Of a stretch of 64,000 bases of DNA, positions 1 to 64,000 are shown piece by piece. This stretch comes from Candidatus Omnitrophota bacterium. Lineage in GTDB: Bacteria > Omnitrophota > Omnitrophia > Omnitrophales > Aquincolibacteriaceae. Below the pieces are notes generated by a model that made no database searches, had not been told where the DNA came from, and saw only the letters and a list, made by a program, of their open reading frames with translations. The stretch covers positions 1,964 through 65,963 of the forward strand of contig DAOSLF010000008.1 in the NCBI GenBank assembly GCA_035368605.1. Reading direction: 5' to 3'. Every line of letters starts with the position of its first letter. Position 1 is the stretch's first letter. The position numbers and the translations under genes were made by a program.

Positions 1-2
1 TG

Positions 3-158
3 ATCTGCGCGGGTCTCATTTTCGCGTACCACGTGTTCGGGGCGGTCAGCATCGCCTTGGGAAAATCGGGGAAACTCCTTCCGTTCCTGAGCGCCTGGGG
101 CGGCAACATCGTCTTTGCGACCTTCGCCTTTACCCGGTTCGATCGGGCGAATTACTAA
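3..158 (+). CDS. 3' end of LptF/LptG (YjgP/YjgQ) family LPS-export permease (partial; start lies outside the window)
   Basis: Frame-3 translation ...ICAGLIFAYHVFGAVSIALGKSGKLLPFLSAWGGNIVFATFAFTRFDRANY* resembles the conserved C-terminal helix of LptF/LptG permeases. Stop TAA at 156-158. Confidence 0.45.
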   Translation: MCAGLIFAYHVFGAVSIALGKSGKLLPFLSAWGGNIVFATFAFTRFDRANY

Positions 159-174
159 TCCCCAAAAACAAAAA

Positions 175-211
175 CTGAAAACAAAGCCCCGAACAAGGGA
201 CTTGTTTTCAG
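175..211. terminator. bidirectional rho-independent terminator between convergent genes
   Basis: Perfect 10-bp inverted repeat CTGAAAACAA...TTGTTTTCAG with a 17-nt loop. T-rich on the + side (ttttcaacc) and A-rich upstream, giving a T-run on the minus strand. Confidence 0.5.
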
Positions 212-214
212 TTT

Positions 215-496
215 TCAACCTTCAGTCTTGTTTTTCACATCGCCCGGTGGTAACGAGATAACGCCGCCGGCCAATTGCGCGGGGACCGCGATCACAGCAT
301 TCTTTCCGAAAAGCGATCCGAGCGTCGCCTGCGCCCTCGCGATCGCATCCTGCTGATCCGCTTCCTGAAGAGCATTTTCATAGGCAGCCTCTTTGCGCGG
401 GTCCGGAGAGAGGGACGCGAACACAACCGATGAGCCCAAAAAACAGGATACGGCAGACAAAACGGCGAGCTTTTTTGCAAAATCCATAACGCTCAT
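215..496 (-). CDS. small secreted/periplasmic hypothetical protein (93 aa, N-terminal signal peptide)
   Basis: ORF has a hydrophobic N-terminus AVLSAVSCFLGSSVVFA and lies immediately downstream of glgC in the same orientation. Confidence 0.45.
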   Translation of the reverse strand: MSVMDFAKKLAVLSAVSCFLGSSVVFASLSPDPRKEAAYENALQEADQQDAIARAQATLGSLFGKNAVIAVPAQLAGGVISLPPGDVKNKTEG

Positions 497-502
497 CCCG
501 CC

Positions 503-1765
503 TCATATCCTGGTTCCGGAAGGGATATGGGCCCCCTTGGGAATGATGACGATCCCGTCGCGGATGTAATAGTTGTCCCCGTCCTTTTTATCCAGACCAC
601 GGCTGTTCGTGATCTGAACGTTATCCCCGATCCCGACGTTCTTGTCGAGGATGCAGTTCTCGATCAGGCAATTCCTGCCGATCCCGATTTGCCGGTCTTC
701 ACCCGGCTTCGGCCATTCGTGATAATCATTCCCCATCAGGATACTTCTCCGGATCACCGTCCCCTGCCCCACAACAGACCGTAATCCGATCGTGCAGTGC
801 TGGATCTTCGCGCTGGTCAGGATACAGCCCTCGGACATCAGCACATGGTCCAGTTCGGTCTTGATGATCCTGGACGGCGGAAGGAACCGCGGACGCGTAA
901 ACACACGACTATCCGGCATGAGAAAGCTGAACGGCGGATTATGCTGCGTCATTTCCATACTCGCCTCATAGAAACTGCCGATTGTCCCGATGTCGCGCCA
1001 GTATCCCGTATGGATGTAACCAAAGACCTTGAACTTCTCGATTGCCTTCGGAATGACCTCCTTGCCGAAATCCTTTTCGTTTCCCTTGAGAACATCCAAC
1101 AAAACGTCCCGGCGAAACACATAGATCCCCATCGACGCGAGATACATCGGATTCTTCGACTTGACCCGGTAGAGATCACAGAGGTTTTTGGGCATAACAT
1201 ACGGGGAGGTATCGTCATCCTTCCCGGGCTTCTCGATGAAGCTGGTGATCCGTCCCTCTTTTGTCAATTTCATAATCCCGAACCCTTTCACCACTCGCTC
1301 CGGCACCGGGATCGTCGCGACCGTCACGTCCGCCTTTTGCATTTCATGAAATCCGAGAATCTCGCGGAAGTTCATGCGGTAAAGATGGTCCCCCGAAAGG
1401 ATCAGGAACGTATCGACGGCCTCGGCACGATAGTGTGGCAGGCATTTACGAACGGCATCGGCCGTGCCCTGGAACCAGTCGGTGTGTTCCGTCGTCTGTT
1501 CGGCGGCCAGCAGCTCAACACTCGTCTTGGTGAACGCCTCATAGGGATAGGTGCGATGGATATGGCGGTGAAGCGAGGCCGAGTTGAACTGGGTTAACAC
1601 ATAGATGAGCCGGAGTCCGGAGTTGATCGCGTTCGAGATCGGAATATCGACAAGGCGGTACTTGCCTCCGATCGGAACGGCCGGTTTGGAACGGTAACTC
1701 GTAAGCGGGAAAAGCCGCTTCCCCTGTCCTCCGCCAAGAATCAATGTCGTCACTTTCCCGACCAT
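503..1765 (-). CDS. glgC: glucose-1-phosphate adenylyltransferase (ADP-glucose pyrophosphorylase)
   Basis: 420 aa. N-terminal LILGGGQGKRLFPLT...KPAVPIGGKYRLVDIPISN nucleotidyltransferase motif typical of GlgC. C-terminal left-handed beta-helix region. Confidence 0.9.
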   Translation of the reverse strand: MVGKVTTLILGGGQGKRLFPLTSYRSKPAVPIGGKYRLVDIPISNAINSGLRLIYVLTQFNSASLHRHIHRTYPYEAFTKTSVELLAAEQTTEHTDWFQGTADAVRKCLPHYRAEAVDTFLILSGDHLYRMNFREILGFHEMQKADVTVATIPVPERVVKGFGIMKLTKEGRITSFIEKPGKDDDTSPYVMPKNLCDLYRVKSKNPMYLASMGIYVFRRDVLLDVLKGNEKDFGKEVIPKAIEKFKVFGYIHTGYWRDIGTIGSFYEASMEMTQHNPPFSFLMPDSRVFTRPRFLPPSRIIKTELDHVLMSEGCILTSAKIQHCTIGLRSVVGQGTVIRRSILMGNDYHEWPKPGEDRQIGIGRNCLIENCILDKNVGIGDNVQITNSRGLDKKDGDNYYIRDGIVIIPKGAHIPSGTRI

Positions 1766-2067
1766 GATAGCGTCTCCCCCATATTTTCCTGCTGAAAATG
1801 CTTCCAGAGAACTTTTCGGAACGTATCGTTCTCCTCCATGAGAAGGAATAGCCGCGAGCGGAGTTTTTCGACAAACGCCTCACGGTGCGGATATTGTTCC
1901 TGATTGACAAAAAGATCGATCCGTCTGATGTGGACGTCAATCTGCGCCATGTTCCTCCGAATCTGTTGCTTGACGATACGCACTTCCTCAGGCGTGTACT
2001 TTTCCGCTTCCGGCACAAGCGTCTTGGGCTGCGCCGCCGGAAGATCATACCCCACATGCAGGATCAT
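1750..2067 (-). CDS. hypothetical protein (105 aa) in glgC operon
   Basis: ORF overlaps glgC by 16 bp and overlaps the upstream receiver-like gene by 4 bp (translational coupling). No recognisable motif. Confidence 0.45.
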   Translation of the reverse strand: MILHVGYDLPAAQPKTLVPEAEKYTPEEVRIVKQQIRRNMAQIDVHIRRIDLFVNQEQYPHREAFVEKLRSRLFLLMEENDTFRKVLWKHFQQENMGETLSWSGK

Positions 2068-2465
2068 TTCGCATACCTCGTGATGATGTCCGAGAGTCCG
2101 TGGAGAAACTCGGTTTTCAAATAAATCCGGTCACAACCGGCCTGTTCAGCCTCATTTTTCACCGCAATCCGGGATCGACTCACAAATCCGACGAGCGGCA
2201 CACTTCTAAAATCGGCATTTCCGCGCATCTCGTTGAGCGTTTTATAGGCTTCGACCTCGAGGTTATCAAAATCGAGCACGGCCAGAAATGGCCTCAGCTC
2301 ACGGACGGACGCCATAAACGCTCCCGCATGGTCGAAATTCCGCGCCTTGAGCCCGAAGCGCGCGGCGCATTTCACAAGATGTCCGGCGATCGTGAGGTCA
2401 CGGACCAGTCCATACATCAGACTCCCCGCCCGGACCAGTCCGGAATCAAGAGGATCGTAGCTCAT
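2064..2465 (-). CDS. atypical CheY-like receiver-domain protein (133 aa)
   Basis: Alternating beta/alpha pattern with candidate beta3 Asp (FLAVLDFDN), beta4 Ser (PLVGFVSRS) and beta5 Lys (IYLK). Divergent N-terminal acidic pocket. 4-bp overlaps on both sides. Confidence 0.4.
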   Translation of the reverse strand: MSYDPLDSGLVRAGSLMYGLVRDLTIAGHLVKCAARFGLKARNFDHAGAFMASVRELRPFLAVLDFDNLEVEAYKTLNEMRGNADFRSVPLVGFVSRSRIAVKNEAEQAGCDRIYLKTEFLHGLSDIITRYAK

Positions 2466-3775
2466 GGGACCGGATCTTTCGACGTGACCTTCCGGAGCAC
2501 CGCAAGCTTGGCCTGGGCGTCGTTCCGCAACGATTCCGGCCCCCGGACCGTCGCCAGGTCCCGAGCCGCGTCCTCATAATCCCCTTTTTTTATCCTGGCG
2601 AGCGCGTCCTGATAGGTCGCAACGGTTTTCCGGTATTGACCGATCTCAAGATCGACCAGGATATCCCGTTTCTGAGCAAGATCCTCACGGACACGCAAGA
2701 GATCGGCCGCCGTTGCCGGGGCTGTCGCGGTAAGATCCGCCATCGCGCGCTGGATATCCTGGTCCACGAGATTGATCGCTGCGGGGTAGGCGGGCGGGTT
2801 GACCTGCTGCCGCGCGGCATCTTGGGCCTGAGCGACAACCGGCGCGACCTGATCGACCGAACGAAGGGCCTCATCCCAGTTCCCTGCCTGGAGGGAATTC
2901 ATCAACGCGGCGTAGGAGACCGCGACCTCGGACTCCTTCGCGCGCTGTCCCTGTTCCACAAGACTCTGGTTCAGGGCGCCGATCTTGGAAAGCGTATCGT
3001 TGATGAACGGCTTCAGCATGGTAAGCGCAACACCGCGATGTTTCTGGACATTGGTGGAATAAAGCGGGAACCCGAGCGACTCGACCAGAAGGTTACGAGT
3101 CGAGAGGAGATCGCCTTTGGCAAAGACATCCCCCGCGGCAAGGTATTTGTCCCTGAAGAGGTCTTTCAGCTTGTTTTTGTAGCTTCGGGGCAACGTGATT
3201 TTATAAAAACGTTCCTGCTCCGAGAGCATTTGTTCATATTGCGGAAGGGTCCACGAAGGCGCCGGAAGCTGCCCGGACCACCCCGTTTTGAATTTGACCG
3301 CCCGCAGAAGCACTATCTTTTCGGCTTCACTCGGCTGCGGTTTGTCAGGGGTCGGGACGACACGCTCGAGCAACGTTTTCTCCTCCGGGGTCAGGACAGG
3401 ACCCGGGACCGTCGATGATCCGGCGTTTTTTGTTTCGGTCCGCTCGACCCCGCTGATCGAAACGGTCCGGCCCTTTTCCGCGGTATGCCTGGACAGCTTC
3501 CCGTAAAGACCATAGGCGAGATAACCGGCACCCAAAAGCACGGCAAGAAAGAAGAGGACTTTCAGGAATATCCGGAGGAATTTCAACCCATTCCCGAGCG
3601 ACGGATGTCCCGAAGATGCCGCGGAACCGATATGCCCGATCTGTTCCGAAACCTCCGTTTCGTCCTTTCTTCGGACAGATGAGGACCAGAAACAAACGGG
3701 ACATTCTTTTGCCTCAGGAGTCTCGAGGGTAAAAGACTTGCCGCAATGATCACAAGTGAACTGATAATTCGCCAT
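2462..3775 (-). CDS. membrane protein with N-terminal zinc-ribbon (CxxC...CxxC), one TM helix and a large extracytoplasmic Ala/Gln-rich domain
   Basis: MANYQFTCDHCGK...ECPVCF zinc ribbon. Hydrophobic stretch FLKVLFFLAVLLGAGYLAYGLY. 437 aa. First gene of the glgC-containing operon. Confidence 0.55.
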   Translation of the reverse strand: MANYQFTCDHCGKSFTLETPEAKECPVCFWSSSVRRKDETEVSEQIGHIGSAASSGHPSLGNGLKFLRIFLKVLFFLAVLLGAGYLAYGLYGKLSRHTAEKGRTVSISGVERTETKNAGSSTVPGPVLTPEEKTLLERVVPTPDKPQPSEAEKIVLLRAVKFKTGWSGQLPAPSWTLPQYEQMLSEQERFYKITLPRSYKNKLKDLFRDKYLAAGDVFAKGDLLSTRNLLVESLGFPLYSTNVQKHRGVALTMLKPFINDTLSKIGALNQSLVEQGQRAKESEVAVSYAALMNSLQAGNWDEALRSVDQVAPVVAQAQDAARQQVNPPAYPAAINLVDQDIQRAMADLTATAPATAADLLRVREDLAQKRDILVDLEIGQYRKTVATYQDALARIKKGDYEDAARDLATVRGPESLRNDAQAKLAVLRKVTSKDPVP

Positions 3776-4285
3776 GCGTGGGATTATACACGAAGCTTTT
3801 TTCCCTGTCAGCGTCTCGTCTCCTCTCTGTCATGGAAGAATCTGAACGGGCGTGAACCGGATTATGCCGAGACAGAGACGGCTCGGGAGGAAAGGAACAA
3901 AAGCTCCGCTTGTTCCGGGAGTGGCGACGTCTCCGGGACAAGCCCTTCGTAGCCCGGGATCGGCCATCGGTCAAACCCCGCTAGGGGCCCGAATGAGGGA
4001 AGAAGGGTCTGAGGTGTCGATGCCCCGATGAAAAGGAAAGCGGCCCGAAGAGTCAGGGCGACTCACAGACATGGAAAAGAAGTCATGCATGCGAGTCGTC
4101 ATGGCGCTCACTCCGGCAGCGGCCGGAACCCTCGAGAGGTTGGAAGCGACGCTAACTCCCGGGCTCAGTTCAATCCTGATGAGGGCGAGAAACCATGGGG
4201 ACTTGGGACGCTCCTCCCCCGCTCTTCGCAAGATAAACCGAAAGAAGAAGTTAGAGAGATGATTCAAAGGAGGCAAACCCCGGTT

Positions 4286-6448
4286 TTATTGACCGGACGG
4301 GATTCGCACTGCGGTCTGCTCAAGGATATTGATGACCTCATTGGCAGGCAGCGGTTTGCTAAACAAATATCCCTGCAGGATATCACAACCCTGGGACTTC
4401 AGGATCTCAAGCTGTGCCTTCTCCTCCACCCCTTCGGCCACGACCTCGAGTTTCAAGCTATGAGCCATCGAAATGATCGCCTGGGTGATGGCGCGATCAT
4501 CGGCATCTGTCACAATATCACGCACGAACGACCTGTCGATCTTCAGCATGTCGATCGGGAAGGTCTTCAGATACGTGAGCGAGGAATACCCCGTTCCGAA
4601 ATCATCGATGGTGATGTGGCAGCCCATCTCCTTGAGCCTGCGGAGAGTTTCCGTCGTATCCTCGAGATGTTCCATGATGGTGCTTTCCGTAATCTCCAGA
4701 TCCAGCGAAGTCGGATCGATGCCCGTTTGCCGGAGAATGCTCATCACCATATCGACCATGTTCACATAGTGGAACTGGCGGGCCGAAAGATTGACCGAAA
4801 CCCGAAGGGAACGGAACCCGTCATTTTGCCATATCCGCTTCTGTTCGCAGGCCGTCCGGAGAACCCACTCCCCGATCGGATGAATCAGGCCGATATCTTC
4901 CGCGATCGGAATGAATTCCAGTGGAGGGATCGAACCCAGGTCGGGATGCTGCCAGCGGATCAGAGCTTCCACACCGCTCACCTTGCCGGTTCTCAAGTCG
5001 AGCTGCGGCTGGTAATGAAGCAGGAATTCGTTTTTCTCCAACGCGCGTCGGAGGCTGTTTTCGAGCACGAGGCGCTCGAAGCTATTGTTGGCAATGGCCG
5101 ACGAATAAAGCTGATAGCGGTCCTTGCCTCGGTCCTTGGCCAGATGCATCGCCGCATCCGCGTTTTTGATCAGCGAAGAGGGATCCTCCCCATCCTGGGG
5201 GAAAATCGCAATTCCGATGCTGCATGTCGTGAAGAGCTCGTGCTCCTGGATATGGAAGGGCGACTTGAAAACCATAAGGAGCTTATTGGCGACAGTTTCA
5301 GCGTGTTCCGGCTTCACAATCCTCGGCAAAAGGAGCATGAAATTACCGCCGCCGATGCGCGTGATCGTGTCCGACTCATACATGGTCTTCTGGAGACGCA
5401 CCGAGACCGCCTTGATCAGTTGATCGCCGATCGCATGGCCCAACGTATCGTTGATCCTCTTGAAATGGTCCAAGTCCATAATCAGCACGGCCCCCATCTC
5501 CTTTTTGCGGCGGGATTCCTTTATGGCCTGGTCCAGACGGTCCGTAAAAAGCTCACGATTCGGAAGATTGGTCAACGAATCATAATAGACCAGCTGATGA
5601 AACCTTTCCTTTTCCTTGGCACGTTCGGTGATGTCGAACATTACACCGTCGACATGGGTCACCTTCCCTCCCAGGCCCAGAATGCCGCGCCCCTGCTCAT
5701 GAACCCAACGAAAATCCCCGCTCGGATGACGAATCCTGTAATCGATATTGAAGGCGGTCGCCGACTGCACGGCCTTATTGAAAGCCTCACGGACAATTTC
5801 GCAGTCCTGCGGAAACACCAAATCGAAATATTTCTGGATACTCTGCTGGTTCAAGTCCCGATCCTGCACCCCTGCGATACCCTCGATCCCGGAACTGATG
5901 AACTCGATCTCCCAGACACCCGAGGCATTCAGGCTGTAACGGTAAACCGCCCCCGGGATATTGGACACGAGGCTTTTAAAACGCTCTTCCTTGTCGATCA
6001 AGGACCTCTGGGATTTTTGGTGTTCCTGATAATACTTTTGAAGCTCCGCCTGCGCCTGATGGCGGTTGAACGCATAAAGAATGCTCTTATTGAGCAATTC
6101 CCGGTCAAAACTTCCCTTTACGAGATAATCCTGAGCGCCTTGAGAAATAGCATTTGACGCCAGATCACGATCATCCACCCCCGTTAATATGACCACCGGA
6201 GTCTGGGGAGAAGCGTGGCGAACAGCCGTAAGTGAGTTCAAACCCGAACTGTCGGGAAGCGTGAGGTCTAGAAGAATGATGTCTATGTCGCCGAGCTTCA
6301 AACGGTCAATGCCAGACTGGAGCATTTTGGAACGGACGACCTCGAACGCGGGCGCGTTGCACTGAAGCAGCCGTTCATTGAGAAGGACAAAATAATTCGG
6401 ATCGTCCTCAATGAGCAATATTCTTAATTTTTTGCTTTGTGTCGTCAT
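4286..6448 (-). CDS. response regulator: receiver + PAS + degenerate GGDEF (GGGNF) + EAL phosphodiesterase
   Basis: N-terminal LRILLIEDDP...DIILLDLTLPD receiver. DLDHFKRINDTLGH...RIGGGNFMLLL, with GGDEF replaced by GGGNF. EAL domain with EALIRW, DDFGTGYSSL and KIDRSFV motifs. Confidence 0.85.
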   Translation of the reverse strand: MTTQSKKLRILLIEDDPNYFVLLNERLLQCNAPAFEVVRSKMLQSGIDRLKLGDIDIILLDLTLPDSSGLNSLTAVRHASPQTPVVILTGVDDRDLASNAISQGAQDYLVKGSFDRELLNKSILYAFNRHQAQAELQKYYQEHQKSQRSLIDKEERFKSLVSNIPGAVYRYSLNASGVWEIEFISSGIEGIAGVQDRDLNQQSIQKYFDLVFPQDCEIVREAFNKAVQSATAFNIDYRIRHPSGDFRWVHEQGRGILGLGGKVTHVDGVMFDITERAKEKERFHQLVYYDSLTNLPNRELFTDRLDQAIKESRRKKEMGAVLIMDLDHFKRINDTLGHAIGDQLIKAVSVRLQKTMYESDTITRIGGGNFMLLLPRIVKPEHAETVANKLLMVFKSPFHIQEHELFTTCSIGIAIFPQDGEDPSSLIKNADAAMHLAKDRGKDRYQLYSSAIANNSFERLVLENSLRRALEKNEFLLHYQPQLDLRTGKVSGVEALIRWQHPDLGSIPPLEFIPIAEDIGLIHPIGEWVLRTACEQKRIWQNDGFRSLRVSVNLSARQFHYVNMVDMVMSILRQTGIDPTSLDLEITESTIMEHLEDTTETLRRLKEMGCHITIDDFGTGYSSLTYLKTFPIDMLKIDRSFVRDIVTDADDRAITQAIISMAHSLKLEVVAEGVEEKAQLEILKSQGCDILQGYLFSKPLPANEVINILEQTAVRIPSGQ

Positions 6449-6650
6449 TACATTGACCTATTTATAGCAAGAACATCCTTTGTTCTCTATTGGCACCTTT
6501 CTAATAAAATAATATCATCTTTATCTGTATCTGCAAGCATCAAACTATAAATATTTAATATGTGTAGTATAACATTTCTACAAACCATTTCTATAAACTG
6601 AGAGCTGCTGCTATTTGATAAAAATGCCTCGCAGGAGTTGGAACCCTGGA
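6449..6650. other. AT-rich intergenic segment (likely promoter/UP region of the minus-strand regulator gene)
   Basis: About 200 bp that is far more AT-rich than the surrounding GC-rich sequence (e.g. ctatttatagcaag...aataaaataatatcatctttatctgtatctg), directly upstream of the minus-strand gene start at 6448. Confidence 0.4.
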
Positions 6651-6955
6651 TTCAGAGCATCACCCCCCTGCGGGCTTGTTTACCGCAATTCCCAGGATCC
6701 GCAAGCATGACATTAAAACCGGAAGTCCGGAAGGCCCGCCGTTTCATGTATGGCACCTTTCGTCCCATCATGGGTTCAGAAAAGAATCCCCCTCCTGCGG
6801 CACGCATCACAAGTTCCGGCATTGCGGGAAAAACACCCCCGCCAGGATATTTATTCCTTTCAGGATGGAGAACATCGACAGCATGATACCAGGATAGTAA
6901 CGCGATCGCGCACGCGGGAATCTGTTCCGATCGGAAGGAAAAAGGGACAAAACAG

Positions 6956-7038
6956 TGGGGAGTAGTGGATTCGAACCACTGAAGGCATAAGCCAACAGAT
7001 TTACAGTCTGTCCCCTTTGGCCGCTCGGGCAACTCCCC
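6956..7038 (-). tRNA. tRNA-Tyr (anticodon GTA), type II with long variable arm
   Basis: Reverse complement GGGGAGTTGCCCGAGCGGCCAAAGGGGACAGACTGTAAATCTGTTGGCTTATGCCTTCAGTGGTTCGAATCCACTACTCCCCA. 7-bp acceptor stem. Anticodon stem ACAGA/TCTGT with loop CTGTAAA gives GUA. T-loop GGTTCGAATCC. CCA not encoded. Confidence 0.85.
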
Positions 7039-7060
7039 ATGGAGATCTGGCGAATGAATC

Positions 7061-7133
7061 AGCTGGCGGAGGGATTTGAACCCCCGACCCGCTGTTTACA
7101 AAACAGCTGCTCTACCGACTGAGCTACGCCAGC
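7061..7133 (-). tRNA. tRNA-Thr (anticodon TGT)
   Basis: Reverse complement GCTGGCGTAGCTCAGTCGGTAGAGCAGCTGTTTTGTAAACAGCGGGTCGGGGGTTCAAATCCCTCCGCCAGCT. Acceptor GCTGGCG/CGCCAGC. D-arm GCTCAGTCGGTAGAGC. Anticodon stem GCTGT/ACAGC with loop TTTGTAA gives UGU. Confidence 0.85.
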
Positions 7134-7338
7134 ACGCAGGGTTTCGACTAAGAGGGCGCATTTTACAGGAAATGCAGATAAAAATAAAGGAAACCTTGCA
7201 TCCAGTCTTTCGGGGAGTTGAGGCGCCGGTCTTCGTCCCAATCGCCGGGAAATGTCCGTATTTTCCCTTCCTGCCCCGCCGGAGCAGCCGCCGGGGCCCC
7301 TTGACAGCCACTTTCACCTGTTGATCCACCCAAACAAA

Positions 7339-7377
7339 AATCCCCGTCCGCTCTCGGAAGAATGGACGGGGATCTTC
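7339..7377 (-). terminator. rho-independent terminator downstream of the small PLDc_N gene
   Basis: Hairpin ATCCCCGTCC-gctctcggaagaat-GGACGGGGAT with a T-rich run on the minus strand (tttttgtttg). Confidence 0.5.
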
Positions 7378-7394
7378 GTTTGGTGAAGGTGTTT

Positions 7395-7571
7395 TTAGGC
7401 GGCCTTCTTCTCCTTACCAAGCACAAAATACAGGATCATGCCGATAAGCGGCAGGATCAGTACAAGGATGATCCAGAGAATCTTTTTCGCCATGGTTTTG
7501 GAGCTTTTGGCGCAATCAACGATCGCGATGATATCAAGCGCGAGAATAATCAAACCCAACAATGTCTTCAT
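7395..7571 (-). CDS. small membrane protein with PLDc_N-type (phospholipase D-nuclease N-terminal) domain, 58 aa
   Basis: Not in the ORF track because it is under 60 aa. Translation MKTLLGLIILALDIIAIVDCAKSSKTMAKKILWIILVLILPLIGMILYFVLGKEKKAA matches the conserved two-helix pattern. Good SD GGAGG 7 nt upstream of the ATG. Terminator follows. Confidence 0.6.
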   Translation of the reverse strand: MKTLLGLIILALDIIAIVDCAKSSKTMAKKILWIILVLILPLIGMILYFVLGKEKKAA

Positions 7572-7596
7572 TTCAGCCTCCCGTTCGATCTAGGTT

Positions 7597-7636
7597 ATAA
7601 ACAAAAAGCGCCCCGTCCGAAGACGGGGCGCTTTTG
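7597..7636 (-). terminator. rho-independent terminator downstream of the DUF11 lipoprotein gene
   Basis: Perfect hairpin AAGCGCCCCGTC-cgaa-GACGGGGCGCTT flanked by T-runs on the minus strand. Confidence 0.6.
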
Positions 7637-7656
7637 CATAGCATCACAACCCGCGA

Positions 7657-9129
7657 TTAATAAACGTGGGTTGACTCTGTTTCGTCCACAGACCGCGTAA
7701 GGAAGTCGCTGGTGAGCTTGACAGAGGTGCGATGGTCACCCTCTTTCTTGGCAACACCAATAACCTCCCACGTGGCCTTCTGGCCGGCGCCAAGGGAAGC
7801 GAGAGGAGCAAATTCAACACTCTTCGCATCTTCCTTCACAGCCGCAGTCGGACCCTTCGAGGACTGGTAATCGAAATTCTCCTCAAAGCTGACCTTCACG
7901 ACGATGTTCGTGTCGGGAGCCGAACCCTGGTTGGTCACGGTGATGTAGAATTTCTCCGTGCCTCCGACCTGGATCGGATCATCGACGTCAATGGCTTCGA
8001 GCAGGAGAGCCGGGATACCCGCAATGTCCGTCTGGGTATTCGCCTCGTCCTGGCAGCAATAGCCCTTAGCCGTCGCCACGCTCATGCCGGAACCACCCTG
8101 CACGGCATTAAAGACCGCGTCCATCGACACGCTCTTGCCGGCACCCAAGGTTCCAACGTTCCACACCACGGAATTGCCGGAAGCGGATCCGCCTTCCGAC
8201 GCCGAAACAAATCTCATCCCGGCGGGAATGCTGGCCGTCACGACCGTGTCGACCGAATCAGTATCGCCGCTATTCTGCGCCGACACCTTATAGGTCGCGT
8301 TCTTCGTGACGAAGATCTTGCTCGGGCCGTCGATGCTGACCTTCAGCACAGGCTGAGTGACAGCGATCGAGACCGCGTTGGAAGCAGCCGTGAGACCGGT
8401 GGCCTCCGCATTGGCCTTGATCGAATACGTCTTGGCCTCGGCAGCTTTCAGGTTAATGTTGTAGGCTTTCGAATCGCCACCATTCAGGTCACCCACATTG
8501 ATTGCAACGGAGGACTGCCCGTCCGTCGTGGTGAGGCCTCCCGGCAGGTCAAGCCTGATCACAGCATTCCGCGCGAGCCCCGTCCCGGAATTCGAAACGG
8601 TGACCTTCGCCGGGATCACGTCGCAAAGAACACCCTGGGCCTGGGCTTCAAGGGCAAGCTCAAGGCTGGGCGAGATCGCTTCGGTCCCGCAGCAAAGCAC
8701 GGGTTTGTAATCGGACTTCGTGCAGGTCGCAGGACTGCCACCCGCATTCGCGACGGCGGTCAGGACGATCTCCCGCACTTCGTTCGGCTGCATCGTGCCG
8801 ATCTGAAGCTCAGACTCGCCGGACTGGATCGTGAGCCCTTCCGAAGCTCTTTCTGTAATCACAACATCTTCCAAAGGACAGGACCGAAGATTGGTCGCCT
8901 TGATCGTGTACTGGAAGGGTTGACCGACAACAACCTGTTCCGGCATCGATTTCTCGATCCAGAGAGCGCTGTTATCTTTATTGCAGCCCTGGACCCCATA
9001 GGCGCACTTGGTCGCCCTGGGAGCAGGGGCTGGCTCGCCACAACAGGTCGCGCAGCCGGAGAGGATAAATCCTGTACCGACAACAAGAACGAGGGCGAGG
9101 ACAATCATGAGACTCTTAGAGAGTTTCAT
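7657..9129 (-). CDS. lipoprotein with DUF11-type conserved repeat domains (cell-surface repeat protein)
   Basis: Signal peptide plus lipobox (VGTGFILSGC). Cys-rich CATCCGEPAP segment. Repeated roughly 100-aa Ig-like blocks (VKVSIDGPS..., TVTNQGSAPDTN..., LTAVANAGGSPATCT) typical of DUF11 repeat proteins. 490 aa. Confidence 0.65.
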   Translation of the reverse strand: MKLSKSLMIVLALVLVVGTGFILSGCATCCGEPAPAPRATKCAYGVQGCNKDNSALWIEKSMPEQVVVGQPFQYTIKATNLRSCPLEDVVITERASEGLTIQSGESELQIGTMQPNEVREIVLTAVANAGGSPATCTKSDYKPVLCCGTEAISPSLELALEAQAQGVLCDVIPAKVTVSNSGTGLARNAVIRLDLPGGLTTTDGQSSVAINVGDLNGGDSKAYNINLKAAEAKTYSIKANAEATGLTAASNAVSIAVTQPVLKVSIDGPSKIFVTKNATYKVSAQNSGDTDSVDTVVTASIPAGMRFVSASEGGSASGNSVVWNVGTLGAGKSVSMDAVFNAVQGGSGMSVATAKGYCCQDEANTQTDIAGIPALLLEAIDVDDPIQVGGTEKFYITVTNQGSAPDTNIVVKVSFEENFDYQSSKGPTAAVKEDAKSVEFAPLASLGAGQKATWEVIGVAKKEGDHRTSVKLTSDFLTRSVDETESTHVY

Positions 9130-9274
9130 TTTAGCCTCCTTGGTTGGTGAAGTGACCTAATAGCAGCAATTTCTTTGATAGAAGGAATTGCGGTCAGATT
9201 ATATCGTCTTGTGAAGATATTGCACGCTTTTTTTTACGGTTACGCATAGGTGAGCCGAGGCATCTCCCGAGGGG

Positions 9275-11626
9275 TCAAATGTCGTCATGATGCGACAGGA
9301 CCTTGTGCTCATGGAAGGAGTCCCCTCCCCGGAGCTTCCTTTTAAAAAGCCGCTGCGGCCCAAAAGGCTTCAGCATCACGAGAAAGATCGGGAGCACGAG
9401 AAGCGAGCAAAGCAGCGCGAGGAAGATCGTGAGGCTCGTCAACACGCCGAAGTGGACGGTGATGCGGAAACTCGCGCACACGCTCGCCGCGAACCCGAGA
9501 CACAGGATCAGGGTCGAGAGCACCATCGACTGCCCCACGTTACGGTAGGTGTGATGCAGAGACTGAAGGTAATGGAACCGGTGGTGGAACTCCTTTTCGA
9601 AGCGATAGATGAACTGGATCGACGCATCGACCACAAGACCGAGGACGATACTCGCGATCATCGCGGTCGCGGTCGAAAGCTCGATCCCCGTGTAGCCCAT
9701 GAACCCGTAGACCGCGAGAATCGGGAAGAGGTTCGGGATTGCGGCCAGGAGTCCGAGCTTCACGGAGCGGAAGATCAGGGTGATCACGATCAGGATGGAA
9801 AGGAACGCGAAGATGAAACTCCTCGCCTGCTCATGGAGCAGGCTTTTCGAGATCTTCCCGAGAAGCACGACGTTCCCGGTGAGCTTGTATTCAAAAAAAT
9901 CGCTCAGACGCTCGTCCAGATAGGCCCGGATCCTGTCTTCGAGCGCCGCGCCCTTCGTCGTGCCGATCGCGCGCATGCGCGCCTCGATGCGGACCTCCCT
10001 GAAATCCGGCGAGATCATCTTCCAAAGCTCGGGGTCCCCTGATTTCGCCATCCCTTTGAAATAGAGTTTCAACAGCCCGGGGTTATCCGGGATCTCGTAC
10101 TTGTCATCATCGTCCGCCCGGGCCTCGTTGATCTTCTTGACGAGGGTCGTGATGGAGTTCACCTTGGCGATCCCATCTTCGCTCTCCATATAGGTTTTGA
10201 ACTCATCGAGCTTCCTCAGGGTCTTCGGATCGACCATGAGCTCGCCGTCCTTCCGCCGGAGAACGAACCCGAGAGAATAAACACCGGTCAGGTTATCATC
10301 GATGAATTTCGTCGCAATCGCGAGCGGAAGCTCCGGCTTCATCTGTTTGACGATATTCGTGTCAACCTCGATCCTCTTCACACCCTGGACGGAGAAGAAA
10401 ATGATGACCGCGGTCACGAGCAGGATCAGCCATTGCCAGCGGCTCTCGAGGTTCTCGATGAATTTGATCAGGACCCGGTTAAAGAAATGGCTTTCGTCGA
10501 AGGCGTCGACCTTCTTGGGGCGGTACGGGAGGATCGGCAACAAAAGGATCGTCAGGATGATCTCCACAAAATACGCGTAGAAGGTGCCGAGCGCGGCATA
10601 GAGTCCGAAGCTCTGGATCGCGGGGATACGGTTCAGGGCCAGCGACGCGAACCCGAGGATCGCCGTGAAATGCGTCAGAAGACATGGAAGCCCCAGCTGC
10701 TGGATCGTGAGCAGCACGGTTTCCCTGAGGCTCGCGTGATGCGGCCGGATTTCAAAAAACAGATTGATGAGGTAGGTCGCGTTCAGCACGGCGACAATCA
10801 TGATCACGGGAGCAAGGAGGGAGGTCATAAGATTCAGCTCCTGCCCGAGCAACGCGATCGTTCCGAGCGTCCAGATCAGCGTCGTGAAAACAATCGACAT
10901 GGAAAGGAACATGCAGGCGAAACTTCGGTAAATAAAAAAGGTCACCAGCACGAGAATGACGGTGATGATCGGAATGAAGACCATCTGGTCCCGGTGGATC
11001 AGATGGATAAACTCATATTGCTCGACCGGCGCGCCCGCCATATAGAACTTGAGGCCGGGCCGCTCAAAGTCATCCAGATACTCTCTCAATTGCTTAATGA
11101 ACACACCGTTCGCCGCGGAATCCTCGTCAGTCTTGAGATAGACGACAATATTCGCGATCTTGCCGTCACGGGAAACGATGTTGCTCAGGTAAAGCTCGTT
11201 CGAGAGGATGCTCTTCCGCATCTCGGCGACGCTCTTGTCGCCTTCCTCGACCTCTTTGAACGCCAGTTCCGTCTTGACGCCGAGGAATTTATGACGGATG
11301 TCCTGGGCATTCGCGAGACTGATCACGCGCTCCACGCGGTCGAAGCTCTGGATGCCTTCCGTGACCCGTTTCAGGATGCCGAAATTGACATCCGTGAAAA
11401 GGTCGTCGGTCGACATCGCGACCGCGATCATCTGATCGGAGCCGTACTTTTCGCGGTATTCCTGGTAGTACTTGTAATCGGCGGACTTCTTGATGAAAAG
11501 AGGCTCGATGGAGGGATCGACCTTGAGACGCAGGACCGCATTCCCCATGATGAAAAGGCTTGCGACCATGGCAAGCAGCATGGGCCAGCGGTAGCGGTCA
11601 ATGAATTCAGCTAATTTGCGGAACAT
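9275..11626 (-). CDS. RND-superfamily exporter (COG1033/MMPL-like, two 6-TM bundles with two large periplasmic loops)
   Basis: 783 aa. N-terminal LAEFIDRYRWPMLLAMVASLFIMGNAVLRLKVDPSIEPLF followed by a periplasmic loop. Two TM clusters of about 5 helices each. Architecture matches MMPL/HpnN-type transporters. Confidence 0.8.
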   Translation of the reverse strand: MFRKLAEFIDRYRWPMLLAMVASLFIMGNAVLRLKVDPSIEPLFIKKSADYKYYQEYREKYGSDQMIAVAMSTDDLFTDVNFGILKRVTEGIQSFDRVERVISLANAQDIRHKFLGVKTELAFKEVEEGDKSVAEMRKSILSNELYLSNIVSRDGKIANIVVYLKTDEDSAANGVFIKQLREYLDDFERPGLKFYMAGAPVEQYEFIHLIHRDQMVFIPIITVILVLVTFFIYRSFACMFLSMSIVFTTLIWTLGTIALLGQELNLMTSLLAPVIMIVAVLNATYLINLFFEIRPHHASLRETVLLTIQQLGLPCLLTHFTAILGFASLALNRIPAIQSFGLYAALGTFYAYFVEIILTILLLPILPYRPKKVDAFDESHFFNRVLIKFIENLESRWQWLILLVTAVIIFFSVQGVKRIEVDTNIVKQMKPELPLAIATKFIDDNLTGVYSLGFVLRRKDGELMVDPKTLRKLDEFKTYMESEDGIAKVNSITTLVKKINEARADDDDKYEIPDNPGLLKLYFKGMAKSGDPELWKMISPDFREVRIEARMRAIGTTKGAALEDRIRAYLDERLSDFFEYKLTGNVVLLGKISKSLLHEQARSFIFAFLSILIVITLIFRSVKLGLLAAIPNLFPILAVYGFMGYTGIELSTATAMIASIVLGLVVDASIQFIYRFEKEFHHRFHYLQSLHHTYRNVGQSMVLSTLILCLGFAASVCASFRITVHFGVLTSLTIFLALLCSLLVLPIFLVMLKPFGPQRLFKRKLRGGDSFHEHKVLSHHDDI

Positions 11627-11666
11627 GGCAGTTATTTTATCATAGAAGGCGAGGCTCCGGCCCTTC

Positions 11667-11966
11667 TCAACCCGCTCCGATCTTCACAAGTTTCCGTTTC
11701 GATGACACGCCGCCGATGATCGCGACATGACTTTTGGGAACATGGAAATGTTCCGCGAGGAGACGGACCACGGCTTCATTGGCGCGGCCTTCGATCGGGG
11801 GCACTTTGACCTGGATCCGGAACCCGCCGCCCGCAATGGCTTCGACCCGATCCTGTTTCGCGTTCGCCTTGACCGTCACCGAAACTTTCACACCCTCTGT
11901 CTCCGTCGTTTTTAAACAGCGCGCCTTCAAAAACCCGTTGTTGGGCGACGGGAATCTTGCCGCCAA
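11667..11966 (-). CDS. DUF167 (YggU/UPF0235) family protein
   Basis: 99 aa. VKVSVTVKANAKQDRVEAIAGGGFRIQVKVPPIEGRANEAVVRLLAEHFHVPKSHVAIIGGVSSKRKLVKI matches the conserved DUF167 core. Confidence 0.75.
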   Translation of the reverse strand: MAARFPSPNNGFLKARCLKTTETEGVKVSVTVKANAKQDRVEAIAGGGFRIQVKVPPIEGRANEAVVRLLAEHFHVPKSHVAIIGGVSSKRKLVKIGAG

Positions 11967-12012
11967 AATTATCCGTTGGGAACCTGGCCGTTTCTACGTT
12001 AGAATTCCCGGA

Positions 12013-12483
12013 ATGAAACGAAGTTCCCCAATGAAGTTCAAAATCCTTTTCGGACTGGTCGTTTTGGGAGCGGTCGTAATCCCGGTTGTTTTCTTCGCCG
12101 CGAAAAAGCGTCCGGCGGAGCCCAAAGGAACGCCATCCGTCATCGAATTCCGTTTCAGCCTCCCCCAAGGCTATCAATTCACTCCCGAGGCCCCTTACAA
12201 GCTGACCTGCGGAACGGACAACCCCGGCGTGGCCGCATTCGGCAAAGCCTGCGGCAGCGATTTTTCCCCTTTCAACCCGCCTTATAAAATTCCGTTCATG
12301 GCTAATCCCGGGAAGGCCACGGTCTCATTCAAAGGGGTCTTTTATTACTGCGAAAAAGCGACCGGTATGTGTTTTTATGAAACCTTCGAGACCTCACTCC
12401 CTCTGACCGTGGAGGGAAACGCCCCGCTCACCATCTCCCGCATCTGGAATCTCTGGCCCAGCAAAAAACCAACCGAGGGCTAG
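12013..12483 (+). CDS. secreted hypothetical protein (about 156 aa, signal peptide, several Cys)
   Basis: Start ATG at 12013 (or 12031). N-terminal KFKILFGLVVLGAVVIPVVFFAA. The longer track ORF from 11734 is antisense to the DUF167 gene and was rejected. Convergent with rmlC. Confidence 0.45.
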   Translation: MKRSSPMKFKILFGLVVLGAVVIPVVFFAAKKRPAEPKGTPSVIEFRFSLPQGYQFTPEAPYKLTCGTDNPGVAAFGKACGSDFSPFNPPYKIPFMANPGKATVSFKGVFYYCEKATGMCFYETFETSLPLTVEGNAPLTISRIWNLWPSKKPTEG

Positions 12484-12499
12484 GGACCTGCGGCAAGAT

Positions 12500-13090
12500 T
12501 CAGGGAACCTTCTGCCGAAGATTCGCACCCTGGGCTCCGGGCCCCGGGCTCCAGGCTACATCCCCAAGTTTGGGATACTTGCCATCTTTGTCGGACAGGA
12601 TGAACTCCCGGTCCAGCACCGGCCACGGAATCGCAAGCTGCGGGTCATTCCAGATTATCCCGCGCTCATGGGCCGGTGAGTAATAATCGGAACATTTATA
12701 GAAAAACTCCGTCCCCTCCTCCAGCACGCAGAAACCGTGCGCGAAACCTTTCGGGATGTAGAACATCTTCTTGTTCTCCGCGGAGAGGATGAGCCCGAAA
12801 TGCTTGCCGAAGGTTCCGGAGCCCTCGCGGAGGTCCACCGCAACATCGAAAACCGAACCCCGCGTCACCCGAAGCAGTTTGGCCTGCGCCTTCGGGGCGA
12901 TCTGGAAATGAAGTCCGCGCAGGACCCCCTTCCGGGATGAGCTGTAATTATCCTGCACGAACTCGTCCGTGATCCCGTTCTGCGCGAACAGGTCCCGCCG
13001 GTAGCTTTCGAAGAAATAACCGCGCGCGTCATCGAACACCTTCGGTTCGATAATAATCAAGCCGTCAATCTCTGTGCGAATAAAGTTCAT
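12500..13090 (-). CDS. rfbC: dTDP-4-dehydrorhamnose 3,5-epimerase
   Basis: MNFIRTEIDGLIIIEPKVFDDARGYFFESY...GLHFQ...KGFAHGFCVLEE is the RmlC cupin signature. Start moved to the internal Met at 13090, which has an AAGGAG RBS. Confidence 0.85.
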   Translation of the reverse strand: MNFIRTEIDGLIIIEPKVFDDARGYFFESYRRDLFAQNGITDEFVQDNYSSSRKGVLRGLHFQIAPKAQAKLLRVTRGSVFDVAVDLREGSGTFGKHFGLILSAENKKMFYIPKGFAHGFCVLEEGTEFFYKCSDYYSPAHERGIIWNDPQLAIPWPVLDREFILSDKDGKYPKLGDVAWSPGPGAQGANLRQKVP

Positions 13091-13179
13091 TGGCTCCTTA
13101 ACGGGACTCGTTCCCCGGGACGAAACGTTCATTTACATCTTTGAAATCCACGGACCCCAAGGCACCCCCGCTTTTGTTT

Positions 13180-13536
13180 TTATATGGTCAGGCGTTCGAT
13201 CTCTTCCGCGACACGGATGAGATCGAATGGTTTCTGAAGGAAGGAGTCGCGCCCCAGCGATTCGGCTTCATCCATCAGGTTCTGGTCCACGTAGCCCGTC
13301 ACCATGACCGTTTTGGTTTTGGGGCATTTCTCTTTCGACGCCTTCAGGACTTCGATCCCTGAGGCGTCCGGAAGTTTCACATCGATGAAAACGATTTCAG
13401 GCTGCATCTCTTCGAGGATCCGGATTCCCTGCTTCGCCGTATCGGCAGTCCGGACCACATACCCCTCTTCCTCGAGAAACCCTTTCACTTCCTCGACGAT
13501 CCCCGCTTCATCATCCACGATCAGAATCTTCTTCAT
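13180..13536 (-). CDS. single-domain response regulator (CheY-like receiver)
   Basis: MKKILIVDDE...FIDVKLPDASG...VMVTGY...KPF canonical receiver residues. 118 aa. Confidence 0.85.
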   Translation of the reverse strand: MKKILIVDDEAGIVEEVKGFLEEEGYVVRTADTAKQGIRILEEMQPEIVFIDVKLPDASGIEVLKASKEKCPKTKTVMVTGYVDQNLMDEAESLGRDSFLQKPFDLIRVAEEIERLTI

Positions 13537-13581
13537 GGCCTGTATGATACTCCATCCCCGCGCTCCGGTCCAAGGGCCGCC

Positions 13582-15933
13582 TCACGGCCGGTTCGGCCGA
13601 TTCCGCGCTCCGGGATCTTGCCGCGGGAACCGGCTTGACTTCGGAGCCTCTTCGTAAACGGGGAGCGTCAGCGTGAACGTCGTCCCTTCACCAACCTTTG
13701 ATTTCACGGCGATGGTTCCCCCGTGCAGTTCAATGATGTATTTGCACATGTAAAGGCCGAGGCCGGAACCCTTGCCGGACGGTTTTGTCGTGAACCCGTA
13801 ATTGAAGATCTTTTTCCGGACTTCCTCCGTCATGCCGCCACCGTTGTCCGTGAAATAGATCGCGACCATCTTGGGGTTCTGCGCGTCGGGTTCCGCACGC
13901 ACCGCGATCTTCCGGTGACGTTTGCCCGCCATGGCGTGGTAGGCGTTGATGAACATATTAAGAAAAACCTCCTGAAGCCGTTCGAGGTCCCCCCGGATGA
14001 GCGGGATACTGCCCGGCACGTTGAAATCCACCTCCGTCCCGGACAGGTTATCCAGATAGGTCTGGAACTGGACAAGCGGCAGGGTCTCTTCGAGTATCAG
14101 CTTGAGCGAGAGCGGCTCGAACTTGCCCTTTTCCGATTTCTTGAGAAGTCCCGTCAGCGTATTCACCACCGCCTTGATACGCTCGACGTTCTTTTCCATC
14201 TTGTCGAAAACATCAGCGATCTCGGCCACCTTCACATCGGGATCCTTCCTGTATTTCAGGATCGCCCGCGACACATTCATCGAAAGGATCGTAAGAGGGT
14301 TGTTGACCTCGTGCCCGACGGACGCCGCGAGGCGCCCCAGGGTCGCCATCTTCTGTTCGTGGATCAGCTGCGCCTGCGCGTCCTGGAGCTGTTTGTTCGC
14401 GCCTTCCGCTTCATCCAACGCCCGCTCAAGCAGCCCGCGCGAACGTTCGAGCTGCTCGTTGATCTGTTCGAGATCGAGCGAGCGGCGTTTGGTCTCGTCA
14501 TAGAGTCTCGCGTTCTCGATCGCGATGGCGGATTCCTGGGCAAGCGTGCAAAGGAGGTTCAGGTCTTCGGTCGAATAGTATTCCCCCGATTTCTTTTCGC
14601 CGAGCAAGAGAATGTTTTTCAGCTCCCGCCCCAGGAAGCTCGGTACGCAGCAGGTCGTCTGAAGGTACATCATGCGATCGCGGATCGCCTCGTAATCCCA
14701 AACGGATCCCTCCGTTTTCTTCCGCCGGTACTTTACGTCTTCGATCTTTTCCCGGATGCGTTCAATATCGACCGATTCTTTGTGGTGCGCAATGTAGTCG
14801 ATGAGGGGGTCGTCCTCATTCAGAACCAGCGAGTAGAACTTCTTGTCGTAACCGCGCTGGTAGGCAAGGTTGAAATCATTGCTTTTCGGATCGCGGATCA
14901 GCACCGCGGCATTGCGAACACGCATCTTCATCGTCACGAAGTGGATGACGAGACCCAGCAAGCGTTCAAGCGACTCGATATTTGACATCCCGCGCGATGC
15001 GTCTTTCAGGAGCTTGTGATAATCATGTTTTTTCCGGAACAGGAACCTGTCCGTAAGGTTAGCCAGCAGCTTCCGCGCCGGATCGAATCCGAGCACCACA
15101 AGGAACATGACCGCGAACCGGGCCCAATAGATCTGGATTCCGGAATACGGATCGAGAAGCTTCTGAATGCCGAAGGTACCGAGAAGCAGGACCAGGGACA
15201 TGAAGCCCCAAAGCCCCGCGAAGATCACCGTATTCCTCAGAAGTTTTTCGATATCCAGGAAACGATACCGGGAAATCGAGCACATCGCAACGAAGCTGAA
15301 GAGCGCCACGCCGTAGGGGCCGTAAGGAAAAGGGAAAAACCCGAGGCCGTAGACAGGCAGGAAACAACCGATCCCGCCCAGATATCCGAGCAGGTTCGCG
15401 CCCGTGAAGAACAGGGCCTGTTTTTTCCGGGCTCCTTCAAAGCTCAGCGCGGCCCTGATCAAAATGGTATGGGTGTAGAAGACCGTCACGCAAGAGAAAC
15501 CGAACCAGGCCGTGTATAACTTCCCGGCATCCGGAAAAAAAGGGAACCCGAACTTGGACGAGACCCCCGAAAAAAAGAGTTGGGGAAAGAAAAGAATGAC
15601 CGCCAGAAAAAAAAGGGTGCTGATGTCAAAGGCGCGAACCACCGGCGTCGTCTCTTTCCGACCGACATAAACGCACGTGAAATGCAGGAAAAAGACGGGG
15701 ATCAGGGCGGCGCCGGCATGGAAAAGCTGGCTAAAAAAAAGCGAGGCCGCCGGATCCCGGACGGTCGTCGCCAGCAGAACGAAGATCGCCCAGAAAACGA
15801 TGGCGCTCCCGTAGTGGACGAACTTGCGAATGATGACCTGATTGCTGCCGCGGTAAAAAACGATCCCCACGAGGGTCAGATTGACTAGGGCGGTAAAGAA
15901 AGTGGCAAACTGGTAATGATTAGCGGGGCTCAT
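13582..15933 (-). CDS. sensor histidine kinase: N-terminal polytopic membrane domain + GAF + HisKA + HATPase_c
   Basis: About 8-10 N-terminal TM helices. GAF-like middle region. H-box HEVNNPLTIL. N/G1/G2 boxes (NAYHAM, DNGGGM, GSGLGL). 783 aa. Confidence 0.85.
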   Translation of the reverse strand: MSPANHYQFATFFTALVNLTLVGIVFYRGSNQVIIRKFVHYGSAIVFWAIFVLLATTVRDPAASLFFSQLFHAGAALIPVFFLHFTCVYVGRKETTPVVRAFDISTLFFLAVILFFPQLFFSGVSSKFGFPFFPDAGKLYTAWFGFSCVTVFYTHTILIRAALSFEGARKKQALFFTGANLLGYLGGIGCFLPVYGLGFFPFPYGPYGVALFSFVAMCSISRYRFLDIEKLLRNTVIFAGLWGFMSLVLLLGTFGIQKLLDPYSGIQIYWARFAVMFLVVLGFDPARKLLANLTDRFLFRKKHDYHKLLKDASRGMSNIESLERLLGLVIHFVTMKMRVRNAAVLIRDPKSNDFNLAYQRGYDKKFYSLVLNEDDPLIDYIAHHKESVDIERIREKIEDVKYRRKKTEGSVWDYEAIRDRMMYLQTTCCVPSFLGRELKNILLLGEKKSGEYYSTEDLNLLCTLAQESAIAIENARLYDETKRRSLDLEQINEQLERSRGLLERALDEAEGANKQLQDAQAQLIHEQKMATLGRLAASVGHEVNNPLTILSMNVSRAILKYRKDPDVKVAEIADVFDKMEKNVERIKAVVNTLTGLLKKSEKGKFEPLSLKLILEETLPLVQFQTYLDNLSGTEVDFNVPGSIPLIRGDLERLQEVFLNMFINAYHAMAGKRHRKIAVRAEPDAQNPKMVAIYFTDNGGGMTEEVRKKIFNYGFTTKPSGKGSGLGLYMCKYIIELHGGTIAVKSKVGEGTTFTLTLPVYEEAPKSSRFPRQDPGARNRPNRP

Positions 15934-16615
15934 GAGAAAAAAGACGCCTTAAAGCTTTCCAGGGAAACAAGGCTCTGGTCTCGTTCATGCACACAACATA
16001 AGATTCCCCTACCTTGCGGACATGGTTCCTTTCTTCTCCCGGGAGCCACGTGTACTGAAGCGGGATGTACAGGCAAAGAGCGAAAAGGAATCCCAGGATC
16101 GAGTTAAGAATAAGCGGAATGCTCAGGACCTCCAGGAAAATAGCCGCGCAAATCGGATGATGGATGTACCTGCAGGGCCCAAGGCGGATCACGCCCTCTT
16201 TGCTCGCTTTCCCGGCGCCGATCGCATGGACGGCCCACTGGCTTCCGAGCGCCTTCATCCCCCACCACCGCAAGCGGAAGGAAACGGCATAAAGGATCAC
16301 TCCGATCACCGTAATAGCCAGGGAAAGCGCGGGTCGGAAGATGAACCCCTCCGCACAGCTCAGAAAACAAAGAACAATGTAGGCCGGCGTTGTCGCGATA
16401 AGGGTCCAGTCGCCGTGCAACTCGCACGGACGCCGTTCCTTGGGCGTGTAAAACGTTTCCCACACCCTCTCAAATGAATGGAGGACAATGAAGACGAGAA
16501 AAAAAAGACGGAAAGTTCCTTTTTCGGAGAGGGCAAAGAAAATGCCGGCAAAAAACGGGACCCCCACCGCGCCCAAAAATGCCGGGGCCTGGATCCAGGA
16601 TGTTTTTTTTGACAT
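15920..16615 (-). CDS. ICMT/PEMT-family integral membrane methyltransferase (isoprenylcysteine carboxyl methyltransferase-like)
   Basis: Polytopic protein with C-terminal GVIRLGPCRYIHHPICAAIFLEVL matching the RHPxY...EE SAM-binding motif of ICMT/phospholipid methyltransferases. 231 aa. Overlaps the histidine kinase start by 14 bp. Confidence 0.6.
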   Translation of the reverse strand: MSKKTSWIQAPAFLGAVGVPFFAGIFFALSEKGTFRLFFLVFIVLHSFERVWETFYTPKERRPCELHGDWTLIATTPAYIVLCFLSCAEGFIFRPALSLAITVIGVILYAVSFRLRWWGMKALGSQWAVHAIGAGKASKEGVIRLGPCRYIHHPICAAIFLEVLSIPLILNSILGFLFALCLYIPLQYTWLPGEERNHVRKVGESYVVCMNETRALFPWKALRRLFSHEPR

Positions 16616-16619
16616 GATT

Positions 16620-17066
16620 TCAATCCCTCCGATGGTAGTCGGGGATCACGGCTAATATTTCCCCAGGGACCGGGGCGAACCCATTACGCAGGGAATCCAC
16701 GAATACGACCGCATACCCGGTCCTGCAAAAGAGATCGCCGCTGTTTTTCCGGTAGAACGAAACGATCATATCGAAACTGACGCGACCGATCTTGCCGACC
16801 GTCAACCGGGCCTCGATCGAATCGCCAAAACTCGCCCCCGGGAACATCTCGAGATTAATCTTGCTTGCCATCATCTTGATCGGGCGGGACGACACCTCCG
16901 GAAAACTATCGATCGTTGACTGGAAAAAAGCCTCCCGGACATAATTGGTCCACTCGTCAACGACGATCAGATCCACGGTTTTTTGGGCAAGGGAGATCGC
17001 TTCTTCCCCGCTTCGCGCGACCGGCACACGGCGCCTTGTTTTTTCAGCAACTGCCCGACCGAACAT
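16620..17066 (-). CDS. hotdog-fold (4HBT/YbgC-like) thioesterase; 5' region appears frameshifted relative to an upstream receiver-like start (see findings)
   Basis: C-terminal SFGDSIEARLTVGKIGRVSFDMIVSFYRKNSGDLFCRTGYAVVFVD matches 4HBT thioesterases. N-terminal VARSGEEAISLAQKTVDLIVVD looks like a receiver domain. A strong RBS+ATG at 17109 opens a receiver-like start (MPKTILLVDD) in another frame. Confidence 0.5.
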   Translation of the reverse strand: MFGRAVAEKTRRRVPVARSGEEAISLAQKTVDLIVVDEWTNYVREAFFQSTIDSFPEVSSRPIKMMASKINLEMFPGASFGDSIEARLTVGKIGRVSFDMIVSFYRKNSGDLFCRTGYAVVFVDSLRNGFAPVPGEILAVIPDYHRRD

Positions 17067-17216
17067 GTCACAAGGTCTTTGTCATCGACAAGGAGGATCG
17101 TTTTGGGCATCGGGGTACCCTCCTCTTCACTTTTGTATCGGTCTTTTGCGATTTAACTGTAGTAGGAGGGCCCGGTTAGGCGGGGCAAAGACGCTATCGT
17201 GACGGGAGCAAAAAGG

Positions 17217-19403
17217 TCACGATCGCGGGAATCGGATCACAAACACAGAACCCTTCCCGGGTTCAGACTGGGCCGTAATCGAAGCCCCGTGACGTTTGAG
17301 GATTCCGAAGCTCACGGAAAGACCGAGACCGGTCCCTCCCCCCACATCTTTAGTCGTAAAGAAGGGGTCAAAGATCTTCTTAAGGTTCTCCTTTGAGATA
17401 CCGATGCCGTTATCGGTCACGCGAAGCTCAACCGCCTCCCCCGCCTCTTGTATGCCAACCACGATCTTTCCCGTACGCTTCGCGGCCAGGATAGCATCCT
17501 TCGCATTCACGAGGAGATTCGTAAAAACCTGTTCCAGCTCGCCGGAGATCCCTTTTACGGGAGGCGTGTCCACAAGCTCGGTCTCGATCGTGATATTCTC
17601 CTGCTGGAACTGGAACTTGAGGAGGGCAACCGTGCTTTTCACAACCTCCCGAAGGTCCGTGTCCTTCAGCGGGGATTCTTCCGCGGTCTTCCGGGCGTAT
17701 TTCATGAGCTTCTGCACGATCCCCTGACAGCGCTTCGCCCCCTCCTCGATCAGCGAGATCGATTCCATATCGTCTTCCCCCGCACTCATGCGGAGGATCT
17801 GGGCATTGGTGAGCACCGCCGTAAGCGGATTATTGATCTCATGCGCCACGCCGCCCGCGAGTGTGCCGAGCGTGGCAAGCTTCTCGGCCTGCACAAGCTG
17901 TTCCTGCATCTTCGCGAGTTCACGCGTCCGCTGATCCACCCTCTCTTCCAGGACCTGGTTCCAAAGCTGAAGTTCATCGCTCAGTTTCCGGATATCCTCA
18001 AACCGCACCGAATTCGAAAGGGCAATCGTGACGGGCACCTTGAGACGGTTCAGGAAGTGAATCTCGTTAAATCCGTAGCGGCGCAGGTTGCTTTTTCGGC
18101 CGAGATTCGCAAAGCCGATAAGCCGCCCTCCCAGAACAAACGGTAAAATGACCTGAGACTGTGTTTCCGCAAAAAACGACTCCAGCTCGGATTTAAATCC
18201 TCCCACCGCCGGATCGCTCACAACAAGCGTTCCGACCACGGCCCCGTCCGTCGCGGTCAGCCACTCCAGGAGCGGGCTATGCCCCACGACCGGGCGAAGG
18301 TTCCGTATTCCCTTTGCGATCGCGGGAAGGAATCTCTTGGTCGAATCGTCATAAAGATAAACGGAAAGGCGGCGGACAAAAAGCTCGTGGCGCAGCAGGC
18401 GCGCGAAGCTTTGGAGGAGGTCCCGGAGATTCTTCAGATGCACGAGCTCGGCCGAAAAGCGCTCGAGGACGGCCATCAGGTTCGTATGCTGCCGTTGAAA
18501 AAGTTTCCCCAAACGCGGCTGGACCGCCCGATAGTAGAAATAGAACACAAAGAGCATCGCGAGAAAATAAAGGCTCGCGGCCAACGGACTGAGGTCCGCC
18601 ATCATCGGCTGTATCGTATAAATGATACCGGCGAACGGAAGCACCGCGACTGCGCTCGTCGTAACCCACATCACCGTCATGTGAATCGCGGTCTCGATAT
18701 CCATGAGACGGTAGCGGATCACGCAGTACCCGATGATCGTCGTAAAAAGGAACATGGGAAGGAACGCAACGGGGAACGCACGGATGCCGTAATTGGGAAG
18801 ATATTCGATGGAACCAAGAAAGGCGATCGCATAGGCAATGAACATCAGCTTTGTGTTCTTCTTGAGAAGAGGTGCTTCGGCCTCGCGATGGATGCGCAAA
18901 AAATTCTTGAAGGAAAGGATCATGAGGGCGTAGAACCACACGATGAAAACGGCCTCAAGCGGTCCCGCCTTCGGGAAAAAGCCGGTCGGATACGGATACA
19001 TCCCTTCCACGATCCCGGGCGTCAGGCCGCAGATAAGGTAGAATCCGAGCGCGCAGAGGTAGTGGAAGACGATCCATTTCACCTTGCGCCTGAAAAGGCT
19101 GGCGTTCCAGGTCACGATGAAAAAGTACACGGCAGGCGTGATGAAGATGATGCCGAACCAGGTATACCATCGCGAGAAAACGGTCGCGACCGCCTCATCC
19201 GTCATCGAACACGCGATCCCGACGCCCGTGAGCCAGATGCCGGCCGTGACATTCGTCACCGTGTAGGCGATGTGCGTCACGGTCTTTTTCCCCTGAAAAA
19301 GCACAAAGAGCCCTTCGAGCGTGATCAGGACGCCAACGATGAAGTGAGGGAGGGCGTAGTTATTCCAGTAGAAAAGCTGCGGATCAAAAATAGAGTTCAT
19401 CAT
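17217..19403 (-). CDS. sensor histidine kinase: polytopic membrane domain + GAF + HisKA + HATPase_c (paralog of 13582..15933)
   Basis: About 10 TM helices at the N-terminus. GAF region. H-box [11 protein letters not shown]. HATPase G-boxes ([14 protein letters not shown]). 728 aa. Confidence 0.85.
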
Positions 19404-22046
19404 GATGGATGGCCCGGTTCATGACATCATGAAGGACGTTCATGTACTTTTCAACCTTTTCCCGAGGTCCCTTCATGCTCACCACGCCGACCCGACCTCC
19501 GTTCGCGGCGGGAAGGGAAAAATTGCTGAACGCGATAAATCCGTCCGTATGGACATCGCTCGCGGGAGCGACAAAAAAATCCGCTTTTTTTATGATCGTG
19601 ATCCCGAGCGAGCCGACGAATTCCTGAAGAGGCCGCATCAGGAATTTCGACGTGGCTTCGTAGAGAACCGCCGGCGCCGGCGTATAGGCTTCAAGGAGAG
19701 CGTAGCTTTCGCTCCTTCGCTTCCGCGTGGCGAAAAGCTGGCGGTTGAATTCCTGCTGAAACGCGAAGAAGCCGCGGTCGGGACGGTGTTTATCGAAATA
19801 AATACCGGGCCGTATGAAGATGAACCCGAGCGTCCGGCCGCGATCTCCTGCGGCTCGCAGATCGACGGGGATCGCGAACTTGATATCCTCGAACTCGCGG
19901 TATTGCGCCAACTTCCAGATCAATAGCGCCGCGGATGAAATCACCTGCTTGGCACGGCGGCCAAAGCGCTTGTTAAGCTCATTCCTCACCCGGAGAAACG
20001 GCCGGAAATCAAGGAACTGGTACGCGTGGAAGACGCCGCCGTCGCCCGAGGCCGTCGAACAGCGGTCCGGCACCATTCCCTCGCGATATCCTGAATCCGG
20101 AAACACAAACCCGCTGCGGACACCCCATTGTTTCTTAAGTTCGTTCAGGACCTCCTGGGAAGGGACGCCGTCCACCGGGACGTGACTGAACTGGAACCAA
20201 AGATCAGCCGAGCAAAGATCCGGTGTCATCCGGCATACGATGTTCAGGATTCCCGGTCCGGGATGCTTGGCGTCAAGGAACTGCGGCACCTGAAAACGGC
20301 TGGACGCTCCGATGGCAAGGGCCTGGGGAAGGATCTCAAAACGGACAAAAGCGGCGCTCAATATCCGGCCGCTGAAATCCCTGGCCCGCTCCTTCCATTG
20401 CACCGGAATGGCAGCGGACTTCCGGGAAAACCATTTCTTCCATTCCCGCGCGAGGAGGATCGGCCTTTGCTTGTCCGGCTTATCACCGGTCGCATTGTAG
20501 GCCTGGATGATCCCGTCAAGGAGGAGCGTTTTGAGATCGGCCGGCATCTCTTCAAACCCCTCACCCCCCGTTCCCGGATCGATCAGGGGTTCCAGACGAA
20601 CCAGTTTTCCGGATCCGTCAAAGTCGGCTTTTACGATATCCAGCAGGCCCTTTGGTTCCGCCTTCGCGCAAAACCGCCTCCACGCGAGCCGGTAGTGAAA
20701 CATCGGCTGTGACCGGAGGAACTTCGCGAGTCTTTGGATACAGTGCCGCTTGGCCGCCGCGGGGGACCGATCCCGATGATCCGGTGCGTCCGACCAGAAG
20801 TCGAGATCAAAAACGGCCAACGCGAACTTGGCCTGTTCGGTCCTCAGGTAGGATTCCGTCACCCTGCGCCAGCCGTCCAGTCCTTTTCCCGCCCCGGCTT
20901 TACGAAGCAAACCAAGAATCCTGACGATGGCAAAAAAGAACAGGGTTCCGAAATTCAGCCGGTCCGTGTAGCGATCCATCCGAAATTTACGCATGATGTA
21001 CGGGATGATCCGGGGACCGTGCGCCCGGATGCGAAAGATTCCCCGGGGTTCCACATACCCGTTCTTCCGGTACCAAGCGACCGCTTTCGCGAGCGTTTTG
21101 CGCAGCGGGGTCGCGGGATAACCGAGCTCCCGGACCGCTTTGGAACCGTCATAGGCGCCGGTCTTCAGGCAGAACCTGATGCCCTCGGTCGGCATGAGCG
21201 GTTTTTTCCGGAACGCATAATGCGAAAGGAACTCATCGATATACGTGAAGCAAAAAAGAGCCCAGTAAGGAATCCGGATTCTCGGTGCCCGGACCCCGGA
21301 AACTTGCTCCAGCGCGCGAAAGATCTCTTTAAGGGTCGGATGATCCGGGTTCGCGAGAATGTAACGCTCGCCGATCCTCCCCTGCTTTGCGGCGGCGATA
21401 TGGGCCTGGGCAACGTCATCGGCATCCGCCACGCTCCACCGGGTGTCAAAATACCCCGGATAGCTTTGATTCAGGAATTTGACGATCACATCGCCCGTCG
21501 GGGTGGGCTTGTGATCGCGCTCACCGATCACGATCGCGGGATTCAGGATCACCGCGGGAAGCCCTTTCGCGCAATACTTCAAAACTTCCTGTTCGGCCAA
21601 AAACTTGGAGCGGGCATAATGGCTTGCGCCGCGCTCCCTGAAACCGGCGCTTTCATCCGCGGGTTGCCCGTCGCTTCGCGCGTTGATCGTCGCGATCGTA
21701 CTGGTATGAACAAACTTCCGGACCCCGTACTTCAGAGAGGCCGACAGCATATGGACCGTGCCATCCACGTTGATCCGGTACATGGCTTTGGGGTTTTTGA
21801 TCCAGAAAGGATAAAAGGAGTAAAGGGAGGCGAGATTAAAAACGATCGAACATCCCTGAACGGCCGTTTCAACGGCCTGAAGGCTCGTAACATTGCCATT
21901 CACCACTTCAACATCAAGATGTTCGAGCAGGAGACTGTCCCGACGCTGGCGCACCAGGACCCGGACTTGATATCCGGCGGCGAGCAGATGACGGACAAGG
22001 GTCGAACCGATAAAACCCGTGCCGCCCGTCACCAGAACTTTCATGA
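19384..22046 (-). CDS. bifunctional fusion: N-terminal NAD(P)-dependent epimerase/dehydratase-type (CCR/3beta-HSD-like) reductase + C-terminal HxxxDG acyltransferase (WS/DGAT- or condensation-like)
   Basis: MKVLVTGGTGFIGSTLVRHLLAAGYQVRVLVR Rossmann motif with a YxxxK-type SDR core (YARSK). C-terminal about 430 aa carries FQFSHVPVDGVPS, compared with the HHxxxDG catalytic motif of wax-ester synthase/condensation domains. Start set at the internal Met at 22046; the 37-codon N-terminal extension was judged spurious. Confidence 0.55.
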
Positions 22047-22162
22047 TCTCAAACACCCCCGGAACAGACCGGGGGGCAACTCCGGGATGCCCCCGATCCG
22101 GATTCGCGTGACCGCTATCGTTTCCACGGGACCAAACCCCGGTTGGGAAACGCATCCCGCCA

Positions 22163-23740
22163 CTACGACTTCTCCGCCATTTTACCGATCGCGATGATCT
22201 CCTGATCGATCAGCTGCCGATGCCCCCAGAAAAAGGGCGCCAGGCGGAACCCGTGCTTGTTCGCAAGGCGGAGAATCTCATCCATCTTCTCTTTCGTGAT
22301 ATGTCCCTTCCCCCACGAATAATTCTCATACCGGCCTTCGAGCGCCAGGACCATGGCTTCGGAAAAACAACCGTAGAGCACCCTGCGAGACGGCAGTCCG
22401 ATATCGAATCCCGTATTGAACTCCACGGGAAGTTCGCAAATGCCGCCCGCGAAGATCAGGATGTCGTGACGGTCCGTTTCCGCATAAGCGATGTTCTTGG
22501 GATACCCGACGTCGCACACGATCGCGCCCGGTTTGAAGCTCGAGATCTCCACGATGGATTGCGGCGCGCTTGCGGCGGCGATCACGATATCCGCGTCCTT
22601 CACCGCATCGTTGTTGTCGTGGCTGCCGCGAAACTTCGCACGGCGAACGGCCTTGATGGCCCTCGCCATCTTCTTCAGATTATGCGGACTACGGCTCGTG
22701 ACGGTCACTTCCCTGGTCATCGAGGCAAGCACCCGCGCGCACGCACTGCCAATATCGCCCGCTCCGCCAATGACCGTGACCTTCGCCCTGGCAAGGTCCA
22801 CTCCCATGAGCCCCGCGGCCTTCACCACCCCTTCGACCGCCAGGGCGGCCGTAAGCGTATTGCCGGTCGTCACCGGAATCCGGACCTGTTTGAGGAATGA
22901 CTTCCCGAAGCGTTCTCCGGCGATCGAGGTAAAACCTCCCAGGGCCACGATCCCCAGACCATGACGTTCCGCCACCTTGCAGGAATCGACCACCTTCCGG
23001 ATCACGTTCTCCATATCGAGGGCCAGCATTTCGGGGATGATATTACAGACGATGAAAGCCCCGCGAGTCACCGCACCGCTTTCCGCCCGGAACTCCTTCA
23101 CATCGTACGAAACGTAGGAGGGCATGAGATCGAAGATCTTCGCGAGAAAGCCCTGGGACGGTAATTTAAAATCCGGATTGAAGGACCTGAGATAACTCAC
23201 GAGATGCTGGAAATTGTAGGGATGACCGATCACGCCGAATCCCGATACCGCGCGAAGCGGCCGGGTGCCCGCCTGACCGTAACGGCATTCAATGAGCGCA
23301 TTCTCGAAGGACCGGAGCAGGGTTTCGAAGAACCCGCGGATTTTCTCGGTGACCATTCCCCCGACGATCTGGTCCATAACCGGGATTCCGAGACGGATCG
23401 CCGCTTCCACCGTGATCTCCGTGCTGTCCGATGGCCCTTCCGCCAGGATCCAGCGTCCCTCGAAGCTCTCCAGATCACCTTCCAGTGCCCTGAACCGCAC
23501 GGTAAAACTCCGGTACTCGAAAAAAGCCTCTTCCCGCCATTGGATCGGCAATCCGTCTATCTGGACCTTCCAGGAGGTAACCGAGCGTTTCCGGTCACGG
23601 TCGACGATATGACACTCCTTGATGGCAGGTAACAGGGACGGGAAGTCCTCCACCCGCGTCAGCAGACGAAGAACCTGCCAGCGCTTCGCGGGCAGAACCC
23701 GGCTGATCTTGATAAAAGAACTGCTTTCTGAACCTGACAT
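22163..23740 (-). CDS. fusion of SRPBCC (polyketide-cyclase/START-like lipid-binding) domain with long-chain acyl-ACP reductase (AAR)-like domain
   Basis: N-terminal 150 aa has the SRPBCC pattern. The rest aligns motif-for-motif with cyanobacterial acyl-ACP reductase as recalled from memory: FGVIGH, ALGGFTSI, TTGNT, GGAGDIGSACARVL, DVGYPKNI, CFSEAMVLALEGRYENYSWGKGHITKEKMDEILRLANKHGF. Confidence 0.65.
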   Translation of the reverse strand: MSGSESSSFIKISRVLPAKRWQVLRLLTRVEDFPSLLPAIKECHIVDRDRKRSVTSWKVQIDGLPIQWREEAFFEYRSFTVRFRALEGDLESFEGRWILAEGPSDSTEITVEAAIRLGIPVMDQIVGGMVTEKIRGFFETLLRSFENALIECRYGQAGTRPLRAVSGFGVIGHPYNFQHLVSYLRSFNPDFKLPSQGFLAKIFDLMPSYVSYDVKEFRAESGAVTRGAFIVCNIIPEMLALDMENVIRKVVDSCKVAERHGLGIVALGGFTSIAGERFGKSFLKQVRIPVTTGNTLTAALAVEGVVKAAGLMGVDLARAKVTVIGGAGDIGSACARVLASMTREVTVTSRSPHNLKKMARAIKAVRRAKFRGSHDNNDAVKDADIVIAAASAPQSIVEISSFKPGAIVCDVGYPKNIAYAETDRHDILIFAGGICELPVEFNTGFDIGLPSRRVLYGCFSEAMVLALEGRYENYSWGKGHITKEKMDEILRLANKHGFRLAPFFWGHRQLIDQEIIAIGKMAEKS

Positions 23741-23856
23741 GCTGGCCTCCGGCTTAACCAGTTTTATCGGCCAGAAAACGCGTTTATTAACTTGCGTGCG
23801 GGAAGGAGGGCAGGATGCCGAACACGGTCAGCAATGAAGGCGGATTTTTCCAATAA

Positions 23857-23893
23857 AAAAGCAGCCCCGCCGGCGAAGGCGGGGCTGCTTGTC
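23857..23893 (-). terminator. rho-independent terminator downstream of the CBM-like gene
   Basis: Hairpin GCAGCCCCGCC-ggcgaa-GGCGGGGCTGC with a T-run on the minus strand (ttttttattgg). Confidence 0.55.
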
Positions 23894-23915
23894 AAACGTT
23901 ACTTCGAAACCGCGA

Positions 23916-24521
23916 TTACTGTCTTTCGAGAGAGACCTGATCGATGAAGATGGTCCCTGTCTTGGGGTTCGAGTTGATGTCATCGAACACCACGACGAAC
24001 TCGTTCAGCGAATTCCAGTTCTCGATGCGGCGGAACTTCTCGAAGGGAATGCAGACCTTCTGCCACTGATCGGTGATATCGCTCACGATGTACGGAGATG
24101 CTTTTCCGGACATATCCTTGAGCTCAAGCTTCACGCGCTTCGTGTAGCCGGTCTTCGCATCACCCTTGATAAAGAAACAAAGGGTGTTGTACGGGGTCGC
24201 ATCCTCGCCATTCATTTTCATCCAGAACCCGTTATACGCGGGATTCGGAGAATCAACGTCATAATCCAGACGGATCGAATAGCCCGCCGGATCACCCTTC
24301 GCATCATCCGTCGCGAAGGACATCACCGTGCCCTGGGTATCATCGTTCGGATCCTTGTCCCACCCGCCGAAATCACCGCCGATATTGTTCGGCTTGTCAC
24401 CGGTATCAAAATCAGCGATCACAAGCTCTTCAGCCGCGAACGCCGTCGGGAGAGAAAATCCAAATCCCAGCACCATCAAACAAACTAGGGGCAAAGCAAC
24501 AGCAAGTTTAAACATCTTCAT
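23916..24521 (-). CDS. secreted protein with carbohydrate-binding-module-like beta-sandwich domain (CBM4/9/11-like)
   Basis: Signal peptide MKMFKLAVALPLVCLMVLGFGFSLPTAFA. Trp/Asp-rich beta-sandwich pattern (IADFDTGD...GGWDKD...FFIKGDAK...TIFIDQVSL). AT-rich promoter region upstream. 201 aa. Confidence 0.45.
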   Translation of the reverse strand: MKMFKLAVALPLVCLMVLGFGFSLPTAFAAEELVIADFDTGDKPNNIGGDFGGWDKDPNDDTQGTVMSFATDDAKGDPAGYSIRLDYDVDSPNPAYNGFWMKMNGEDATPYNTLCFFIKGDAKTGYTKRVKLELKDMSGKASPYIVSDITDQWQKVCIPFEKFRRIENWNSLNEFVVVFDDINSNPKTGTIFIDQVSLERQ

Positions 24522-24737
24522 TTTTTGTTGACTCCTTTTCTTGGAAATGTACTTCTGTGGCGAGGGTCGAAAGGAGTATACACGCTTATAAAAGTTTTTA
24601 CAAGAAAAGTCAGTGTTTTTGCAAAAAAAATCAGGCTAGCACTTTCTATCAATCTTATCATTAAATCATTTTAATTTTTTTGCTTTTTGTCTTTTCCCGG
24701 TCAACGCGGAGATATCCGAAGCGTTCACAGAAAAACC

Positions 24738-25034
24738 TCAAATAAATTCAAGGAGGGATTCGGTCAGCTGGGCTACGGGATCGGTGCGGATCAGTTCAAG
24801 CGCGGATTGCAGGCAACTGTCAATCCGGACACGCTCACTACCCACCATGCAAACCGCGAGATCGGCCCGCTGCCATTTATCATGATGACCGGTTTCGGCG
24901 ACTGAAACATTCCATCGCTCTCGAAGCCGGTCTTTCAGGCTCCTCAGAACCATCCTTTTCTCCTTGAGAGAGCCCGAAGAAGGGAGAATGATATGAACCC
25001 TTAGCAGTCCGATGACCGGATCGTGACTGATCAT
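24738..25034 (-). CDS. DUF503 (YlxP-like) family protein
   Basis: 98 aa. LLRVHIILPSSGSLKEKRMVLRSLKDRLRERWNVSVAETGHHDKWQRADLAV matches the DUF503 conserved core. Confidence 0.7.
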   Translation of the reverse strand: MISHDPVIGLLRVHIILPSSGSLKEKRMVLRSLKDRLRERWNVSVAETGHHDKWQRADLAVCMVGSERVRIDSCLQSALELIRTDPVAQLTESLLEFI

Positions 25035-25053
25035 GCGGCATCGCCGGAATGGA

Positions 25054-25653
25054 TTACACCTGAGAAATCGAGTCCGCGACCTCTCTCAGACGCCTGAGCT
25101 TCGAACGATCGTCATCGGACACAACCGAGCGCGAAATCTCGTTCAGGCCATTCTTGATCTCCTCGACCTTGGCCCGGCCGGCCTGGGAATGCTTGATCAG
25201 GGTATTGACATCGTGCGCAAGCTCGTGGAAAAAATCCCCTTCGCGCAACTTGACCTCAGTCACCGTCTCTCCCCGGTTCATTTTCAGAAGCGTCTGCCGG
25301 AGGCGGTGGATGGGACCCGCTACGCGGTGAAGAAAAACGATACCGTAACCACCGATAATGAGAAGCGTCACAATCAAGACAAGGGTGACCCGTATTATGA
25401 CGGCGTAGCTCACATCGGAGAGAATCTGGAGCGGGTTGATCTTGCCGAACTGCAGGCTATGACTCCCGAACGCCGCATCATAGATCGTCTGGTGGATAAA
25501 ATACGCGCAGGTGGCCGAGGCGACCATGAACAGCAGGATCAGCATGAAAGAGAATTCCCGCTGCATCGGCCGGTGGATGATGAAGTTCTTCACCTTCCGC
25601 TTGTACGGACGGTGTCCCTGCGCAGCAGTCTGAACGTTGGCGTTCGTATTCAT
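25054..25653 (-). CDS. small membrane protein with two TM helices and a HAMP domain (no output domain)
   Basis: Two hydrophobic helices (FMLILLFMVASATCAYFI and VTLVLIVTLLIIGGYGIVFL) followed by HRVAGPIHRLRQTLLKMNRGETV...DFFHELAHDVNTLI, a HAMP signature. Immediately downstream of the RND operon. Confidence 0.55.
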   Translation of the reverse strand: MNTNANVQTAAQGHRPYKRKVKNFIIHRPMQREFSFMLILLFMVASATCAYFIHQTIYDAAFGSHSLQFGKINPLQILSDVSYAVIIRVTLVLIVTLLIIGGYGIVFLHRVAGPIHRLRQTLLKMNRGETVTEVKLREGDFFHELAHDVNTLIKHSQAGRAKVEEIKNGLNEISRSVVSDDDRSKLRRLREVADSISQV

Positions 25654-25705
25654 CGTTATGTCTCCTTCCCTGCCCCGGAGGGGCGGTTAGAAATACCGCT
25701 GGATT

Positions 25706-28700
25706 TTATGTGTTTGTGCGGCGTTTATTGAACAAAAAAAAGCTTCCATCCCGGATGGCCGACACCCCCGCCTGGAGCAGATGCGTTATATCATCCACGC
25801 AAAGGACAAAGGCCGGAAGAACGAAAAGGGTCAAAATGGTTGAACTGATCAACCCACCAATAACCGTAATGGCAAGCGGGGCCCAAAGATCGCTCGCCTG
25901 GCCAAAACTCATTGCCATCGGGAGAAATCCGAGAACGGTCGAGGAAGTGGTCATAAAGATCGGCCGCAAACGGTCCATGCCCGCCATCGTCCACTTTTCC
26001 TCTTCGGGCATTGAGGTATCCAGATGCTGGTAGCGATCGACCAAAAGGATCGCCGCGTTCACGACATAACCCGCGAGCAGGATGATCCCGATAAAAACCT
26101 GCGTGCTCAAGGGGCGCGGCTGAGGCAGCCAGGTGATCCACGAGTCAGGTATCCCAAGCAGCTTAAGCGGCCACGTGATCAGCAGCGACCACCGCAGGGC
26201 AAGCCAGACCCCAATCGTTGCCATGGGAACCGTCGCCATGATCAGGGCCGGGAAGCGATAACTCTGGAAAAGGCACGCCATGACCATGAAGATCAGAAAA
26301 ACGGTCACCACGACGGCCAATCCGAGCTCGGATTTGCTCTGCATGAGCTCTTCAAATCCGCCTCCGAATCTCCAGTAGTAGTCGTCCGGAAGTTTTACAT
26401 CCTGGATGGCCTTTTTGACGTCCTTGGCGATGAGCTCGATCGGACGTTTTACGTCCCCCTTCACGAAGACATACCGGTGCTTGTCCTTCCGGTCAATGGT
26501 CTGAGGCCCGGTCGAAGGATAGAAATTCGCGATCTCGCTGATCGGGATCTGCGTGTTCTCCCTCGTTTCGACATAAATCTGTCCCAGATCCTCGAGCTTC
26601 TGCCGGTAGATCGCCTGGAGACGCGTGATCGTTTCGATCTCCTCCCCTTTCGAAAGCTCATGGAACTTCGTCGGCCGCATCCCGCGCACGAGCGCGTGCA
26701 TGCTGTCCGCGACGGATTTCACGGAAAGCCCGTACATCGCGGCCTTCCCCTTGTCCACGACAAGCGAATATTCGGGGCGTTTACGGAGGTCGGTCATCAC
26801 GAGGTTTGACAATCCGTCGACCTTGGACATGCGGTTGGCAAACTCCTTGGCGAGCCTTTCGAGTTCATCGCCGTCCTGCCCGTAGATATTGATGACCAGC
26901 TTCTTCGATTCGGAAGAACCCGCGCCCTCGTCCACGATCAGGCTGTAATCCGGATGGATCTCCTTGATCGCGGCATTCCCCTGTTCGTCGATCAGCTTCA
27001 TGATCTCATCCTTTGAGAATAGCCTCTTCCGCTGGGGTTTGAGACGGACAAAGAGCCGCAGGTCATCTTTCGAAACGGTCGTGGAGAAAAGCGTCACGTC
27101 GGGTATCTTGGAGAGCAGTTCCTCGATTTTCTGCATGGCTTCGTCGTTCGATTCAAGCCGCGCTCCCGCGAGCGGGAATGTGATAACCGCGAACTCGTTT
27201 TCCTCGAAGGAAGACGGCCAGTCGATCGGCGTCTTGGCAATCCCGAAAATCCCGAGGCAACAGGCGACCACCATAATCCCCACCACAAGCCAGCGGGCGC
27301 GGAAGACCCCGTGGAGCGCTCCTTGATAAAGATCTTTCATCTTATGGATGAAGCGATCCGAAAGAGTCTGGGTACGGGCATCGAGCTCGGCCACAGCGAA
27401 CTGCTTTATCAGCATCGGGATCAGCATCAAGGCCGAGAAAAAAGAGGCGATCAGCGCCACGCAGATTGTGAACGCAAAACCTCCGTAGGTCAGCTGAATG
27501 GTCTTGTCGATAAAAACGATCGGCAGAAACACGACCAGCGTTGTCGTCATGGACGCCAAAAGCGGGAGCCAGACCTCTTCGCTTCCGTCACGGATCGCAT
27601 GCGCCGCGGAGGCCCCGCCTTCCCTTTTGGAAAATATGTTCTCCATAATGACCACCGCGGTATCCACCAGGAGACCGACCGCCAGTGAAAGACCGGAAAG
27701 CGTCATCACGTTGATACTGATGCCCGCCGCCGCCATACAGATGAATGTGGCCATGAGAGAGGTAGGGATCACAACAAGGATGATCGCGGAAAGACGCCAG
27801 CGCATGATGTAAAAATAGATCACCCCCATGGTCAGGACCAACCCAATGAGCAGTGCCAGTTTGACATCATCGATCGCCCGTTTGATCGCATCCGCCCGGT
27901 CGTTGACGAAGACGATTTTGATCGAATCCTTGTGATCGGCCTCGAAAGCGTCCAGAACCCGCGTCAGGTCGTCGGCCACATCCAGCGTGTTCGCGAGACT
28001 CGCCTTTTTGACGTAGACCGTAACGTTCTGTTCCAGGTTGAGGCGGGCCTGGTCCGTCGCCTCGAGGTAGGAATCCTTGACCGTCGCGATCTCTTTCAGG
28101 GAAATGATCGATCCCTGTCGCGTCGCTTTCACGCCGAGCTCCCCGATCTCGTCCACGGTCAGGAACGACCCCATGCTCCGGATCGCGTACTCGTATTTTC
28201 CCGTCTCGACGTTCCCGGCGAGGAGATTGATGTTGCTCTGACCGAGTACGTCCATGACGCGCTCCACCGAAATGTTATAGGCCACCAGTTTGTCCCGGTC
28301 GAGTTCGACAAGGATCTTCCGTTCGCGTCCTCCGTAGACCTCGACGCTCGCGACGCCGTCCACGCGGCTCAGGATCGGCTTCAGCTTGATATCCACCATC
28401 TCACGGATCTGTTCGGGCGTCATGGAATCCGAGGTGACTGCGAACACGAGAATGGCCGCCTGCGCGTCGTCATAGTTGGCAATGACCGGCTTTTCGATCT
28501 CCTTCGGGAGAAGTGGCCGCACCCGCGCGAACTTCTCGCGGATTTCGAGCGCCGCGAAGTTCATGTTGGTTCCCGGTTCAAACTCCATCGTCACGCGGGA
28601 TTCGGCCTCGCGGGAACTCGAATAGAGGTTCTTCATTTTACTGACGGTCCCGACGGCTTCCTCGATGGGCTTCGTGATCATTTTCTCAACGTCCTGGGAA

Positions 28701-28867
28701 GGCAGACCGCCGCGGGCGCGGACCACGATGCTGACGATCCCCTGGCTCTGGCCCTGATAAAGCTCCACCTTGAGACGCATCAGGGAGATCATCCCGAGGA
28801 CAAGGACAGCGGCAAAGATGATGGCCGTAAAAACCGGCCGCTTGAGGGAGACGCTCGGGAGGCCCAT
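25706..28867 (-). CDS. RND efflux transporter permease subunit (AcrB/MdtC-like), second of tandem pair
   Basis: 1053 aa, 12-TM HAE-RND architecture with two large periplasmic loops. Conserved TM4 region (AAAGISINVMTLSGLSLAVGLLVD). Confidence 0.9.
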   Translation of the reverse strand: MGLPSVSLKRPVFTAIIFAAVLVLGMISLMRLKVELYQGQSQGIVSIVVRARGGLPSQDVEKMITKPIEEAVGTVSKMKNLYSSSREAESRVTMEFEPGTNMNFAALEIREKFARVRPLLPKEIEKPVIANYDDAQAAILVFAVTSDSMTPEQIREMVDIKLKPILSRVDGVASVEVYGGRERKILVELDRDKLVAYNISVERVMDVLGQSNINLLAGNVETGKYEYAIRSMGSFLTVDEIGELGVKATRQGSIISLKEIATVKDSYLEATDQARLNLEQNVTVYVKKASLANTLDVADDLTRVLDAFEADHKDSIKIVFVNDRADAIKRAIDDVKLALLIGLVLTMGVIYFYIMRWRLSAIILVVIPTSLMATFICMAAAGISINVMTLSGLSLAVGLLVDTAVVIMENIFSKREGGASAAHAIRDGSEEVWLPLLASMTTTLVVFLPIVFIDKTIQLTYGGFAFTICVALIASFFSALMLIPMLIKQFAVAELDARTQTLSDRFIHKMKDLYQGALHGVFRARWLVVGIMVVACCLGIFGIAKTPIDWPSSFEENEFAVITFPLAGARLESNDEAMQKIEELLSKIPDVTLFSTTVSKDDLRLFVRLKPQRKRLFSKDEIMKLIDEQGNAAIKEIHPDYSLIVDEGAGSSESKKLVINIYGQDGDELERLAKEFANRMSKVDGLSNLVMTDLRKRPEYSLVVDKGKAAMYGLSVKSVADSMHALVRGMRPTKFHELSKGEEIETITRLQAIYRQKLEDLGQIYVETRENTQIPISEIANFYPSTGPQTIDRKDKHRYVFVKGDVKRPIELIAKDVKKAIQDVKLPDDYYWRFGGGFEELMQSKSELGLAVVVTVFLIFMVMACLFQSYRFPALIMATVPMATIGVWLALRWSLLITWPLKLLGIPDSWITWLPQPRPLSTQVFIGIILLAGYVVNAAILLVDRYQHLDTSMPEEEKWTMAGMDRLRPIFMTTSSTVLGFLPMAMSFGQASDLWAPLAITVIGGLISSTILTLFVLPAFVLCVDDITHLLQAGVSAIRDGSFFLFNKRRTNT

Positions 28868-28870
28868 GCG

Positions 28871-31800
28871 CTAGTCCCCGGGAAGGGACTCTTCTTCGGC
28901 TCCGGCCGCAGGGGACAGCTCCTCCTCATAGCCGAGGAACCTTTCAAAGCCCCTGTTTACGAGGATATAAAGGCACGGCAGGACGACCAGAGTGAGGAGC
29001 GTGGAAGAAAAAAGGCCGCCCATGGCGGTCACAGCCAGCGGCGACAGAAGGTCGGCACCTTCACCCGACAGAGCGAGCGCGACCGGCAACATGGCAAGGA
29101 TGGTCGTCGTTGCCGACATCAGAATGGGACGCGTACGGGTCTTCACGGCCTCCCACACGGCATCGACCATTTCCTTCCCTTCGGCACGTAGCTGATTGAT
29201 GTATTCCATGAGCACGATACCGTTGGCCACGACGACCCCGCCAAGCAACACGAGCCCGAGAAGAGAAATGACGTTCAGCGTGTTCCCCGTCAGCTTGAGA
29301 GCCAGAATCGCGCCGCCGAAAGAAAGAGGCACGGTGACCATGATGATGAGCGGTTGGAGGAACGATTCGAACTGGGCCGCCATGATCATGTAGACGAGCA
29401 TGACCGCGAGCATGAACGCGAACGTCACTCCGCCGAAGTTCTCCTTGATCTCCTTCGCCTTGCCGGACAGCTTGACCTGGAAATCCTCGGGGATATCGTC
29501 CGGCACCTTGAGACCGGCGAGGAACCGCTGGAGATCCGCCAGGACGTCCTTGTCCTGGCGCGATTTGTCGATATCGGCTGAAATGGTCACGGTGCGCTCC
29601 TGGTCGGCACGCTTGATCTCACTCGGCCCCTGGCCACGCTCGATCACGACGAGCTCTTTCATCGGGACATGGACATCGAGAATCTTGGAATAAAGAAGCA
29701 GGTCCCCGAGACCTTCGATATCGGAGCGGTCCTTCTCACTCAACCGGACGCGGACATCGAACTCCCGCCCTCCCTCGCGAAACTGGGTGGCCACCACGCC
29801 CTCGATCGCGGCCTTCGCCGTCAGGGAGATATCAAGGGCAGAGATACCGTAAAGCGCCGCGCGTTTTTTATTGATATCCAGCTTGGTCTCGGGGGATTTT
29901 TCGCCGATGTCATCCTCGATATGGATGATCCCCGGAATACCCGACAGCTTTGATTTCAGCCGCGAAACAAATTCATCCATGATCCTGAAATCATACCCCT
30001 TGACCTCGATCAGGATGGGCTTGACCGCCTGCGTGCCAACCGCGAACTCGCTTTCCTGGAGGACATATTCGACCTTGGCGCTCTCTCTTTCGAGACCAAG
30101 GGCATCCGTTTTTTTCTTCAGGGATGCGACCACGGCGGATGATGTCCTTTTCCGGTTCTGATTGAGGGTCACAAGAATCTGCCCCTGGGACGGGCGAAGC
30201 GTTTCGATCTTGATCTCGCCTCGGCTCGTTTTTTCGCTACCGATCGCAACCGAAATGTCCTTCACGTCCTCTTCTTCACGGAGGACTTCCTCGACCCGCA
30301 TGCAAACCCTGTCGGTGACTCCGAGACGTGTCCCCAGCGGCATGCTCACCTTAACATAGAATTGTCCCTGGTCGGTTTTCGGGAGTACTTCGCGGTCCAT
30401 CGTGGGAACAACAAAGAATGTCGACGCAAGGATCACAAAAACGATTATCAGGACGCTACCCATGATCCCGTTCTGGGCCCCGTGAGTCGGCTGGCTTCGA
30501 ACGCTCCGTTCAAGCGGGGCCAGAAGATCGATCGGCTGATAGTCCTGCTGTTTGATCATAACGTAAGTGGAAAGCAGCGCCACAAGGGTAAGCGGGATGA
30601 ACGTTGAGATGATCTGCGAAAAAATGATGCTCCAGGCAAGGTCCTTGAAGATCTGACCTGCTACGCCGGGAACGAAAACGATCAGGGGGAAAAAGACAGC
30701 GATCGTCGTGAGGTTCGAGGAGATCACGGGCCAGACGACCTCCGCGGCGCCTTCAATCGCGCCCTGTTCCGCGTTCATGCCGGCCTGACGTTTTCGGAAA
30801 ATGTTCTCCAGGACAACGATACTCGTGTCCGTGATCATGCCGATCGCGATCGCGAGCCCGCCAAGGGACATGATGTTGACCGTCACATTCGACAGCGCCA
30901 TCAGCAAAAAGACCCCGAGAATGGTCAGCGGCAGGGATACAACGACCAGCACCGACATCAGGAAGCTTTTGAGATACGCCCACAGGGTGATCAACGCGAG
31001 AATACCGCCCTGGGTGGCCTCGTGGGCGAGGTTCTTGATCGTATTGCGGATAAAGACCGAATGGTCGTAGATAATGTCCACCTTGACGCCGCGGCTCACA
31101 AGATCCTCTTCGAGGAAATCGAGCTCCTTGCGAAGGCGATCCACGGTCTGGATTGTGTTCGCGTTTGACTGTTTCTGGATGGAGAGCGTGATGTTATCCG
31201 CCCCGTTGAACCGGGAAATACTCGTCTTGTCCGCGAGCCCGTCAGTCACCGATCCGATATCCTTGACAAGGACCAGCCGCTTCTCAAGCATCTTTTTCTC
31301 GATCTCTTCGCGGGAGCGGTCGATCGTGAGGCGCGGACCTTCCGTGTCATCGCGTTCGATAAAACTGATCTCCTCACGGCGGACCTTCGCGACATCATCG
31401 ACGCCGACCACGGCAAAACTGATCTCGGAAACCGTCCGGAAATCCCCGACGGTCCTGATCAGGTATTCGTAAAGACCTTTTTTAATACTGCCCGCCGGAT
31501 AGGAGACGTTCGCCTCGTCCAGGGAATCAACGACTTCAAGAAGCGACCGGTGGTTGGCCTGCAGGCGCGGCATGTCGATATCGACGAGAATCTCCCGGTT
31601 CACGCCGCCCGAAATCGCTACGGACGCGACCCCTTCCACTTTTTCGAGACGGTCCTTGAGCATTTTTTCCGTGAGCATCTTGAGACGGACCGGAGGAAGC
31701 TCGGCGCCGGTCACGGAAAGCATGAGGATGGGGCGTGAGAGCGGATCGAATTTCAGAACAACCGGGTCATCGGCCTCTTTGGGAAGACGCTCCTTGATAA

Positions 31801-32140
31801 GATCGACCTTCTCGCGAACCGCAAGGGCGGCAAAGTCGATGTTCTGTCCCCAATTGAAAGACGCGATAATCGTGCTGCGTCCCTCGCGCGACACCGACTC
31901 GATCCGCTTCAGACCGGCCACCGAACCGATAGCTTCCTCAATCACACGCGTGATGAGAGTCTCAATCTCCTCAGGGGCGGCATTGGAATAATCCGTCACG
32001 ATGGTGATCTGGGGAAATGTGATGGGAGGGAAAAGCTCCTGCGGAAGTTTCTGAAAGGAAAGAAAGCCCAGGAGAACCAGGAGGGCGGACAACATGTAAA
32101 CCGTGACTTTTTTCTTAATCGAGAATTCGGGTAAACTCAT
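28871..32140 (-). CDS. RND efflux transporter permease subunit (AcrB/MdtB-like), first of tandem pair
   Basis: 1089 aa, HAE-RND architecture. SNVTVNIMSLGGLAIAIGMITD TM4 motif. Followed 3 bp later by the second RND gene. Confidence 0.9.
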   Translation of the reverse strand: MSLPEFSIKKKVTVYMLSALLVLLGFLSFQKLPQELFPPITFPQITIVTDYSNAAPEEIETLITRVIEEAIGSVAGLKRIESVSREGRSTIIASFNWGQNIDFAALAVREKVDLIKERLPKEADDPVVLKFDPLSRPILMLSVTGAELPPVRLKMLTEKMLKDRLEKVEGVASVAISGGVNREILVDIDMPRLQANHRSLLEVVDSLDEANVSYPAGSIKKGLYEYLIRTVGDFRTVSEISFAVVGVDDVAKVRREEISFIERDDTEGPRLTIDRSREEIEKKMLEKRLVLVKDIGSVTDGLADKTSISRFNGADNITLSIQKQSNANTIQTVDRLRKELDFLEEDLVSRGVKVDIIYDHSVFIRNTIKNLAHEATQGGILALITLWAYLKSFLMSVLVVVSLPLTILGVFLLMALSNVTVNIMSLGGLAIAIGMITDTSIVVLENIFRKRQAGMNAEQGAIEGAAEVVWPVISSNLTTIAVFFPLIVFVPGVAGQIFKDLAWSIIFSQIISTFIPLTLVALLSTYVMIKQQDYQPIDLLAPLERSVRSQPTHGAQNGIMGSVLIIVFVILASTFFVVPTMDREVLPKTDQGQFYVKVSMPLGTRLGVTDRVCMRVEEVLREEEDVKDISVAIGSEKTSRGEIKIETLRPSQGQILVTLNQNRKRTSSAVVASLKKKTDALGLERESAKVEYVLQESEFAVGTQAVKPILIEVKGYDFRIMDEFVSRLKSKLSGIPGIIHIEDDIGEKSPETKLDINKKRAALYGISALDISLTAKAAIEGVVATQFREGGREFDVRVRLSEKDRSDIEGLGDLLLYSKILDVHVPMKELVVIERGQGPSEIKRADQERTVTISADIDKSRQDKDVLADLQRFLAGLKVPDDIPEDFQVKLSGKAKEIKENFGGVTFAFMLAVMLVYMIMAAQFESFLQPLIIMVTVPLSFGGAILALKLTGNTLNVISLLGLVLLGGVVVANGIVLMEYINQLRAEGKEMVDAVWEAVKTRTRPILMSATTTILAMLPVALALSGEGADLLSPLAVTAMGGLFSSTLLTLVVLPCLYILVNRGFERFLGYEEELSPAAGAEEESLPGD

Positions 32141-32229
32141 CGCAAGCAGGATCCTGCCATTGGATTTGTCAGTCGCCCGTCAAAGCAACCTACGGTACCG
32201 TTAGCCCAAACAATGAAATTGAAACGGTG

Positions 32230-33807
32230 TCAGAGTTCGGCTTCCTGGGTCTCGACAAGACGGATCTTCTTTCCATCCTCCAGTCTTTCGAACCCGGTGA
32301 GAACCACGAGTTCCCCTTCCGTGACACCGGCATCCAGCTGAACATAATCCGTCCGGGTATAGCCGACCGTGACAGGGCGTTTTTCGACAACCCCAACCTC
32401 TTTCGTTTTCGCGGTGGCTTCTTCCAGAGTTGTCGCGGCCGCGGGTTTCTTTTTGAGCGCCATCGCCGCAAGCCCGGTCAGCCCGCCCTGGGGAAGGACT
32501 TCTTCGGGCTTCACGGCCGGTCGCTCAGACTCGTTCAGCTTGATCACATAAAGCCATTTCTCCCCCTCCCCGCCCTGGACAGCATCGGTCGGGACAACCA
32601 GTGCGTCCTTCTTGCTGTATAGCAGGATACGAACCCGGGCGAACATACCGGGCATGAGCAACCCTTCGGGGTTCTCGATCCGGACACGCGCCGTCGACGT
32701 CCGGCTCGTTCCCGAAATCTGCGGGGCGACATTTTCAATCACACCATCAAAGGATTTGTCGGGATACGCGTCCACGAAGACCTTCGCCTTCTGTCCGACC
32801 GAAATCTTCTGCACATCGCGTTCCACAATCCCGAACTCCGCGTAGACATATTCGGTGTTGATGTGCGTACCGACCAGGGTGCTTTGGGAGATGTTTTCGC
32901 CTTCCTGGATGTTCAACCCTCCCAGCATTCCCGAGGAAGGGGCGTAAAGGTTCGATTTCTCGAGCATTGATTCGTTCGCCTTCATCTCGAGACGCTGGGT
33001 CTCCGCTTCGTACTTCGCGGCGTCCAGTTCCAGCTTCTTCTTCTCAAGCGTCGACGCGGGAATGGCGCCCATCTTCAGAAGCTTCTCGTTCTCTGTCACC
33101 TCATTCTCGGCAACCTTGGCCTGTGACTCGGCCTTGTTAAAGGCCGCTTGCGCGCGTTTTAGACGAAGCAGGATATCATCCTGTTTCAGCGAGATCAGGA
33201 GCGCGCCTTCCTCGTAGCGTTCGCCTTCCCTGTAGTTGATCGAGCTGACGACTCCGGGTATCTCGAAGCTCAGCTTCACTTCCATCGCTCCCTTGATCGT
33301 CCCGAGAACGTTGAGGGAGTCTTCATAATTGAACCGCCCCACCTTGAATCCTTTCACCGCGACCGGCGCGTCCTTCGCGGCTTCCGCCTGCTGTCTCATC
33401 GTGTCTTTGAGGGAAACCTTGGCGGTCTTGTGGAAGAGACCGAAGATCGCCTTACCGCCGATAAAAAGCGCCAGAAGGACCACGAGCGCGATCACAGCCT
33501 TCGGCGCGTTCCGCAATATCCACGGGCCGTGAGGCTCTTTCACGGTCTTCGGCGCCACAAAGCTTTTCGGGGCAAGCGGCGGCTGAATCCGGGAGGACGG
33601 AGACGGCGCCGCCGGTTTCGCAACCGGTTTGGGCGCGGGTTCCGGTGCCGGGGGAACGGGCGAAGGCTCGGGAGCCTTCGGCTCTTCGTGATCCGGGTGC
33701 GAGAACTTCTCGATCAAACGTTTCAGTTTTTCAGGATCCGACCTCAGTCGCTCCTTGTCGTGAGGGTCCTGACCGGGACGATAATCGGGCGTTTTATCTG
33801 GGTCCAT
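32230..33807 (-). CDS. RND efflux periplasmic adaptor (membrane fusion protein) with Pro/Ala-rich N-terminal extension
   Basis: TM anchor, then coiled-coil hairpin (LEMKANESMLEKSNLYAPSSG), lipoyl/beta-barrel motifs and MP domain. N-terminal 120 aa is low-complexity Pro-rich. 525 aa. Confidence 0.85.
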   Translation of the reverse strand: MDPDKTPDYRPGQDPHDKERLRSDPEKLKRLIEKFSHPDHEEPKAPEPSPVPPAPEPAPKPVAKPAAPSPSSRIQPPLAPKSFVAPKTVKEPHGPWILRNAPKAVIALVVLLALFIGGKAIFGLFHKTAKVSLKDTMRQQAEAAKDAPVAVKGFKVGRFNYEDSLNVLGTIKGAMEVKLSFEIPGVVSSINYREGERYEEGALLISLKQDDILLRLKRAQAAFNKAESQAKVAENEVTENEKLLKMGAIPASTLEKKKLELDAAKYEAETQRLEMKANESMLEKSNLYAPSSGMLGGLNIQEGENISQSTLVGTHINTEYVYAEFGIVERDVQKISVGQKAKVFVDAYPDKSFDGVIENVAPQISGTSRTSTARVRIENPEGLLMPGMFARVRILLYSKKDALVVPTDAVQGGEGEKWLYVIKLNESERPAVKPEEVLPQGGLTGLAAMALKKKPAAATTLEEATAKTKEVGVVEKRPVTVGYTRTDYVQLDAGVTEGELVVLTGFERLEDGKKIRLVETQEAEL

Positions 33808-35719
33808 GGTTTCCTTCGAGCGTCAGGTATTCCTGAATACCGACGGCATGGTTGAGAGCCGCTTTCGCGGAGTAATAATCCTTAAGGGCCTTATGCAGAT
33901 CCCCCCGCTCCCGGACAAGATCGGATTCGGCCTGCATGTACTCGGAAATTTCGACCTCTTTGCGCTCAAGCCGGTGCCTCGCAAGATCACGGAGGCGTTC
34001 CCTCCACTTCGCGCGTTTGGTATTCGACCGCACCTGGATCAGGGCCTTCTGATAATCATAAAACGCCTGCTTCACGTCCTGCAGGACCTGCTTTTCGGCC
34101 TTTTCAAGTTCCACGACCTGGTTCAGCTTGTCGACCTCTGCCTGTTTGACGTTCACATAAGCGTCGAGGCCGTCCAGGATGCCGATCGTAAGATTGTTCT
34201 TCCGGAGGCTCGTTCCCTGCCCCGCGGCGTACTGGGTGATCGACGGCGCCTTCTTGTCCTTATCGTAAGTATAACTGACCTTGTTACCCCCAACGTTCCA
34301 GTTCAGCTCCAGCATCAGACGCCATTCACGTTTGAGAACCGGATCATCCTTGTAGCCTGCGCCGTAAACTTCCCCGATATCATCCGTCCACGCTTCACCA
34401 AGCGCTCCGGCTTCCCAGGTCAAAAAAGCCTTCGGAAGGAACTCCCCCCAGCGGACCCGTTCGCCAAGCCGGGTCGCCTGGAGTTTTGCGGCTTCAACCT
34501 GGAGTTCCGGGCGGTTCGCATAGGAAAGATCCACGACCTTCGGAAGCTCCGGCGTGATCTCATCTCCCAGGGATCTCGCCACGCTGACCCAGTCCGAAGC
34601 CTTGTCGCCGGGCTCTCCCTCGACCGATGTCGCTTTTTCAAGAATGGCGCTGAGGTCATAGGTCTTGACCAGCTGGACGGTATCCTCGACCGAAAGGTCC
34701 AGATAGCGCTGCATGTCGAGCTTCGCGATCTCGAATTCCTGCCTGGCGGTCTCAAGATCGAACTGCATTTGCGAGTAAAGCGACTGCACATTCAGCCGCT
34801 CGATCTCCGAGATCAGGTTCTCCCTGAATTTCTCCTCGGACATGTCGGCATAACGTTTCATCTGCGCCACGGCCGCCTCATGTTCGCTGATGGTCTGAAG
34901 GGTCCTCTGGTACTCGAAATAGGCGCGCGAAAGATCGAAGATGAGGTCGGAAATGATCTTGTCGTACTGCTTTTGGGAAGCTTCCAGGCTGGATTTCTCC
35001 TGGAGGAACGTGTTCCAGAGGATACCGCCGTTGAAAAGCGGCTGCCGGAGCGAAAAACGCCAATCCCTGCCCGTAAAGGCATCACCGCTGAGCGTTCCGA
35101 CCCGCGCATTGGTCGAAACGGACATTTCCGGGAAAAGTTTCCGGAAAGCGTAAAGCACGCGCCGGTTGTAAAGATTGATACTCTCATGTGTGGCGCGGGC
35201 CTGGGAATGGACCGATTTCGCGCGAAGAATGAGGCTGCTCAGGTCCTTGGGACCGCTCCGGAGGAAAGCGTCTTTTTGCTGGACCTTGATCGGCGTGATC
35301 GCGGCACGGATGTACATGCGATCAAGATAAGGCATCTGTTTTTGACGTTCGTCGCGCATGGCACGCACCTGCTGTTTCAAGGCATCGTTCATGGCCGCGT
35401 CAATAGATTCAGCCCTGACCTTTTCACTCTGGACGGAAGAAGGTTCCCGTCCCCGGAATTTCCGGGATTTTTTCTTCTGCGGCTCTTGCTCCGCTCGCAC
35501 GTCTTTCTTTCTGACGGCCTTGATCTCGTTGACCGCCGGCGGCGTCACGATCCCCGGCGCAAGGACCAACGCGGAAGTATCCTTGGAGAGTCCGGCGTCC
35601 TGGACCTGTGAAATACCGGGCTGCGGGGTGCCGCCGGCATCGTTCTGGGCATAGGCAATGGGGCAAAGGTTCGCCAGAAAGACAACGATGCCCGCAGATA
35701 TAAAAAGTCTGTTTTTCAT
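33794..35719 (-). CDS. outer-membrane efflux protein (TolC-like OMF) with N-terminal extension
   Basis: Signal peptide. Two OEP repeats with coiled-coil segments. 641 aa, with an additional approximately 150-aa N-terminal region. First gene of the operon, overlapping the MFP gene by 14 bp. Confidence 0.8.
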   Translation of the reverse strand: MKNRLFISAGIVVFLANLCPIAYAQNDAGGTPQPGISQVQDAGLSKDTSALVLAPGIVTPPAVNEIKAVRKKDVRAEQEPQKKKSRKFRGREPSSVQSEKVRAESIDAAMNDALKQQVRAMRDERQKQMPYLDRMYIRAAITPIKVQQKDAFLRSGPKDLSSLILRAKSVHSQARATHESINLYNRRVLYAFRKLFPEMSVSTNARVGTLSGDAFTGRDWRFSLRQPLFNGGILWNTFLQEKSSLEASQKQYDKIISDLIFDLSRAYFEYQRTLQTISEHEAAVAQMKRYADMSEEKFRENLISEIERLNVQSLYSQMQFDLETARQEFEIAKLDMQRYLDLSVEDTVQLVKTYDLSAILEKATSVEGEPGDKASDWVSVARSLGDEITPELPKVVDLSYANRPELQVEAAKLQATRLGERVRWGEFLPKAFLTWEAGALGEAWTDDIGEVYGAGYKDDPVLKREWRLMLELNWNVGGNKVSYTYDKDKKAPSITQYAAGQGTSLRKNNLTIGILDGLDAYVNVKQAEVDKLNQVVELEKAEKQVLQDVKQAFYDYQKALIQVRSNTKRAKWRERLRDLARHRLERKEVEISEYMQAESDLVRERGDLHKALKDYYSAKAALNHAVGIQEYLTLEGNHGPR

Positions 35720-35829
35720 AAGTTTATGACGGGGCGCATTTTATCATTTAAAAATACACTTTGCACGGACGTTATTCTATCGACCGCCGGGGAACGTGAC
35801 TTGATGGAAAATTCCGCGCTTTGTCCCGT

Positions 35830-36327
35830 TTATTCCGGCATCTTGCGATACCACCCGTCCAAGGGCTCCGAGTCGCAGGCCCCGGAAGGGAGATCATAGA
35901 CATTGCCGCGGCGGTCGGGGGTTCCCGCCGGCACCAGACACACTGTCCGGACACTCCGCTTGTCCGAAGCCGCGATCACCGTTGCGGGCACGTCCTTGTT
36001 ATATGAAATATCCGCGTTCCTCGCGGGGAAGGTATAGGTCTTTTCGAACTGGTCGCGGTCGTAACAACCGTTCCCGATGATTGCCTCCCCGATCACCCCT
36101 TCCGAGTCGAGATGGCCCCACTTCGTTCCGGCGGGAAGGACACCTCCGTGCTCCTGGACGTAGATACGCAGGCAGTAGGACATGGCGCGCAACCCGGCGA
36201 TCGCGCTATCCGCCCGCTTCTGATCGGCGCCTTTCCGGAAATTCGGGAGCGCGAGCGAAGCCCCGATGGCAATGATGATGACCACCACGATCAGCTCCAG
36301 AAGTGTCAAACCGTTCTTACGCGTCAT
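35830..36327 (-). CDS. prepilin-type N-terminal cleavage/methylation domain protein (GspH/PilE-like pseudopilin)
   Basis: MTRKNG|LTLLELIVVVIIIAIGASLALPNF class III signal with Glu5. 165 aa. Last gene of minor pseudopilin module 1. Confidence 0.7.
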   Translation of the reverse strand: MTRKNGLTLLELIVVVIIIAIGASLALPNFRKGADQKRADSAIAGLRAMSYCLRIYVQEHGGVLPAGTKWGHLDSEGVIGEAIIGNGCYDRDQFEKTYTFPARNADISYNKDVPATVIAASDKRSVRTVCLVPAGTPDRRGNVYDLPSGACDSEPLDGWYRKMPE

Positions 36328-39300
36328 ATCCTGTTCCTTTCACCGGTTCCTCCCGGAAATCCCTTCGGACAATCGAAAAAAGCAACATGCCCGACTTATA
36401 CGGCAAAGGCGGCGGGTTAGTCCTTAGTTTATCATTGAAAGAGTAGTCCCGGACCGGTGCGGTGTAGTACGGAGCCTCTGGCGCCGCGGCTCTGCTCCAG
36501 TAATAATATGTGGTCCCAAAAAAAGCCGGCGTTCCGTCGGAGCGCTTCATCTCTTCAGAATCCCATCCTGAGACAAGGCTTCCCCGAAAATGGAGCGTCG
36601 CCCTAGTGTCATCCGCGGGAGAATTGGGTGTTCCCTTCGTGTCATACCATAACTCCTGGAAATTGATCAGATTTTCCAGCCCGCCGCTGTACTTGGCTTC
36701 CCAAAGAGGCCCCTGAGCTTTCCATGTGTAACGGAGCTTCGGGAAATACGGAAAATAGTTCTGATCACGATCGGGGCAAAGTCCACTTCCAAGCCAGGAA
36801 GGGGACTCCTCGTTATCCGTCGTGGCAGGATCATCCACTGTCCAGTCGGGAAACTTCGTTAATAAATCCCGGTTGTTGTTTTTATCCGGATTAACATTGT
36901 CATATTTTGCACCGCAAATGCAATGGGAGGTCCGCGCGGACGTTTCCGTCTTCCACTCAGAAACCGAAATCCATCTGCAGGCGGGGACAGTTTTTTCTTC
37001 CGTAGGCGGATCACAGACGTACACGGAAGACGGGGTTTGCGCCGTTTGTTTGTACGACTCGATCCAGTTTTTTACGCAAGCATACTGAAGCGGAGCATCA
37101 ACCTCTCCATACCCCTTCCGGATTCTCCGGAACGTGACCCCGGGATATCCCATACTCGGGAACGGGAGTTCACCGCCGTCGCGTTTGTAGATAATGTATC
37201 CATCATCCACTCCCGCCGCAGTGCTGTTGTCCCGCACAGCTTCCGTAATCGGAATCTTTAGAGGATCCGTGGCTTTAAAATAATCCTGGGGCAGCCGGTA
37301 GGTGTTGACATTTTGAGTACCGGGGATCGGCGGATCAGTGCGACTGGGCGTTGCAGGATAAGGCACAGACGCCGAACTTCTCCGATAATATTCTCTGACA
37401 AGATTATAAGGAACCGTGGTCTTGTCGAGATAGTATTGAAACGTGCTTCCCGCAGCCTCCATGATGGTATTATTACTCTTAAGCCTTTGAACGAGCTCTG
37501 AATCCGGATTAAGGTAGCCGATACCATTCTCGTCATAAACGGAAGCAGGAACCCCCGGTGATTCATAGAAATTAAACTGATCGTCCCCAAAATAAAGGCA
37601 TGGAGTACGGTCAGGCTGTGATTCAACGGGTTCCGTCTTAAGGTCACAGGAGGGCATACTCCAGATCGCGGGTTTCAGCGGTTTCACCAGCTGGCTCGGG
37701 AGATGCCCGGTCACGACCGCCGCGTTCAGGATCGTGTCGGACGCGACACGCGACTCCAGCGTTTGGGCAGCTGTTTCATTATCGGAATTCCAGCTGTTGG
37801 ACAAGACACCAAAACTGTCACTGTAAAGATCGGCCGGCGGCACGTTGCGTTCGTTAGTGGCGCAGGCGCCTGATTTGAGTTCCTCCGCCGAGCAAGCATC
37901 CGTTAAGAGAACACCGTCGGCGTCATAAGGGTAAATGTTGTAATCCCCCTGAACCCAAAGGCGCCCATTCGTTACCACAGAAAGCCCGGATAGCGGAAGT
38001 TCCGCTCCGCCACTGACCTTGACAAGAAGAGGTCCCGCGCTTTCAGCGATCACAGGATAAGCCGGGACTGTCTGAACGTAGATCACAGGTTTGTCGGTTG
38101 AAAAATCCAGCCCGTAACGCTGCCGCATCCTGTTCAGAAAAGTTTTTACGTTGATCTCGATCAACCTGGCGGAACGGCGCAATCGATAGTCGTAAAAATT
38201 TTCTTTCAGATAAACGCCGTTCGCTTCGCTCCCGTCCAACAGCCCACTTGAAAATCCGAGCGAAGAGACCGTGGTCGCACCCGCCTTGTGGATGAACAGC
38301 TTGTAGGTCCTGCAGTCCGCATCGACACACCTGAAGACCAGGCTGGCACAGGTTTGGTATTTATACCGCCGAATCCGCTGGTCCTGCGGGTCATCGCTGT
38401 CGCCATCCCGGTCTTCATCGCCGTTAAGAGCAAGCGGCTCGATCAGCTTGTGAGGAGCCAGGTCTTTCCCCCCCACAGGGAGCGCGTGGCGCGTGACACC
38501 ATGAGAGGGATGGTCCGCGATCATCGCGCTGCGGAGATCCGACTTCTTCGGGAACCCCGTCCAGAAAGGGTTGACCATGGGCGCGGTAGAAACGGGGTTC
38601 GACGCTTCCCATCCCGGCAACAGTTTTCGGGCCTCTGCCCTGGAAGGCCCAATAGCAGCAGAAACGCTCAAGTCATTTCCAACCCCTGACTTGTAAGATT
38701 CGGCGTAGGGAACTTTGGAAGGGAAATCGCAGCTCGCTTCAGTCTTTCGGATCGGCGTGGAGGGAACGGCCGACGAAAGCAACACGTACGGCTTCGTTTC
38801 ACCTGGCTTCACAACCAAGATCGTATGGGCGGTGGCCCCGCCATACTGGACTGAGTTCCGGAACGTGTAAACGAACGGGGGAGCTTCGTCAGCATCATAT
38901 CCGAGAAATCTTTTCGCCGCGGGCTCCCCGTAAACCTCGACCCCTTTCGTCCCCTCAACATAAAAAGGGTGGGACGATTCATCGGTCTTGTAAAAATCCG
39001 GAACCGCCGCGCGGTATTTGTTGTTTTTGAGGAAATAATTCTCCGCAAGCGCAGTCTTGAAATAGAAGTAAATGTTGCCTGCGCTCCGGAGCGCGTAATA
39101 TTCGGTATTGGTGGAATCGTCCGGAGGCATCCTGAGCGTCAGCCTACTTCCGCTGCCGGTCATCAAGTAAACGTTCCCGTTCGAAAAAATCGGCCCCTGG
39201 AGTTCCCAATCCGGGCCCGCCGCGATCTCAAGGTCCGTGTTGTAAAAGACCGCATAATCAAAAAGCCGGCCGGTCCGCACTTGAATCTTCTGGGAATATT

Positions 39301-39808
39301 CCACGGACGTCCGGGTCAACGGATGGTGAAGCCGGATTCGAACCTCATAAAGGCGCTGATTTTCCGAGACCTGGGTCGCCGGATCCACCAGGACCTTGAG
39401 ACTTTGAACCTGAATATGCTGAAGCCCATCGAACCGGTAGTTGCCTCCCTTTTGGGGCTTCAGGAACGGCGAGTCGAACCACGTTTCAAGATTCTTCTGG
39501 AAAAGGACCTTCGACCCTTCCGATTCCTCGTAGACGACCAAGTCTCCCGAAGCGTCCGCCTCTGCGGAAGGGAAGCCGTTGGCCCGGACATAGTCGTTGA
39601 ATACTTTAAAGGTTCGATCGATCACAGCTTCGGCCGCCCACGCAAGCCTGATGCGGTCAGCCGTCCGCTGAATAGTCCGCTGCTGCATCCCCAGGCTTAT
39701 AAAATTCCCCGCGAGTACCAGCGAAATGGCAATCACCAGAAAAAACATCAAGATGATCGCGAACCCCTTCTGATTGTTCCTCATAATCCTTTCATTCCAG
39801 TTCGGCAT
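36317..39808 (-). CDS. giant GspK/PilX-like minor (tip) pseudopilin, paralog 1 (1163 aa)
   Basis: N-terminus QKGFAIILMFFLVIAISLVLAG...RTADRIRLAWAAEAVID is PilX_N/GspK-like (prepilin-like helix lacking Glu5). Shares conserved blocks with the two other giants (FDYAVFYNTDLEIAAGPDWELQGPIFSNGNVYLM, YYALRSAGNIYFYFK, FGVLSNSWN, YSGGLENLINFQE, C-terminal LRTNPPPLP...FRE). Contains DEDRDGDSD. Confidence 0.6.
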   Translation of the reverse strand: MPNWNERIMRNNQKGFAIILMFFLVIAISLVLAGNFISLGMQQRTIQRTADRIRLAWAAEAVIDRTFKVFNDYVRANGFPSAEADASGDLVVYEESEGSKVLFQKNLETWFDSPFLKPQKGGNYRFDGLQHIQVQSLKVLVDPATQVSENQRLYEVRIRLHHPLTRTSVEYSQKIQVRTGRLFDYAVFYNTDLEIAAGPDWELQGPIFSNGNVYLMTGSGSRLTLRMPPDDSTNTEYYALRSAGNIYFYFKTALAENYFLKNNKYRAAVPDFYKTDESSHPFYVEGTKGVEVYGEPAAKRFLGYDADEAPPFVYTFRNSVQYGGATAHTILVVKPGETKPYVLLSSAVPSTPIRKTEASCDFPSKVPYAESYKSGVGNDLSVSAAIGPSRAEARKLLPGWEASNPVSTAPMVNPFWTGFPKKSDLRSAMIADHPSHGVTRHALPVGGKDLAPHKLIEPLALNGDEDRDGDSDDPQDQRIRRYKYQTCASLVFRCVDADCRTYKLFIHKAGATTVSSLGFSSGLLDGSEANGVYLKENFYDYRLRRSARLIEINVKTFLNRMRQRYGLDFSTDKPVIYVQTVPAYPVIAESAGPLLVKVSGGAELPLSGLSVVTNGRLWVQGDYNIYPYDADGVLLTDACSAEELKSGACATNERNVPPADLYSDSFGVLSNSWNSDNETAAQTLESRVASDTILNAAVVTGHLPSQLVKPLKPAIWSMPSCDLKTEPVESQPDRTPCLYFGDDQFNFYESPGVPASVYDENGIGYLNPDSELVQRLKSNNTIMEAAGSTFQYYLDKTTVPYNLVREYYRRSSASVPYPATPSRTDPPIPGTQNVNTYRLPQDYFKATDPLKIPITEAVRDNSTAAGVDDGYIIYKRDGGELPFPSMGYPGVTFRRIRKGYGEVDAPLQYACVKNWIESYKQTAQTPSSVYVCDPPTEEKTVPACRWISVSEWKTETSARTSHCICGAKYDNVNPDKNNNRDLLTKFPDWTVDDPATTDNEESPSWLGSGLCPDRDQNYFPYFPKLRYTWKAQGPLWEAKYSGGLENLINFQELWYDTKGTPNSPADDTRATLHFRGSLVSGWDSEEMKRSDGTPAFFGTTYYYWSRAAAPEAPYYTAPVRDYSFNDKLRTNPPPLPYKSGMLLFSIVRRDFREEPVKGTGYDA

Positions 39809-40553
39809 GCAAAAAAACCGTTTTGGTGATCCCCGCTGTTTTCAGATCTTTTTTTGCGCCAAGCGCCGTCCCGACCGAGCCCCGGGCGCTGAGGCTGACG
39901 GAAACTGTTTTCTTCCCTGGGTCTGTCTTGAAGACGGGATAGACACCTTTGTCTTCGCAAAGATTTTTGGGCAACTCCGCAGCGGTGACACAGGCGTCTC
40001 TAAGACTTTCTTCGTTGTCCATTCCGGCAACCGTCACAGTCCCGTCATTATCCAGATCCGCATCAGCATACGGCGCGAACATCCCGGGGGTTGAAAGCTC
40101 GGTCTCGGTCCATAGACGACCAGCGGCCTCAGCAGCTCCAACCGTGTACACTCTGCGGACCAGCTTCGCCTCGGGAGGCACTCCCGACGCAAGCAGATAT
40201 CCGTACCAGACTTCCTTCGCGCCGGTTCCCGAACCAACCAGCGTACCCATCCAGATCTCTCCCTGTTTATCTTCGGAACGATAGTAGAAAGGACCCTGCA
40301 CCGGACTGTCCGCCGGAATCTCCGTGCCATCGGGATAATGGCTCAAAAACCCTTTCCGGACCCCACCCTGCAACTGCAGCTCAAAATCTCGGAAGATTGC
40401 CAGCAGCTCATTCTGCATCCTGGCACCCTGATCCTGGGCGACCTTGGACCCCGTGACCGAAAGATGCAAGGTGCTCATCGCGAACAACACGCTGCCCAGA
40501 ATGCAAACTGCGATGATAAGCTCCATCAAAGAGAGGCCGTGCGGTTCTTTCAT
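39792..40553 (-). CDS. GspJ/PilW-like minor pseudopilin
   Basis: MKEPHG|LSLMELIIAVCILGSVLFA prepilin signal. 253 aa. Paralog of 50742..51458 (shared VWYGYLLASG / VWYGYKFASG, KGVYPVFK). Confidence 0.65.
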   Translation of the reverse strand: MKEPHGLSLMELIIAVCILGSVLFAMSTLHLSVTGSKVAQDQGARMQNELLAIFRDFELQLQGGVRKGFLSHYPDGTEIPADSPVQGPFYYRSEDKQGEIWMGTLVGSGTGAKEVWYGYLLASGVPPEAKLVRRVYTVGAAEAAGRLWTETELSTPGMFAPYADADLDNDGTVTVAGMDNEESLRDACVTAAELPKNLCEDKGVYPVFKTDPGKKTVSVSLSARGSVGTALGAKKDLKTAGITKTVFLHAELE

Positions 40554-40556
40554 AGA

Positions 40557-40988
40557 TCACCCTGCATAAAAGACCGTGGTAACAGTCTCCTGTTTGTCAC
40601 ATTGAACACAAGGCTTGTTCTCGCCTTCTTTCCACGGATAATCCCACCCGATGCGGATAGTCACTTGCTTGAGGTCGGGATCGGATTCAAGAATCTCCAC
40701 CGTCCGGGTCATCGCGCCATGTTTGAGCTCACGAACCTCCGCGACCGCGCTGGTCCCGGGCTGAAGGCTCCGACCGTTGTCTTTCTTGGCCTCCGCGAGC
40801 ATCTTGTCGATCAAATGGACCGCGACCATTTTTTGCTGCATCGCGGCCGCGGCCCGGCTGACATGGCCCGTCACTCCGAGAACACCGGTGGCAACCACAG
40901 TGATCGCTGTAATGGCTACGAGAATCTCAAGCAGGGAGAACCCGCCCATCCCTTTCGAGTCACTTTGGGCCATTTCATCAGCCTTCAT
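40557..40988 (-). CDS. GspI/PilV-like minor pseudopilin
   Basis: ...SKGMG|GFSLLEILVAITAITVVATGVLG prepilin signal. 143 aa. Paralog of 51462..51917 (shared IGWDYPW motif). Confidence 0.65.
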   Translation of the reverse strand: MKADEMAQSDSKGMGGFSLLEILVAITAITVVATGVLGVTGHVSRAAAAMQQKMVAVHLIDKMLAEAKKDNGRSLQPGTSAVAEVRELKHGAMTRTVEILESDPDLKQVTIRIGWDYPWKEGENKPCVQCDKQETVTTVFYAG

Positions 40989-41044
40989 TTTCTGTTTCCT
41001 TTCGTTCCCGTCATTCTAGAACTCTGCGTCCCGAATTCAAGAGT

Positions 41045-41704
41045 TTATAGATCACACGGATTCCGGGCCGCCGTAAAACGGCGCCCTGAAAAACAGGACG
41101 GCGCCGAAACCAGCAAAAGGGCGCCCTGGCGCTGCAAGGGATTTCCGAACGATACATCCATGCCCCCGGAAAAGAAGAGGTTATCCCCTTCCTTCAGCGT
41201 CACGCCCCTGCCATCCACTTTTCCTTCGAAGCGCCCGCTCAGCGTCTGGAGGAAAACCGCGCCCGTACCGTTCAGGATACTGCCGTCAAACGACTTCCCC
41301 GGATCGACAAGCACCTTCCCGCAAAACAGCTCATCGATGGACGGCGAGAAGGCGATGAACTCGACCCCTTTCGAGGGGAAAGCAATGCGATAAAGCCCTT
41401 TCGGCGTCCCTTGGGAAAAACATTCCGGCAACGAGACTTCCGCCCTCCGGAAGATCCCGCTCACGGCCACCCCGAGCCCTTTCGCGATCATCTCGAGCGT
41501 GGCAATCGAAGGATTCCTGATCCTCCCTTTTTCAACCGCGGTCAGGGTCCTGGGATCGAGCCCGTTCGAACGACGACAGAGTTCCACGCCGCTGAGACCG
41601 CGCTCCTTCCGGAGCTCCAGCACCGACCGGCCCAGGTTGATCCCCGTTCGCCGGGGCTCACCCGACCGACCACCGGTTTTTGTCTGAGGGTTTTTCCGTT
41701 TCAT
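41045..41704 (-). CDS. XRE-family HTH transcriptional regulator with C-terminal cupin domain
   Basis: Start at internal Met 41704 with GGAGG RBS; the upstream 86 codons of the track ORF overlap the neighbouring gene's 3' end and look spurious. HTH_3 segment LGRSVLELRKERGLSGVELCRRSNGLDPRTLTAVEKGR. C-terminal cupin beta-strands. Confidence 0.7.
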   Translation of the reverse strand: MKRKNPQTKTGGRSGEPRRTGINLGRSVLELRKERGLSGVELCRRSNGLDPRTLTAVEKGRIRNPSIATLEMIAKGLGVAVSGIFRRAEVSLPECFSQGTPKGLYRIAFPSKGVEFIAFSPSIDELFCGKVLVDPGKSFDGSILNGTGAVFLQTLSGRFEGKVDGRGVTLKEGDNLFFSGGMDVSFGNPLQRQGALLLVSAPSCFSGRRFTAARNPCDL

Positions 41705-41747
41705 CGTCTTCCCTCCTCTTGCCGTACCCGCCCGCAGGCCGATACGG

Positions 41748-43691
41748 TTATGACGGGTTCTTTTCCAGCAAGATCTTTCCGAGCGTGTAACGCCGGGGCT
41801 TCCCTTCGTTCCGGAAGAACCACACCAGTTTCCCATCCCCTTCCTTCCGCTCGATATCATGGACCGCCGGCGAAAGGCGGACCGTAGATCCGGCGCTGGG
41901 GCGTATTCCGAGCGCGTCCCAACGCAGGGCGCCTTCGATGATATACCCCTGCCCGTCGGCATAGGACGCGGCGGACGCCTTGCCGGTCTTCAGGAACGAT
42001 TCGCCGCCCTGGAACCAGGACCAGGATTCGACTTCCGAACCGTCCGGGGAAGGACGGAATCCGATCTGGTAATCCGCCGCATCTTCCCAGAAGAGCCCAT
42101 CGCCTTCGGGATCCACGTAGAGCTCGAGAAGGTCGTCCCGCCAGAGTTGTTTCCCTGAATGTTTCGCGACGATCTCATCGTCCATCACCTGCGCGACGAA
42201 ATAAAGCGCCTGCTCGTCCCACGCGAACCGGATTTTCGCCGAAAGGTCCCTGGGGCCTCCGAAGGTCCCGTACTCCGTATTCGCTTCGGGCGTGAGCCGG
42301 ATCACGTCACCCGCCGGCCAGTCTTTCAGCATCGCGTCGGGTTTGATCCCCCCCGCGAGATACGGCGCGCGGTAGACCGGAGGGTCCGGCCACGGGAGCT
42401 CCATCGTTCCTTCTCTAAAACCGATTTTTTCGAACGCGCTCCGGACATACGGACTTTTCATCATCCGGTCCCATACGAGACCGCTGCGGTAATTCTCGAT
42501 CATCAGGAGAAGCGGCCCCTGGTCGATCGCGAGCACGCGGTCACTCGCCCAGTTCTTGTCCACGTTCATTGCGTCGGCAAAACCGTAGCGGCCCCACATC
42601 TTTTCGCCGTATTTTTCCCTGATCAGACGGAGACAGGCGATGGATTCCTTCGGCGTGAACACGATTGACGACCCGCAGGCCGTCGGTGCGATCGTCCCGT
42701 CATGCGCGACACCCCACCCGGGCGGCGCGCCGTACGCCTTGTAGCCGCCCGGACCGTCGGACGCGCTCAACCCCCAGAACCCCTGCGCGTAGGTCCGGTA
42801 GGTCCCGGCATTGTCCTCGCAAAAAGCCTTGTTGGCGAGCGTCGCATTGACGGAATTCCTGAAATAATCGGCATATCCGTCATGTTTGTTCCGGAGGTCG
42901 AGCCAGACATGCGGGAACTGATGCGTGAAAAGCGGCGGCATCTGGATCACGCGGTAATCCCGGTAACTCCCTGCCGGACGGAGAATTTCTTTCCAGACCG
43001 AAGGATCGAGCGGATGACCGCTCGCGGGCGCGCCGATCGCGAGCACGTAAAGCAGGAGCGACTCGTCAAAATGGTCCCACCGATTCCGGCTGAAACCCGT
43101 CTCCGGCGTCCAGGCCAGCGCGAACGTCCTGCCGCCGTTCAGCATCCACGGAAAATCGATCCGCTCGTAGATCGCCTTCACGAGCCCCCGGATCCCGGGA
43201 TCGTCGTAATACTCCGCCGCAAAAAGGGCACCCGCGAGAAGAAGCGCCGTGTCGATCGGGGAAAGTTCGGAATTGTTCACGCGCCGGCCGGTCCCGGGAT
43301 CGAGAAAATGGTAGAAAAACCCTTTATGCTGAGGCGCATCGTTCAGAAGGAACTCAAGGGTCCGCCGGGTGAGTTCACGCGCCTTGCCGCGGTCCATCCA
43401 TCCGCGCTCGACACCAACGGGATAGGCGGTCAGCGCAAACCCGACACCGGCAATACTTGCCGGCGCCTGCGAAAGGCCCTTGTCCCGGTGCGCCGCGGCA
43501 TCCGGTACGAGGCCGTTATAGGGATTCACCTGTTCCCGGAAGAACCGGAAAGACCTCTCCTGGACTTCGTTCAGGAATTCCTCATCGGCCGGAGCGATCT
43601 CCGCCGCCCGGGCCAACGGGCAAAGACATGACATCATAGCGACCCAGACTGCCGTCATGAGGATCCTGCATTCAGAACACTGAAAACGCAT
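41748..43691 (-). CDS. secreted (alpha/alpha)6-type glycoside hydrolase resembling the beta-1,2-glucanase/DUF3131 (GH144-like) family, with C-terminal CBM9-like domain
   Basis: Signal peptide MRFQCSECRILMTAVWVAMMSCLCPLARA (start 43691, AAGGA RBS). Six-hairpin glycosidase-like core. C-terminal 180 aa matches the CBM9 pattern (FAWDEQALYFVAQVMDDEIV...WRDDLLELYVDPEG...GYIIEGALRWDALG). Confidence 0.55.
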   Translation of the reverse strand: MRFQCSECRILMTAVWVAMMSCLCPLARAAEIAPADEEFLNEVQERSFRFFREQVNPYNGLVPDAAAHRDKGLSQAPASIAGVGFALTAYPVGVERGWMDRGKARELTRRTLEFLLNDAPQHKGFFYHFLDPGTGRRVNNSELSPIDTALLLAGALFAAEYYDDPGIRGLVKAIYERIDFPWMLNGGRTFALAWTPETGFSRNRWDHFDESLLLYVLAIGAPASGHPLDPSVWKEILRPAGSYRDYRVIQMPPLFTHQFPHVWLDLRNKHDGYADYFRNSVNATLANKAFCEDNAGTYRTYAQGFWGLSASDGPGGYKAYGAPPGWGVAHDGTIAPTACGSSIVFTPKESIACLRLIREKYGEKMWGRYGFADAMNVDKNWASDRVLAIDQGPLLLMIENYRSGLVWDRMMKSPYVRSAFEKIGFREGTMELPWPDPPVYRAPYLAGGIKPDAMLKDWPAGDVIRLTPEANTEYGTFGGPRDLSAKIRFAWDEQALYFVAQVMDDEIVAKHSGKQLWRDDLLELYVDPEGDGLFWEDAADYQIGFRPSPDGSEVESWSWFQGGESFLKTGKASAASYADGQGYIIEGALRWDALGIRPSAGSTVRLSPAVHDIERKEGDGKLVWFFRNEGKPRRYTLGKILLEKNPS

Positions 43692-43725
43692 TGTTCCTTT
43701 CATAAAGAAAACAAGGTTGTGAACG

Positions 43726-46700
43726 TTATACCGCGCTCTCGTCTCTGATACCAAGGGGCTCGCCGCTACGCGGGTCCAGTTCCCTGAAGGTTTTCCGCGT
43801 CAGCGCGTAAACGGACGGCGTTCCCGGCGGCGGACTGGTCCTGAGAGTTTCATTATAAAAAGCCTTCCGGGCCGGCGCGCAATAATAGGCGGGTTTCCAA
43901 AAAGCGGGCCGCACTGTTTCCGAAGTGTCCTCCGGGAAAACGGTCGTTGAGATCCGGAGTTCTCTGGCATGCCAAGGAGCCGTCTGGACCCCGTAAAACC
44001 GGATCGTCTGCTGCCAGTCGACAACCTCCTTCTCGTTCACCAGTGAAATCTTTCCCCATTGTTCCTGGTAATTGATCAGGTTTTCAAGCCCTCCGCTGTA
44101 CCGGGCGACATAAAGCGGAACGTAGCGCCCGTGATAATATCTGATCCCTGAAGGCTCATAGCGTAACGATGGACCTGCTCCGCCCGTACAGGTGTAGGTA
44201 CATACCGGAGCCTCCGTTTCGCTGCCTCCCGTGCAAATGTTTTTACACACATAATCAGGCGTTGTCGAGATATAGTTAAGAGAAGGACCCGTGAGCCAAT
44301 CCGGCATAATCACATTGAAGTAAACACCACCCGTCAGCGGCACTCCCCTGACTTCGCACTCCGGCGGAACGGGCTGATAGGTCCGCCATTCCCAATCCCT
44401 TCCCGGACATCGCATCATGCTGTCGGTATTGACAGGGATATCCCGGTCAGGAAGCACATTCCCCGAAAAAACCACGTTCCGGTAACTTACGGCAGCGGAA
44501 CTGAACCCCGTATCGGCCGGATGGCATATCCTGTTCGTGGAAAAATCGCAGCGCCCGTCCGTGTTTTTTTTATCGCAACAGACAAGACTCCACTCGTTGG
44601 CGTCATTCTTTCTCGCAACCGGAATGGTATAAGCCACGCGAAATCCCCTGAGAATCTCCTTCTCGTCCGGGGTCAGCTGATCCCAGCGGGTAACGGTCCT
44701 CGTGACAATGATATTGTGCAAAAGTTTCTGGAGGGCCGTGCCATCAGGATCGGGCAGCGGCGGCGCCGAATCATCGGGGGAACTCCAGGCGAGTCCCCAG
44801 GGGCTTCCGGCGCCCCACCGGTCCTTTTGCGCGGTGTAGGACTGCTCCTTTTCCGGGGCCGAGAGACCCCTGACGCCGTTCGTGTTGTAATAGGTCCCGT
44901 CGTATTCCTTCCAGGCCGTGTTGTAGATCCGCTTGAAAAGCATCAGCGTCGGAACATAAAAAATACCCGTCGCCGTATCCTTCCGCAATTCACAATCAGA
45001 CCAATCAACCGGGTTCCCGGACGCGTCCAGCCCCGCCGGGCAGCGGGCACCGGAAACGGCAGGAACATGGCTCGCCCCTGTTTGGGAATACCAGCCGCTG
45101 GCATCAGGCGGCAGATCTTTCACGAAGGACCGCCGCGCCCACTGGAAACATTCTTCCGGATGATCCGCATCGCACCTCGGGAACGTTTCTTCAAGCTGGG
45201 AAGGCACAAACCCCGTCACGACGGCGGTATTGACCATCGAGGATCCGGCAACGGGCCGTTTGTCTAAAGATGTCGCCCCGCCGTAAGAATCCTTCCAGCT
45301 GTTCGAAAGTATCCCGAAACTGTCGCTGAAAACCGCAGCCGGCGGAAAAACACAGGCGCGTTGGTCCCAATCCCCGGCGGAGCAGGTCCCTCCGGAGCGG
45401 GTTCCGTTCGGGTATTCGTAGGTGTTATAGTCCCCCTGGATCCAGAGACGCCCGTTCGTCACGACCGTGAGTCCCTTCGACAAAAGCTTTCCGCCGTTCG
45501 TCAGCCTGACAAGCGCCACCTTGTTTTCTCCGCTGGCCTCATAGGGACCTTCCGGAACACCGACGTACACAAGACACCCTGTGCCGCTGGTATCGCATTC
45601 AAACCCCGACAACACGGTATTCAGATTCGCAACATCGATCGTCACTGTGGGGAATTCCCCGCCCATCCGGTAATCGTAGAGCATGCCGATCGACGCAAAG
45701 GCACCGGCCGCAATCGCGCTACCCGCCCGGTCCGTGGCGGCAATGGGTTCGGTGTCTGTCGTGCAACTCAGCCGGAGATCCGCCATGGAGGCCAGCTTCT
45801 GTTTTCTGACCTCAACCTTTTCACCCTCGACCAACGGATCGATCAGGGTGTGAATTCCGTTCGGGGCGTTCGGATCCCCGACGGGGATGGCTCTTGACGT
45901 CACGCCCTCAACCGTATCCGCGACATACATTCCCGTCGGATCGGAAGCCGGAGCCCCCCAACGGTTGTTCAACACCTCTTTCTGGCTACCTTCCCCCGGA
46001 TTTTCAGACTTGGGATCGGCAGCCGTCCAGCCCGCAAGCCGCTTCGGCGGTTGCAGTCCCACCGGATCATAAACCGGCGTCGCATTCATAAAATCTCCGG
46101 CTTTTCCGTAATTCCCTGCGTCCAAATAGTAGGACGCGGCGGCGTCAGGCGGCCACAAAGGATATTGATTCAGAAAGTAATGGTGACTCAGGAACTTGAG
46201 GGGGATGTCATCTTTACCCGGGATCTGAAGAACGATATGCGGCTCATCATACAAAAAACTGGAGAACCGGATCTCGTTCCGCGGATAGTAGAACATTGGC
46301 ATGGCCTTTTCGCGGGTTCTGAACGCGTACGGTTCGAGTTCCATGCTGTCGAGTCCGTCAATGCCTCCGTAGCGGGACATCCTCTCGGCATCATCGGTCC
46401 GCAGGTAATCCGGCGCTCCGTTCACATAGGCTTCGTTCCGGTACCGACCATCTTTCTTGTCCAGAAAATAGTTCCGGGCCAGAAACCGCTTGAAGTAGAA
46501 ATAAATATGGCCCGCGCTCCGGAGCGCATAATAATTCTCCGGATCTTCGCCGATATTCGAGGGAAGGGAAAGCCGCAGTTGACTGCTCGGCCCGGTCATG
46601 AGGTAGATGTTCGCGTTGGAGAAAACAGGCCCCTGGAGATCATAATCGGTGCCCGAAGCGATCTCGAGGTCCGTGTTGTAAAAGGTGCTGTAATCAAAAA

Positions 46701-47235
46701 GTTTCCCGGCGGAAACCCGGACAACCTGGCTAAAGAAACTCGCGGAACCCGTATTGGGATTCGTCAACATGACGCGAATTTCATACTCGCGATAAGCGTC
46801 CGTCGGATTCGACATGGATGAGGAACTTTTGATCTGTCTCACGGACAGCGCAGACTGATCAAGCTGGACTATGACCGAGGGAAAGGGCCATTTGAAATCA
46901 TCGGCAAGACCGCTGAACCATGCCGCGATCTCCGAGGTGAACAAGGGCCCCTCCGTCTGCCCGGGCATGCTGTTCCGGACTTCAAGCGTATCGGCGTCAT
47001 AGTCCGGATACTGGGCGTTCGTTTCGACAAAATCCGAGAACTTTGCGAAAGTGTAATCAATCACGGCCTCCGCGGCCCAGTAAAGACGGATGCGGTCGAT
47101 CGTCCGCTGCGTCGTCAGCTGTTGCTGGCCAAGGCTCAGAAAACTCCCCGTCATGACCGCCACCATCGCGATCACGAGCGCGAGCGTCATGATCATGACA
47201 AAACCTTTTTGTTGTCTTCCACGCCAGTCCATCAT
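43726..47235 (-). CDS. giant GspK/PilX-like minor (tip) pseudopilin, paralog 2 (1169 aa)
   Basis: N-terminus QKGFVMIMTLALVIAMVAVMTGSFLSLGQQQLTTQRTIDRIRLYWAAEAVID. Conserved blocks shared with paralogs 1 and 3 (FDYSTFYNTDLEIASGTDYDLQGPVFSNANIYLM, YYALRSAGHIYFYFK, FGILSNSWK, YSGGLENLINYQE, C-terminal LRTSPPP...FRELDP). Confidence 0.6.
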   Translation of the reverse strand: MMDWRGRQQKGFVMIMTLALVIAMVAVMTGSFLSLGQQQLTTQRTIDRIRLYWAAEAVIDYTFAKFSDFVETNAQYPDYDADTLEVRNSMPGQTEGPLFTSEIAAWFSGLADDFKWPFPSVIVQLDQSALSVRQIKSSSSMSNPTDAYREYEIRVMLTNPNTGSASFFSQVVRVSAGKLFDYSTFYNTDLEIASGTDYDLQGPVFSNANIYLMTGPSSQLRLSLPSNIGEDPENYYALRSAGHIYFYFKRFLARNYFLDKKDGRYRNEAYVNGAPDYLRTDDAERMSRYGGIDGLDSMELEPYAFRTREKAMPMFYYPRNEIRFSSFLYDEPHIVLQIPGKDDIPLKFLSHHYFLNQYPLWPPDAAASYYLDAGNYGKAGDFMNATPVYDPVGLQPPKRLAGWTAADPKSENPGEGSQKEVLNNRWGAPASDPTGMYVADTVEGVTSRAIPVGDPNAPNGIHTLIDPLVEGEKVEVRKQKLASMADLRLSCTTDTEPIAATDRAGSAIAAGAFASIGMLYDYRMGGEFPTVTIDVANLNTVLSGFECDTSGTGCLVYVGVPEGPYEASGENKVALVRLTNGGKLLSKGLTVVTNGRLWIQGDYNTYEYPNGTRSGGTCSAGDWDQRACVFPPAAVFSDSFGILSNSWKDSYGGATSLDKRPVAGSSMVNTAVVTGFVPSQLEETFPRCDADHPEECFQWARRSFVKDLPPDASGWYSQTGASHVPAVSGARCPAGLDASGNPVDWSDCELRKDTATGIFYVPTLMLFKRIYNTAWKEYDGTYYNTNGVRGLSAPEKEQSYTAQKDRWGAGSPWGLAWSSPDDSAPPLPDPDGTALQKLLHNIIVTRTVTRWDQLTPDEKEILRGFRVAYTIPVARKNDANEWSLVCCDKKNTDGRCDFSTNRICHPADTGFSSAAVSYRNVVFSGNVLPDRDIPVNTDSMMRCPGRDWEWRTYQPVPPECEVRGVPLTGGVYFNVIMPDWLTGPSLNYISTTPDYVCKNICTGGSETEAPVCTYTCTGGAGPSLRYEPSGIRYYHGRYVPLYVARYSGGLENLINYQEQWGKISLVNEKEVVDWQQTIRFYGVQTAPWHARELRISTTVFPEDTSETVRPAFWKPAYYCAPARKAFYNETLRTSPPPGTPSVYALTRKTFRELDPRSGEPLGIRDESAV
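47056..47211. repeat. 156-bp direct repeat copy A (5' end of giant paralog 2)
   Basis: Positions 47056..47211 are identical to 50539..50694 except for one mismatch (gcgagcg versus gcaagcg). Encodes the PilX_N-like helix. Confidence 0.85.
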
Positions 47236-50200
47236 TTACGAAACGGTCTCCTCCTGAACCCCGTACGGCTTCCCCGTTTTCGGGTCCAGTTCCCTGAAGC
47301 GCTTGCGGCTGACCGAAAACAGGCTCATCCCGGAACTATCCGGAAGGGGGGGCGGATTAGCGCGAAGGTTTTCGTTAAAATCATAATCCCGGATGGGCGC
47401 AAGATAGTAAGTAGTCCCATAAAAAGCGGGCTCCCCGGTTGTTTTGACCAGCTGCTTCGAATCCCAAATCGCCACAATATTCCCTGAAAAATGAAGTGCA
47501 AACTTGAGATCATCCCTCACATCTTGTGTGCCTCTGTCGTCGTACCATGCTTCCTGAAGATTGATCGTGTTCTCAAGACCGCCGCTGTAGCGCGGTTCCC
47601 AAAGGGCCCCATAAGCTCTCCACGCGTAGTATATTTTGGGATAAGACGAGAAATAGTTATCGGCTTCCTCAGGGCATATTCCCGACCCCAGAAAACCGGC
47701 TGGATTCGTCCAATCTTCAGGATGCCGGTCAAAATCCTGGGGCTCGCCCCCGGGGATGCCTGTCACATGCGGATTGCTTAGCGTCGCTTGGGGATTAGTG
47801 TATACATTCACGGCATCATCACATCGGCATTTCGCCTTCGTCTCCGTAAGACCGGTCCAGTGGGTCTGAGTGGTACAGGTATCCGGAACAACATCCCCCC
47901 CCGGTGTTGTCAGGCATGACTTGGACTGAACATAATAATTCTTAACTTCGCTGTTTTTGATGCACGTGTAATGAACCGGATAATCCGGGCCCGCAGATTT
48001 CCAAAGTTTTCTCCAGTAAACTCCGGGATAATTCGAACCTGCGAATGGCCGGTCGGGGCTTTCCTCCCAATAGAACCGTTGATCCCAAACAGGACCGTCA
48101 GAAACGGTGTCGGTTCCTCTTGTTTCCACAATAGGGAGGGGTTTTGGATCGACCGGATCAAAATATTCTTGCGGCATTCGATGAACGCTGACATCCAGAA
48201 CAGCACCTGGGTTTTCGACACGGGAAGTCTCCACATAATCGGCCGCCCCAAGCAATTTCGTCATGGCGATCGTGGTCGTAGAAACACTTTGAGGGGCAGG
48301 ATGATTGGTCGCCAGGAGAGCGTTAAACTGCGGGCTATTCACCATCATGTTATTTTTGGCTTTGAGCTCCTGGTAGTAATTTCCCGTCCGTTTGAGATTC
48401 CAGATCCCTCGAGAATCGCGCTCAATGTCCTCCCAATGAAAACCATCCGGCGAATAACAAATAGTGGGAGCCCCGTAAAGACACGGGATCGTGTCCGGAT
48501 CAGACGCGCATTGAGCGAGGTTTATAGGCTTCAGCGCAACTGCACCGGGCCTGGTCGCGCAGAGCTCGATCGTTTCGGGATTCGTGTCCCCGCCAGGCCA
48601 AGGCGTGGGCACCGCCTTCACAAGCTGGCTCCGCAGAAAACCCGTAATGACAGCGGCATTCAGGATCACATCTTCCTTCAGGACCCGTGTTCTGTCGGCA
48701 ATCAGCTTCGTTGTCGTATTAATCAGATTTCTTCCGGCGTCTTCAATGCCCATGTTCCAGTTATTGGATAACACTCCAAAACTATCGCTGTAAAGATCGG
48801 CGGAGGGTGGCCTGCATGACGAGTCGGGATTCGCAATATCGGCGAAGGCGCAGCGTTGCCCTGTTTCGGGGTCAGTCACATTATAATCCCCCAGGACCCA
48901 TAATCTCCCGTTCGTCACGACCGACAGCCCTGCCGCAGGCAGTTCCGCCCCGTTGCGGATCCGCACCGCCACCGGCGCCGGTTTCCCGTCTCTCCAGGTG
49001 TCGGGCGATTCCGTGCGGATGTATATTGAAGGGCGGTGCTCCGATGAAAAAGCGATCCCTTCCTCCGACGTAATAGCCCCGAGAAACCGGTGTACGTCTA
49101 TATCCAAAAGGCGCACAGCAGCCCCCAGACGATAATCGTAAAAAGTCCGGAACTCGAGTCCGGAGTTCGGCCAGTCAGCAATAACTCCCGTGGACAGATC
49201 TTTGGTCTTCCAAGAACCGCCGGCCGGATCTTTGATCTTTAGCTGATAACTTCCATCCTTGCAGGAACCGTCGGAATCATCCACCGAGCAGACAAAACGT
49301 ATATTGGCGTACGTTTCGAATTTGTACTTGGCTACCAGGGGAGATTCTCTCCCGTCAAGAGGTTCAATGAGGACATGTGTGTCTAACCGGCCGTCTCCCA
49401 AAGGAAGCGCTTTCCGGGTCACCCCCTGTTTGCGGTCAGCTATCCATAACCCGTGGCCCTCCCCCGGAAATCCGTTCCAGTAAGGATTCACGAAGGGCGG
49501 ATCAGAAACGGGATTTTCAGGCGTCCATTCCTTATGGAGTTTCCGGACACCTGAGCGATCTGACCGGTCAAAGGCCGTGGAAATACTGACCTTTTTATCG
49601 GGGGTGTAGTCCTTGGCATATCCCAGATAAGGAGCATTTCTCAATCTGTGATCGGTGAAGGTCATCGGCGTGGACGGTTTCGAGGCAGACAAAAAATCGA
49701 AGTATTCCGCGACCGCTCCGGTGATCTTCTTGACTTTAATGGTGTGGGACGAAATGCCGCCGTATTCCAATCCATTCGAAAAAGTGTACAGCAGCGGCGG
49801 AGCAGACGTATAGTTAAGGGTCGTCAAAAGGTGGGGCGAGGGATACACCTCGACTCCCCGGAAGGGAGCTCCGGAGCTATAATCGGCACTGTTAAGGGGG
49901 TGGGTCGCCAGGTCTGTCCTGTAGATGCTCTCCTGGACGGCATCCCTGTAGTAGCTGTTTTCCAGAAGATAATTAGGCGCGAGAGTGGTTTTGAAGTAGA
50001 AATAAATATTCCCCGCGCTTCGCAGCGCGTAATACTCGGGGTAACTCACATCATTCGGCATTTTAAACGTCAACGTGGTCCCCTTGCCGTTCATCAGGTA
50101 AACATTCCCGTTTGAAAAAACAGGACCCTGCAGTTCCCAATTGAGCCCGGGCGCGATCTCGAGGTCATCATTGTAAAAAACACCGAAATCAAAGAGCGTT

Positions 50201-50745
50201 CCGGTCCCGACGGAAATTGTCTGTAAATACTCCGACACCGACCCCGACAGCGGATTCGAAACCCGGACGCGGATCTCATAGATCCGTTTGTAAACATCGG
50301 TAAGCGTCGAAGAATCCGCTGTGACGGTCACATCATCCAGCGAGAGATGCTTCATAAAAACTTCATTTCCCCAGAGCGCCTTGAACGGACCGGAAAACCA
50401 TTCGGCAAGCCGTGTCTGGAACCGATCATTGACCCTGGAAACAACCGTCCCGGTATCATCATAAACAAGGCGCCCTGATTCTATAATCGGGGGAAATCCA
50501 TTGGCGCGGGTATAGAAGTAAAACATCCACTGACTCTTATCAATCACGGCCTCCGCGGCCCAGTAAAGACGGATGCGGTCGATCGTCCGCTGCGTCGTCA
50601 GCTGTTGCTGGCCAAGGCTCAGAAAACTCCCCGTCATGACCGCCACCATCGCGATCACGAGCGCAAGCGTCATGATCATGACAAAACCTTTTTGCCGTTT
50701 CATGATGTTCTCTCGCTGAATGTTTCCGCTCAGGGTCTCCCTCAA
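47236..50745 (-). CDS. giant GspK/PilX-like minor (tip) pseudopilin, paralog 3 (1169 aa)
   Basis: N-terminus identical to paralog 2 over about 52 aa. Conserved blocks FDFGVFYNDDLEIAPGLNWELQGPVFSNGNVYLM, YYALRSAGNIYFYFK, FGVLSNNWN, YSGGLENTINLQE, C-terminal LRANPPPLP...FRELDP. Abuts paralog 2 with no intergenic gap. Confidence 0.6.
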   Translation of the reverse strand: MRETLSGNIQRENIMKRQKGFVMIMTLALVIAMVAVMTGSFLSLGQQQLTTQRTIDRIRLYWAAEAVIDKSQWMFYFYTRANGFPPIIESGRLVYDDTGTVVSRVNDRFQTRLAEWFSGPFKALWGNEVFMKHLSLDDVTVTADSSTLTDVYKRIYEIRVRVSNPLSGSVSEYLQTISVGTGTLFDFGVFYNDDLEIAPGLNWELQGPVFSNGNVYLMNGKGTTLTFKMPNDVSYPEYYALRSAGNIYFYFKTTLAPNYLLENSYYRDAVQESIYRTDLATHPLNSADYSSGAPFRGVEVYPSPHLLTTLNYTSAPPLLYTFSNGLEYGGISSHTIKVKKITGAVAEYFDFLSASKPSTPMTFTDHRLRNAPYLGYAKDYTPDKKVSISTAFDRSDRSGVRKLHKEWTPENPVSDPPFVNPYWNGFPGEGHGLWIADRKQGVTRKALPLGDGRLDTHVLIEPLDGRESPLVAKYKFETYANIRFVCSVDDSDGSCKDGSYQLKIKDPAGGSWKTKDLSTGVIADWPNSGLEFRTFYDYRLGAAVRLLDIDVHRFLGAITSEEGIAFSSEHRPSIYIRTESPDTWRDGKPAPVAVRIRNGAELPAAGLSVVTNGRLWVLGDYNVTDPETGQRCAFADIANPDSSCRPPSADLYSDSFGVLSNNWNMGIEDAGRNLINTTTKLIADRTRVLKEDVILNAAVITGFLRSQLVKAVPTPWPGGDTNPETIELCATRPGAVALKPINLAQCASDPDTIPCLYGAPTICYSPDGFHWEDIERDSRGIWNLKRTGNYYQELKAKNNMMVNSPQFNALLATNHPAPQSVSTTTIAMTKLLGAADYVETSRVENPGAVLDVSVHRMPQEYFDPVDPKPLPIVETRGTDTVSDGPVWDQRFYWEESPDRPFAGSNYPGVYWRKLWKSAGPDYPVHYTCIKNSEVKNYYVQSKSCLTTPGGDVVPDTCTTQTHWTGLTETKAKCRCDDAVNVYTNPQATLSNPHVTGIPGGEPQDFDRHPEDWTNPAGFLGSGICPEEADNYFSSYPKIYYAWRAYGALWEPRYSGGLENTINLQEAWYDDRGTQDVRDDLKFALHFSGNIVAIWDSKQLVKTTGEPAFYGTTYYLAPIRDYDFNENLRANPPPLPDSSGMSLFSVSRKRFRELDPKTGKPYGVQEETVS
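50539..50694. repeat. 156-bp direct repeat copy B (5' end of giant paralog 3)
   Basis: See copy A. Flanking sequence on both sides is diverged. Confidence 0.85.
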
Positions 50746-51458
50746 CCGGCACTTGAATGAAGACTGATCGCCCGTGTCGATCCGGGAGTTGAAGCGGGCT
50801 TCTTCCCGCCCAGCACCATCGAACTGGCTTTCAGGCTGATATAGACCAGTTTTTTATCACCCGAGATCTTGAAAACGGGATAGATTCCCTTATCTTCGCA
50901 ATTCGTTTTGGACTTGGCATCCTGAAGGCACAGGTCCCGTGTTTTCTTTTCGGCGTCATCGATGACCCCGTTCCCATCCGCATCCACTGAATCCGCATAA
51001 GGCATCAGCATCCCGGATGAGGAAAGCACCGTTTCGGTCCAGACCGGTTTGTCGGCACCCACGGTATAAACGCACCGCACAACCTTCGCCGGAGTGTTTC
51101 CGGAGGCGAATTTGTACCCGTACCAGACCTCAACAGCATCCGCGCCTTCGCCCACCACGATGCCAAGCCATAATCCCCCCGCCCCGCGGTAAAAGTAAGG
51201 GCTCGAGAGCGAATGACCCTTGGTGAAACCCGTGTCGACCGGCTGCGTGGTTAGCGTCCCGCCCACGATTCCGCCGCGAAGATAGACCTCCGCGTCACGA
51301 AAAATGAAGTCTATCTCGTTCTGCATCCTGGTGTCCGTCTGCGCGATCAGAGAAGTCCCCACCGTCGAAAGGTACAGCGAACTGCCGCCCAGGATCACCA
51401 CCCCCGTGATCACCAGCGCGAGTACCAGTTCCAGAAGCGTCAATCCCCGGTTTTTCAT
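50742..51458 (-). CDS. GspJ/PilW-like minor pseudopilin (module 2)
   Basis: MKNRG|LTLLELVLALVITGVVILGGSSLYL prepilin signal. 238 aa. Overlaps the giant paralog 3 start by 4 bp. Confidence 0.65.
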   Translation of the reverse strand: MKNRGLTLLELVLALVITGVVILGGSSLYLSTVGTSLIAQTDTRMQNEIDFIFRDAEVYLRGGIVGGTLTTQPVDTGFTKGHSLSSPYFYRGAGGLWLGIVVGEGADAVEVWYGYKFASGNTPAKVVRCVYTVGADKPVWTETVLSSSGMLMPYADSVDADGNGVIDDAEKKTRDLCLQDAKSKTNCEDKGIYPVFKISGDKKLVYISLKASSMVLGGKKPASTPGSTRAISLHSSAG

Positions 51459-51461
51459 GGC

Positions 51462-51917
51462 TCACTCCTTGAAAAGAACGGTAACCATGGATTCCTGCTT
51501 GTCGCAGGCACGGCCATCTCCCGAAAGGGCGCAGGAGGTCGTCTGAATCGTCCACGGATAGTCCCAGCCGACCGTCACGCGCACTTCCTTGAGCTCCGTG
51601 GACGACGGTTCCGGATAGACCCCCGTCACGGACATCACGGCGTTCTTCAGCGTCTTGAGGACCTCAGCGTCCTTGATCTCGACCATTGTCACGGTCCCCG
51701 GCGCCACGGTCGCCGTGACCGTCTGGCCGTCCGAGGCCTTGATCTCCGCCAGCTTCCTGTCGATCAGCTGGGCCGCCGCGATCCGCTGTTGCATAAGCAT
51801 GGATGACCGCTTGGTATGGATCGTCGTCCCCAGGAAACCCGCCGCCATCACGCTGATGACCACGACCGCGATCACGACCTCGAGCATCGAAAAACCGCAC
51901 GCTTGCGCTTTTCTCAT
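51462..51917 (-). CDS. GspI/PilV-like minor pseudopilin (module 2)
   Basis: MRKAQACG|FSMLEVVIAVVVISVMAAGFLG prepilin signal. 151 aa. Confidence 0.65.
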   Translation of the reverse strand: MRKAQACGFSMLEVVIAVVVISVMAAGFLGTTIHTKRSSMLMQQRIAAAQLIDRKLAEIKASDGQTVTATVAPGTVTMVEIKDAEVLKTLKNAVMSVTGVYPEPSSTELKEVRVTVGWDYPWTIQTTSCALSGDGRACDKQESMVTVLFKE

Positions 51918-52005
51918 TTCCAGTTCCTCCTGAATTTAAAAACAAACAGCGGTCCCGGACAGAAAGGACCCCGCATGATAACTGTCTTCTTCGTCTGTCT
52001 CATTT

Positions 52006-52398
52006 TCACACTCCGAAATAAACCGTCTTTTTGATGAGGGCCGTGAGCGCCGGCATCGAACCGCTATGTCCTCCTTTTTCCACAACGGGAGGGTTCCCGT
52101 GGCGACGGATATCGGCCAGTTCCTCGCCCGAAACCGAATCGAAAAAAACGATCACGGGGAGGTCCGGCCACCGGCGCCGGATTTCGGCGTAGCATTCCCG
52201 CCCATCCATGACCGGCATCTTGATATCGAGCAGCACGGCATCGGGCCGGGTCCGCGCCATCCTGTCCAGGGCCTCGCTCCCGTTCGCCGCGGACATGACC
52301 TCGAAAGCCGGCCGGGTCTTCCCGTCAAGGTAGTCCCGGACCGTAGCCGCGATCTCCCCTTCATCGTCGACGACCAGGAGCTTGATGATATCAGGCAA
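52006..52398 (-). CDS. response regulator receiver domain protein (TTG start as drawn; may be the C-terminal domain of a frameshifted two-domain protein)
   Basis: LPDIIKLLVVDDEGE...AVLLDIKMPVMDG...VIVF receiver signature. 130 aa. No RBS or ATG at its start. The upstream ORF 52400..52742 reads into it in another frame. Confidence 0.7.
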   Translation of the reverse strand: MPDIIKLLVVDDEGEIAATVRDYLDGKTRPAFEVMSAANGSEALDRMARTRPDAVLLDIKMPVMDGRECYAEIRRRWPDLPVIVFFDSVSGEELADIRRHGNPPVVEKGGHSGSMPALTALIKKTVYFGV

Positions 52399-52836
52399 CG
52401 GAAGCGTTTCGATCCATTTTTTTCAAATCCCGCGGAATCCGGCAGACTGAAACCGGCCCGGAAGACCGGATCCGGTTTCGCGGCGGGGCCTTCCGCCAGA
52501 AAATAGCAGCGAAAGTTCCTGTCGGTCTGCGTCTGGACCCTTATTTTCTGGAGAAGCGGCAGGCTGAGGTATCCCGGCGCGGTAAAAACCATCGAGGGAA
52601 GTTCTTTTGAAAAAAGCGTGAACGCGGAATTCCGGTCACGGGAGAAAAGAACCCGCGCGGGAACATCGGAGAAATATTTTTCGAGGAAGGACGTCCAGGC
52701 GCTTGCCGCTGCCGCGAAGACCGCGATCTTTTTCCGCGCCATCAGAGACCCGGAAAGAAGTTAAGGTTCACACAGGATCTCCCGTTTGTTGTGGTTCACC
52801 GGCGCCCGGGACAAGGCCGCCCCTCACCGGATCGGT

Positions 52837-53262
52837 CTATTTCAGGTTGGGCCAGTATTGCCCATTCTCGGGGTCATAATCGCCGTCGCCGGTCCAGACG
52901 CCCGTTGCCTGAAGTGTCAGGTTACCATTGGTCCGCGAAGCCGTGACATGCCCGGACGCATCGGTGCTGAAGTTCCATCCGTGCCGCGAATCCTCGAAAT
53001 TGATACTGAGAGTATCTTTGATCCCGTCTGCCTCAAGGGCATCGGGATAACGACCGTGCTCATCGTGATACTGGAGGAGCGCGCGATGGATGGGCCCCAT
53101 GATGGCGATGGCTTCCGCGGTAGCGGCTTTTTCCGCATGGCCGAAAAACCGCGGGATCGTGAGCGAAGCAAGGATACCGATGATAACGACCACGATCAGA
53201 AGCTCCGTCAACGTGAACCCTTCATGATTCGCTCCTGGATTCATGGCCATATCTTTTGTCAT
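52837..53262 (-). CDS. type IV pilin / GspG-like major (pseudo)pilin, tandem paralog 4
   Basis: ...NHEG|FTLTELLIVVVIIGILASLTIPRFF prepilin signal with Glu5. Start uncertain (ATG at 53262, 53250 or 53244). Confidence 0.65.
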   Translation of the reverse strand: MTKDMAMNPGANHEGFTLTELLIVVVIIGILASLTIPRFFGHAEKAATAEAIAIMGPIHRALLQYHDEHGRYPDALEADGIKDTLSINFEDSRHGWNFSTDASGHVTASRTNGNLTLQATGVWTGDGDYDPENGQYWPNLK

Positions 53263-53273
53263 GTTAGCCCGGG

Positions 53274-53708
53274 TTACGACGGCCTGTTGGGGTGCGTCCC
53301 GCCCCATGTTCCGTCCTCAATGTCGAGAGTTATGGTTTCGCCAACCTTGCTGTTGTCACCTTTATCGCAGGTGTGGCGAGTCGCCGTAATCGTTCCCAAC
53401 GTTCCGTTCGCAGTAACCGTATAGTTAAAGCATCTTTTGTTGTTGCTGTTCGGGCTTTCGAGTCCGACCTTGAGCCAATTTGTAGTGTCGCCAGTCGTCA
53501 GAGATTGAAACTCGTCATTTTCCAGCTGGTAGGCGAGCTCACCCTGCCGGATCGCACCCATCATATTGATCGCTTCGGCGACGAGGGCTTTTTCCTTCTG
53601 GGGGAAAAACCGCGGCATCGCGATCGCGCCGAGAATACCGAGAATCACGATCACCATGAGAAGCTCCGCCAGCGTGAAACCGCTCTTTCCGGTCCATGAT
53701 TTTTTCAT
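53274..53708 (-). CDS. type IV pilin / GspG-like major (pseudo)pilin, tandem paralog 3
   Basis: MKKSWTGKSG|FTLAELLMVIVILGILGAIAMPRFFPQKEKALVAEAI. 144 aa. Confidence 0.75.
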   Translation of the reverse strand: MKKSWTGKSGFTLAELLMVIVILGILGAIAMPRFFPQKEKALVAEAINMMGAIRQGELAYQLENDEFQSLTTGDTTNWLKVGLESPNSNNKRCFNYTVTANGTLGTITATRHTCDKGDNSKVGETITLDIEDGTWGGTHPNRPS

Positions 53709-53730
53709 AGCGGGCTCCCTTTCGTCCGAA

Positions 53731-54147
53731 TCAGTTTTCGGGCGCGAGCGGATGAATGCCGGTGCCCGTACTGTCCCACGCGCCGTCTTTTAGTTTTAAT
53801 TTGATGACCTTGCCCCCATAGTTTGCATCCGTTCCTCCGCGCGTCGCGACCACCGTACTGTTATCCACGGAATAAGTAAAGCGGGAGGAATCGGGGTCAT
53901 CAAGGCCGATCTTGTTCCAGTCCGCGTCGCCGGAGTTTTGGGTGAGCTCCAGATAATCGCCGTTCTCGAGCCTGTAGGAGAGCTCGGCCTGGCGGATGGC
54001 ATGGAGCATCGCGACGGCCTCGGCCACGATCGCTTTTTCCTTCTGCGGGAAGAATTTCGGCATCGCGATCGCCCCGAGCAGGCCGAGGATCACGACCACC
54101 ATCAGCAGTTCCGCCAGCGTAAAACCTTTTTTGCTGTTTTTCACCAT
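53731..54147 (-). CDS. type IV pilin / GspG-like major (pseudo)pilin, tandem paralog 2
   Basis: MVKNSKKG|FTLAELLMVVVILGLLGAIAMPKFFPQKEKAIVAEAV. 138 aa. Confidence 0.75.
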   Translation of the reverse strand: MVKNSKKGFTLAELLMVVVILGLLGAIAMPKFFPQKEKAIVAEAVAMLHAIRQAELSYRLENGDYLELTQNSGDADWNKIGLDDPDSSRFTYSVDNSTVVATRGGTDANYGGKVIKLKLKDGAWDSTGTGIHPLAPEN

Positions 54148-54211
54148 ATCGCCTGTTTTTTTGAAACCAACAACCTAAAGTTAAAGCCAAAGGGAACAAC
54201 TGCGACCAAAA

Positions 54212-54243
54212 CAAAGGGGCAGTCTGCACGACTGCCCCTTTGA
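54212..54243 (-). terminator. rho-independent terminator after the first pilin gene
   Basis: Hairpin AGGGGCAGTC-tgcacg-ACTGCCCCT followed on the minus strand by ttgttttgg. Confidence 0.5.
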
Positions 54244-54252
54244 AAAGACCTG

Positions 54253-54684
54253 TTACTTTGGCATACACCCTTTTGACGAATCCGTAACAGAAACAGCAGT
54301 AAAATTGCCTGAACAATCAAACCCGGTAGCATCAATAGCAAGCGTAATCGTACTATTCGCGGTGTTCGTCATCTTTGAAGTGGCTTTGCAGTCGCCACCA
54401 TTTGTGCATGTATAGGTAAACGACCCTGACTTTATTTCCCGCAGCCCGAGTTTTGCTAGATTGGTGGTATCATTGTTTGAGCTAATCGCAACACCACCGC
54501 CGCCGGTTGAATCCATGTAAGTTGCCTGGGCACGGCGCAAAGTCCCGAGCATCTGCTGGGCTTCGGCGATGGCGGCGCGTTCCGTCTGCGCGGTCATGCG
54601 GGGAAGGATCAGGGCCGCGAGAATGGCGATGATCACGACCACGATCAGCACTTCAATGAGCGTGAAACCTTTTTTATTCATCAT
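54253..54684 (-). CDS. type IV pilin / GspG-like major (pseudo)pilin, tandem paralog 1 (probably the main expressed pilin)
   Basis: MMNKKG|FTLIEVLIVVVIIAILAALILPRM. 143 aa. GGAG-type RBS. Own terminator downstream. Confidence 0.75.
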   Translation of the reverse strand: MMNKKGFTLIEVLIVVVIIAILAALILPRMTAQTERAAIAEAQQMLGTLRRAQATYMDSTGGGGVAISSNNDTTNLAKLGLREIKSGSFTYTCTNGGDCKATSKMTNTANSTITLAIDATGFDCSGNFTAVSVTDSSKGCMPK

Positions 54685-54747
54685 GGAATTTCTCCTTTGT
54701 TTTTAACAGTGCACCCGTAAAACCTTGCGCCGCGTTTTCCCTATTAC

Positions 54748-56094
54748 TTAACCGCCCATCCCGCCGCGTGTCGAGAGTTCGATGATCGGGAGGAACATGG
54801 AAACGACGATTGTCCCGATCACGACGCCCATGACCACCAGCATCATGGGCTCCAGCATCGTCGTCAACCGGGTCAAAAAAGCGTCAACCCGCTCTTCATA
54901 ATAGGTCCCGATGAGGTCGAGGAACTTCTCGAGCTGTCCCGTCTCCTCCCCGACCGATAAAAGCTGCGTCATGAAGACCGGGAAGACCCGCCGCGCCTCG
55001 AGCTGGGCGCCGAGCCCCTGGCCGCCGCGCACGCCCTGCGCGACCTGTTTGATACCGGCCTCAAGATACGCATTTTCGACGAGCCGGGCGCCGATGTCAA
55101 GTGCCTGGAGGATCTGGACGCCCGATTTGAGGAGCGTGCTCATGCCGCGCGCAAAACGGACCACCGCGATCTGGATCGACATCTCCCCGAAGAACGGAAC
55201 GCGAAGGAACATCATGTGCATGAAAAACCGGATCTCGGGCGAGCGTTTTATGAGGAACCCGAGTATGATGAACGGAACCGGGATGAGGAGCAGGAGAAAG
55301 GCATGATGCCGAACGAGATCGCTCGCGGCGACCACGGCCTGCGTCAGCGCGGGAAGCTCCATTTTCTGCTGTTCGAAAATGGCGCTGAACTTCGGCACGA
55401 TGTAGATCAGCAGGAACGTCAGGGCGCCGATCACCGCGACGGTCAGGATCGACGGATAGAAAAACGCCGTGACGACCTTCGACTGGATGCGGGCCGAGGC
55501 CTCCTGGTATTGGGCGATCTCCTCGAGGCATTCGGGAAGTTTCCCGGTCGATTCGCCGACCTCCACGAGGTTCACCCACACCCACGGAAAAACCCCCTTG
55601 CGCTCGCGGATGGCGTGGCCGAACGAGCTTCCGCCCGAAACCGACTTCGTGATCTTTTCGATGATATTCTGGAAATGAGGGTTCGGAGTTCCGCGCCGGA
55701 CGATCTCGAGGGAACGGATGAGCGGAATGCCGGCCTTGAGGAGCGTCGAGAGCTGAACGGCGAAGAAGATCAGCTCGCGGGTGCTGACGCCTTTCCCGAG
55801 GACAATCGAGGACGTCTTGCGCGCGCGCTTTTTCGGCGCGGGCGCGGGACGCGCGGCGCCGGCCGTCACGAGCTTGGCGGCGCTTTCGAATTCCGCATGG
55901 CCGGGCTGTTTCACCGCGACCACGAGATAGCCCTGGCCGAGCAGACGGTACACGCATTCGTCGATCGACGAGGCCTCGATCGTGACATGTTTCAGTTCGT
56001 TCGGATTATCCCTCAGACGCACCCGGCATTCGTACCGCTCCGGGTGATCTCCGCCGCGAGGGGGCATGCCGGCTTGCGGGTTATTCATAGGCAA
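54748..56094 (-). CDS. type II secretion / type IV pilus inner-membrane platform protein (GspF/PilC family) with N-terminal extension
   Basis: Two T2SSF repeats (LLKAGIPLIRSLEIV...; LLKSGVQILQALDIG...). 3 TM segments. 448 aa. About 90-aa N-terminal extra region. Confidence 0.85.
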   Translation of the reverse strand: MPMNNPQAGMPPRGGDHPERYECRVRLRDNPNELKHVTIEASSIDECVYRLLGQGYLVVAVKQPGHAEFESAAKLVTAGAARPAPAPKKRARKTSSIVLGKGVSTRELIFFAVQLSTLLKAGIPLIRSLEIVRRGTPNPHFQNIIEKITKSVSGGSSFGHAIRERKGVFPWVWVNLVEVGESTGKLPECLEEIAQYQEASARIQSKVVTAFFYPSILTVAVIGALTFLLIYIVPKFSAIFEQQKMELPALTQAVVAASDLVRHHAFLLLLIPVPFIILGFLIKRSPEIRFFMHMMFLRVPFFGEMSIQIAVVRFARGMSTLLKSGVQILQALDIGARLVENAYLEAGIKQVAQGVRGGQGLGAQLEARRVFPVFMTQLLSVGEETGQLEKFLDLIGTYYEERVDAFLTRLTTMLEPMMLVVMGVVIGTIVVSMFLPIIELSTRGGMGG

Positions 56095-57775
56095 CGCTCA
56101 GAATCTCCTCGATCGTAGTGACGCCCCGTTCCACCTTCTTGAGGCCGTTCTGGAAAAGGGTCTCGTATTTTTTTTCCTTTTGCAGCCTGCGCATGGCGTC
56201 GAGGTTCGCGTCCTTGACAATGAGACGCCGGATGTCCTCATCAACAGGGATAACCTCGTAGATCGCGGCGCGACCCCAGTAGCCGATATTGCGGCATTTC
56301 GAACAGCCTTTGGCCCGGTAAATGGTTTCGGCCCGGATCCCGTAATCGGAACGCTCCTTGTCGGTGGGCCGGTAGGCTTCCTTGCAATCCTCGCAGAGGA
56401 GACGGATCAGCCGCTGGGCCGCAACAAGCGCGATACTGCCCGACACAAGATACGGCTGCACCCCGATATCGATCAACCGGGTGACCGCGGTCACGGCATC
56501 GTTCGTGTGAAGGGTCGAGAGGACGAGGTGACCGGTCAGCGACGCGCGGATACAAATCTCAGCCGTCTCAAGGTCGCGCACCTCGCCGACCAGAATGACG
56601 TCCGGGTCCTGGCGAAGAAACGCCCGCAGTCCCGAGGCAAAGGTCAGCCCGATATCCGGCTTCACCTGGACCTGGTTCACGCCCGTAATCTGGTATTCAA
56701 CAGGGTCCTCAATCGTGGTGATGTTGATGTCGGGCGAATGAATCTTGTTGAGGGCAGCGTACAGCGTGGTGCTTTTGCCGCTCCCCGTCGGGCCGGTCAC
56801 AAAGATCAGTCCGTACGGCCGCGTGAGCGCGAGCTCGAAATGCCGGAGCTGTTCCTCCTCGAAACCGAGCGCCCTCAGGTCCAGAAGGTCGGTGCGTTTG
56901 TCCAGGATACGCATGACCACCTTTTCACCGAACACGGTCGGGACCGTCGAAACGCGGACATCGATACGGCGCGCCTTGTAGGAAAGGGAAAACGAACCGT
57001 CCTGCGGGACCCGCTTTTCGGCGATGTCCAGCTTGGAGATGATCTTGATACGGGACACGACCGCGTTGTGAAGCTCGCGGGGCGGCGGCGGCAGTTCATA
57101 AAGGGTACCGTCGATGCGGTAACGGACCGTCAGCTTGTCGTAGAACGGCTCGATGTGGATATCGCTCGCGCGGTCGTCGAGGGATTTTTTGATCATCATG
57201 TCCACGAGCCGCACGACGGGGGCCTGTCCCGCTTCGGCCATCGCGGATTCGAGATCGACCCGCGATTCGTCCTTGGTCTCGATATACTGCTGGCTCGCGG
57301 CATCCACCTCGGACGAGGAGACTACTTCCTGGAGATCGGTCACGCTGTAATACAGGTCAATCGCACGCTTGATATCGGCTTCCGTCGAGAGCACAGTGAG
57401 GATGTCAAGCCCCGTCATTTTCCGGAGGTTATCGAGGAAGATCAGGTCCGGCATCTTCCCGACCGCGATCTTCAGCGACCGCTCGTCGCGGGAAAGCGGA
57501 AGGACCAGGTGTTTGCGGGCAAAATCCGGCGGGATGACCTCCTTCAGGCGCTGGTCGATACGCGGCACCAGCTCATCGGGAGAAACAAAGGAGATGCCGA
57601 GCTGTTCGGAAAGCGCCACGCGAAGATTCGCCTCGGTGATGAAACCAAACCGGATCAGGACCTGGCCGAGAGGTTCACGCGTTTCTTTCTGCTCGACGAG
57701 GGCCTGCGAAAGCTGCTGCACGGTGATCATTTTTTTACCGATCAGGATCTCGCCCAGCAAACTGTTGAGTCTCAT
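56081..57775 (-). CDS. type II secretion / type IV pilus assembly ATPase (GspE/PilB family)
   Basis: N-terminal T2SE_Nter domain (LGEILIGKKMITVQQLSQALVEQ). Walker A GPTGSGKSTT. Asp/His boxes. Tetracysteine CEDC...CSKC. 564 aa. Confidence 0.9.
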   Translation of the reverse strand: MRLNSLLGEILIGKKMITVQQLSQALVEQKETREPLGQVLIRFGFITEANLRVALSEQLGISFVSPDELVPRIDQRLKEVIPPDFARKHLVLPLSRDERSLKIAVGKMPDLIFLDNLRKMTGLDILTVLSTEADIKRAIDLYYSVTDLQEVVSSSEVDAASQQYIETKDESRVDLESAMAEAGQAPVVRLVDMMIKKSLDDRASDIHIEPFYDKLTVRYRIDGTLYELPPPPRELHNAVVSRIKIISKLDIAEKRVPQDGSFSLSYKARRIDVRVSTVPTVFGEKVVMRILDKRTDLLDLRALGFEEEQLRHFELALTRPYGLIFVTGPTGSGKSTTLYAALNKIHSPDINITTIEDPVEYQITGVNQVQVKPDIGLTFASGLRAFLRQDPDVILVGEVRDLETAEICIRASLTGHLVLSTLHTNDAVTAVTRLIDIGVQPYLVSGSIALVAAQRLIRLLCEDCKEAYRPTDKERSDYGIRAETIYRAKGCSKCRNIGYWGRAAIYEVIPVDEDIRRLIVKDANLDAMRRLQKEKKYETLFQNGLKKVERGVTTIEEILSVAYE

Positions 57776-57826
57776 ATTCCTCCGTTCCGGCTTCCGGGAA
57801 CGCCGGTCACTTGCCTTGGCCTGTCT

Positions 57827-59728
57827 CTAATTCGGAATCTCCTGAACCGCCGGGATCCCCGAAATATCTTCCTCATAGGAAGGTACGGCGGGTATCGCGG
57901 CCTGGGACGCCGGCGTTGACACTTTGCCGTCCAGCGTATCAAGCGTCGCCTGCATCAACCGTTTCCGGACGTCGAAATAGCTTTCATAATCAATGGGTTT
58001 TTCCTTCCCGTCCTTGAGTTCCCGGTACCATTCCTTCTTTTTCACATCATAGAAGGGCGCCTTTTCATCCTCAAATTTCAGGCGTTTGTCCGGGACATCG
58101 GGAGTTCTGAGCTCCGACGGATCGCGGATGATGTAGGGCGTCAGGAAAAGGATCAGTTCGCGGTCTTCGATCGATTTGCCGCTATTCGTGAAAAAGGCCT
58201 TCCCGACGACGGGGATGTTCCCGAAGAACGGCACTTTCCGGTCGTTCTTGGTCTGATTGCTGAAGAGCATCCCGCCAAGCGCGATGGTCTGGCCGTCATT
58301 CACCATCAGGGTCGTCCGCGCCGTGCGGACCGTCGTGTCACCCGTCTCGGAGGCGCTCACCGCGATAGTTGACTCGGCCACCGTCGCGAACGTCGGCTCC
58401 ACGGTCAGGGTGATCTGGTTACGCTGGTTGACGAGCGGCGTCACGCGGAGGATCGTGCCGACCTCGGCGCGCTCGATACTTTCCTGCGTCGTGCCGGCCG
58501 CGGCGCCGGAGGTCGTGAAGGTCGTCACGCCGATCGCGGCGTTGGTGGAGATCTTGATTAGCGCGGCGTGGTTGTCGAGGACCAGAATCTTCGGTTTCGC
58601 GATAACCTTGATCTTGTTCGCGTTTTCCAGAGCCTGGATCGTCAGCGTAAAATTCCGGAAATCGCGGGTACCGCTGGTCGTGATGGTCCCCGATTCAATG
58701 CGGGGGTCATACTGGTTCGCGGCGTCCTTGAGGGTGTTCCCGACATTGCTGAAGAAATCCCCCAGACTTTGCGTTTCCTGGGTACTGCCGTTAAAGCGGA
58801 AAGGCCAGTCGGTCGATGACACGCCGCCCGTGATCGTGCCGAGGTTGCCGCTCTGATCGCCCCACCGGATACCGACCGCGCGGCTGAGGTCCTCGAACGT
58901 TTCGACGAGCAGGACATTGATGAGAACCTGATCGACGGGACGGTCCAGCTGCTGGAGCGCGGCGGAGATCATCTTGAGCCGGTCCTCCGAATCCGTCACA
59001 ATGAGGCTGTTCGTCCGGTCATCCACGGAGACTTTTCCGCGGTCCGAGAGTATCTTTTCGACGGCCGCATACACCGCCGCCCCTTCCAGGTCGGTGTCAT
59101 CTTCATTATCGTTATTCTGGGTCAGGGTCGTCAGCCCGCCGCCGATGCTGCCGGAACTGCCCGAACTTCCGGAACTGCCGCTGCTCGATACTTCGATCTC
59201 TTTCGGCTTGCTGACGCGGATGTAATAGAGCTTGAACACGCGCGTCAGAAGCGGTGGCTGTTCGGGGGCGTCCGCCGAAGCGCGAAAAAGATAGATGTTC
59301 CGGCCGGGGATGAAATCATAGCTGACATTGCTGCCGTGGGCGATGGCCTGAAGCGCATCCTCGAGGGTCACATCGGCAAGCGTCATGTTGACCTGGCGTT
59401 CGGCGACCTCTTTGCCGGCCACGAAGTTGATTCCGCTCAATGAGGCGATCACATTCAGGACGTTGATCAGGGACGCGGATTTGAAGTCGAGAAAGAACTT
59501 TCCGGCATCTGTCCGCTCGACCTGCATTTTCGGGGTTTCCTTCGCCGCGGGCGCGCTTGCCGGCACTCCGGCGTACGGTTCGGGCGGACTGCCGTACGGT
59601 GACCCCGGGTCGGCATAAGCCGGATAGTTCCTGTTCGGGTCCTCGGCATGGACCGGCCCGGGCACCCCGGCGACCGCCAGAGTCCCCGCCAAAATCATTG
59701 CCATGATCCTGAGATTTTTTTTATGCAT
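57827..59728 (-). CDS. secretin (GspD/PilQ family) outer-membrane channel
   Basis: Signal peptide. N0/N1 domains (VSVDDRTNSLIV). Secretin domain (KIKVIAKPKILVLDNHAALIKIS...GTILRVTPLV). Ser/Gly low-complexity insert. 633 aa. Confidence 0.85.
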   Translation of the reverse strand: MHKKNLRIMAMILAGTLAVAGVPGPVHAEDPNRNYPAYADPGSPYGSPPEPYAGVPASAPAAKETPKMQVERTDAGKFFLDFKSASLINVLNVIASLSGINFVAGKEVAERQVNMTLADVTLEDALQAIAHGSNVSYDFIPGRNIYLFRASADAPEQPPLLTRVFKLYYIRVSKPKEIEVSSSGSSGSSGSSGSIGGGLTTLTQNNDNEDDTDLEGAAVYAAVEKILSDRGKVSVDDRTNSLIVTDSEDRLKMISAALQQLDRPVDQVLINVLLVETFEDLSRAVGIRWGDQSGNLGTITGGVSSTDWPFRFNGSTQETQSLGDFFSNVGNTLKDAANQYDPRIESGTITTSGTRDFRNFTLTIQALENANKIKVIAKPKILVLDNHAALIKISTNAAIGVTTFTTSGAAAGTTQESIERAEVGTILRVTPLVNQRNQITLTVEPTFATVAESTIAVSASETGDTTVRTARTTLMVNDGQTIALGGMLFSNQTKNDRKVPFFGNIPVVGKAFFTNSGKSIEDRELILFLTPYIIRDPSELRTPDVPDKRLKFEDEKAPFYDVKKKEWYRELKDGKEKPIDYESYFDVRKRLMQATLDTLDGKVSTPASQAAIPAVPSYEEDISGIPAVQEIPN

Positions 59729-59778
59729 GATCCGTTCTCCCCTTTCTTGGGAAACAAGCTGTCAATATCCCGCGAGCG

Positions 59779-60255
59779 TCAAAATGAAGCCGTATCCTGC
59801 TCCCGCTGTTCCGAAACCGGTTTCCGGGTCCTCCGTTGCTGAAGTTTTTTCAGCTCGCTTTCGGAAAGCATGGACAATGTCTGCGGGAGACCTCCGGTCT
59901 CGATATCCACTTCCCGTTTCCGGACCGAGACAAGCTTGATACCGTTCTTTTCCTCGCCCTCGAAGAAGACATCGCCGTTCATCACCGCGTAGGCGTCCTC
60001 GGAACCGACGCCAATCCCCTGCAGTTTGATGTTCGAGACGACAGGCGCCGCAACGACCGGTGCCGCGGGTTTTTCAGCCGGGATCGAGGAAGCGAACGGG
60101 TCCCGCACCTCCTGCTGGGCGTTCTCGACCGCGGAGGAAATGGAAGTCCCTTCCGACAGTCTGTCTTTTAAGGGCTCCTCGCCGCGCGCGACGACAGGCA
60201 TCGCGCCTGAGACGAATGCCAGGAGCATCAGGACCATTACGATTCGCTTTGTCAT
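59779..60255 (-). CDS. PilP/GspC-HR-like periplasmic protein (putative)
   Basis: Start at internal Met 60255 with an N-terminal hydrophobic anchor MTKRIVMVLMLLAFVSGA. C-terminal beta-sandwich pattern IKLQGIGVGSEDAYAVMNGDVFFEGEEKNGIKLVSVRKREVDIE, as in PilP. Confidence 0.45.
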   Translation of the reverse strand: MTKRIVMVLMLLAFVSGAMPVVARGEEPLKDRLSEGTSISSAVENAQQEVRDPFASSIPAEKPAAPVVAAPVVSNIKLQGIGVGSEDAYAVMNGDVFFEGEEKNGIKLVSVRKREVDIETGGLPQTLSMLSESELKKLQQRRTRKPVSEQREQDTASF

Positions 60256-60794
60256 TTTCCCGCCTTTTGTCTCAGATAAGTGTCCATTATCATCCGGACC
60301 TGCAGCAGAGGGACTTCCTTTTCGGATCCCCGACCGCCGCTTCGCGTCTGTGTCATGCTGATATCCTGAATGAATACGGGAGGCCGCATCTGTTCCAGGA
60401 CCTTCAGATAATTCAGCAGCGCAAAATAAGTGCATCGCATGTCCGCCTCGGCCCGAAGCCGGACATAGTTGTCGGCGTTTTCCGTCCGGGGTATCAGCCC
60501 CTGGAGCTCAACTTTTTGCTGACTTGCCAGATCGGAAAGCTTGGCGATAAGGATCGGGCGGTCATCCATGTTCGCCAGCAACGCCTCGCGGCGGGCAACC
60601 TCTTCCTTGAGAGCGGTGATTTCCCGGTAAAGCTCCAGTTTCTTTTGGGAGGTCTTTATTTCACCGTGCAGCGTCGCGATCTCCCCGATCGCGGGACGGA
60701 CCAGGGTCAGGAACCCGAAGAAAACGCACAGGAGAGCGACCGCGATCCCGATCCCCCATTCCATGTGCCGCGCTTTCAGTTTCAAACCCGCCAT
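60252..60794 (-). CDS. PilO/GspM-like inner-membrane pilus/T2SS assembly protein
   Basis: Single N-terminal TM helix (WGIGIAVALLCVFFGFLTLV), then coiled-coil and ferredoxin-like domain. 180 aa. Position between the PilM-N fusion and PilP. Confidence 0.55.
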   Translation of the reverse strand: MAGLKLKARHMEWGIGIAVALLCVFFGFLTLVRPAIGEIATLHGEIKTSQKKLELYREITALKEEVARREALLANMDDRPILIAKLSDLASQQKVELQGLIPRTENADNYVRLRAEADMRCTYFALLNYLKVLEQMRPPVFIQDISMTQTRSGGRGSEKEVPLLQVRMIMDTYLRQKAGK

Positions 60795-60810
60795 CGTCCC
60801 GTCCCCGCCT

Positions 60811-62334
60811 TTATTCGGCCGTGATCCTGAAACGTGTCACGTCCCGGTTCATGACCTTTTCCCTTTTGATCTCTTCAAGTTTCACATCAGAAAAAGCATC
60901 GGCAAAAACCTTCTTCCCCTCGAGCGATTTCAGCCAGACATTGACGGTCTGGGCCTCTTTCTCGGCATTCCCGAGAAAACACACGCCCCGGAGATTCATC
61001 CGTGCGGCCTGCGATGCGGCGCCCGTCTCTTTCCCCGGGGACTTTTCCACCGAGATATAATCGATCCAGACCGACTTCGGGATCCCCTGTCCGATTGCCG
61101 AGAGGAGCGTGGACATTCTTGCCTTGGCATCGGTGGCTCTCTGAAGAAAGGAGGTCTTCCGCGCAAGCGCAGACCATTGTTCTTCCAGCGCCGCCACGGG
61201 CTGGGACACCACGGACTGGTCAACGCCCGACCCGGCCGAGAAGATCCCTTCATACTGCTGATTCAGCTGGAGAATGAGCGGCTGGAACACGACGAGCCGG
61301 ATCAACGCGAACACGAGAAAAATCGCCGCCGCCCCTCCCGCGAGGATGGCCACGAACGAAGCCGGCTTCAGTTGCCGGTCTTCGGGCGGAAGGAGTTTTA
61401 CTTCTCCGACCGGTGATTTGTATCCAAGCGAACGGAGCGCGAGGCCGTACGCGATGACGATCGAGTGCATGACATCCTGGGGGATATCCTTTTCGTCCGG
61501 AAAAACAGCCAGATCGAAACGGACCGTGTAGTTAAAGGCGTGCTCGAGATATTCGACCCAGAGTTTGAGATCACCAAAGCCGGACAGGAACACCTGCTGG
61601 ACGGCCTCGCCGCCGGTAAGCTTGTAGAAATAATCGAGAGAAGCCTTGATCTCGTCAAAAAAGCGGGGCTTGTCCTCCTCCGGTTTTCCCGCCAGAAGAA
61701 AGTCCCGGGACAGATAAACGGCACCCTTCATGCTGAACGTAAGATTGACGTTCCCGTCTGACTGTAGCGTGACAAGGCAGCAGGTCTTGGACTTCTGGAG
61801 CATATTGAGGGAGGCAAAAACCCGGCCGACAGCAGCATAGGCGGGCTCAATCATGAGAACCCTGGCGGACGCGGCACGCAGATCGCTCAGACACTGACTG
61901 AGAATATCCTGCTTCATCGCGGTCACCGTGACGGAAAAGACGTTCTTGTGGGTCATCTGTTCGCTATGATCCATCACGGACTCGGAAAGCTTGAAGGGAA
62001 TGTAGCGGCTTGCTTCAAAACGGATCGTCTCGTTCATTTCCTTCTTCGGAACGGCCGGCATGATGAAATGCCGGGTCACGATGTGGAAGGGGCTGACCGC
62101 CGCGGTCACAAAGGCTCCCGGTTCCCGAATTTTATCAAGCGCCCTACGGATGGCCCTTGCCTCCGGGGACAATTTTTTGAGCCTGTGGGCTTCCTTGCCG
62201 AGAACGGGTTCTCCGCTCTCTTCGGCAATTGGTTCGACCGCATAGGCCTTGACCTGCGGCCCCTTGGCGGTCAAGAGAACGCTCACCGCGATGATTTCGT
62301 TCCGGCCGATGTATACCCCGACACCCTTTGACAT
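60811..62334 (-). CDS. PilM-PilN fusion (GspL-like): actin-like cytoplasmic domain + TM + periplasmic domain
   Basis: N-terminal VGVYIGRNEIIAVSVL... PilM-like ATPase-fold domain of about 320 aa. TM helix FVAILAGGAAAIFLVFALIRLVVF. Periplasmic C-terminal domain of about 150 aa. 507 aa. Confidence 0.6.
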   Translation of the reverse strand: MSKGVGVYIGRNEIIAVSVLLTAKGPQVKAYAVEPIAEESGEPVLGKEAHRLKKLSPEARAIRRALDKIREPGAFVTAAVSPFHIVTRHFIMPAVPKKEMNETIRFEASRYIPFKLSESVMDHSEQMTHKNVFSVTVTAMKQDILSQCLSDLRAASARVLMIEPAYAAVGRVFASLNMLQKSKTCCLVTLQSDGNVNLTFSMKGAVYLSRDFLLAGKPEEDKPRFFDEIKASLDYFYKLTGGEAVQQVFLSGFGDLKLWVEYLEHAFNYTVRFDLAVFPDEKDIPQDVMHSIVIAYGLALRSLGYKSPVGEVKLLPPEDRQLKPASFVAILAGGAAAIFLVFALIRLVVFQPLILQLNQQYEGIFSAGSGVDQSVVSQPVAALEEQWSALARKTSFLQRATDAKARMSTLLSAIGQGIPKSVWIDYISVEKSPGKETGAASQAARMNLRGVCFLGNAEKEAQTVNVWLKSLEGKKVFADAFSDVKLEEIKREKVMNRDVTRFRITAE

Positions 62335-62340
62335 ATCTGA

Positions 62341-63417
62341 TCAGTTTTCCCCGGCAGACAAAGCCGCCGCATTCCGCTCTACTGAAACCTGTTGATTCTC
62401 GGTGATCCGCTCCAGAGCCTGGGCATCCCAGACCGACACACCCGCGACACCCGGATAGACCTCCTCCACATTTCCAACGGCAACGACCTCCGTTCCGTTC
62501 AGGAAGTGAACTTTCTCTCCGGGGCGAACCCCCCGCCTGGCGCCAACATCAACGATCACAAACCGGTATCGGCTATTTATCATAACGACTTTACCCAAAA
62601 GAGGTTCAGACCCGGGCATCCCGGCTTTTTGCATGGAAAAACCCGGAGGCGACACGCCCTCGCTTCCCGAACCTTTTGAAACAGATTTAGCCTCATTCAG
62701 TTCCTTCCGCAGCCCGAGGACAACGGCATCCCGCTCACTGACGGCATTTCTGAGGGTATCCAGCTCCGCCTGGTAACGAAGCGCCAGCTGAAGAGCCTCT
62801 TTCCGGTACTCGGATTCCTCGTTGCGGCTGCTGCGGAGATCCTCCGAGGCCGCCTGAATTCTCTCCGACATGGCTTTGATCCTCGCTTCGAGATGACGGA
62901 TGGTCCGTTCCTTTTTCAGGAGGACGGATTCCCATTGCCGGAGATCTCCGCCGGACTGGATTGTCAGCCGGAGTTGGGGCGGGTTATCCGGACGTCCGGG
63001 GAAAAAGTAGAGATAAGCGAAAACCCCGGCGATCACCCAGGAGAGTCCAAGGAAGAGCACCCACCGGACCGGCAACGCGTTCTTTTTGACTTTCACGGTC
63101 CCGGGAACCGGTCGAGTGGTCGCGCTGGCATACCGGGAGACAAGTTTCAGGACCTTTTCTTCCTCCGCGATATGCTGTTTGATCTTTCCGGAAGGAAGAA
63201 CGCAGGTCAGGACGGAAGCGAATGAAGGAAAGAAACGGCGGCGGGAAGCGGGAGCCTGCCCACCGGGGAGAGCGGCCTTCCCCGAGATCGTTGGATTTGT
63301 TTGTCCGGCAGAATTTTTCCCCCGTACCACTTGCATTGTCGGCAACTCCGGTTCCTTAATTCGGATCGAGATATCAATCTGTGCGGATGACGTATGGTAC
63401 CCCAACAGCACGGCCAA
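62341..63417 (-). CDS. membrane coiled-coil protein with C-terminal PilP/GspC-HR-like beta-domain (putative GspC-like component)
   Basis: TM helix WVLFLGLSWVIAGVFAYLYFF. Long coiled coil (IRHLEARIKAMSERIQAASEDLRSS...). C-terminal VVMINSRYRFVIVDVGARRGVRPGEKVHFLNGTEVVAVGNVEEV. Start codon uncertain. Confidence 0.4.
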   Translation of the reverse strand: MAVLLGYHTSSAQIDISIRIKEPELPTMQVVRGKNSAGQTNPTISGKAALPGGQAPASRRRFFPSFASVLTCVLPSGKIKQHIAEEEKVLKLVSRYASATTRPVPGTVKVKKNALPVRWVLFLGLSWVIAGVFAYLYFFPGRPDNPPQLRLTIQSGGDLRQWESVLLKKERTIRHLEARIKAMSERIQAASEDLRSSRNEESEYRKEALQLALRYQAELDTLRNAVSERDAVVLGLRKELNEAKSVSKGSGSEGVSPPGFSMQKAGMPGSEPLLGKVVMINSRYRFVIVDVGARRGVRPGEKVHFLNGTEVVAVGNVEEVYPGVAGVSVWDAQALERITENQQVSVERNAAALSAGEN

Positions 63418-63481
63418 AGGAATGATTTTTTTGAAGACCGGAGAACCCTGAAAGGGACGTTGCGGCGGGTCGGCTGATTAT

Positions 63482-64000
63482 TTATCGGCTGATTTGCTTA
63501 AGGGAAAGCAGGGGATTGTGTTTTTTTTCGAAAGCGCTGATCGCCGATTCGTGCTGCAACGTGATCCCGATATCATCCAGTCCTCTCAGAAAGCGGTCCT
63601 TGACCGACGGGTCGATCTCAAAACGGAACACGTGGTCCCGATCGCCGGCATGCACGGTCACGGTTTGATCGACGAGATGAACGGTGGCTTCAAGCAAAGA
63701 CTCTTTTTCGGCGAAAGAGAAGATCATGTCAACGTCCGCCGGGGAAAGCTCGATCGTCAACAGACCGTTCTTGACGGAATTATTGCGGAAAATATCGGCA
63801 AACCCGGGAACGCGGCTCTTCCCTTCCCCGGCCCACGGCGCGATCACCGCGCGGAAACCGTACTGCACGATCGCCCAGACGGCGTGTTCGCGGCTCGACC
63901 CGCATCCGAAATTGTTCCGGGCAAGCAGGATCGTGGCGTTCCGGTACTCTTCCTTGTTGAGCACGAACGAGGGATCGGGTTTCCCGTCCGGGAGATACCG
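63482..64000 (-). CDS. leuD: 3-isopropylmalate dehydratase small subunit (partial, N-terminus beyond window end)
   Basis: [36 protein letters not shown]... aligns with the LeuD core ([21 protein letters not shown]). The reading frame stays open to position 64000. Confidence 0.85.
   Translation of the reverse strand, partial: [172 protein letters not shown]

Follow-up and report, generated by a model that had tools for sequence, protein, structure and literature searches.

Several described systems resemble parts of the locus analysed here. In the AAR-ADO alkane pathway of cyanobacteria, AAR (structures 6jzq and 6jzu; TIGR04058) frees fatty aldehyde from an acyl thioester and carries a catalytic cysteine, which in the S. 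elongatus enzyme we take to be Cys294, and a GxxGDIGS NADPH motif. PigE of prodigiosin MAP biosynthesis (NF053554; 4ppm) holds an AAR-like region and an aminotransferase in one protein. The bacterial wax-ester route (Acr1/FAR plus WS/DGAT, for instance Marinobacter 6chj) proceeds from thioester to aldehyde, alcohol and O-acyl ester, and WS/DGAT has a two-lobe CAT-type fold with an HxxxDG motif. In the DFR/CCR branch of SDR proteins, HpnA (TIGR03466) bears the name 'hopanoid-associated sugar epimerase'. On the signalling side, the membrane-fluidity two-component system DesK-DesR of Bacillus subtilis controls the lipid desaturase Des; DesK, a polytopic kinase, lacks any obvious extracytoplasmic sensor domain and has a genetic link to a lipid-modifying enzyme, and DesR is a DNA-binding regulator. 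The Omnitrophota, to which the present locus belongs, are widespread and almost entirely uncultured; we know of no lipid data for them and, to our knowledge, there is no earlier study of this gene cluster.

The window (the whole stretch of DNA analysed, 64 kb) carries a cluster that a sequence-only reading had described as eight co-oriented, tightly spaced minus-strand genes forming a regulated lipid-remodelling module. The AAR-like fusion, the reductase-acyltransferase fusion, the two paralogous polytopic kinases and the CheY-like receiver of that reading are all present, and the proposed domain calls hold by profile, structure or alignment, save for a thioesterase that turns out to be a relic. 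Seven ORFs look intact, and an eighth is reached only by counting a receiver fragment of 47 codons. The first gene, g1 (22163-23740, 525 aa), is an SRPBCC/START-like plus AAR fusion and lies 118 nt from g2 (19384-22044, 886 aa), an SDR plus acyltransferase fusion, if g2 starts at the conserved MKVLVTGG (position 22044) as in all 886-aa homologues; the gap shrinks to 7 nt only with the longest g2 ORF (19384-22155). The start of HK1 (17217-19403, 728 aa), a 7TM-GAF histidine kinase, overlaps the g2 stop by 20 nt. After a gap of 106-150 nt to the next ORF come the receiver fragment (16967-17110) and a hotdog-like ORF (16620-17066, 148 aa), the latter 4 nt from a polytopic membrane methyltransferase of the ICMT/PEMT family (15920-16615, 231 aa; hereafter ICMT), whose stop is overlapped by 14 nt by the start of HK2 (13582-15933, 783 aa). 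The CheY-like single-domain response regulator (13180-13536, 118 aa) follows HK2 at 45 nt, and beyond it lies rmlC (dTDP-4-dehydrorhamnose 3,5-epimerase, 12500-13132; TIGR01221, 250 bits). Tight spacing is therefore found for g2/HK1, hotdog-ICMT and ICMT/HK2 but not for g1-g2 with the conserved start, HK1 and its next ORF, or HK2 and the receiver. All of these genes are on the minus strand, but their co-orientation is uninformative because nearly all genes of the 64-kb window are on that strand too.

Gene order, unlike co-orientation, is conserved beyond chance. In a comparison set of about 25 related loci, taken from Omnitrophota-labelled and unlabelled metagenome contigs, an HK1 orthologue, identified through its TM domain (213-535 bits), was found directly downstream of the SDR-acyltransferase in 18 of 18 distinct loci; in the loci with listed gene calls, the g2-HK1 spacing varies between an overlap of 47 nt and a gap of 7 nt. 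The SRPBCC-AAR fusion is upstream of the SDR-acyltransferase in 15 of 17 loci, HK2 orthologues close the cassette in most loci, a receiver orthologue comes after HK2 in nearly all, and rmlC follows the terminal receiver in L003, L007, L008, L020, L047 and L050. The cluster is real, and its conservation extends across the uncultured Omnitrophota. Present in almost all of the sampled lineages, it is among the most conserved non-housekeeping arrangements of the phylum in the sample examined, and the co-occurrence check proposed with the sequence-only reading came out positive for the core. The eight genes do not, however, form a fixed unit: hotdog and ICMT sit in a swappable cassette and the SDR-acyltransferase is optional. 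Its slot is empty in L047 and L050, so that the conserved core can evidently do without it, and in L049 a class-III aminotransferase and a GNAT take its place after SRPBCC-AAR.

It could be argued that the enzymes and the two-component genes are mere neighbours in a co-directional array and that the kinases regulate something else, as the strand bias of the window would allow. Additional 7TM kinases are indeed dispersed around several loci, and L048 has the order kinase-receiver-hotdog-hotdog-ICMT-kinase-receiver with neither AAR nor SDR-acyltransferase. Yet a specific HK1 orthologue follows the enzymes in every locus, over a range of 38-70% protein identity, its start usually overlaps the enzyme stop codon, and receiver and PilZ domains are fused straight to cassette enzymes, all of which makes such chance neighbourhood quite improbable in our judgement. 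The transcription signals also speak against it, as a terminator scan gave no convincing terminator within the cluster. A strong intrinsic terminator on the minus strand (23859-23890; 13-bp stem with 10 GC pairs, then TTTTATT) lies 5' of g1, between the stop of a 201-aa gene (23916) and the g1 start (23740); it ends the preceding unit and marks the 5' limit of the cluster's transcription unit. A weak terminator (12483-12469) is present directly 3' of rmlC. This pattern fits a single transcription unit running from g1 to rmlC, of which rmlC is possibly the last gene. A GGAGG stands 6 nt 5' of the g1 ATG.

The N-terminal SRPBCC/START-like domain of g1 (residues 10-150 approximately; Polyketide_cyc, E 4e-12) matches 2d4r and is an extra domain with respect to cyanobacterial AAR. 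Residues 168-499 align end to end with residues 2-335 of 6jzq, the S. elongatus AAR (E 5e-42), where the catalytic-Cys motif YGCFSEAM is aligned to FACFAEAM and the NADPH motif GGAGDIGSA to GATGDIGSA, so that the family and both motifs are common to the two; the score against the AAR equivalog TIGR04058 (175.5 bits) is far under its cut-off of 449.7. Like AAR, g1 is predicted to free fatty aldehyde from an acyl thioester. It differs in its surroundings: no ferritin-like or ADO gene was found in the window cluster or the related loci, so the locus is without an aldehyde-deformylating oxygenase, the partners are the SDR-acyltransferase or the aminotransferase with GNAT, together with a histidine kinase, and the host phylum is anaerobic and non-photosynthetic. 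The AAR-like region also aligns with the first 350 or so residues of PigE (169 bits). The pairing that PigE holds in one protein occurs as separate genes in L049, with its class-III aminotransferase, whereas in the window the partner of AAR is the SDR-acyltransferase instead of an aminotransferase and pyrrole-pathway genes are absent.

The SDR part of g2 (21040-22044) is an extended SDR of the HpnA/DFR/CCR type, and its motifs TGGTGFIGS (TGxxGxxG), HTST and YARSK (YxxxK) are kept in at least 95% of 41 family members. The nearest solved relative is 3wj7 (E 1.5e-65), with cinnamoyl-CoA and dihydroflavonol reductases next. We take 3wj7 to be Gluconobacter Gox2253, which reportedly reduces C7-C10 aldehydes with NADPH; such an activity would suit the aldehyde-reductase role proposed below for this domain. 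The best family match is HpnA at 346.8 bits, under the cut-off of 367.65, and g2 differs from HpnA also in having no hopanoid gene context and a fused acyltransferase. This match and a score of 187 bits against the sterol demethylase SdmB could suggest a hopanoid or steroid-like triterpenoid pathway in which the HpnA-like SDR oxidises or reduces a 3-position, the acyltransferase esterifies the polycyclic alcohol and an MMPL protein exports the product. An MMPL with a sterol-sensing domain is indeed encoded 1.5 kb downstream, and squalene-hopene cyclase is present at low frequency among Omnitrophota (PMC12324291). Nevertheless, we regard this as very unlikely, since the 64-kb window has no cyclase/SHC, squalene-synthase or Hpn gene, the HpnA cut-off is missed, the invariant partner is an acyl-thioester reductase and not an isoprenoid enzyme, and the alternative content of the slot is an aminotransferase plus GNAT. 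In annotation, g2 should be named neither sugar epimerase nor 3-beta-HSD.

The C-terminal domain of g2 (19387-21039, 551 aa) is a CAT-superfamily acyltransferase with an H-x3-D-G motif (SHVPVDG), and a single hydrophobic helix spans residues 362-380 of the protein. The domain gave no Pfam match at E <= 10, no NCBIfam match over the region and no PDB sequence match, profile search included; by sequence profile it falls outside WES_acyltransf, Carn_acyltransf, Condensation and Transferase. It was placed by its AlphaFold model (pLDDT 91). Foldseek retrieved choline/carnitine acyltransferases, BAHD enzymes, the WS/DGAT 6chj and NRPS C domains at E values of about 1e-9; 251 PDB chains were matched at E <= 1e-3, and the best 50 of the 251 all belong to the CoA-dependent acyltransferase superfamily. 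The TM-scores are only 0.45-0.5, with carnitine and choline acyltransferases as the best structural matches. As modelled, the domain is a two-lobe, pseudo-dimeric CAT fold of the CoA-dependent acyltransferase superfamily. It may be noted that the fold by itself does not name the acyl acceptor. The His, Asp and Gly of HxxxDG are invariant in 41 close relatives, and among 162 distant relatives H286, D290 and G291 each reach a conservation of at least 90%. Fusions to lipase/esterase-type alpha/beta hydrolases occur in distant relatives of the domain. The two-lobe fold and the motif are thus common to this domain and WS/DGAT, but sequence-level kinship to the WS/DGAT, condensation and carnitine-acyltransferase families is absent. 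Also, the catalytic His of g2 is mid-protein, unlike in WS/DGAT, and the 550-aa domain is about the size of carnitine/choline acyltransferases. The family, which has no sequence relative in Pfam, NCBIfam or PDB, comprises at least 264 clusters at 50% identity; fused to lipases, it is found in other environments as well, including gut metagenomes.

Whether the locus, which has so far turned up exclusively in Omnitrophota-labelled and unlabelled metagenome contigs, is as a whole a modular one that makes a fatty-aldehyde-derived lipid and is wired to a two-component phosphorelay is, in our estimate, evenly balanced. For the chemistry, the most likely course, judged by homology, would lead from acyl-ACP through aldehyde and alcohol to an ester, which is the predicted logic of the wax-ester route with the differences that the acyltransferase is fused to the presumed aldehyde-reducing SDR and that the genes lie within a two-component system. 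In g1, the AAR domain would reduce long-chain acyl-ACP or acyl-CoA to fatty aldehyde via an acyl-Cys and with NADPH, and the START-like domain probably keeps hold of the hydrophobic chain until it is handed over. Within g2, the SDR domain would convert the aldehyde to a primary fatty alcohol, which the HxxxDG acyltransferase would join with a second acyl thioester into a wax-ester-like lipid, while the hydrophobic helix adjoining the acyltransferase may tether it to the membrane. Every one of these steps rests on family-level homology. The chief comparative argument comes from L049, whose aminotransferase and GNAT predict a branch from aldehyde to amine to amide, parallel to that from aldehyde through alcohol to ester. 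Gene content favours synthesis of a fatty-aldehyde-derived lipid over the remodelling proposed earlier.

The same aldehyde or alcohol from g1 and the SDR could instead be built into a membrane glycerolipid, an ether lipid or one with another glycerol- or DHAP-based backbone, with the acyltransferase acting on the backbone together with PlsC-type enzymes and the kinases tuning membrane composition. Ether-lipid synthesis in eukaryotes and myxobacteria employs the same three kinds of enzyme, a reductase, an SDR and an acyltransferase; L007 has a cassette of PlsC and a HAD phosphatase, and the hydrophobic helix of g2 is a potential membrane anchor. PlsC-family acyltransferases are also encoded directly upstream of SRPBCC-AAR in L007, L011, L015, L022 and L024. 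We consider a glycerolipid product unlikely all the same: alkyl-DHAP-synthase-like and PlsA/Ger-like genes are missing from the window and from every locus, the window cluster is without PlsC, and the aminotransferase with GNAT in L049 is easier to reconcile with derivatisation of a free aldehyde than with chemistry on a backbone. Against the wax-ester reading, the PlsC genes upstream of g1 in those five lineages could indicate glycerolipids.

HK1 has about seven TM helices, a GAF-like middle region, HisKA with the H-box VAHEINNPL, and HATPase_c, and its orthologues carry HisKA_7TM and GAF. HK2 (HisKA_7TM, weak GAF, HisKA with the H-box VGHEVNNPL, and HATPase_c) is its paralogue, being collinear over the full length at 25% identity (E 1e-48). 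The CheY-like receiver (Response_reg, E 7e-25) has the acidic pocket DD, the acceptor D52, T80 and K102, and no output domain. Throughout the window and the related loci, receivers are single-domain, enzyme-fused or within hybrid kinases, and signalling domains are fused to enzymes as REC-KS in L017 and PilZ-Methyltransf_20 in L034. No DNA-binding regulator accompanies the kinases in the window or the related loci, except for HTH genes beside an inserted toxin gene in L011 and 5' of g1 in L005, L006 and L049. 7TM kinases are very abundant in the Omnitrophota genomes used here, L006 having three more upstream. By analogy, DesK-DesR may serve as a working model for the sensing of a membrane or lipid cue by HK1 and HK2, which share the polytopic architecture of DesK, its lack of an evident extracytoplasmic sensor domain and its genetic tie to lipid-modifying enzymes; they differ from it in combining a 7TM region with GAF, in being two paralogues and in having no desaturase at the locus. 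In contrast to DesR, every receiver at the Omnitrophota locus is single-domain or enzyme-fused. HK1, presumably coupled to g2 in translation, would like HK2 respond to such a cue and phosphorylate receivers lacking a DNA-binding domain. From the lack of that domain we infer control on enzymes or partner proteins and not on transcription, and the receivers probably control the lipid chemistry in this way.

A more specific version of the synthesis reading can be offered only tentatively. It holds that the locus is phylum-specific lipid tailoring, in which a phosphorelay gates enzymes that turn AAR-derived aldehyde into esters (by the SDR-acyltransferase) or amides (by aminotransferase plus GNAT), that the 7TM-GAF kinases sense lipid or membrane and switch the cassettes post-translationally by way of receivers that stand alone or are fused to an enzyme (REC-ketosynthase, for example), and, as part of the same tentative proposal, that the g2 acyltransferase represents a family not described before. 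If true, it would offer testable chemistry in an anaerobe (fatty alcohols, wax-type esters or fatty amides) and possibly an instance in which two-component signals act on the enzymes of lipid biosynthesis themselves instead of on transcription.

Across the loci, the interval between HK1 and HK2 is an interchangeable cassette of a receiver plus lipid enzymes. The genes found there in other loci encode almost exclusively enzymes of acyl or lipid type, among them KS, ACP, ECH, hotdog, GDSL lipase, alpha/beta hydrolase, PlsC, HAD, SDR, ICMT and Methyltransf_20. Of the sequence-only reading, which is partly supported, the acyl/lipid theme and the co-occurrence of the core stand, whereas a live thioesterase, a fixed eight-gene unit and remodelling are unsupported or call for revision. 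Cassettes with KS and ACP, with or without ECH, hotdog or GDSL (L006, L014, L017), raise the alternative of a specialised small molecule or signal made by a compact PKS/FAS-like pathway. KS, ACP, ECH and thioesterase would there form a dedicated cassette for a special acyl chain, reductive release would fall to the AAR-like domain, and the product, tailored to an ester or amide, would be secreted and sensed or controlled by the kinases. The AAR domain is equally similar to the reductive N-terminal region of PigE, and the aminotransferase of L049 recalls amine-forming secondary-metabolite routes. Many loci, though, have no KS or ACP at all, and near-universality in the sampled lineages resembles housekeeping more than an accessory metabolite cluster. 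Close relatives have two RND pumps with MFP and OMP upstream and an MMPL transporter downstream, which would suit export, but these transporters are syntenic in close relatives only, are absent in L005, L006, L011 and L049, and upstream are parted from the cluster in the window by the strong terminator. On this evidence, we hold a secreted small molecule to be about as doubtful as the glycerolipid.

In the window, the cassette has decayed. ICMT is its surviving enzyme: it reaches the Pfam cut-offs for both PEMT (28.2 bits against 25) and ICMT (27.1 against 24), stays under the 160 of the NCBIfam isoprenylcysteine-methyltransferase equivalog at 38 bits, has at least four TM or hydrophobic segments, is 67% identical to the L047 ICMT directly before HK2 and scores 121 bits against its positional counterpart in L017, likewise an ICMT. 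The 148-aa ORF read earlier as a thioesterase is a frameshifted fusion of the first 52 receiver residues with hotdog residues 34-140 approximately, the N-terminal KHTD...G.VHPYN being missing. Against 4HBT_2 it scores 22.9 bits, below the cut-off of 25.5, over profile positions 59-120 only, whereas intact hotdog homologues of about 144 aa, 50-58% identical to it, have the N-terminal KHTDxxGxVHPYN. The 47-codon fragment, preceded by a GAGGAGG ribosome-binding site, is the N-terminus of a cassette receiver (MPKTILLVDDKDLV...) that loses frame between about 17044 and 17024, and its out-of-frame continuation runs within the 148-aa ORF to DLIVVD and is joined to a hotdog that lacks its first 33 residues or so. 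Once the frame is corrected, the receiver remnant (residues 1-52) shows 51% identity with the L047 cassette receiver (residues 1-53) and 49% with the REC of the L017 REC-KS fusion; the junction corresponds to residue 34 of the second L047 hotdog. The 148-aa ORF is probably a non-functional relic of a deletion: an ancestral receiver-hotdog-hotdog-ICMT cassette would have lost the stretch from mid-receiver to early in the second hotdog, leaving in this genome a frameshifted chimera and an intact ICMT methyltransferase. In annotation, the 'thioesterase' at 16620-17066 should be flagged as a pseudogene remnant. The sequence of the receiver fragment, frameshift included, is identical in three independent assemblies.

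The gene cluster was present in four independent assemblies from different samples at a DNA identity of 99.95-100%, and the best database matches of the window proteins were 100% identical and came from Candidatus Omnitrophota MAGs, which identifies the window as a piece of an Omnitrophota genome. Near-identical contigs belong to JGI 3300009720, 3300028570 and 3300036969. The sequence-only reading had described eight minus-strand genes at 13180-23740, packed with overlaps or gaps of a few base pairs. The clustering itself is borne out, yet only seven minus-strand ORFs look intact, and the tight packing holds between the SDR-acyltransferase and the kinase HK1 (20-nt overlap), between the hotdog-like ORF and the ICMT/PEMT gene (4-nt gap) and between the latter and the kinase HK2 (14-nt overlap), the remaining gaps being 45-150 nt. 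The full-length homologues of the SDR-acyltransferase (about 860-912 residues; the database copy has 886) all begin MKVLVTGG, so its true start is most likely 22044 and it is separated from the upstream SRPBCC-AAR gene by 118 nt, not 7. Co-orientation tells little here, since minus-strand genes fill nearly all of the 64-kb window. Immediately upstream of the SRPBCC-AAR gene there is a strong intrinsic terminator (23890-23859); the terminator scan gave no convincing candidate within the cluster and a weak one after rmlC (12500-13132). This pattern fits a single putative transcription unit from the SRPBCC-AAR gene to the receiver gene, perhaps extending to rmlC. A sigma-70 promoter scan stayed at background (8 found vs 6.0 ± 2.5 expected), and hence no promoter is claimed. 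Rfam gave no regulatory RNA in the cluster or ahead of it; its only hits were two tRNAs elsewhere (adjoining genes at 6956-7133, minus strand).

The first protein (22163-23740, minus strand; 525 aa) joins a SRPBCC/START-like domain to an AAR-family domain. The latter aligns over its full length with the Synechococcus elongatus AAR (6jzq, E 5e-42) and retains the cysteine motif (YGCFSEAM vs FACFAEAM in 6jzq) plus the NADPH motif. Its score is well under the AAR equivalog cut-off, which makes it a divergent family member and not an orthologue; it may be noted that the match to the N-terminal region of PigE is about as good as that to AAR. In the second protein (19384-22044, minus strand; 886 aa) the N-terminal part is an extended SDR, with HpnA as the nearest family (347 bits vs a cut-off of 368) and 3wj7, which we take to be the aldehyde reductase Gox2253, as the nearest solved protein (E 1.5e-65), followed by cinnamoyl-CoA and dihydroflavonol reductases. 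The C-terminal 551 residues had no sequence match in Pfam (E <= 10) or NCBIfam, and phmmer and profile hmmsearch against the PDB returned nothing usable. This domain was placed solely by structure prediction and Foldseek. The AlphaFold model (41 sequences, pLDDT 91) matched choline/carnitine acyltransferases, BAHD enzymes, the Marinobacter wax-ester synthase and NRPS condensation domains, and we count the new acyltransferase fold, as predicted, among the established features. The catalytic motif His286-x3-Asp290-Gly291 is invariant among close relatives and is kept at 90% or more in 162 distant ones. The earlier call of a reductase-acyltransferase fusion was thus right on the SDR family match, the predicted fold and the HxxxDG motif together. 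The acyltransferase is a family without an existing model. An exhaustive phmmer search gave 264 clusters at 50% identity, some SDR-fused, many stand-alone and about twenty with an N-terminal extension of about 300 residues, which contained a lipase/esterase-type alpha/beta hydrolase in 7 of the 9 extended members scanned. No kinase or AAR context was seen at the loci of the stand-alone or N-terminally extended forms. Members outside the Omnitrophota-type context occur in the loci L028-L042 (for example L036 and L038, from human-gut metagenomes; proteins P0229-P0266).

About 25 distinct related loci, drawn from protein look-ups, a profile scan of genome contigs and a metagenome scan, were compared after annotation by phmmer (window and cassette proteins as queries) and Pfam. 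The genome scan with alignment A1 gave only four loci, being swamped by the unspecific SDR pattern; alignment A2, built on acyltransferase domains only, gave 29 metagenome loci. The SRPBCC-AAR gene was directly upstream of the SDR-acyltransferase in 15 of 17 loci (exceptions L001 and L018). The place after SRPBCC-AAR (slot 2) is empty in L047 and L050, where SRPBCC-AAR leads straight to HK1, and in L049 (11587-14074) the SDR-acyltransferase is replaced by a class-III aminotransferase and a GNAT acyltransferase, a variant that resembles the pairing of PigE. Reduction or amination, followed by acylation, are two standard ways to capture an aldehyde. That slot 2 holds either a reductase with an O-acyltransferase or an aminotransferase with an N-acyltransferase is the strongest support for aldehyde chemistry. 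In the scheme we consider most likely, the AAR domain would make a fatty aldehyde, which the START-like domain would hold, the SDR would convert it to the alcohol, and the HxxxDG domain would O-acylate the alcohol. The predicted chemistry is similar to the bacterial wax-ester route.

Three other products were weighed against this scheme. PlsC acyltransferases lie upstream of SRPBCC-AAR in five lineages, and such genes would suit a glycerolipid or ether-lipid route; the absence of an alkyl-forming enzyme and the aminotransferase variant both speak against it, and we consider it unlikely. The only points in favour of hopanoid or steroid modification are the score of the SDR against HpnA and the sterol-sensing domain of an MMPL transporter. 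Although SHC is present in some Omnitrophota (PMC12324291), no isoprenoid gene was found in the 64-kb window, which leaves this reading extremely improbable. A secreted specialised metabolite, to which the KS/ACP genes of some loci and the pumps nearby would point, also seems an improbable product, since transporter synteny is patchy, a terminator stands between, and the core is near-universal.

Both kinases, HK1 (17217-19403) and HK2 (13582-15933), have about seven hydrophobic helices, a GAF-like middle region (weak in the window proteins, clearer in orthologues) and HisKA plus HATPase_c domains, and are collinear paralogues of 25% identity (E 1e-48). In all 18 loci with a visible downstream side an HK1 orthologue immediately follows the acyltransferase, the junction varying between a 47-nt overlap and a 7-nt gap in loci with listed gene calls. 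These orthologues were identified by the TM domain, which scored 213-535 bits as against 21-96 bits for paralogous kinases. The order is kept at an identity as low as 38%, in L011, whose SDR and acyltransferase are separate ORFs. Such orthologue-specific conservation contradicts a mere adjacency of enzymes and kinases, a reading we hold to be very unlikely. The genes between HK1 and HK2 form a cassette that almost always carries a receiver and lipid-type enzymes. The receiver is joined by KS, ACP and hotdog in L006, by Methyltransf_20, KS, ACP, ECH and GDSL lipase in L014, by Methyltransf_20 and an alpha/beta hydrolase in L008, by PlsC and HAD in L007, by a second AAR-like protein in L026, by two hotdogs and ICMT in L047 and L048, and by a methyltransferase in L011, L020, L021, L022, L049 and L050. 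L034 has a receiver and a PilZ-Methyltransf_20 fusion (466 aa, L034:3894-5291), L017 has a REC-KS fusion (559 aa, L017:10005-11684) with SDR and ICMT, and the L003 group has nothing. No DNA-binding response regulator was found beside the kinases in the about 25 related loci, and this, together with the REC and PilZ fusions to enzymes, suggests that the kinases may regulate enzyme activity directly. A membrane or lipid cue is a plausible signal for these 7TM-GAF kinases, which have no obvious extracytoplasmic sensor domain. Two further arrangements were seen. In L048 (6888-13820) a kinase-receiver-hotdog-hotdog-ICMT-kinase-receiver unit stands alone beside NADH-dehydrogenase genes, with AAR and SDR-acyltransferase absent nearby, and in the distant relative L011 (13866-15079) an insertion carrying an AbiEii toxin gene and an HTH gene separates HK1 from the cassette receiver.

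In the window the cassette has decayed. The ICMT/PEMT protein (15920-16615) clears both Pfam cut-offs but that of no equivalog, and the receiver after HK2 (13180-13536) is a complete single domain. The supposed thioesterase, a 148-aa ORF (16620-17066, minus strand), is a fossil. It scores 22.9 bits against 4HBT_2 (cut-off 25.5) over the C-terminal half of the profile only, and its homologues, intact Omnitrophota thioesterases of about 144 aa (50-58% identity), align to its last ~107 residues only; their N-terminal segment KHTDxxGxVHPYN is absent. Upstream, and in a different frame, a 47-codon ORF (16967-17110, minus strand) encodes the start of a receiver and has a strong GAGGAGG ribosome-binding site. 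On correcting the frame, residues 1-52 share 51% identity with residues 1-53 of the L047 cassette receiver, ending exactly at the acceptor Asp, and residues 53-159 share 52% identity with residues 34-140 of the second L047 hotdog. The undamaged order in L047 and L048 is receiver, hotdog, hotdog, ICMT, HK2, receiver. Therefore the window lineage lost the stretch that ran from mid-receiver into the beginning of the second hotdog, and what is left is out of frame. This frameshifted chimera is identical in three independent assemblies, which excludes an assembly artefact. A programmed -1 frameshift or slippage during transcription at the A6 run of the receiver fragment was considered and rejected; the corrected product would still combine a half receiver with a truncated hotdog, so a deletion relic is the simpler reading. 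In the window genome the cassette receiver is destroyed. Any control that the cassette received by this route would be lost, and of the cassette the ICMT methyltransferase alone is left. The observation of the cluster is partly confirmed, and the lipid-module interpretation as a whole partly supported.

All the parts are from known superfamilies (AAR, extended SDR, CAT-type acyltransferases, ICMT/PEMT and two-component systems). What is new is the SRPBCC-AAR fusion, the acyltransferase family without a model, the constant association with a specific 7TM-GAF kinase and the swappable receiver and enzyme cassette. Literature searches, which paired Omnitrophota with acyl-ACP reductases, wax esters or histidine kinases, and SRPBCC with AAR, gave no paper on the locus or on these new features. 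In this little-known phylum the locus is conserved, clearly delimited and uncharacterised, and it is within reach of experiments.

The RND pumps, the 199-aa and 201-aa proteins and the MMPL transporter were considered as cluster members and rejected, their synteny being mainly in close relatives; the upstream ones (RND set, 199-aa, 201-aa) were also left out of the functional unit because of the strong terminator before SRPBCC-AAR. The neighbours listed next, up to the third ORF without a Pfam match, are on the minus strand. The secreted 201-aa protein (23916-24521, CBM_11-like in relatives), terminator-separated from SRPBCC-AAR, is found upstream of that gene even in the distant L005, L006 and L049. 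The complete RND efflux set (25706-35719) comprises an outer-membrane factor, a membrane-fusion protein and two tandem RND pumps, followed by the 199-aa membrane protein and a DUF503 gene, and is syntenic with the cluster in close relatives only. Downstream of rmlC are the MMPL/HAE3 transporter with the sterol-sensing domain (9275-11626) and a DUF11/CARDB surface protein (7657-9129), both syntenic in close relatives; a REC-PAS-GGDEF-EAL protein lies at 4286-6448. Tandem 1169-aa paralogues (43726-47235 and 47236-50745) have no Pfam match; the two share an identical pilin-like N-terminus of ~55 residues and are only 35% identical in the remainder. A third ORF without a Pfam match (36317-39808, 1163 aa) adjoins an N_methyl-motif pseudopilin (35830-36327), and T2SS-F, secretin and PilM genes lie further along, at 54748-62334.

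Follow-up and report, generated by a model that had tools for sequence, protein, structure and literature searches.

A single gene in the 64,000-nucleotide stretch of Omnitrophota DNA that we analysed (the window) encodes a protein in which an NADPH-type reductase is fused to a so far unnamed acyltransferase of the HHxxxDG superfamily (Table 1). Since this fusion gene adjoins that of an AAR-like, putatively fatty-aldehyde-forming enzyme, both genes probably make alcohols and then esters from fatty acyl chains. Our best explanation, to which we give an even chance, is a two-gene route from fatty acyl thioesters to aldehyde, alcohol and ester, with the bifunctional fusion enzyme acting after the AAR-like reductase. 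Such a three-step route had been proposed in an initial annotation of the sequence; fold, catalytic residues and conserved gene order speak for it, whereas its ester product (wax or other) and acyl donor are purely inferred.

The fusion gene, which lies in a minus-strand open reading frame covering 19384-22155, had been placed at 19384-22046. Its end stands, but all homologs of the fusion protein begin with MKVLVTGGTGF, corresponding to the ATG at 22044-22042, and the earlier start was therefore off by 2 nt; an in-frame ATG upstream, at 22155, is probably not used. The AlphaFold2 model of the full-length protein is confident and compact, with two domains (pLDDT 87.4, pTM 0.83). The annotated architecture of a reductase fused to an HxxxDG acyltransferase was borne out, as were the acyltransferase fold and motif, while the linker, the 430-aa domain size and the CCR-like label of the reductase had to be revised.

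Table 1 Features of the SDR-acyltransferase locus (nucleotide positions refer to the window, amino acids to the respective protein)
Feature	Position	Strand	Basis or remark
SDR-acyltransferase fusion gene	19384..22044	minus	886 aa plus stop; start ATG 22044-22042
Extended-SDR NAD(P)H reductase domain, HpnA/3wj7-like	21052..22044, aa 1-331	minus	Pfam, NCBIfam, PDB matches
GGTGFIGS cofactor motif	aa 7-14	minus	translation
T114/S115 of SDR domain	aa 114-115	minus	T114 invariant in fused homologs
YARSK (Y143-x3-K147)	aa 143-147, nt 21604-21618	minus	translation
Two-lobed HHxxxDG-type acyltransferase domain (predicted)	19387..21039, aa 336-886, about 551 aa	minus	AlphaFold2 model and Foldseek
Acyltransferase N-lobe (predicted)	roughly aa 336-660	minus	model
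Acyltransferase C-lobe (predicted)	roughly aa 661-886	minus	model
SHVPVDG, putative catalytic motif (His621, Asp625, Gly626)	aa 620-626, nt 20167-20187	minus	translation, conservation, hhalign
SRPBCC (START-like) lipid-binding domain plus AAR-like acyl-thioester reductase, upstream partner gene	22163..23740	minus	Pfam, TIGR04058, PigE, 6jzq
Catalytic Cys458 of AAR-like protein	nt 22367-22369	minus	alignment to 6jzq
7TM-GAF-HisKA-HATPase sensor histidine kinase, downstream	17217..19403	minus	domain matches; start overlaps fusion gene end by 20 nt
MMPL/sterol-sensing-type transporter	9275-11626		HAE3 type

By homology, the AAR-like enzyme would load the chain of an acyl-ACP or acyl-CoA on Cys458 and, using NADPH, release it as a fatty aldehyde, its SRPBCC domain probably holding the hydrophobic chain. 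The SDR domain (Thr114/Tyr143/Lys147), probably also with NADPH, would then reduce this aldehyde further, giving a primary fatty alcohol. Judging from fold and motif, His621 of the (S/H)HxxxDG motif would act as general base and activate the alcohol hydroxyl, which would attack an acyl thioester to give an ester. Long-chain donors would lead to wax esters, other donors to short-chain or acetate esters.

Family and structure comparisons agreed with the earlier description of the upstream partner as AAR-like. This gene matched Polyketide_cyc and Shikimate_DH in Pfam, TIGR04058 (1.8e-51; 175.5 bits, far below the equivalog cutoff of 449.7) and, with about equal score, NCBIfam PigE (1.9e-49, 168.7 bits), and among PDB entries 6jzq (4.8e-42) and 4ppm (PigE; 1.3e-28). 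Alignment to 6jzq puts Cys458, invariant in 12 homologs of the protein, on Cys294 of the S. elongatus AAR. A literature search returned no paper connecting AAR to SRPBCC.

Gene context supports sequential use of the AAR-derived aldehyde, on the strength of the conserved AAR-like Cys, of SDR and acyltransferase genes that occur split but adjacent, and of a parallel PigE-type cassette. The split genes, found in related loci L003/L009, L011, L065 and L087, provide Rosetta-stone evidence, and an AAR-like gene is present beside every SDR-linked acyltransferase whose upstream region is visible. In loci L020 and L043 a class-III aminotransferase, matched best in NCBIfam by PigE (481 bits), and a GNAT occupy precisely this slot; this cassette would lead from aldehyde to amine to N-acyl product, parallel to the aldehyde, alcohol and O-acyl series predicted here. 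A genome scan returned only 7 loci. Synteny of the upstream RND efflux operon was confined to a close clade (15 of 47 loci), so this operon was not counted in the system.

Across related loci, no neighbour of the AAR-like gene is as constant as the 7TM histidine kinase. In 71 of 76 loci a HisKA_7TM kinase comes after the AAR-like gene, either immediately or beyond an insert that varies, and in 45 of the 76 it comes immediately after, without an SDR-acyltransferase; many of these loci are near-duplicate contigs, which makes the counts non-independent. The SDR-acyltransferase module is accordingly accessory, a point against the ester route. The slot between AAR-like gene and kinase holds an SDR-acyltransferase, an aminotransferase plus GNAT, a GMC oxidoreductase or radical-SAM enzymes, depending on the locus. 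With the same enzyme chemistry, the cassette might make a lipid-derived signal and not bulk lipid, a biological role that we consider unlikely: the AAR-like enzyme would make an aldehyde, lineage-specific modules of the kinds just listed would diversify the product, and the translationally coupled kinase would sense it. The constancy of the kinase, the variable slot content, the overlap of the kinase start with the fusion gene end and the response-regulator and methyltransferase genes that often follow all favour this role. However, co-location would also be expected of a kinase with a simple regulatory part in membrane or lipid homeostasis, products resembling wax esters diffuse poorly, ligand sensing by the kinase is conjecture, and the non-independence of the loci applies here too. 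More doubtful again is the broader proposal that the SRPBCC/AAR-like gene and the 7TM kinase form a conserved Omnitrophota synthase-sensor pair with interchangeable tailoring modules between them that diversify a signal molecule derived from a fatty aldehyde, the fusion being the ester-making variant of an unrecognised lipid-signal system. Omnitrophota are possibly a host-associated phylum. Also against the ester route itself, it is not obvious why ultra-small Omnitrophota cells would need wax esters for storage.

As modelled by AlphaFold2 (pLDDT 90.3, pTM 0.91), the C-terminal domain has two CAT-like lobes arranged as a pseudo-dimer, that is, a CoA-dependent acyltransferase fold. Foldseek comparison of this model with the PDB yielded 267 matches at E<=1e-3, and nearly all of the best 50 belonged to the CoA-dependent acyltransferase superfamily or to NRPS condensation-type domains. 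Carnitine/choline acyltransferases (CPT2, ChAT, CrOT) scored highest, and BAHD, WS/DGAT and NRPS C domains ranked next (CPT2 1.2e-10; CrOT TMq 0.53; WS/DGAT 6chj 1.6e-8). The acyltransferase assignment of the initial annotation therefore survives structure prediction, but not its "amphipathic linker" of some 250 aa: the stretch in question is well conserved and confidently folded, supplies strands and helices of the N-lobe, and carries DGWR and YLRTE..KF motifs conserved in an alignment of homologs. It represents the front of the N-lobe, and the domain is therefore about 551 aa long (aa 336-886), not 430. At the sequence level, Pfam gave no match in the C-terminal part when searched with the full fusion protein at E<=0.1, nor at E<=10 with both halves of the region and with distant members; no NCBIfam model matched the domain, and the family profile retrieved nothing from all PDB sequences at E<=10. 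Membership of the WS/DGAT or condensation families by sequence was ruled out by the absence of a Pfam match at E<=10.

The (H)HxxxDG motif sits at the end of the N-lobe in the domain model, between a strand (277-284) and a helix (291-305, domain numbering). The H, D and G of SHVPVDG are invariant in 28 homologs and conserved at 98, 99 and 99% in a set of 166 domain sequences taken from 50%-identity clusters, so the motif is not a chance occurrence, and the His on which the earlier reading hinged is kept in orthologs and distant relatives alike. In hhalign, His621 fell on the catalytic His of chloramphenicol acetyltransferase (CAT; HHAVCDG) with a probability of 57% and a pairwise E of 1e-4, the CAT sequence having been confirmed against PDB 1noc. 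The downstream VISSAALLIWKL segment (ISSAALLIWKL, aa 702-712), likened in the initial annotation to the NDVVLA region (ND(V/I)xxA) of WS/DGAT, shows no conserved Asn-Asp in its sequence; only W710 (W375 of the domain) is conserved, at 99%.

About 328 representative clusters at 50% identity matched the acyltransferase family, whose nameable sources are PVC-group and Omnitrophota bacteria; ten representative members bear database names of "hypothetical protein" at most. Among distant members, lipid context for the ester route comes from alpha/beta-hydrolase fusions (21 of the 166 sequences), LCAT-like genes adjacent at three loci and a patatin gene close by. Two further observations count against that route: standalone members sit in unrelated contexts, with no recurrent partner in the gene context of P0164, P0105, P0083 and P0063, and the first His of the family consensus HHvxvDG (HHxxxDG) is Ser in the fusion protein studied here. 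This Ser would also suit a domain that keeps the acyltransferase fold in another role, such as CoA-free lipid transacylation, hydrolysis, dehydration or non-catalytic lipid binding, as would the lipases and LCAT-like transacylases fused or adjacent to distant relatives and the non-canonical members of the superfamily; the Foldseek matches include examples in the dehydratase AzeD (8s6l) and in a heterocyclisation domain (5t3e). We regard such a role as improbable, since near-total H, D and G conservation argues for canonical general-base chemistry and the many conserved Arg across the 166 sequences fit binding of a phosphorylated thioester carrier.

The N-terminal region is, as annotated, an extended-SDR reductase with GGTGFIGS and YxxxK motifs, although it is closer to HpnA and 3wj7 than specifically CCR-like. 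It matched Epimerase (1.3e-37) and 3Beta_HSD (1e-26) in Pfam; its best NCBIfam match was TIGR03466 HpnA (8.8e-104; 346.9 bits, below the curated cutoff of 367.65), with sterol demethylase SdmB at 187 bits, and it matched PDB 3wj7 at 1.5e-65 across residues 3-330. The last of these we take to be Gox2253, an NADPH-dependent C7-C10 aldehyde reductase that is reportedly the subject of a 2014 paper by Yin et al. Twenty-two fused homologs all share G7, G10, G13, T114, Y143 and K147. The basic residues that follow strand 2 of the domain suggest NADPH as cofactor. Against the aldehyde route, the domain also resembles sterol and OleD ketoreductases and might act on a keto substrate, and its best family match, HpnA, is itself a protein of putative function. 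Still less probable than the alternatives above is an HpnA/3beta-HSD-type ketoreductase or epimerase acting on a hopanoid, sterol-like or sugar substrate, with the acyltransferase acylating its product and the AAR-like neighbour unrelated: the HpnA, SdmB and 3Beta_HSD matches and the MMPL/sterol-sensing-type transporter point that way, but the HpnA score is under cutoff, the SDR-acyltransferase always adjoins an AAR-like gene where the upstream region is visible, and we rejected a hopanoid link because the MMPL protein belongs to HAE3 and reaches just 71 bits for HpnN (cutoff 751), and no squalene-hopene cyclase (shc) or other hpn gene was found among the genes scanned in the window.

If correct, the ester route would define an unannotated HHxxxDG acyltransferase family spanning these clusters, with members presently labelled "hypothetical" or only "SDR/epimerase" in databases, and show how two natural genes suffice to turn acyl thioesters into esters, which is relevant to wax-ester or fatty-alcohol-ester biotechnology. 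It would also open a first way into the unusual lipid chemistry of the uncultured phylum Omnitrophota, which no report retrieved in a literature search links to wax esters. The variable slot beside a 7TM sensor kinase raises the possibility of lipid-derived signalling.

Several known systems share parts of this arrangement. Carnitine/choline acyltransferases (CPT2, CrAT, CrOT, ChAT; PF00755) are the best structural matches of the acyltransferase domain, with whole-length alignments of ~600 columns and TMq of 0.42-0.53; they are similar in size (about 550-600 aa), likewise have an enlarged helical N-lobe, and carry the catalytic His mid-sequence in an xHxxxDG context (putatively His621 here), their own motif being of EHSxxDG type. 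Unlike them, the present domain is bacterial, SDR-fused and without sign of a quaternary-amine acceptor, and it does not match PF00755 in sequence even at E<=10. WS/DGAT (Marinobacter 6chj; PF03007/PF06974) shares the superfamily fold and the HHxxxDG that is the family consensus here, and catalyses the reaction proposed here, from fatty alcohol and acyl thioester to ester. However, its TM-score (0.34-0.37) is lower than that of the carnitine acyltransferases, the domain here is about 100 aa larger, matches neither Pfam family and shows no NDVVLA-type motif recognisable in its sequence, and we know of no WS/DGAT fused to an SDR.

Placing reductase and acyltransferase of one lipid pathway on the same polypeptide has parallels in Tetrahymena TtFARAT and myxobacterial ElbD, reportedly natural fusions of ether-lipid pathways. 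The acyltransferases in those fusions belong to the GPAT/AGPAT (HX4D) type, unrelated in fold to the domain here, and the reductases to the FAR or thioester-reductase type. The AAR-like neighbour shares its fold and catalytic Cys with the AAR of the cyanobacterial AAR-ADO alkane pathway, but no aldehyde-deformylating oxygenase was seen among the neighbour genes, and the fate predicted for the aldehyde is reduction and esterification, not deformylation. PigE of prodigiosin biosynthesis, an AAR-like thioester reductase domain joined to a class-III aminotransferase, matches the AAR-like gene through its N-terminal region. In PigE, and we infer here, a thioester is reduced to an aldehyde that the next enzyme tailors; the AAR-like reductase here differs in carrying an SRPBCC domain and standing outside a pyrrole pathway context, and the predicted tailoring is reduction and O-acylation in place of transamination.

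The fusion gene SDR-AT, which encodes an N-terminal reductase and a C-terminal acyltransferase (AT) domain, is a real feature. It lies inside a minus-strand ORF (19384-22155), and because all homologs in the alignment start at MKVLVTGGTGF, encoded here from the ATG at 22044 behind a G-rich stretch, we take this codon as the gene start; the end coordinate of the initial annotation, 22046, lies 2 nt off this reading frame. An identical database protein from Candidatus Omnitrophota is annotated solely as "NAD-dependent epimerase/dehydratase family protein".

Position and context of SDR-AT and other features of the window
Feature	Coordinates (nt)	Strand	Basis or context
SDR-AT fusion gene, 886 aa	19384-22044	-	ORF and homolog N-termini
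SHVPVDG, putative catalytic motif	20167-20187	-	translation
SRPBCC domain plus AAR-like reductase fusion	22163-23740	-	upstream of SDR-AT
Cys458 of AAR-like protein	22367-22369		aligned to AAR Cys294
7TM sensor histidine kinase	17217-19403	-	start overlaps SDR-AT end by 20 nt
148-aa 4HBT_2-type thioesterase and 231-aa ICMT/PEMT-like membrane methyltransferase	15920-17066	-	between two 7TM kinases
Second, paralogous 7TM histidine kinase, 783 aa	13582-15933	-	downstream
MMPL/HAE3-family transporter	9275-11626	-	sterol-sensing-domain-like match
Response-regulator-PAS-GGDEF-EAL protein and DUF11/CARDB-repeat surface protein	4286-6448 and 7657-9129	-	
Operon-like run with efflux genes	23916-35719	-	upstream of AAR-like gene
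Very large ORF, 1163 aa	36317-39808	-	
Very large ORFs, 1169 aa each	43726-47235, 47236-50745	-	tandem, equal length

Residues 1-331 form an extended SDR, with Pfam matches to Epimerase (1.3e-37), 3Beta_HSD (1e-26), and NAD_binding_4 (7.5e-19). G7, G10, G13, T114, Y143, and K147 are invariant among 22 fused homologs, and basic residues (R32, K/R34-35) are found downstream of strand 2. The nearest solved structure, 3wj7 (1.5e-65, alignment spanning the entire domain), is presumably Gluconobacter Gox2253, which reportedly uses NADPH to reduce C7-C10 aliphatic aldehydes.

The C-terminal 551 aa had no Pfam or NCBIfam match, even at E ≤ 10, and the AT-family profile had none among PDB sequences at E ≤ 10. 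An AlphaFold2 model based on 28 homologs was confident throughout (pLDDT 90.3, pTM 0.91) and yielded 267 Foldseek matches in the PDB at E ≤ 1e-3; among the best 50, almost every structure was a CoA-dependent acyltransferase or an NRPS condensation-type domain. Matches listed include rat CPT2 (1.2e-10), choline acetyltransferase and carnitine octanoyl- and acetyl-transferases (TMq up to 0.53, alignments of ~600 columns), BAHD enzymes, the Marinobacter WS/DGAT 6chj (1.6e-8, TMq 0.37), TRI101, and NRPS condensation/cyclisation domains. Since the alignments span the entire query, the stretch of about 250 aa initially read as an amphipathic linker is instead the opening portion of an enlarged N-lobe and is well conserved in the homolog alignment, with motifs DGWR and YLRTExxKF.

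The SHVPVDG motif sits between a strand (277-284) and a helix (291-305, AT-domain model numbering), and its H, D, and G are invariant in 28 homologs. Across 166 full-length AT-domain sequences (domain numbering), conservation reached 100% for D279, 98% for H286, and 99% for both D290 and G291, with W281 (98%), W375 (99%), and R58 (97%) also conserved. The family consensus HHvxvDG is the canonical superfamily motif, its first His being Ser or another residue in the Omnitrophota branch. When aligned with hhalign to E. coli CAT-I (a sequence of the same length as PDB 1noc, matching it at 1e-155), His286 (His621 of the full protein) lined up with the catalytic His and the DG pairs coincided, with a probability of 21% for a shallow profile and 57% (pairwise E 1e-4) for the 166-sequence profile. 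The acyltransferase hypothesis of the initial annotation had been tied to a CoA-dependent acyltransferase fold at the C-terminus and to retention of the motif His in orthologs; both were tested, and the hypothesis survived. Predicted fold and motif place the domain in the CoA-dependent acyltransferase superfamily. Its sequence assigns it to no named family, be it WS/DGAT, carnitine acyltransferase, condensation, BAHD, or CAT.

Searching 1.84 billion representative proteins exhaustively with the profile gave 328 AT-family clusters at E ≤ 1e-3. Approximately 105 of the 166 AT-domain sequences stand alone, at roughly 500 aa each, 21 carry an N-terminal alpha/beta hydrolase, and 39 are fused to an SDR; of the SDR fusions, 36 belong to the Omnitrophota set and just 3 represent separate 50% clusters. 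Named sources comprise Omnitrophota, Kiritimatiellota, Lentisphaeria/Victivallaceae, and one "Planctomycetia" MAG, and the names given to members are "hypothetical protein" or refer to the fused domain only. Lipid contexts tend to surround distant members, with an LCAT-like (PF02450) gene directly beside the AT member at three loci (L010, L012, L014), hydrolase fusions in L013, L014, and P0044, and a patatin gene close to P0045; other standalone members had no recurrent neighbour in the contexts inspected.

The AAR-like gene product matched TIGR04058 (1.8e-51) and PigE (1.9e-49), both far under model cutoffs, as well as PDB 6jzq (4.8e-42), and its Cys458 is invariant among homologs. This SRPBCC/AAR-like fusion is much commoner in Omnitrophota than SDR-AT (1293 proteins at E ≤ 1e-10 vs. 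45 clusters), and is present in every case where the sequence upstream of an SDR-linked AT can be seen. Together with the HisKA_7TM kinase it forms a near-constant pair (window 17217-23740, L019-L100), and the slot between them varies. We fetched 80 metagenome loci and two others; among the 76 with at least 1.2 kb of sequence after the AAR-like gene, a tally that includes near-duplicate contigs and whose counts are not independent, the kinase followed directly in 45. Fused SDR-AT occupied the slot in 12, window included, followed by the kinase where the contig reaches, separate SDR and AT genes in two (L065, L087), and a class-III aminotransferase with a 379-aa GNAT, then the kinase, in two (L020, L043); the L020 aminotransferase has PigE as top NCBIfam match (481 bits). 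Ten loci had other inserts before the kinase, and five had no kinase seen. Split SDR and AT genes were further found in L003/L009 and L011. The other inserts are a radical-SAM enzyme, a GMC oxidoreductase, SDR alone, SDR with GMC, and, in L076, L077, L082, and L091, an MNT/HepT (nucleotidyltransferase and HepT RNase) toxin-antitoxin pair followed by a B12-binding radical-SAM gene.

Downstream of the kinase, response-regulator and SAM-methyltransferase genes are often found, and the second 7TM kinase is conserved in L015, L011, and many metagenome loci. The intervening thioesterase and methyltransferase might be a fatty acid release/methyl-ester pair; L052 has weak homologs of both behind its cassette, and L057 has one of the thioesterase. 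The operon-like run upstream encodes an outer-membrane factor, an HlyD-type adaptor, two tandem AcrB-type RND pumps, a 199-aa membrane protein, DUF503, and a 201-aa secreted protein (weak CIA30/CBM-like matches), with the RND-199aa-201aa order conserved in the close clade only (15/47 loci). The three very large ORFs, without a Pfam match, adjoin a type II secretion or type IV pilus-like locus (N_methyl pseudopilin, T2SSF, secretin, PilM).

SDR and AT occur both as separate genes and as a fusion, their AAR-like partner is constant, and an aminotransferase-GNAT module offers a parallel; on this evidence, slot enzymes appear to act on an aldehyde made by the AAR-like reductase. The parallel module would convert this aldehyde to an amine and then an N-acyl product, while the SDR domain of SDR-AT would reduce it to an alcohol, which the HHxxxDG domain would esterify to an O-acyl ester, with His621 as general base and a long- or short-chain acyl-CoA or acyl-ACP as donor. 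We infer the substrates, acyl donor, and product alike, and give this scheme roughly even chances. The full-length protein is modelled as compact (pLDDT 87.4, pTM 0.83), and this predicted arrangement fits a hand-over between both active sites. An attractive variant keeps the same chemistry with the product as a putative signal for the adjacent kinase, as the steady association of AAR-like gene and kinase and the changing slot content would suggest. Alternatively, the AT domain may represent a non-canonical use of the acyltransferase fold. HpnA (TIGR03466) is the top NCBIfam model for the SDR domain (346.9 bits, slightly under the 367.65 cutoff), with SdmB, OleD, and thioester-reductase models scoring far lower; a role of the HpnA or 3beta-HSD kind, with triterpenoid or sugar substrates, is disfavoured, as no hpn genes were found among the window genes scanned and HpnN was rejected as the identity of the nearby MMPL transporter, an HAE3-family member.

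We found no literature on the AT family or the AAR-like/SDR-AT cassette, and SDR-AT matters mainly because it brings to light an enzyme family that lacks annotation and, in a phylum without cultured members, a modular locus for aldehyde tailoring. In overall architecture, the AT domain is nearest to carnitine/choline acyltransferases. Reductase-acyltransferase fusions are already known in TtFARAT and ElbD, but their acyltransferase domains are of the GPAT/AGPAT type, unrelated to that of SDR-AT.

Follow-up and report, generated by a model that had tools for sequence, protein, structure and literature searches.

The window analysed here comprises 64,000 nt of DNA from a Candidatus Omnitrophota bacterium (GCA_035368605.1, contig DAOSLF010000008.1, positions 1,964-65,963). 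One ORF on its minus strand encodes a protein in which an N-terminal SRPBCC domain is joined to a reductase domain that belongs to the acyl-ACP reductase (AAR) family. This fusion, proposed in a preliminary description of the DNA, is real and is conserved among orthologues. The gene and its features are given below.

22163 to 23740, minus strand: SRPBCC-AAR-like fusion gene, 525 aa
23276 to 23719, minus strand: SRPBCC/START helix-grip domain, aa 8-155, seven strands and a long C-terminal helix (122-155)
22166 to 23239, minus strand: AAR-family (COG5322) NAD(P)H-dependent thioester-reductase domain, aa 168-525
22748 to 22768, minus strand: GGAGDIG dinucleotide-binding loop, aa 325-331, equivalent to G162-ATGDIG-168 of AAR
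22367 to 22369, minus strand: codon of Cys458, which aligns with Cys294, the catalytic residue of S. elongatus AAR
23741 to 23858: leader of the fusion gene, ribosome-binding site included
23859 to 23890, minus strand: strong intrinsic-terminator-like hairpin, 13-bp stem with 10 GC pairs, T tract

The ORF begins with ATG and is preceded by a ribosome-binding site, GGAGG, 6 nt upstream. The hairpin sits 3′ of an upstream gene for a secreted protein, and the fusion gene therefore opens its own transcription unit. The secreted 201-aa protein was considered as a part of the module and was rejected on account of the strong terminator in between, its variable spacing at other loci and its lack of a family match. 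No riboswitch or leader RNA was detected, an Rfam scan of the whole window having returned two tRNAs only. The 525-aa protein is already in GenBank in identical form (OQA42142.1 / HOE68840.1, from a Candidatus Omnitrophica MAG), and its AlphaFold2 model was obtained with a pLDDT of 90 and a pTM of 0.86. All six motifs quoted in the preliminary description were located in the protein, namely FGVIGH (aa 168-173), ALGGFTSI (266-273), TTGNT (291-295), GGAGDIGSACARVL (325-338), DVGYPKNI (410-417) and CFSEAMVLALEGRYENYSWG (458-477).

The match of the C-terminal part to cyanobacterial AAR (EC 1.2.1.80; PDB 6JZQ/6JZU/6JZY) was upheld in profile, PDB and fold searches, with AAR on top in each. The phmmer search against PDB returned S. 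elongatus AAR (6JZQ, E 4.8e-42, aa 168-499), and Foldseek on the model ranked AAR first, with the same three-subdomain fold (TM 0.84 on target, 31% identity); the homology is far beyond chance. The best profile matches were AAR and the thioester-reductase domain of PigE, and aspartate-semialdehyde dehydrogenase reached only E 0.0026. The AAR model TIGR04058 scored 175.5 bits (E 1.8e-51), which is less than half its equivalog cut-off of 449.7. The fusion protein is thus AAR-like and not an AAR equivalog or orthologue, and its substrate may therefore differ from fatty acyl-ACP.

Residues were mapped onto the AAR structure of Gao et al. 2020 (PMC7089970), in which Cys294 is the acyl-enzyme nucleophile (PMC7089970). 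The C294S mutant entry 6JZZ confirms that C458 and C294 share an alignment column. Both proteins have the catalytic Cys, the TTG motif, a GxxGDIG loop (G162ATGDIG to G325GAGDIG) and the Tyr/His pair that gives the acyl tunnel its shape (Y247 to Y413, H7 to H173). In AAR three basic residues serve the phosphate of NADPH (the 2′-phosphate) or CoA; two are retained (R189 to R350 and R314 to K478), and the third is lost (R193 to N354). Across 80 orthologues there is no variation at C458, at H173, in the TTG motif or at the glycines of the GGxGDIG loop, and hardly any at R350. The C-terminal domain is quite probably an active thioester reductase, and a long-chain aldehyde is its probable product.

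The shared catalytic machinery and the automated GenBank label of the identical protein, 'Long-chain acyl-ACP reductase', would suit a true orthologue of the cyanobacterial enzyme, supplying an aldehyde-deformylating oxygenase (ADO) encoded elsewhere in the genome for alkane synthesis. We consider such a pathway highly improbable, given the sub-cut-off TIGR04058 score and three further observations. ADO (PF11266) had no match among the window ORFs of at least 118 aa scanned with Pfam, a set from which the partial ORF 63494-64000 and ten others (93-212 aa) are excepted, in agreement with the earlier statement that no ADO gene lies nearby. Of the AAR residues that contact ADO, R79 and K80 are retained as R248 and K249, and R73 is replaced by an aspartate, D242. 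ADO is an O2-dependent enzyme, and an anaerobic digester is suggested as the origin by the source name, ADurb.Bin. The fusion protein thus differs from cyanobacterial AAR in its N-terminal SRPBCC domain, in having no ADO partner in the scanned ORFs, in its histidine-kinase operon and in its origin from an anaerobic, uncultivated phylum.

The preliminary description also held AAR to be normally a stand-alone protein, which needs qualification in view of the PigE/KecF transaminase fusions and the TAD domains of NRPS. PigE/KecF (prodigiosin MAP and koreenceine) resemble the present protein in that an AAR-like reductase is fused to a protein that takes the aldehyde, with channelling (PMC8341465; PMC6498172). 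Their partner is a C-terminal class III aminotransferase, whereas here it is an N-terminal, non-PLP SRPBCC domain predicted to bind lipid; no class III PLP aminotransferase domain was found in the fusion protein by profile searches, and no secondary-metabolite cluster surrounds the gene. The PigE model NF053554 accordingly matched with its reductase part only (profile positions 2-354 of 837; 168.7 bits, cut-off 850). The TAD of CarI (PDB 9E4S and related) shares the AAR-like fold, a Thr-Thr-Gly motif and an invariant Cys beside the nicotinamide (bioRxiv 10.1101/2024.10.28.620694), but is embedded in NRPS modules, binds NAD and not NADP or CoA, and is only 15-18% identical.

The N-terminal domain was matched by Pfam Polyketide_cyc (PF03364) over aa 17-135 with 46.8 bits against a cut-off of 23.4. 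Foldseek with the SRPBCC part of the model returned TTHA0849 (2D4R) first (TM 0.91), followed by polyketide aromatase/cyclases and thebaine synthase. The helix-grip fold is that of Coq10/RatA/TTHA0849-type SRPBCC proteins (PF03364), with the difference that it is covalently joined to a reductase. W57, W68, F83, G88-D89-L90, G95 and W97 are invariant in the 80 orthologues, and aromatic residues are frequent among the conserved positions (W21, W57, W68, F83, W97).

These secondary fold matches, together with a PigE score nearly equal to that of AAR and a reductase fold common to TAD and GluTR, would be compatible with a non-fatty substrate. The AAR-like domain would then act on another thioester or ester, for instance a polyketide or peptidyl carrier-protein intermediate, like PigE/KecF or the TAD, or aminoacyl-tRNA, like GluTR, and the SRPBCC domain would itself be catalytic, as a cyclase or dehydratase like TcmN or ZhuI. 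This is quite improbable in our judgement: no PKS, NRPS, carrier-protein or transaminase genes were found in the window or in the conserved neighbourhood, the adjoining genes encode fatty-acid and lipid enzymes, and R350 and K478 retain the NADPH/CoA phosphate pocket of AAR, which is blocked in TAD.

The fusion gene is followed on the same strand by the genes and domains listed here.

19384 to 22044, minus strand: SDR-X gene, next after the fusion gene, 886 aa from Met38 (the ORF extends to 22155)
21052 to 22044, minus strand: HpnA-like extended SDR domain of SDR-X, with TGGTGFIG and YxxxK; the protein also has a hydrophobic segment
19387 to 21048, minus strand: HxxxDG acyltransferase domain, here called X, with its HVPVDG motif at 20167-20184
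17217 to 19403, minus strand: histidine kinase HK1, with about 7 TM helices, a GAF-like middle, HisKA and HATPase_c
18534 to 19403, minus strand: TM region of HK1, aa 1-290, about 7 helices
16620 to 17066, minus strand: 4HBT thioesterase-like gene
15920 to 16615, minus strand: ICMT/PEMT-like membrane methyltransferase gene
13582 to 15933, minus strand: HisKA_7TM kinase gene, HK2
13180 to 13536, minus strand: stand-alone receiver gene

The HK1 gene overlaps the SDR-X stop by 20 nt, and the genes from 13180 to 17066 probably continue this string. The SDR domain of SDR-X is of the carbonyl-reductase type and matched NAD_binding_4 (the fatty acyl reductase family) and HpnA. The X domain had no match in Pfam or NCBIfam and was classified by fold comparison only, which showed a two-lobed CAT-like fold with the HxxxDG motif. 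Its homologues numbered only 47. The fusion partner of X is an SDR or, in rare cases, an alpha/beta hydrolase; in this fusion and in the missing family models X differs from PapA5/WS-DGAT. On its fold, X appears to be a PapA5/WS-DGAT-like HxxxDG acyltransferase that had not been classified before. A hopanoid link, suggested by the HpnA-like SDR and an MMPL transporter, was rejected because the transporter is a generic HAE3 RND protein (HpnN, 71 bits against a cut-off of 752) and other hopanoid genes are absent.

A downstream pathway different from the cyanobacterial one had been suggested earlier, and the SDR and HxxxDG acyltransferase genes do point to another fate of the aldehyde. Judged from the two domains, a route from aldehyde to alcohol to ester stands at about even odds. 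SDR-X is present in about 16 of 85 loci, and the ester route would therefore be lineage-specific.

The conserved coupling to a 7TM kinase, the strongest contextual signal at these loci, was missing from the preliminary description. A 7TM-GAF histidine kinase orthologous to HK1 was found downstream of the fusion gene, on the same strand and within 3 kb, in 71 of the 75 Omnitrophota loci with enough downstream sequence. In 50 loci the kinase gene is directly adjacent to the fusion gene, commonly overlapping it by 4, 8 or 11 nt. The arrangement of a synthase-like gene beside a co-oriented polytopic kinase extends across lineages. It recurs in the metagenome loci L088-L096, in split forms in which SRPBCC and AAR are separate, overlapping genes (L095-L097), and in all three of the distant PilZ- or HTH-PilZ-fused relatives that were looked up. 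The split pairs are also independent evidence that the two domains work together. In total, relatives of the fusion protein were found in at least 158 species genomes. The distant relatives (30% identical) are fused to PilZ or HTH-PilZ, the HTH being HTH_17 and the PilZ domains having RxxxR and (D/N)xSxxG motifs.

Coding overlap this tight implies stoichiometric co-production, and the fusion protein could on that ground be a cytoplasmic ligand-binding partner of the 7TM kinase, with catalysis secondary or absent and with bound acyl-thioester, lipid or NADPH modulating kinase activity. SRPBCC proteins can serve as receptors, as PYR/PYL do, and the HTH_17 and PilZ fusions make some relatives resemble one-component regulators. 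One relative (P0174) has lost both the Cys and the GxGxxG loop, and in some lineages a non-catalytic role appears to exist. As an account of the window protein, this is improbable, because its catalytic and cofactor residues, like those of the 80 orthologues, are conserved as in a working enzyme, and because the adjoining inserted tailoring enzymes (SDR, GMC oxidoreductase, acyltransferases) make sense only with a product.

The kinase itself varies with the presence of one of these tailoring genes. Inside a clade whose reductase domain is 56-84% identical, the kinase TM domains share 59-66% identity when both loci have SDR-X or both lack it, but only 35% across that divide. No SDR-X-linked split is seen for the reductase, GAF or kinase domains, and the breakpoint falls near aa 240-280 of the kinase, where its TM region ends. 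The TM domain thus exists as two types that track the presence of the SDR-X gene. Because SDR-X adjoins the 5′ part of the kinase gene on the DNA, this co-variation could also reflect co-transfer of a 3.5-kb cassette and not functional matching. A replicate test with the GMC oxidoreductase as the inserted gene gave a weak signal only.

An enzyme gene for a fatty-acid-derived product beside the gene of a polytopic histidine kinase is the arrangement of phcB-phcS-phcR, rpfF-rpfC, cqsA-cqsS and lqsA-lqsS, where likewise the kinase lacks a large periplasmic domain and receivers follow. In those systems the sensor domain varies with the chemistry of the synthase, to which the two TM types found here may be a parallel. 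The present proteins have no sequence relationship to those synthases or sensors. A class I methyltransferase at related loci, compared for PhcB-like identity, gave only a weak BioC-like match. By analogy, SRPBCC-AAR would be the synthase of a new class of lipid signal and the 7TM-GAF kinase its receptor. The signal would be the fatty aldehyde or the tailored alcohol or ester, with the kinase TM domain tuned to the derivative, and in some lineages its production would be gated by c-di-GMP via the fused PilZ domain. In full, we regard this account as tentative and rather unlikely; that the kinase senses the product is the more probable part of it, at somewhat below even odds.

Information could also flow the other way. 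An active acyl reductase would then make lipids for the envelope or surface (wax esters, ether-lipid or alcohol precursors) under the control of kinase and receiver, which would set its expression or activity according to the state of the membrane or envelope with no specific product sensing, in the way that DesK-DesR controls the adjacent des gene; in relatives, c-di-GMP would exert the same control via PilZ. The PilZ domains with their motifs, and the HTH fusions, suit this reading equally well. So does the lipid context: in about 25 loci the fusion gene shares its first 11 nt with the gene of a PlsC-type acyltransferase, and FabF, thioesterases, a FadL-type outer-membrane protein and RND or HAE3 transporters are encoded nearby. 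Single-domain receivers, moreover, often work on enzymes by protein contact. In des-desK-desR of Bacillus subtilis, too, a lipid-modifying enzyme gene stands beside that of a multi-TM kinase. There, however, DesR binds DNA and des is a separate transcription unit, whereas the present module has single-domain receivers and an enzyme gene that lies upstream of the kinase gene in a shared transcript. Three points argue against such control: a generic membrane-state sensor is not expected to switch its TM type with a tailoring enzyme, no conserved DNA-binding response regulator was found in the module, and synthase-receptor pairs usually have the layout seen here, with the enzyme gene in first place and in translational coupling with the kinase gene. 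We see it as possible but unlikely.

The reading that we prefer is an active lipid thioester reductase with a built-in pocket, functionally coupled to the kinase, and we put the probability of this overall reading, with the whole chain loosely taken, at roughly 0.45. The fusion gene would yield a cytosolic two-domain enzyme. By homology, its reductase domain would draw a long acyl chain off its acyl-ACP or acyl-CoA thioester onto Cys458, and the acyl-enzyme would be reduced with NADPH to a fatty aldehyde. AAR-family and GluTR enzymes pass their aldehyde to a bound or fused partner (PMC8341465). The SRPBCC domain may be the corresponding partner here, a hydrophobic pocket that receives the poorly soluble aldehyde and takes the place of the ADO of cyanobacterial AAR or the transaminase domain of PigE; presentation of the acyl substrate is a less likely role. 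In this genome, the SDR domain of the co-transcribed SDR-X would most likely reduce the aldehyde to an alcohol, and its HxxxDG domain would most likely esterify the alcohol to a neutral, wax-ester-like lipid. The membrane domain of the kinase would then detect the lipid of the module, as a signal or as a change of the membrane, and the whole would form a lipid synthase-receptor module.

New here are the SDR-X gene as the next gene, the pairing with the kinase and its two TM types. No paper on the fusion protein was found, nor any that joins 'acyl-ACP reductase' with Omnitrophica or SRPBCC; COG5322 was found in the literature only for PigE/KecF-type fusions, and HisKA_7TM only in census or review papers, for which reason it was taken as having no known ligand. 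To our knowledge, AAR has been described almost exclusively as the enzyme that opens alkane synthesis in cyanobacteria and as a tool for biofuels. The family appears to have a large non-cyanobacterial branch in which the insoluble aldehyde is met by a fused, predicted lipid pocket and not by ADO or a transaminase, which is of interest for enzyme engineering, AAR being limited by its product release. The X domain would add an unclassified family to the PapA5/WS-DGAT acyltransferase superfamily, and the conserved pairing offers a candidate ligand source for the HisKA_7TM sensor family. Omnitrophota are uncultivated and widespread; the bacteria of this phylum are very small and in part dependent on hosts, little is known of their physiology, and the kinase pairing hints at lipid-based signalling or a dedicated control of envelope lipids in them. 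If the fusion protein and the kinase do act as synthase and receptor, a lipid signalling system would be common in Omnitrophota and related candidate lineages, with a logic analogous to that of PhcB/PhcS, RpfF/RpfC and CqsA/CqsS in proteins of unrelated sequence.

The 525-aa SRPBCC-AAR-like fusion protein is encoded by an ORF at 22163..23740 on the minus strand, with a GGAGG site 6 nt upstream of its ATG. A strong terminator-like hairpin (23859-23890) stands between the fusion gene and the gene upstream, which is thereby set apart from it; this gene (23916-24521, minus strand) encodes a secreted 201-aa protein with a signal peptide and no family match, and its upstream position is conserved in 33 loci. 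The motifs of the cyanobacterial long-chain acyl-ACP reductase (AAR) listed in the preliminary description were all found, each at its expected position. Pfam analysis assigned aa 17-135 to a Polyketide_cyc/SRPBCC domain (46.8 bits against a cut-off of 23.4) and approximately aa 310-420 to a Rossmann region, and NCBIfam analysis gave 175.5 bits for TIGR04058 (AAR) and 168.7 bits for the reductase part of PigE, a reductase-transaminase fusion. The proposed kinship to AAR over other dehydrogenases was borne out, as AAR was the best match and semialdehyde dehydrogenase reached no better than E 0.0026 in Pfam. The top PDB sequence match was Synechococcus elongatus AAR (E 4.8e-42, aa 168-499), and C458 lies in the column of its catalytic C294, so that the active-site cysteine is kept. 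The AlphaFold2 model built from 80 orthologues was confident (pLDDT 90, pTM 0.86). Foldseek ranked AAR first for this model (TM 0.84, 31% identity), followed by the terminal amidation domain (TAD) of the carmabin NRPS; the N-terminal part was closest to TTHA0849 (TM 0.91), with polyketide aromatase/cyclases and PR-10 proteins next.

Placing the PDB alignment on the AAR structures of Gao et al. (PMC7089970) mapped the AAR loop G162ATGDIG168 to G325GAGDIG331, Y247 to Y413 and H7 to H173. At the NADPH/CoA phosphate site, R350 stands in the position of R189 and K478 in that of R314, and R193 is lost (N354). C458, T291-T292-G293, the nucleotide-loop glycines and H173 are invariant across 80 orthologues and R350 is nearly so. 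Judged by these residues, the fusion protein looks catalytically competent and is predicted to work like AAR and the PigE reductase domain. It differs from AAR on two defining points, the equivalog score and the partnership with aldehyde-deformylating oxygenase (ADO). The score of 175.5 bits is far below the TIGR04058 equivalog cut-off of 449.7, indicating a member of the AAR superfamily (COG5322) and not AAR itself. No ADO family match was present among the scanned window ORFs, in agreement with the earlier remark that no ADO gene is nearby. Mutation of R73, R79 or K80 abolishes ADO binding in AAR (PMC7089970); R73 is replaced by D242 in the fusion protein, and the other two are retained as R248 and K249.

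An identical protein is present in GenBank from a Candidatus Omnitrophica MAG (OQA42142.1, HOE68840.1), where automated annotation calls it "Long-chain acyl-ACP reductase" or "SRPBCC family protein". Full-length homologues at 49-78% identity number more than 120, nearly all from Omnitrophota. A pattern-based scan of a one-genome-per-species collection found a relative in at least 158 genomes, a lower bound; the best 80 of these relatives span both domains without exception, and essentially every one comes from Omnitrophota. An exhaustive search of 1.8 billion representative proteins returned 2974 relatives at E up to 1e-3, among them SRPBCC-AAR fusions at a greater distance (27-33% identity), numerous ~360-aa proteins that stand alone, and ~700-aa proteins with N-termini of unrecognised kind. 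Some distant fusions carry an N-terminal PilZ or HTH_17-PilZ part showing RxxxR and (D/N)xSxxG, the c-di-GMP-binding motifs. One relative with 33% identity, P0174, has alanine for the catalytic cysteine and a degenerate nucleotide loop, and is a probable pseudoenzyme. In three metagenome contigs, the two parts are separate overlapping genes (SRPBCC 145-182 aa, AAR-like ~361 aa, overlap 4-8 nt):

L095:5992-7507, split SRPBCC and AAR-like genes, followed by a 7TM kinase gene
L096:760-2287, split SRPBCC and AAR-like genes, followed by a 7TM kinase gene
L097:377-1885, split SRPBCC and AAR-like genes, the contig ending within the latter

A large group of stand-alone AAR-like proteins (~362 aa; L098-L167, e.g. 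L104:4556-7092) is in every case preceded by a conserved 302-aa protein that matched no family; the pair lies between dusB and greA-lysS on contigs that look like Firmicutes. Another group (L105:1631-13089, also L138-L140) lies in an operon with DUF4388, Ras-like GTPase, alpha/beta hydrolase, V4R, hexapeptide transferase, REC-GGDEF and seven-GAF-domain proteins, and here too the AAR-like enzyme is embedded among signalling genes.

Clustering of all ORFs of 85 loci showed that the family most commonly co-occurring with the fusion gene is a ~730-aa histidine kinase on the same strand (77 loci), followed in 58 loci by a stand-alone receiver of ~125 aa. In the 75 loci where the downstream sequence extends for 1.5 kb or more, the kinase gene lies within 3 kb downstream in 71 and is directly adjacent in 50, overlaps of 4, 8 or 11 nt being common; where it is not adjacent, a single gene intervenes, coding for SDR-X, a lone SDR or a GMC oxidoreductase. 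The kinase comprises about seven TM helices joined by short loops, a GAF-like region in its middle and a kinase core of the standard type, and its orthologues are annotated as HisKA_7TM plus GAF. Similar results were obtained for distant relatives with PilZ or HTH-PilZ, where such a kinase comes directly after the gene in all three cases looked up (gap 14 nt or overlap 4 nt), and a kinase of this kind is also directly next in split-gene forms and further metagenome loci. Recurrent neighbours include FabF, 4HBT thioesterases, a FadL-type outer-membrane protein, methyltransferases and RND pumps, and in one Omnitrophota clade a gene for a PlsC-type acyltransferase runs 11 nt into the start of the fusion gene. 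Two features of the window are as follows:

13180-17066, minus strand, second set of lipid enzymes followed by a 7TM kinase: 4HBT thioesterase-like gene, ICMT/PEMT-like membrane methyltransferase, HisKA_7TM kinase and stand-alone receiver
19387-21048, minus strand, X domain of SDR-X, an unclassified HxxxDG acyltransferase family

In the former set, which recurs in four loci (L018, L044, L046, L052), the kinase gene overlaps the methyltransferase gene, and its enzymes could conceivably make a fatty-acid methyl ester. In L021 (15745-16767), L033, L070 and L074, the fusion/kinase/receiver set is followed by a ~340-aa class I SAM methyltransferase, whose one match is weak and BioC-like, a ~750-aa kinase and a receiver, a repeat that recalls the phcB-phcS-phcR layout.

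Upstream of the module lies a complete RND efflux set (25706-35719, minus strand; two AcrB-type pumps, a membrane fusion protein and an outer-membrane factor), also upstream in 25 related loci. The window further encodes an HAE3-type RND transporter (9275-11626), a REC-PAS-GGDEF-EAL protein (4286-6448, minus strand) and two tRNAs (6956-7133, minus strand). Three very large minus-strand ORFs (36317-39808, 43726-47235 and 47236-50745; 1163, 1169 and 1169 aa), the latter two in tandem and of the same length, gave no Pfam match and no significant NCBIfam match, and lie upstream of type II secretion/type IV pilus genes (54748-62334).

The next gene, SDR-X (ORF 19384-22155, minus strand), encodes 886 aa when counted from the database start (Met at 22044); the mechanical ORF extends 37 codons upstream (22045-22155). 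With the database start, the gap to the fusion gene is ~118 nt. Its N-terminal domain is an extended SDR (TGGTGFIG, YxxxK) near HpnA (347 bits, just under the cut-off), which also matches the fatty-acyl-reductase NAD_binding_4 family and OleD. The C-terminal X domain (554 aa) matched no Pfam or NCBIfam model, and a search of 5.8 billion proteins gave just 47 homologues. These are mostly SDR-X fusions, with some stand-alone proteins and three alpha/beta hydrolase fusions, one of the three from Kiritimatiellaeota. The H, D and G of its HVPVDG motif are invariant. The enzymes would form a coherent local route, from acyl-thioester to aldehyde (fusion protein), alcohol (SDR) and ester (X). SDR-X lies beside the fusion gene in only ~16 of the 85 loci.

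In a clade with 56-84% identity between reductase domains, the TM domains of the kinases are of two types: median identity is 58.9% among the loci that have SDR-X, 66.1% among those that lack it and 34.8% from one set to the other. The same comparisons gave 44, 83 and 56% for the GAF region, 57, 72 and 67% for the kinase core and 60, 65 and 63% for the reductase domain, none of which shows the split. Sliding-window comparison placed the breakpoint where the TM region of the kinase ends, at approximately aa 240-280, and revealed no difference along the whole fusion protein, SRPBCC domain included, between loci with and without SDR-X. The tailoring gene and the sensor domain thus switch jointly, with the reductase and its pocket unchanged, as expected if the aldehyde in the pocket is common to both sets of loci and the final product is what the kinase TM domain recognises. 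The SDR-X and TM-domain DNA segments are contiguous, and the same pattern would result from co-transfer of a 3.5-kb cassette. The GMC insertion, used as a second co-variation test, gave a weak signal.

Published AAR-family fusions comprise reductase-transaminases (PMC8341465; PMC6498172) and the NRPS TAD (bioRxiv 10.1101/2024.10.28.620694), and the literature search found no paper on the SRPBCC-AAR architecture. The literature searched contains no description of this architecture, its phylum, the pairing with a kinase or the X acyltransferase family; sequences of this kind are already in databases under generic names.

AAR-family and GluTR enzymes hand the aldehyde straight to a bound or fused partner (PMC7089970; PMC8341465). 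In the fusion protein, this partner would be the SRPBCC domain, of a Pfam family common to Coq10 and RatA, which may act within the protein to accept or chaperone the hydrophobic product; its tether would lie shortly before aa 187-193, the stretch aligned with the AAR tunnel exit (M21, Y23, Y26). The product, or its SDR-X derivative, may in turn have a functional link to the 7TM kinase. The kinase may sense the product, or else kinase, receiver and c-di-GMP may control the enzyme, and the PilZ fusions are equally compatible with both; gene order, translational coupling and TM-domain co-variation favour a kinase that senses the product.
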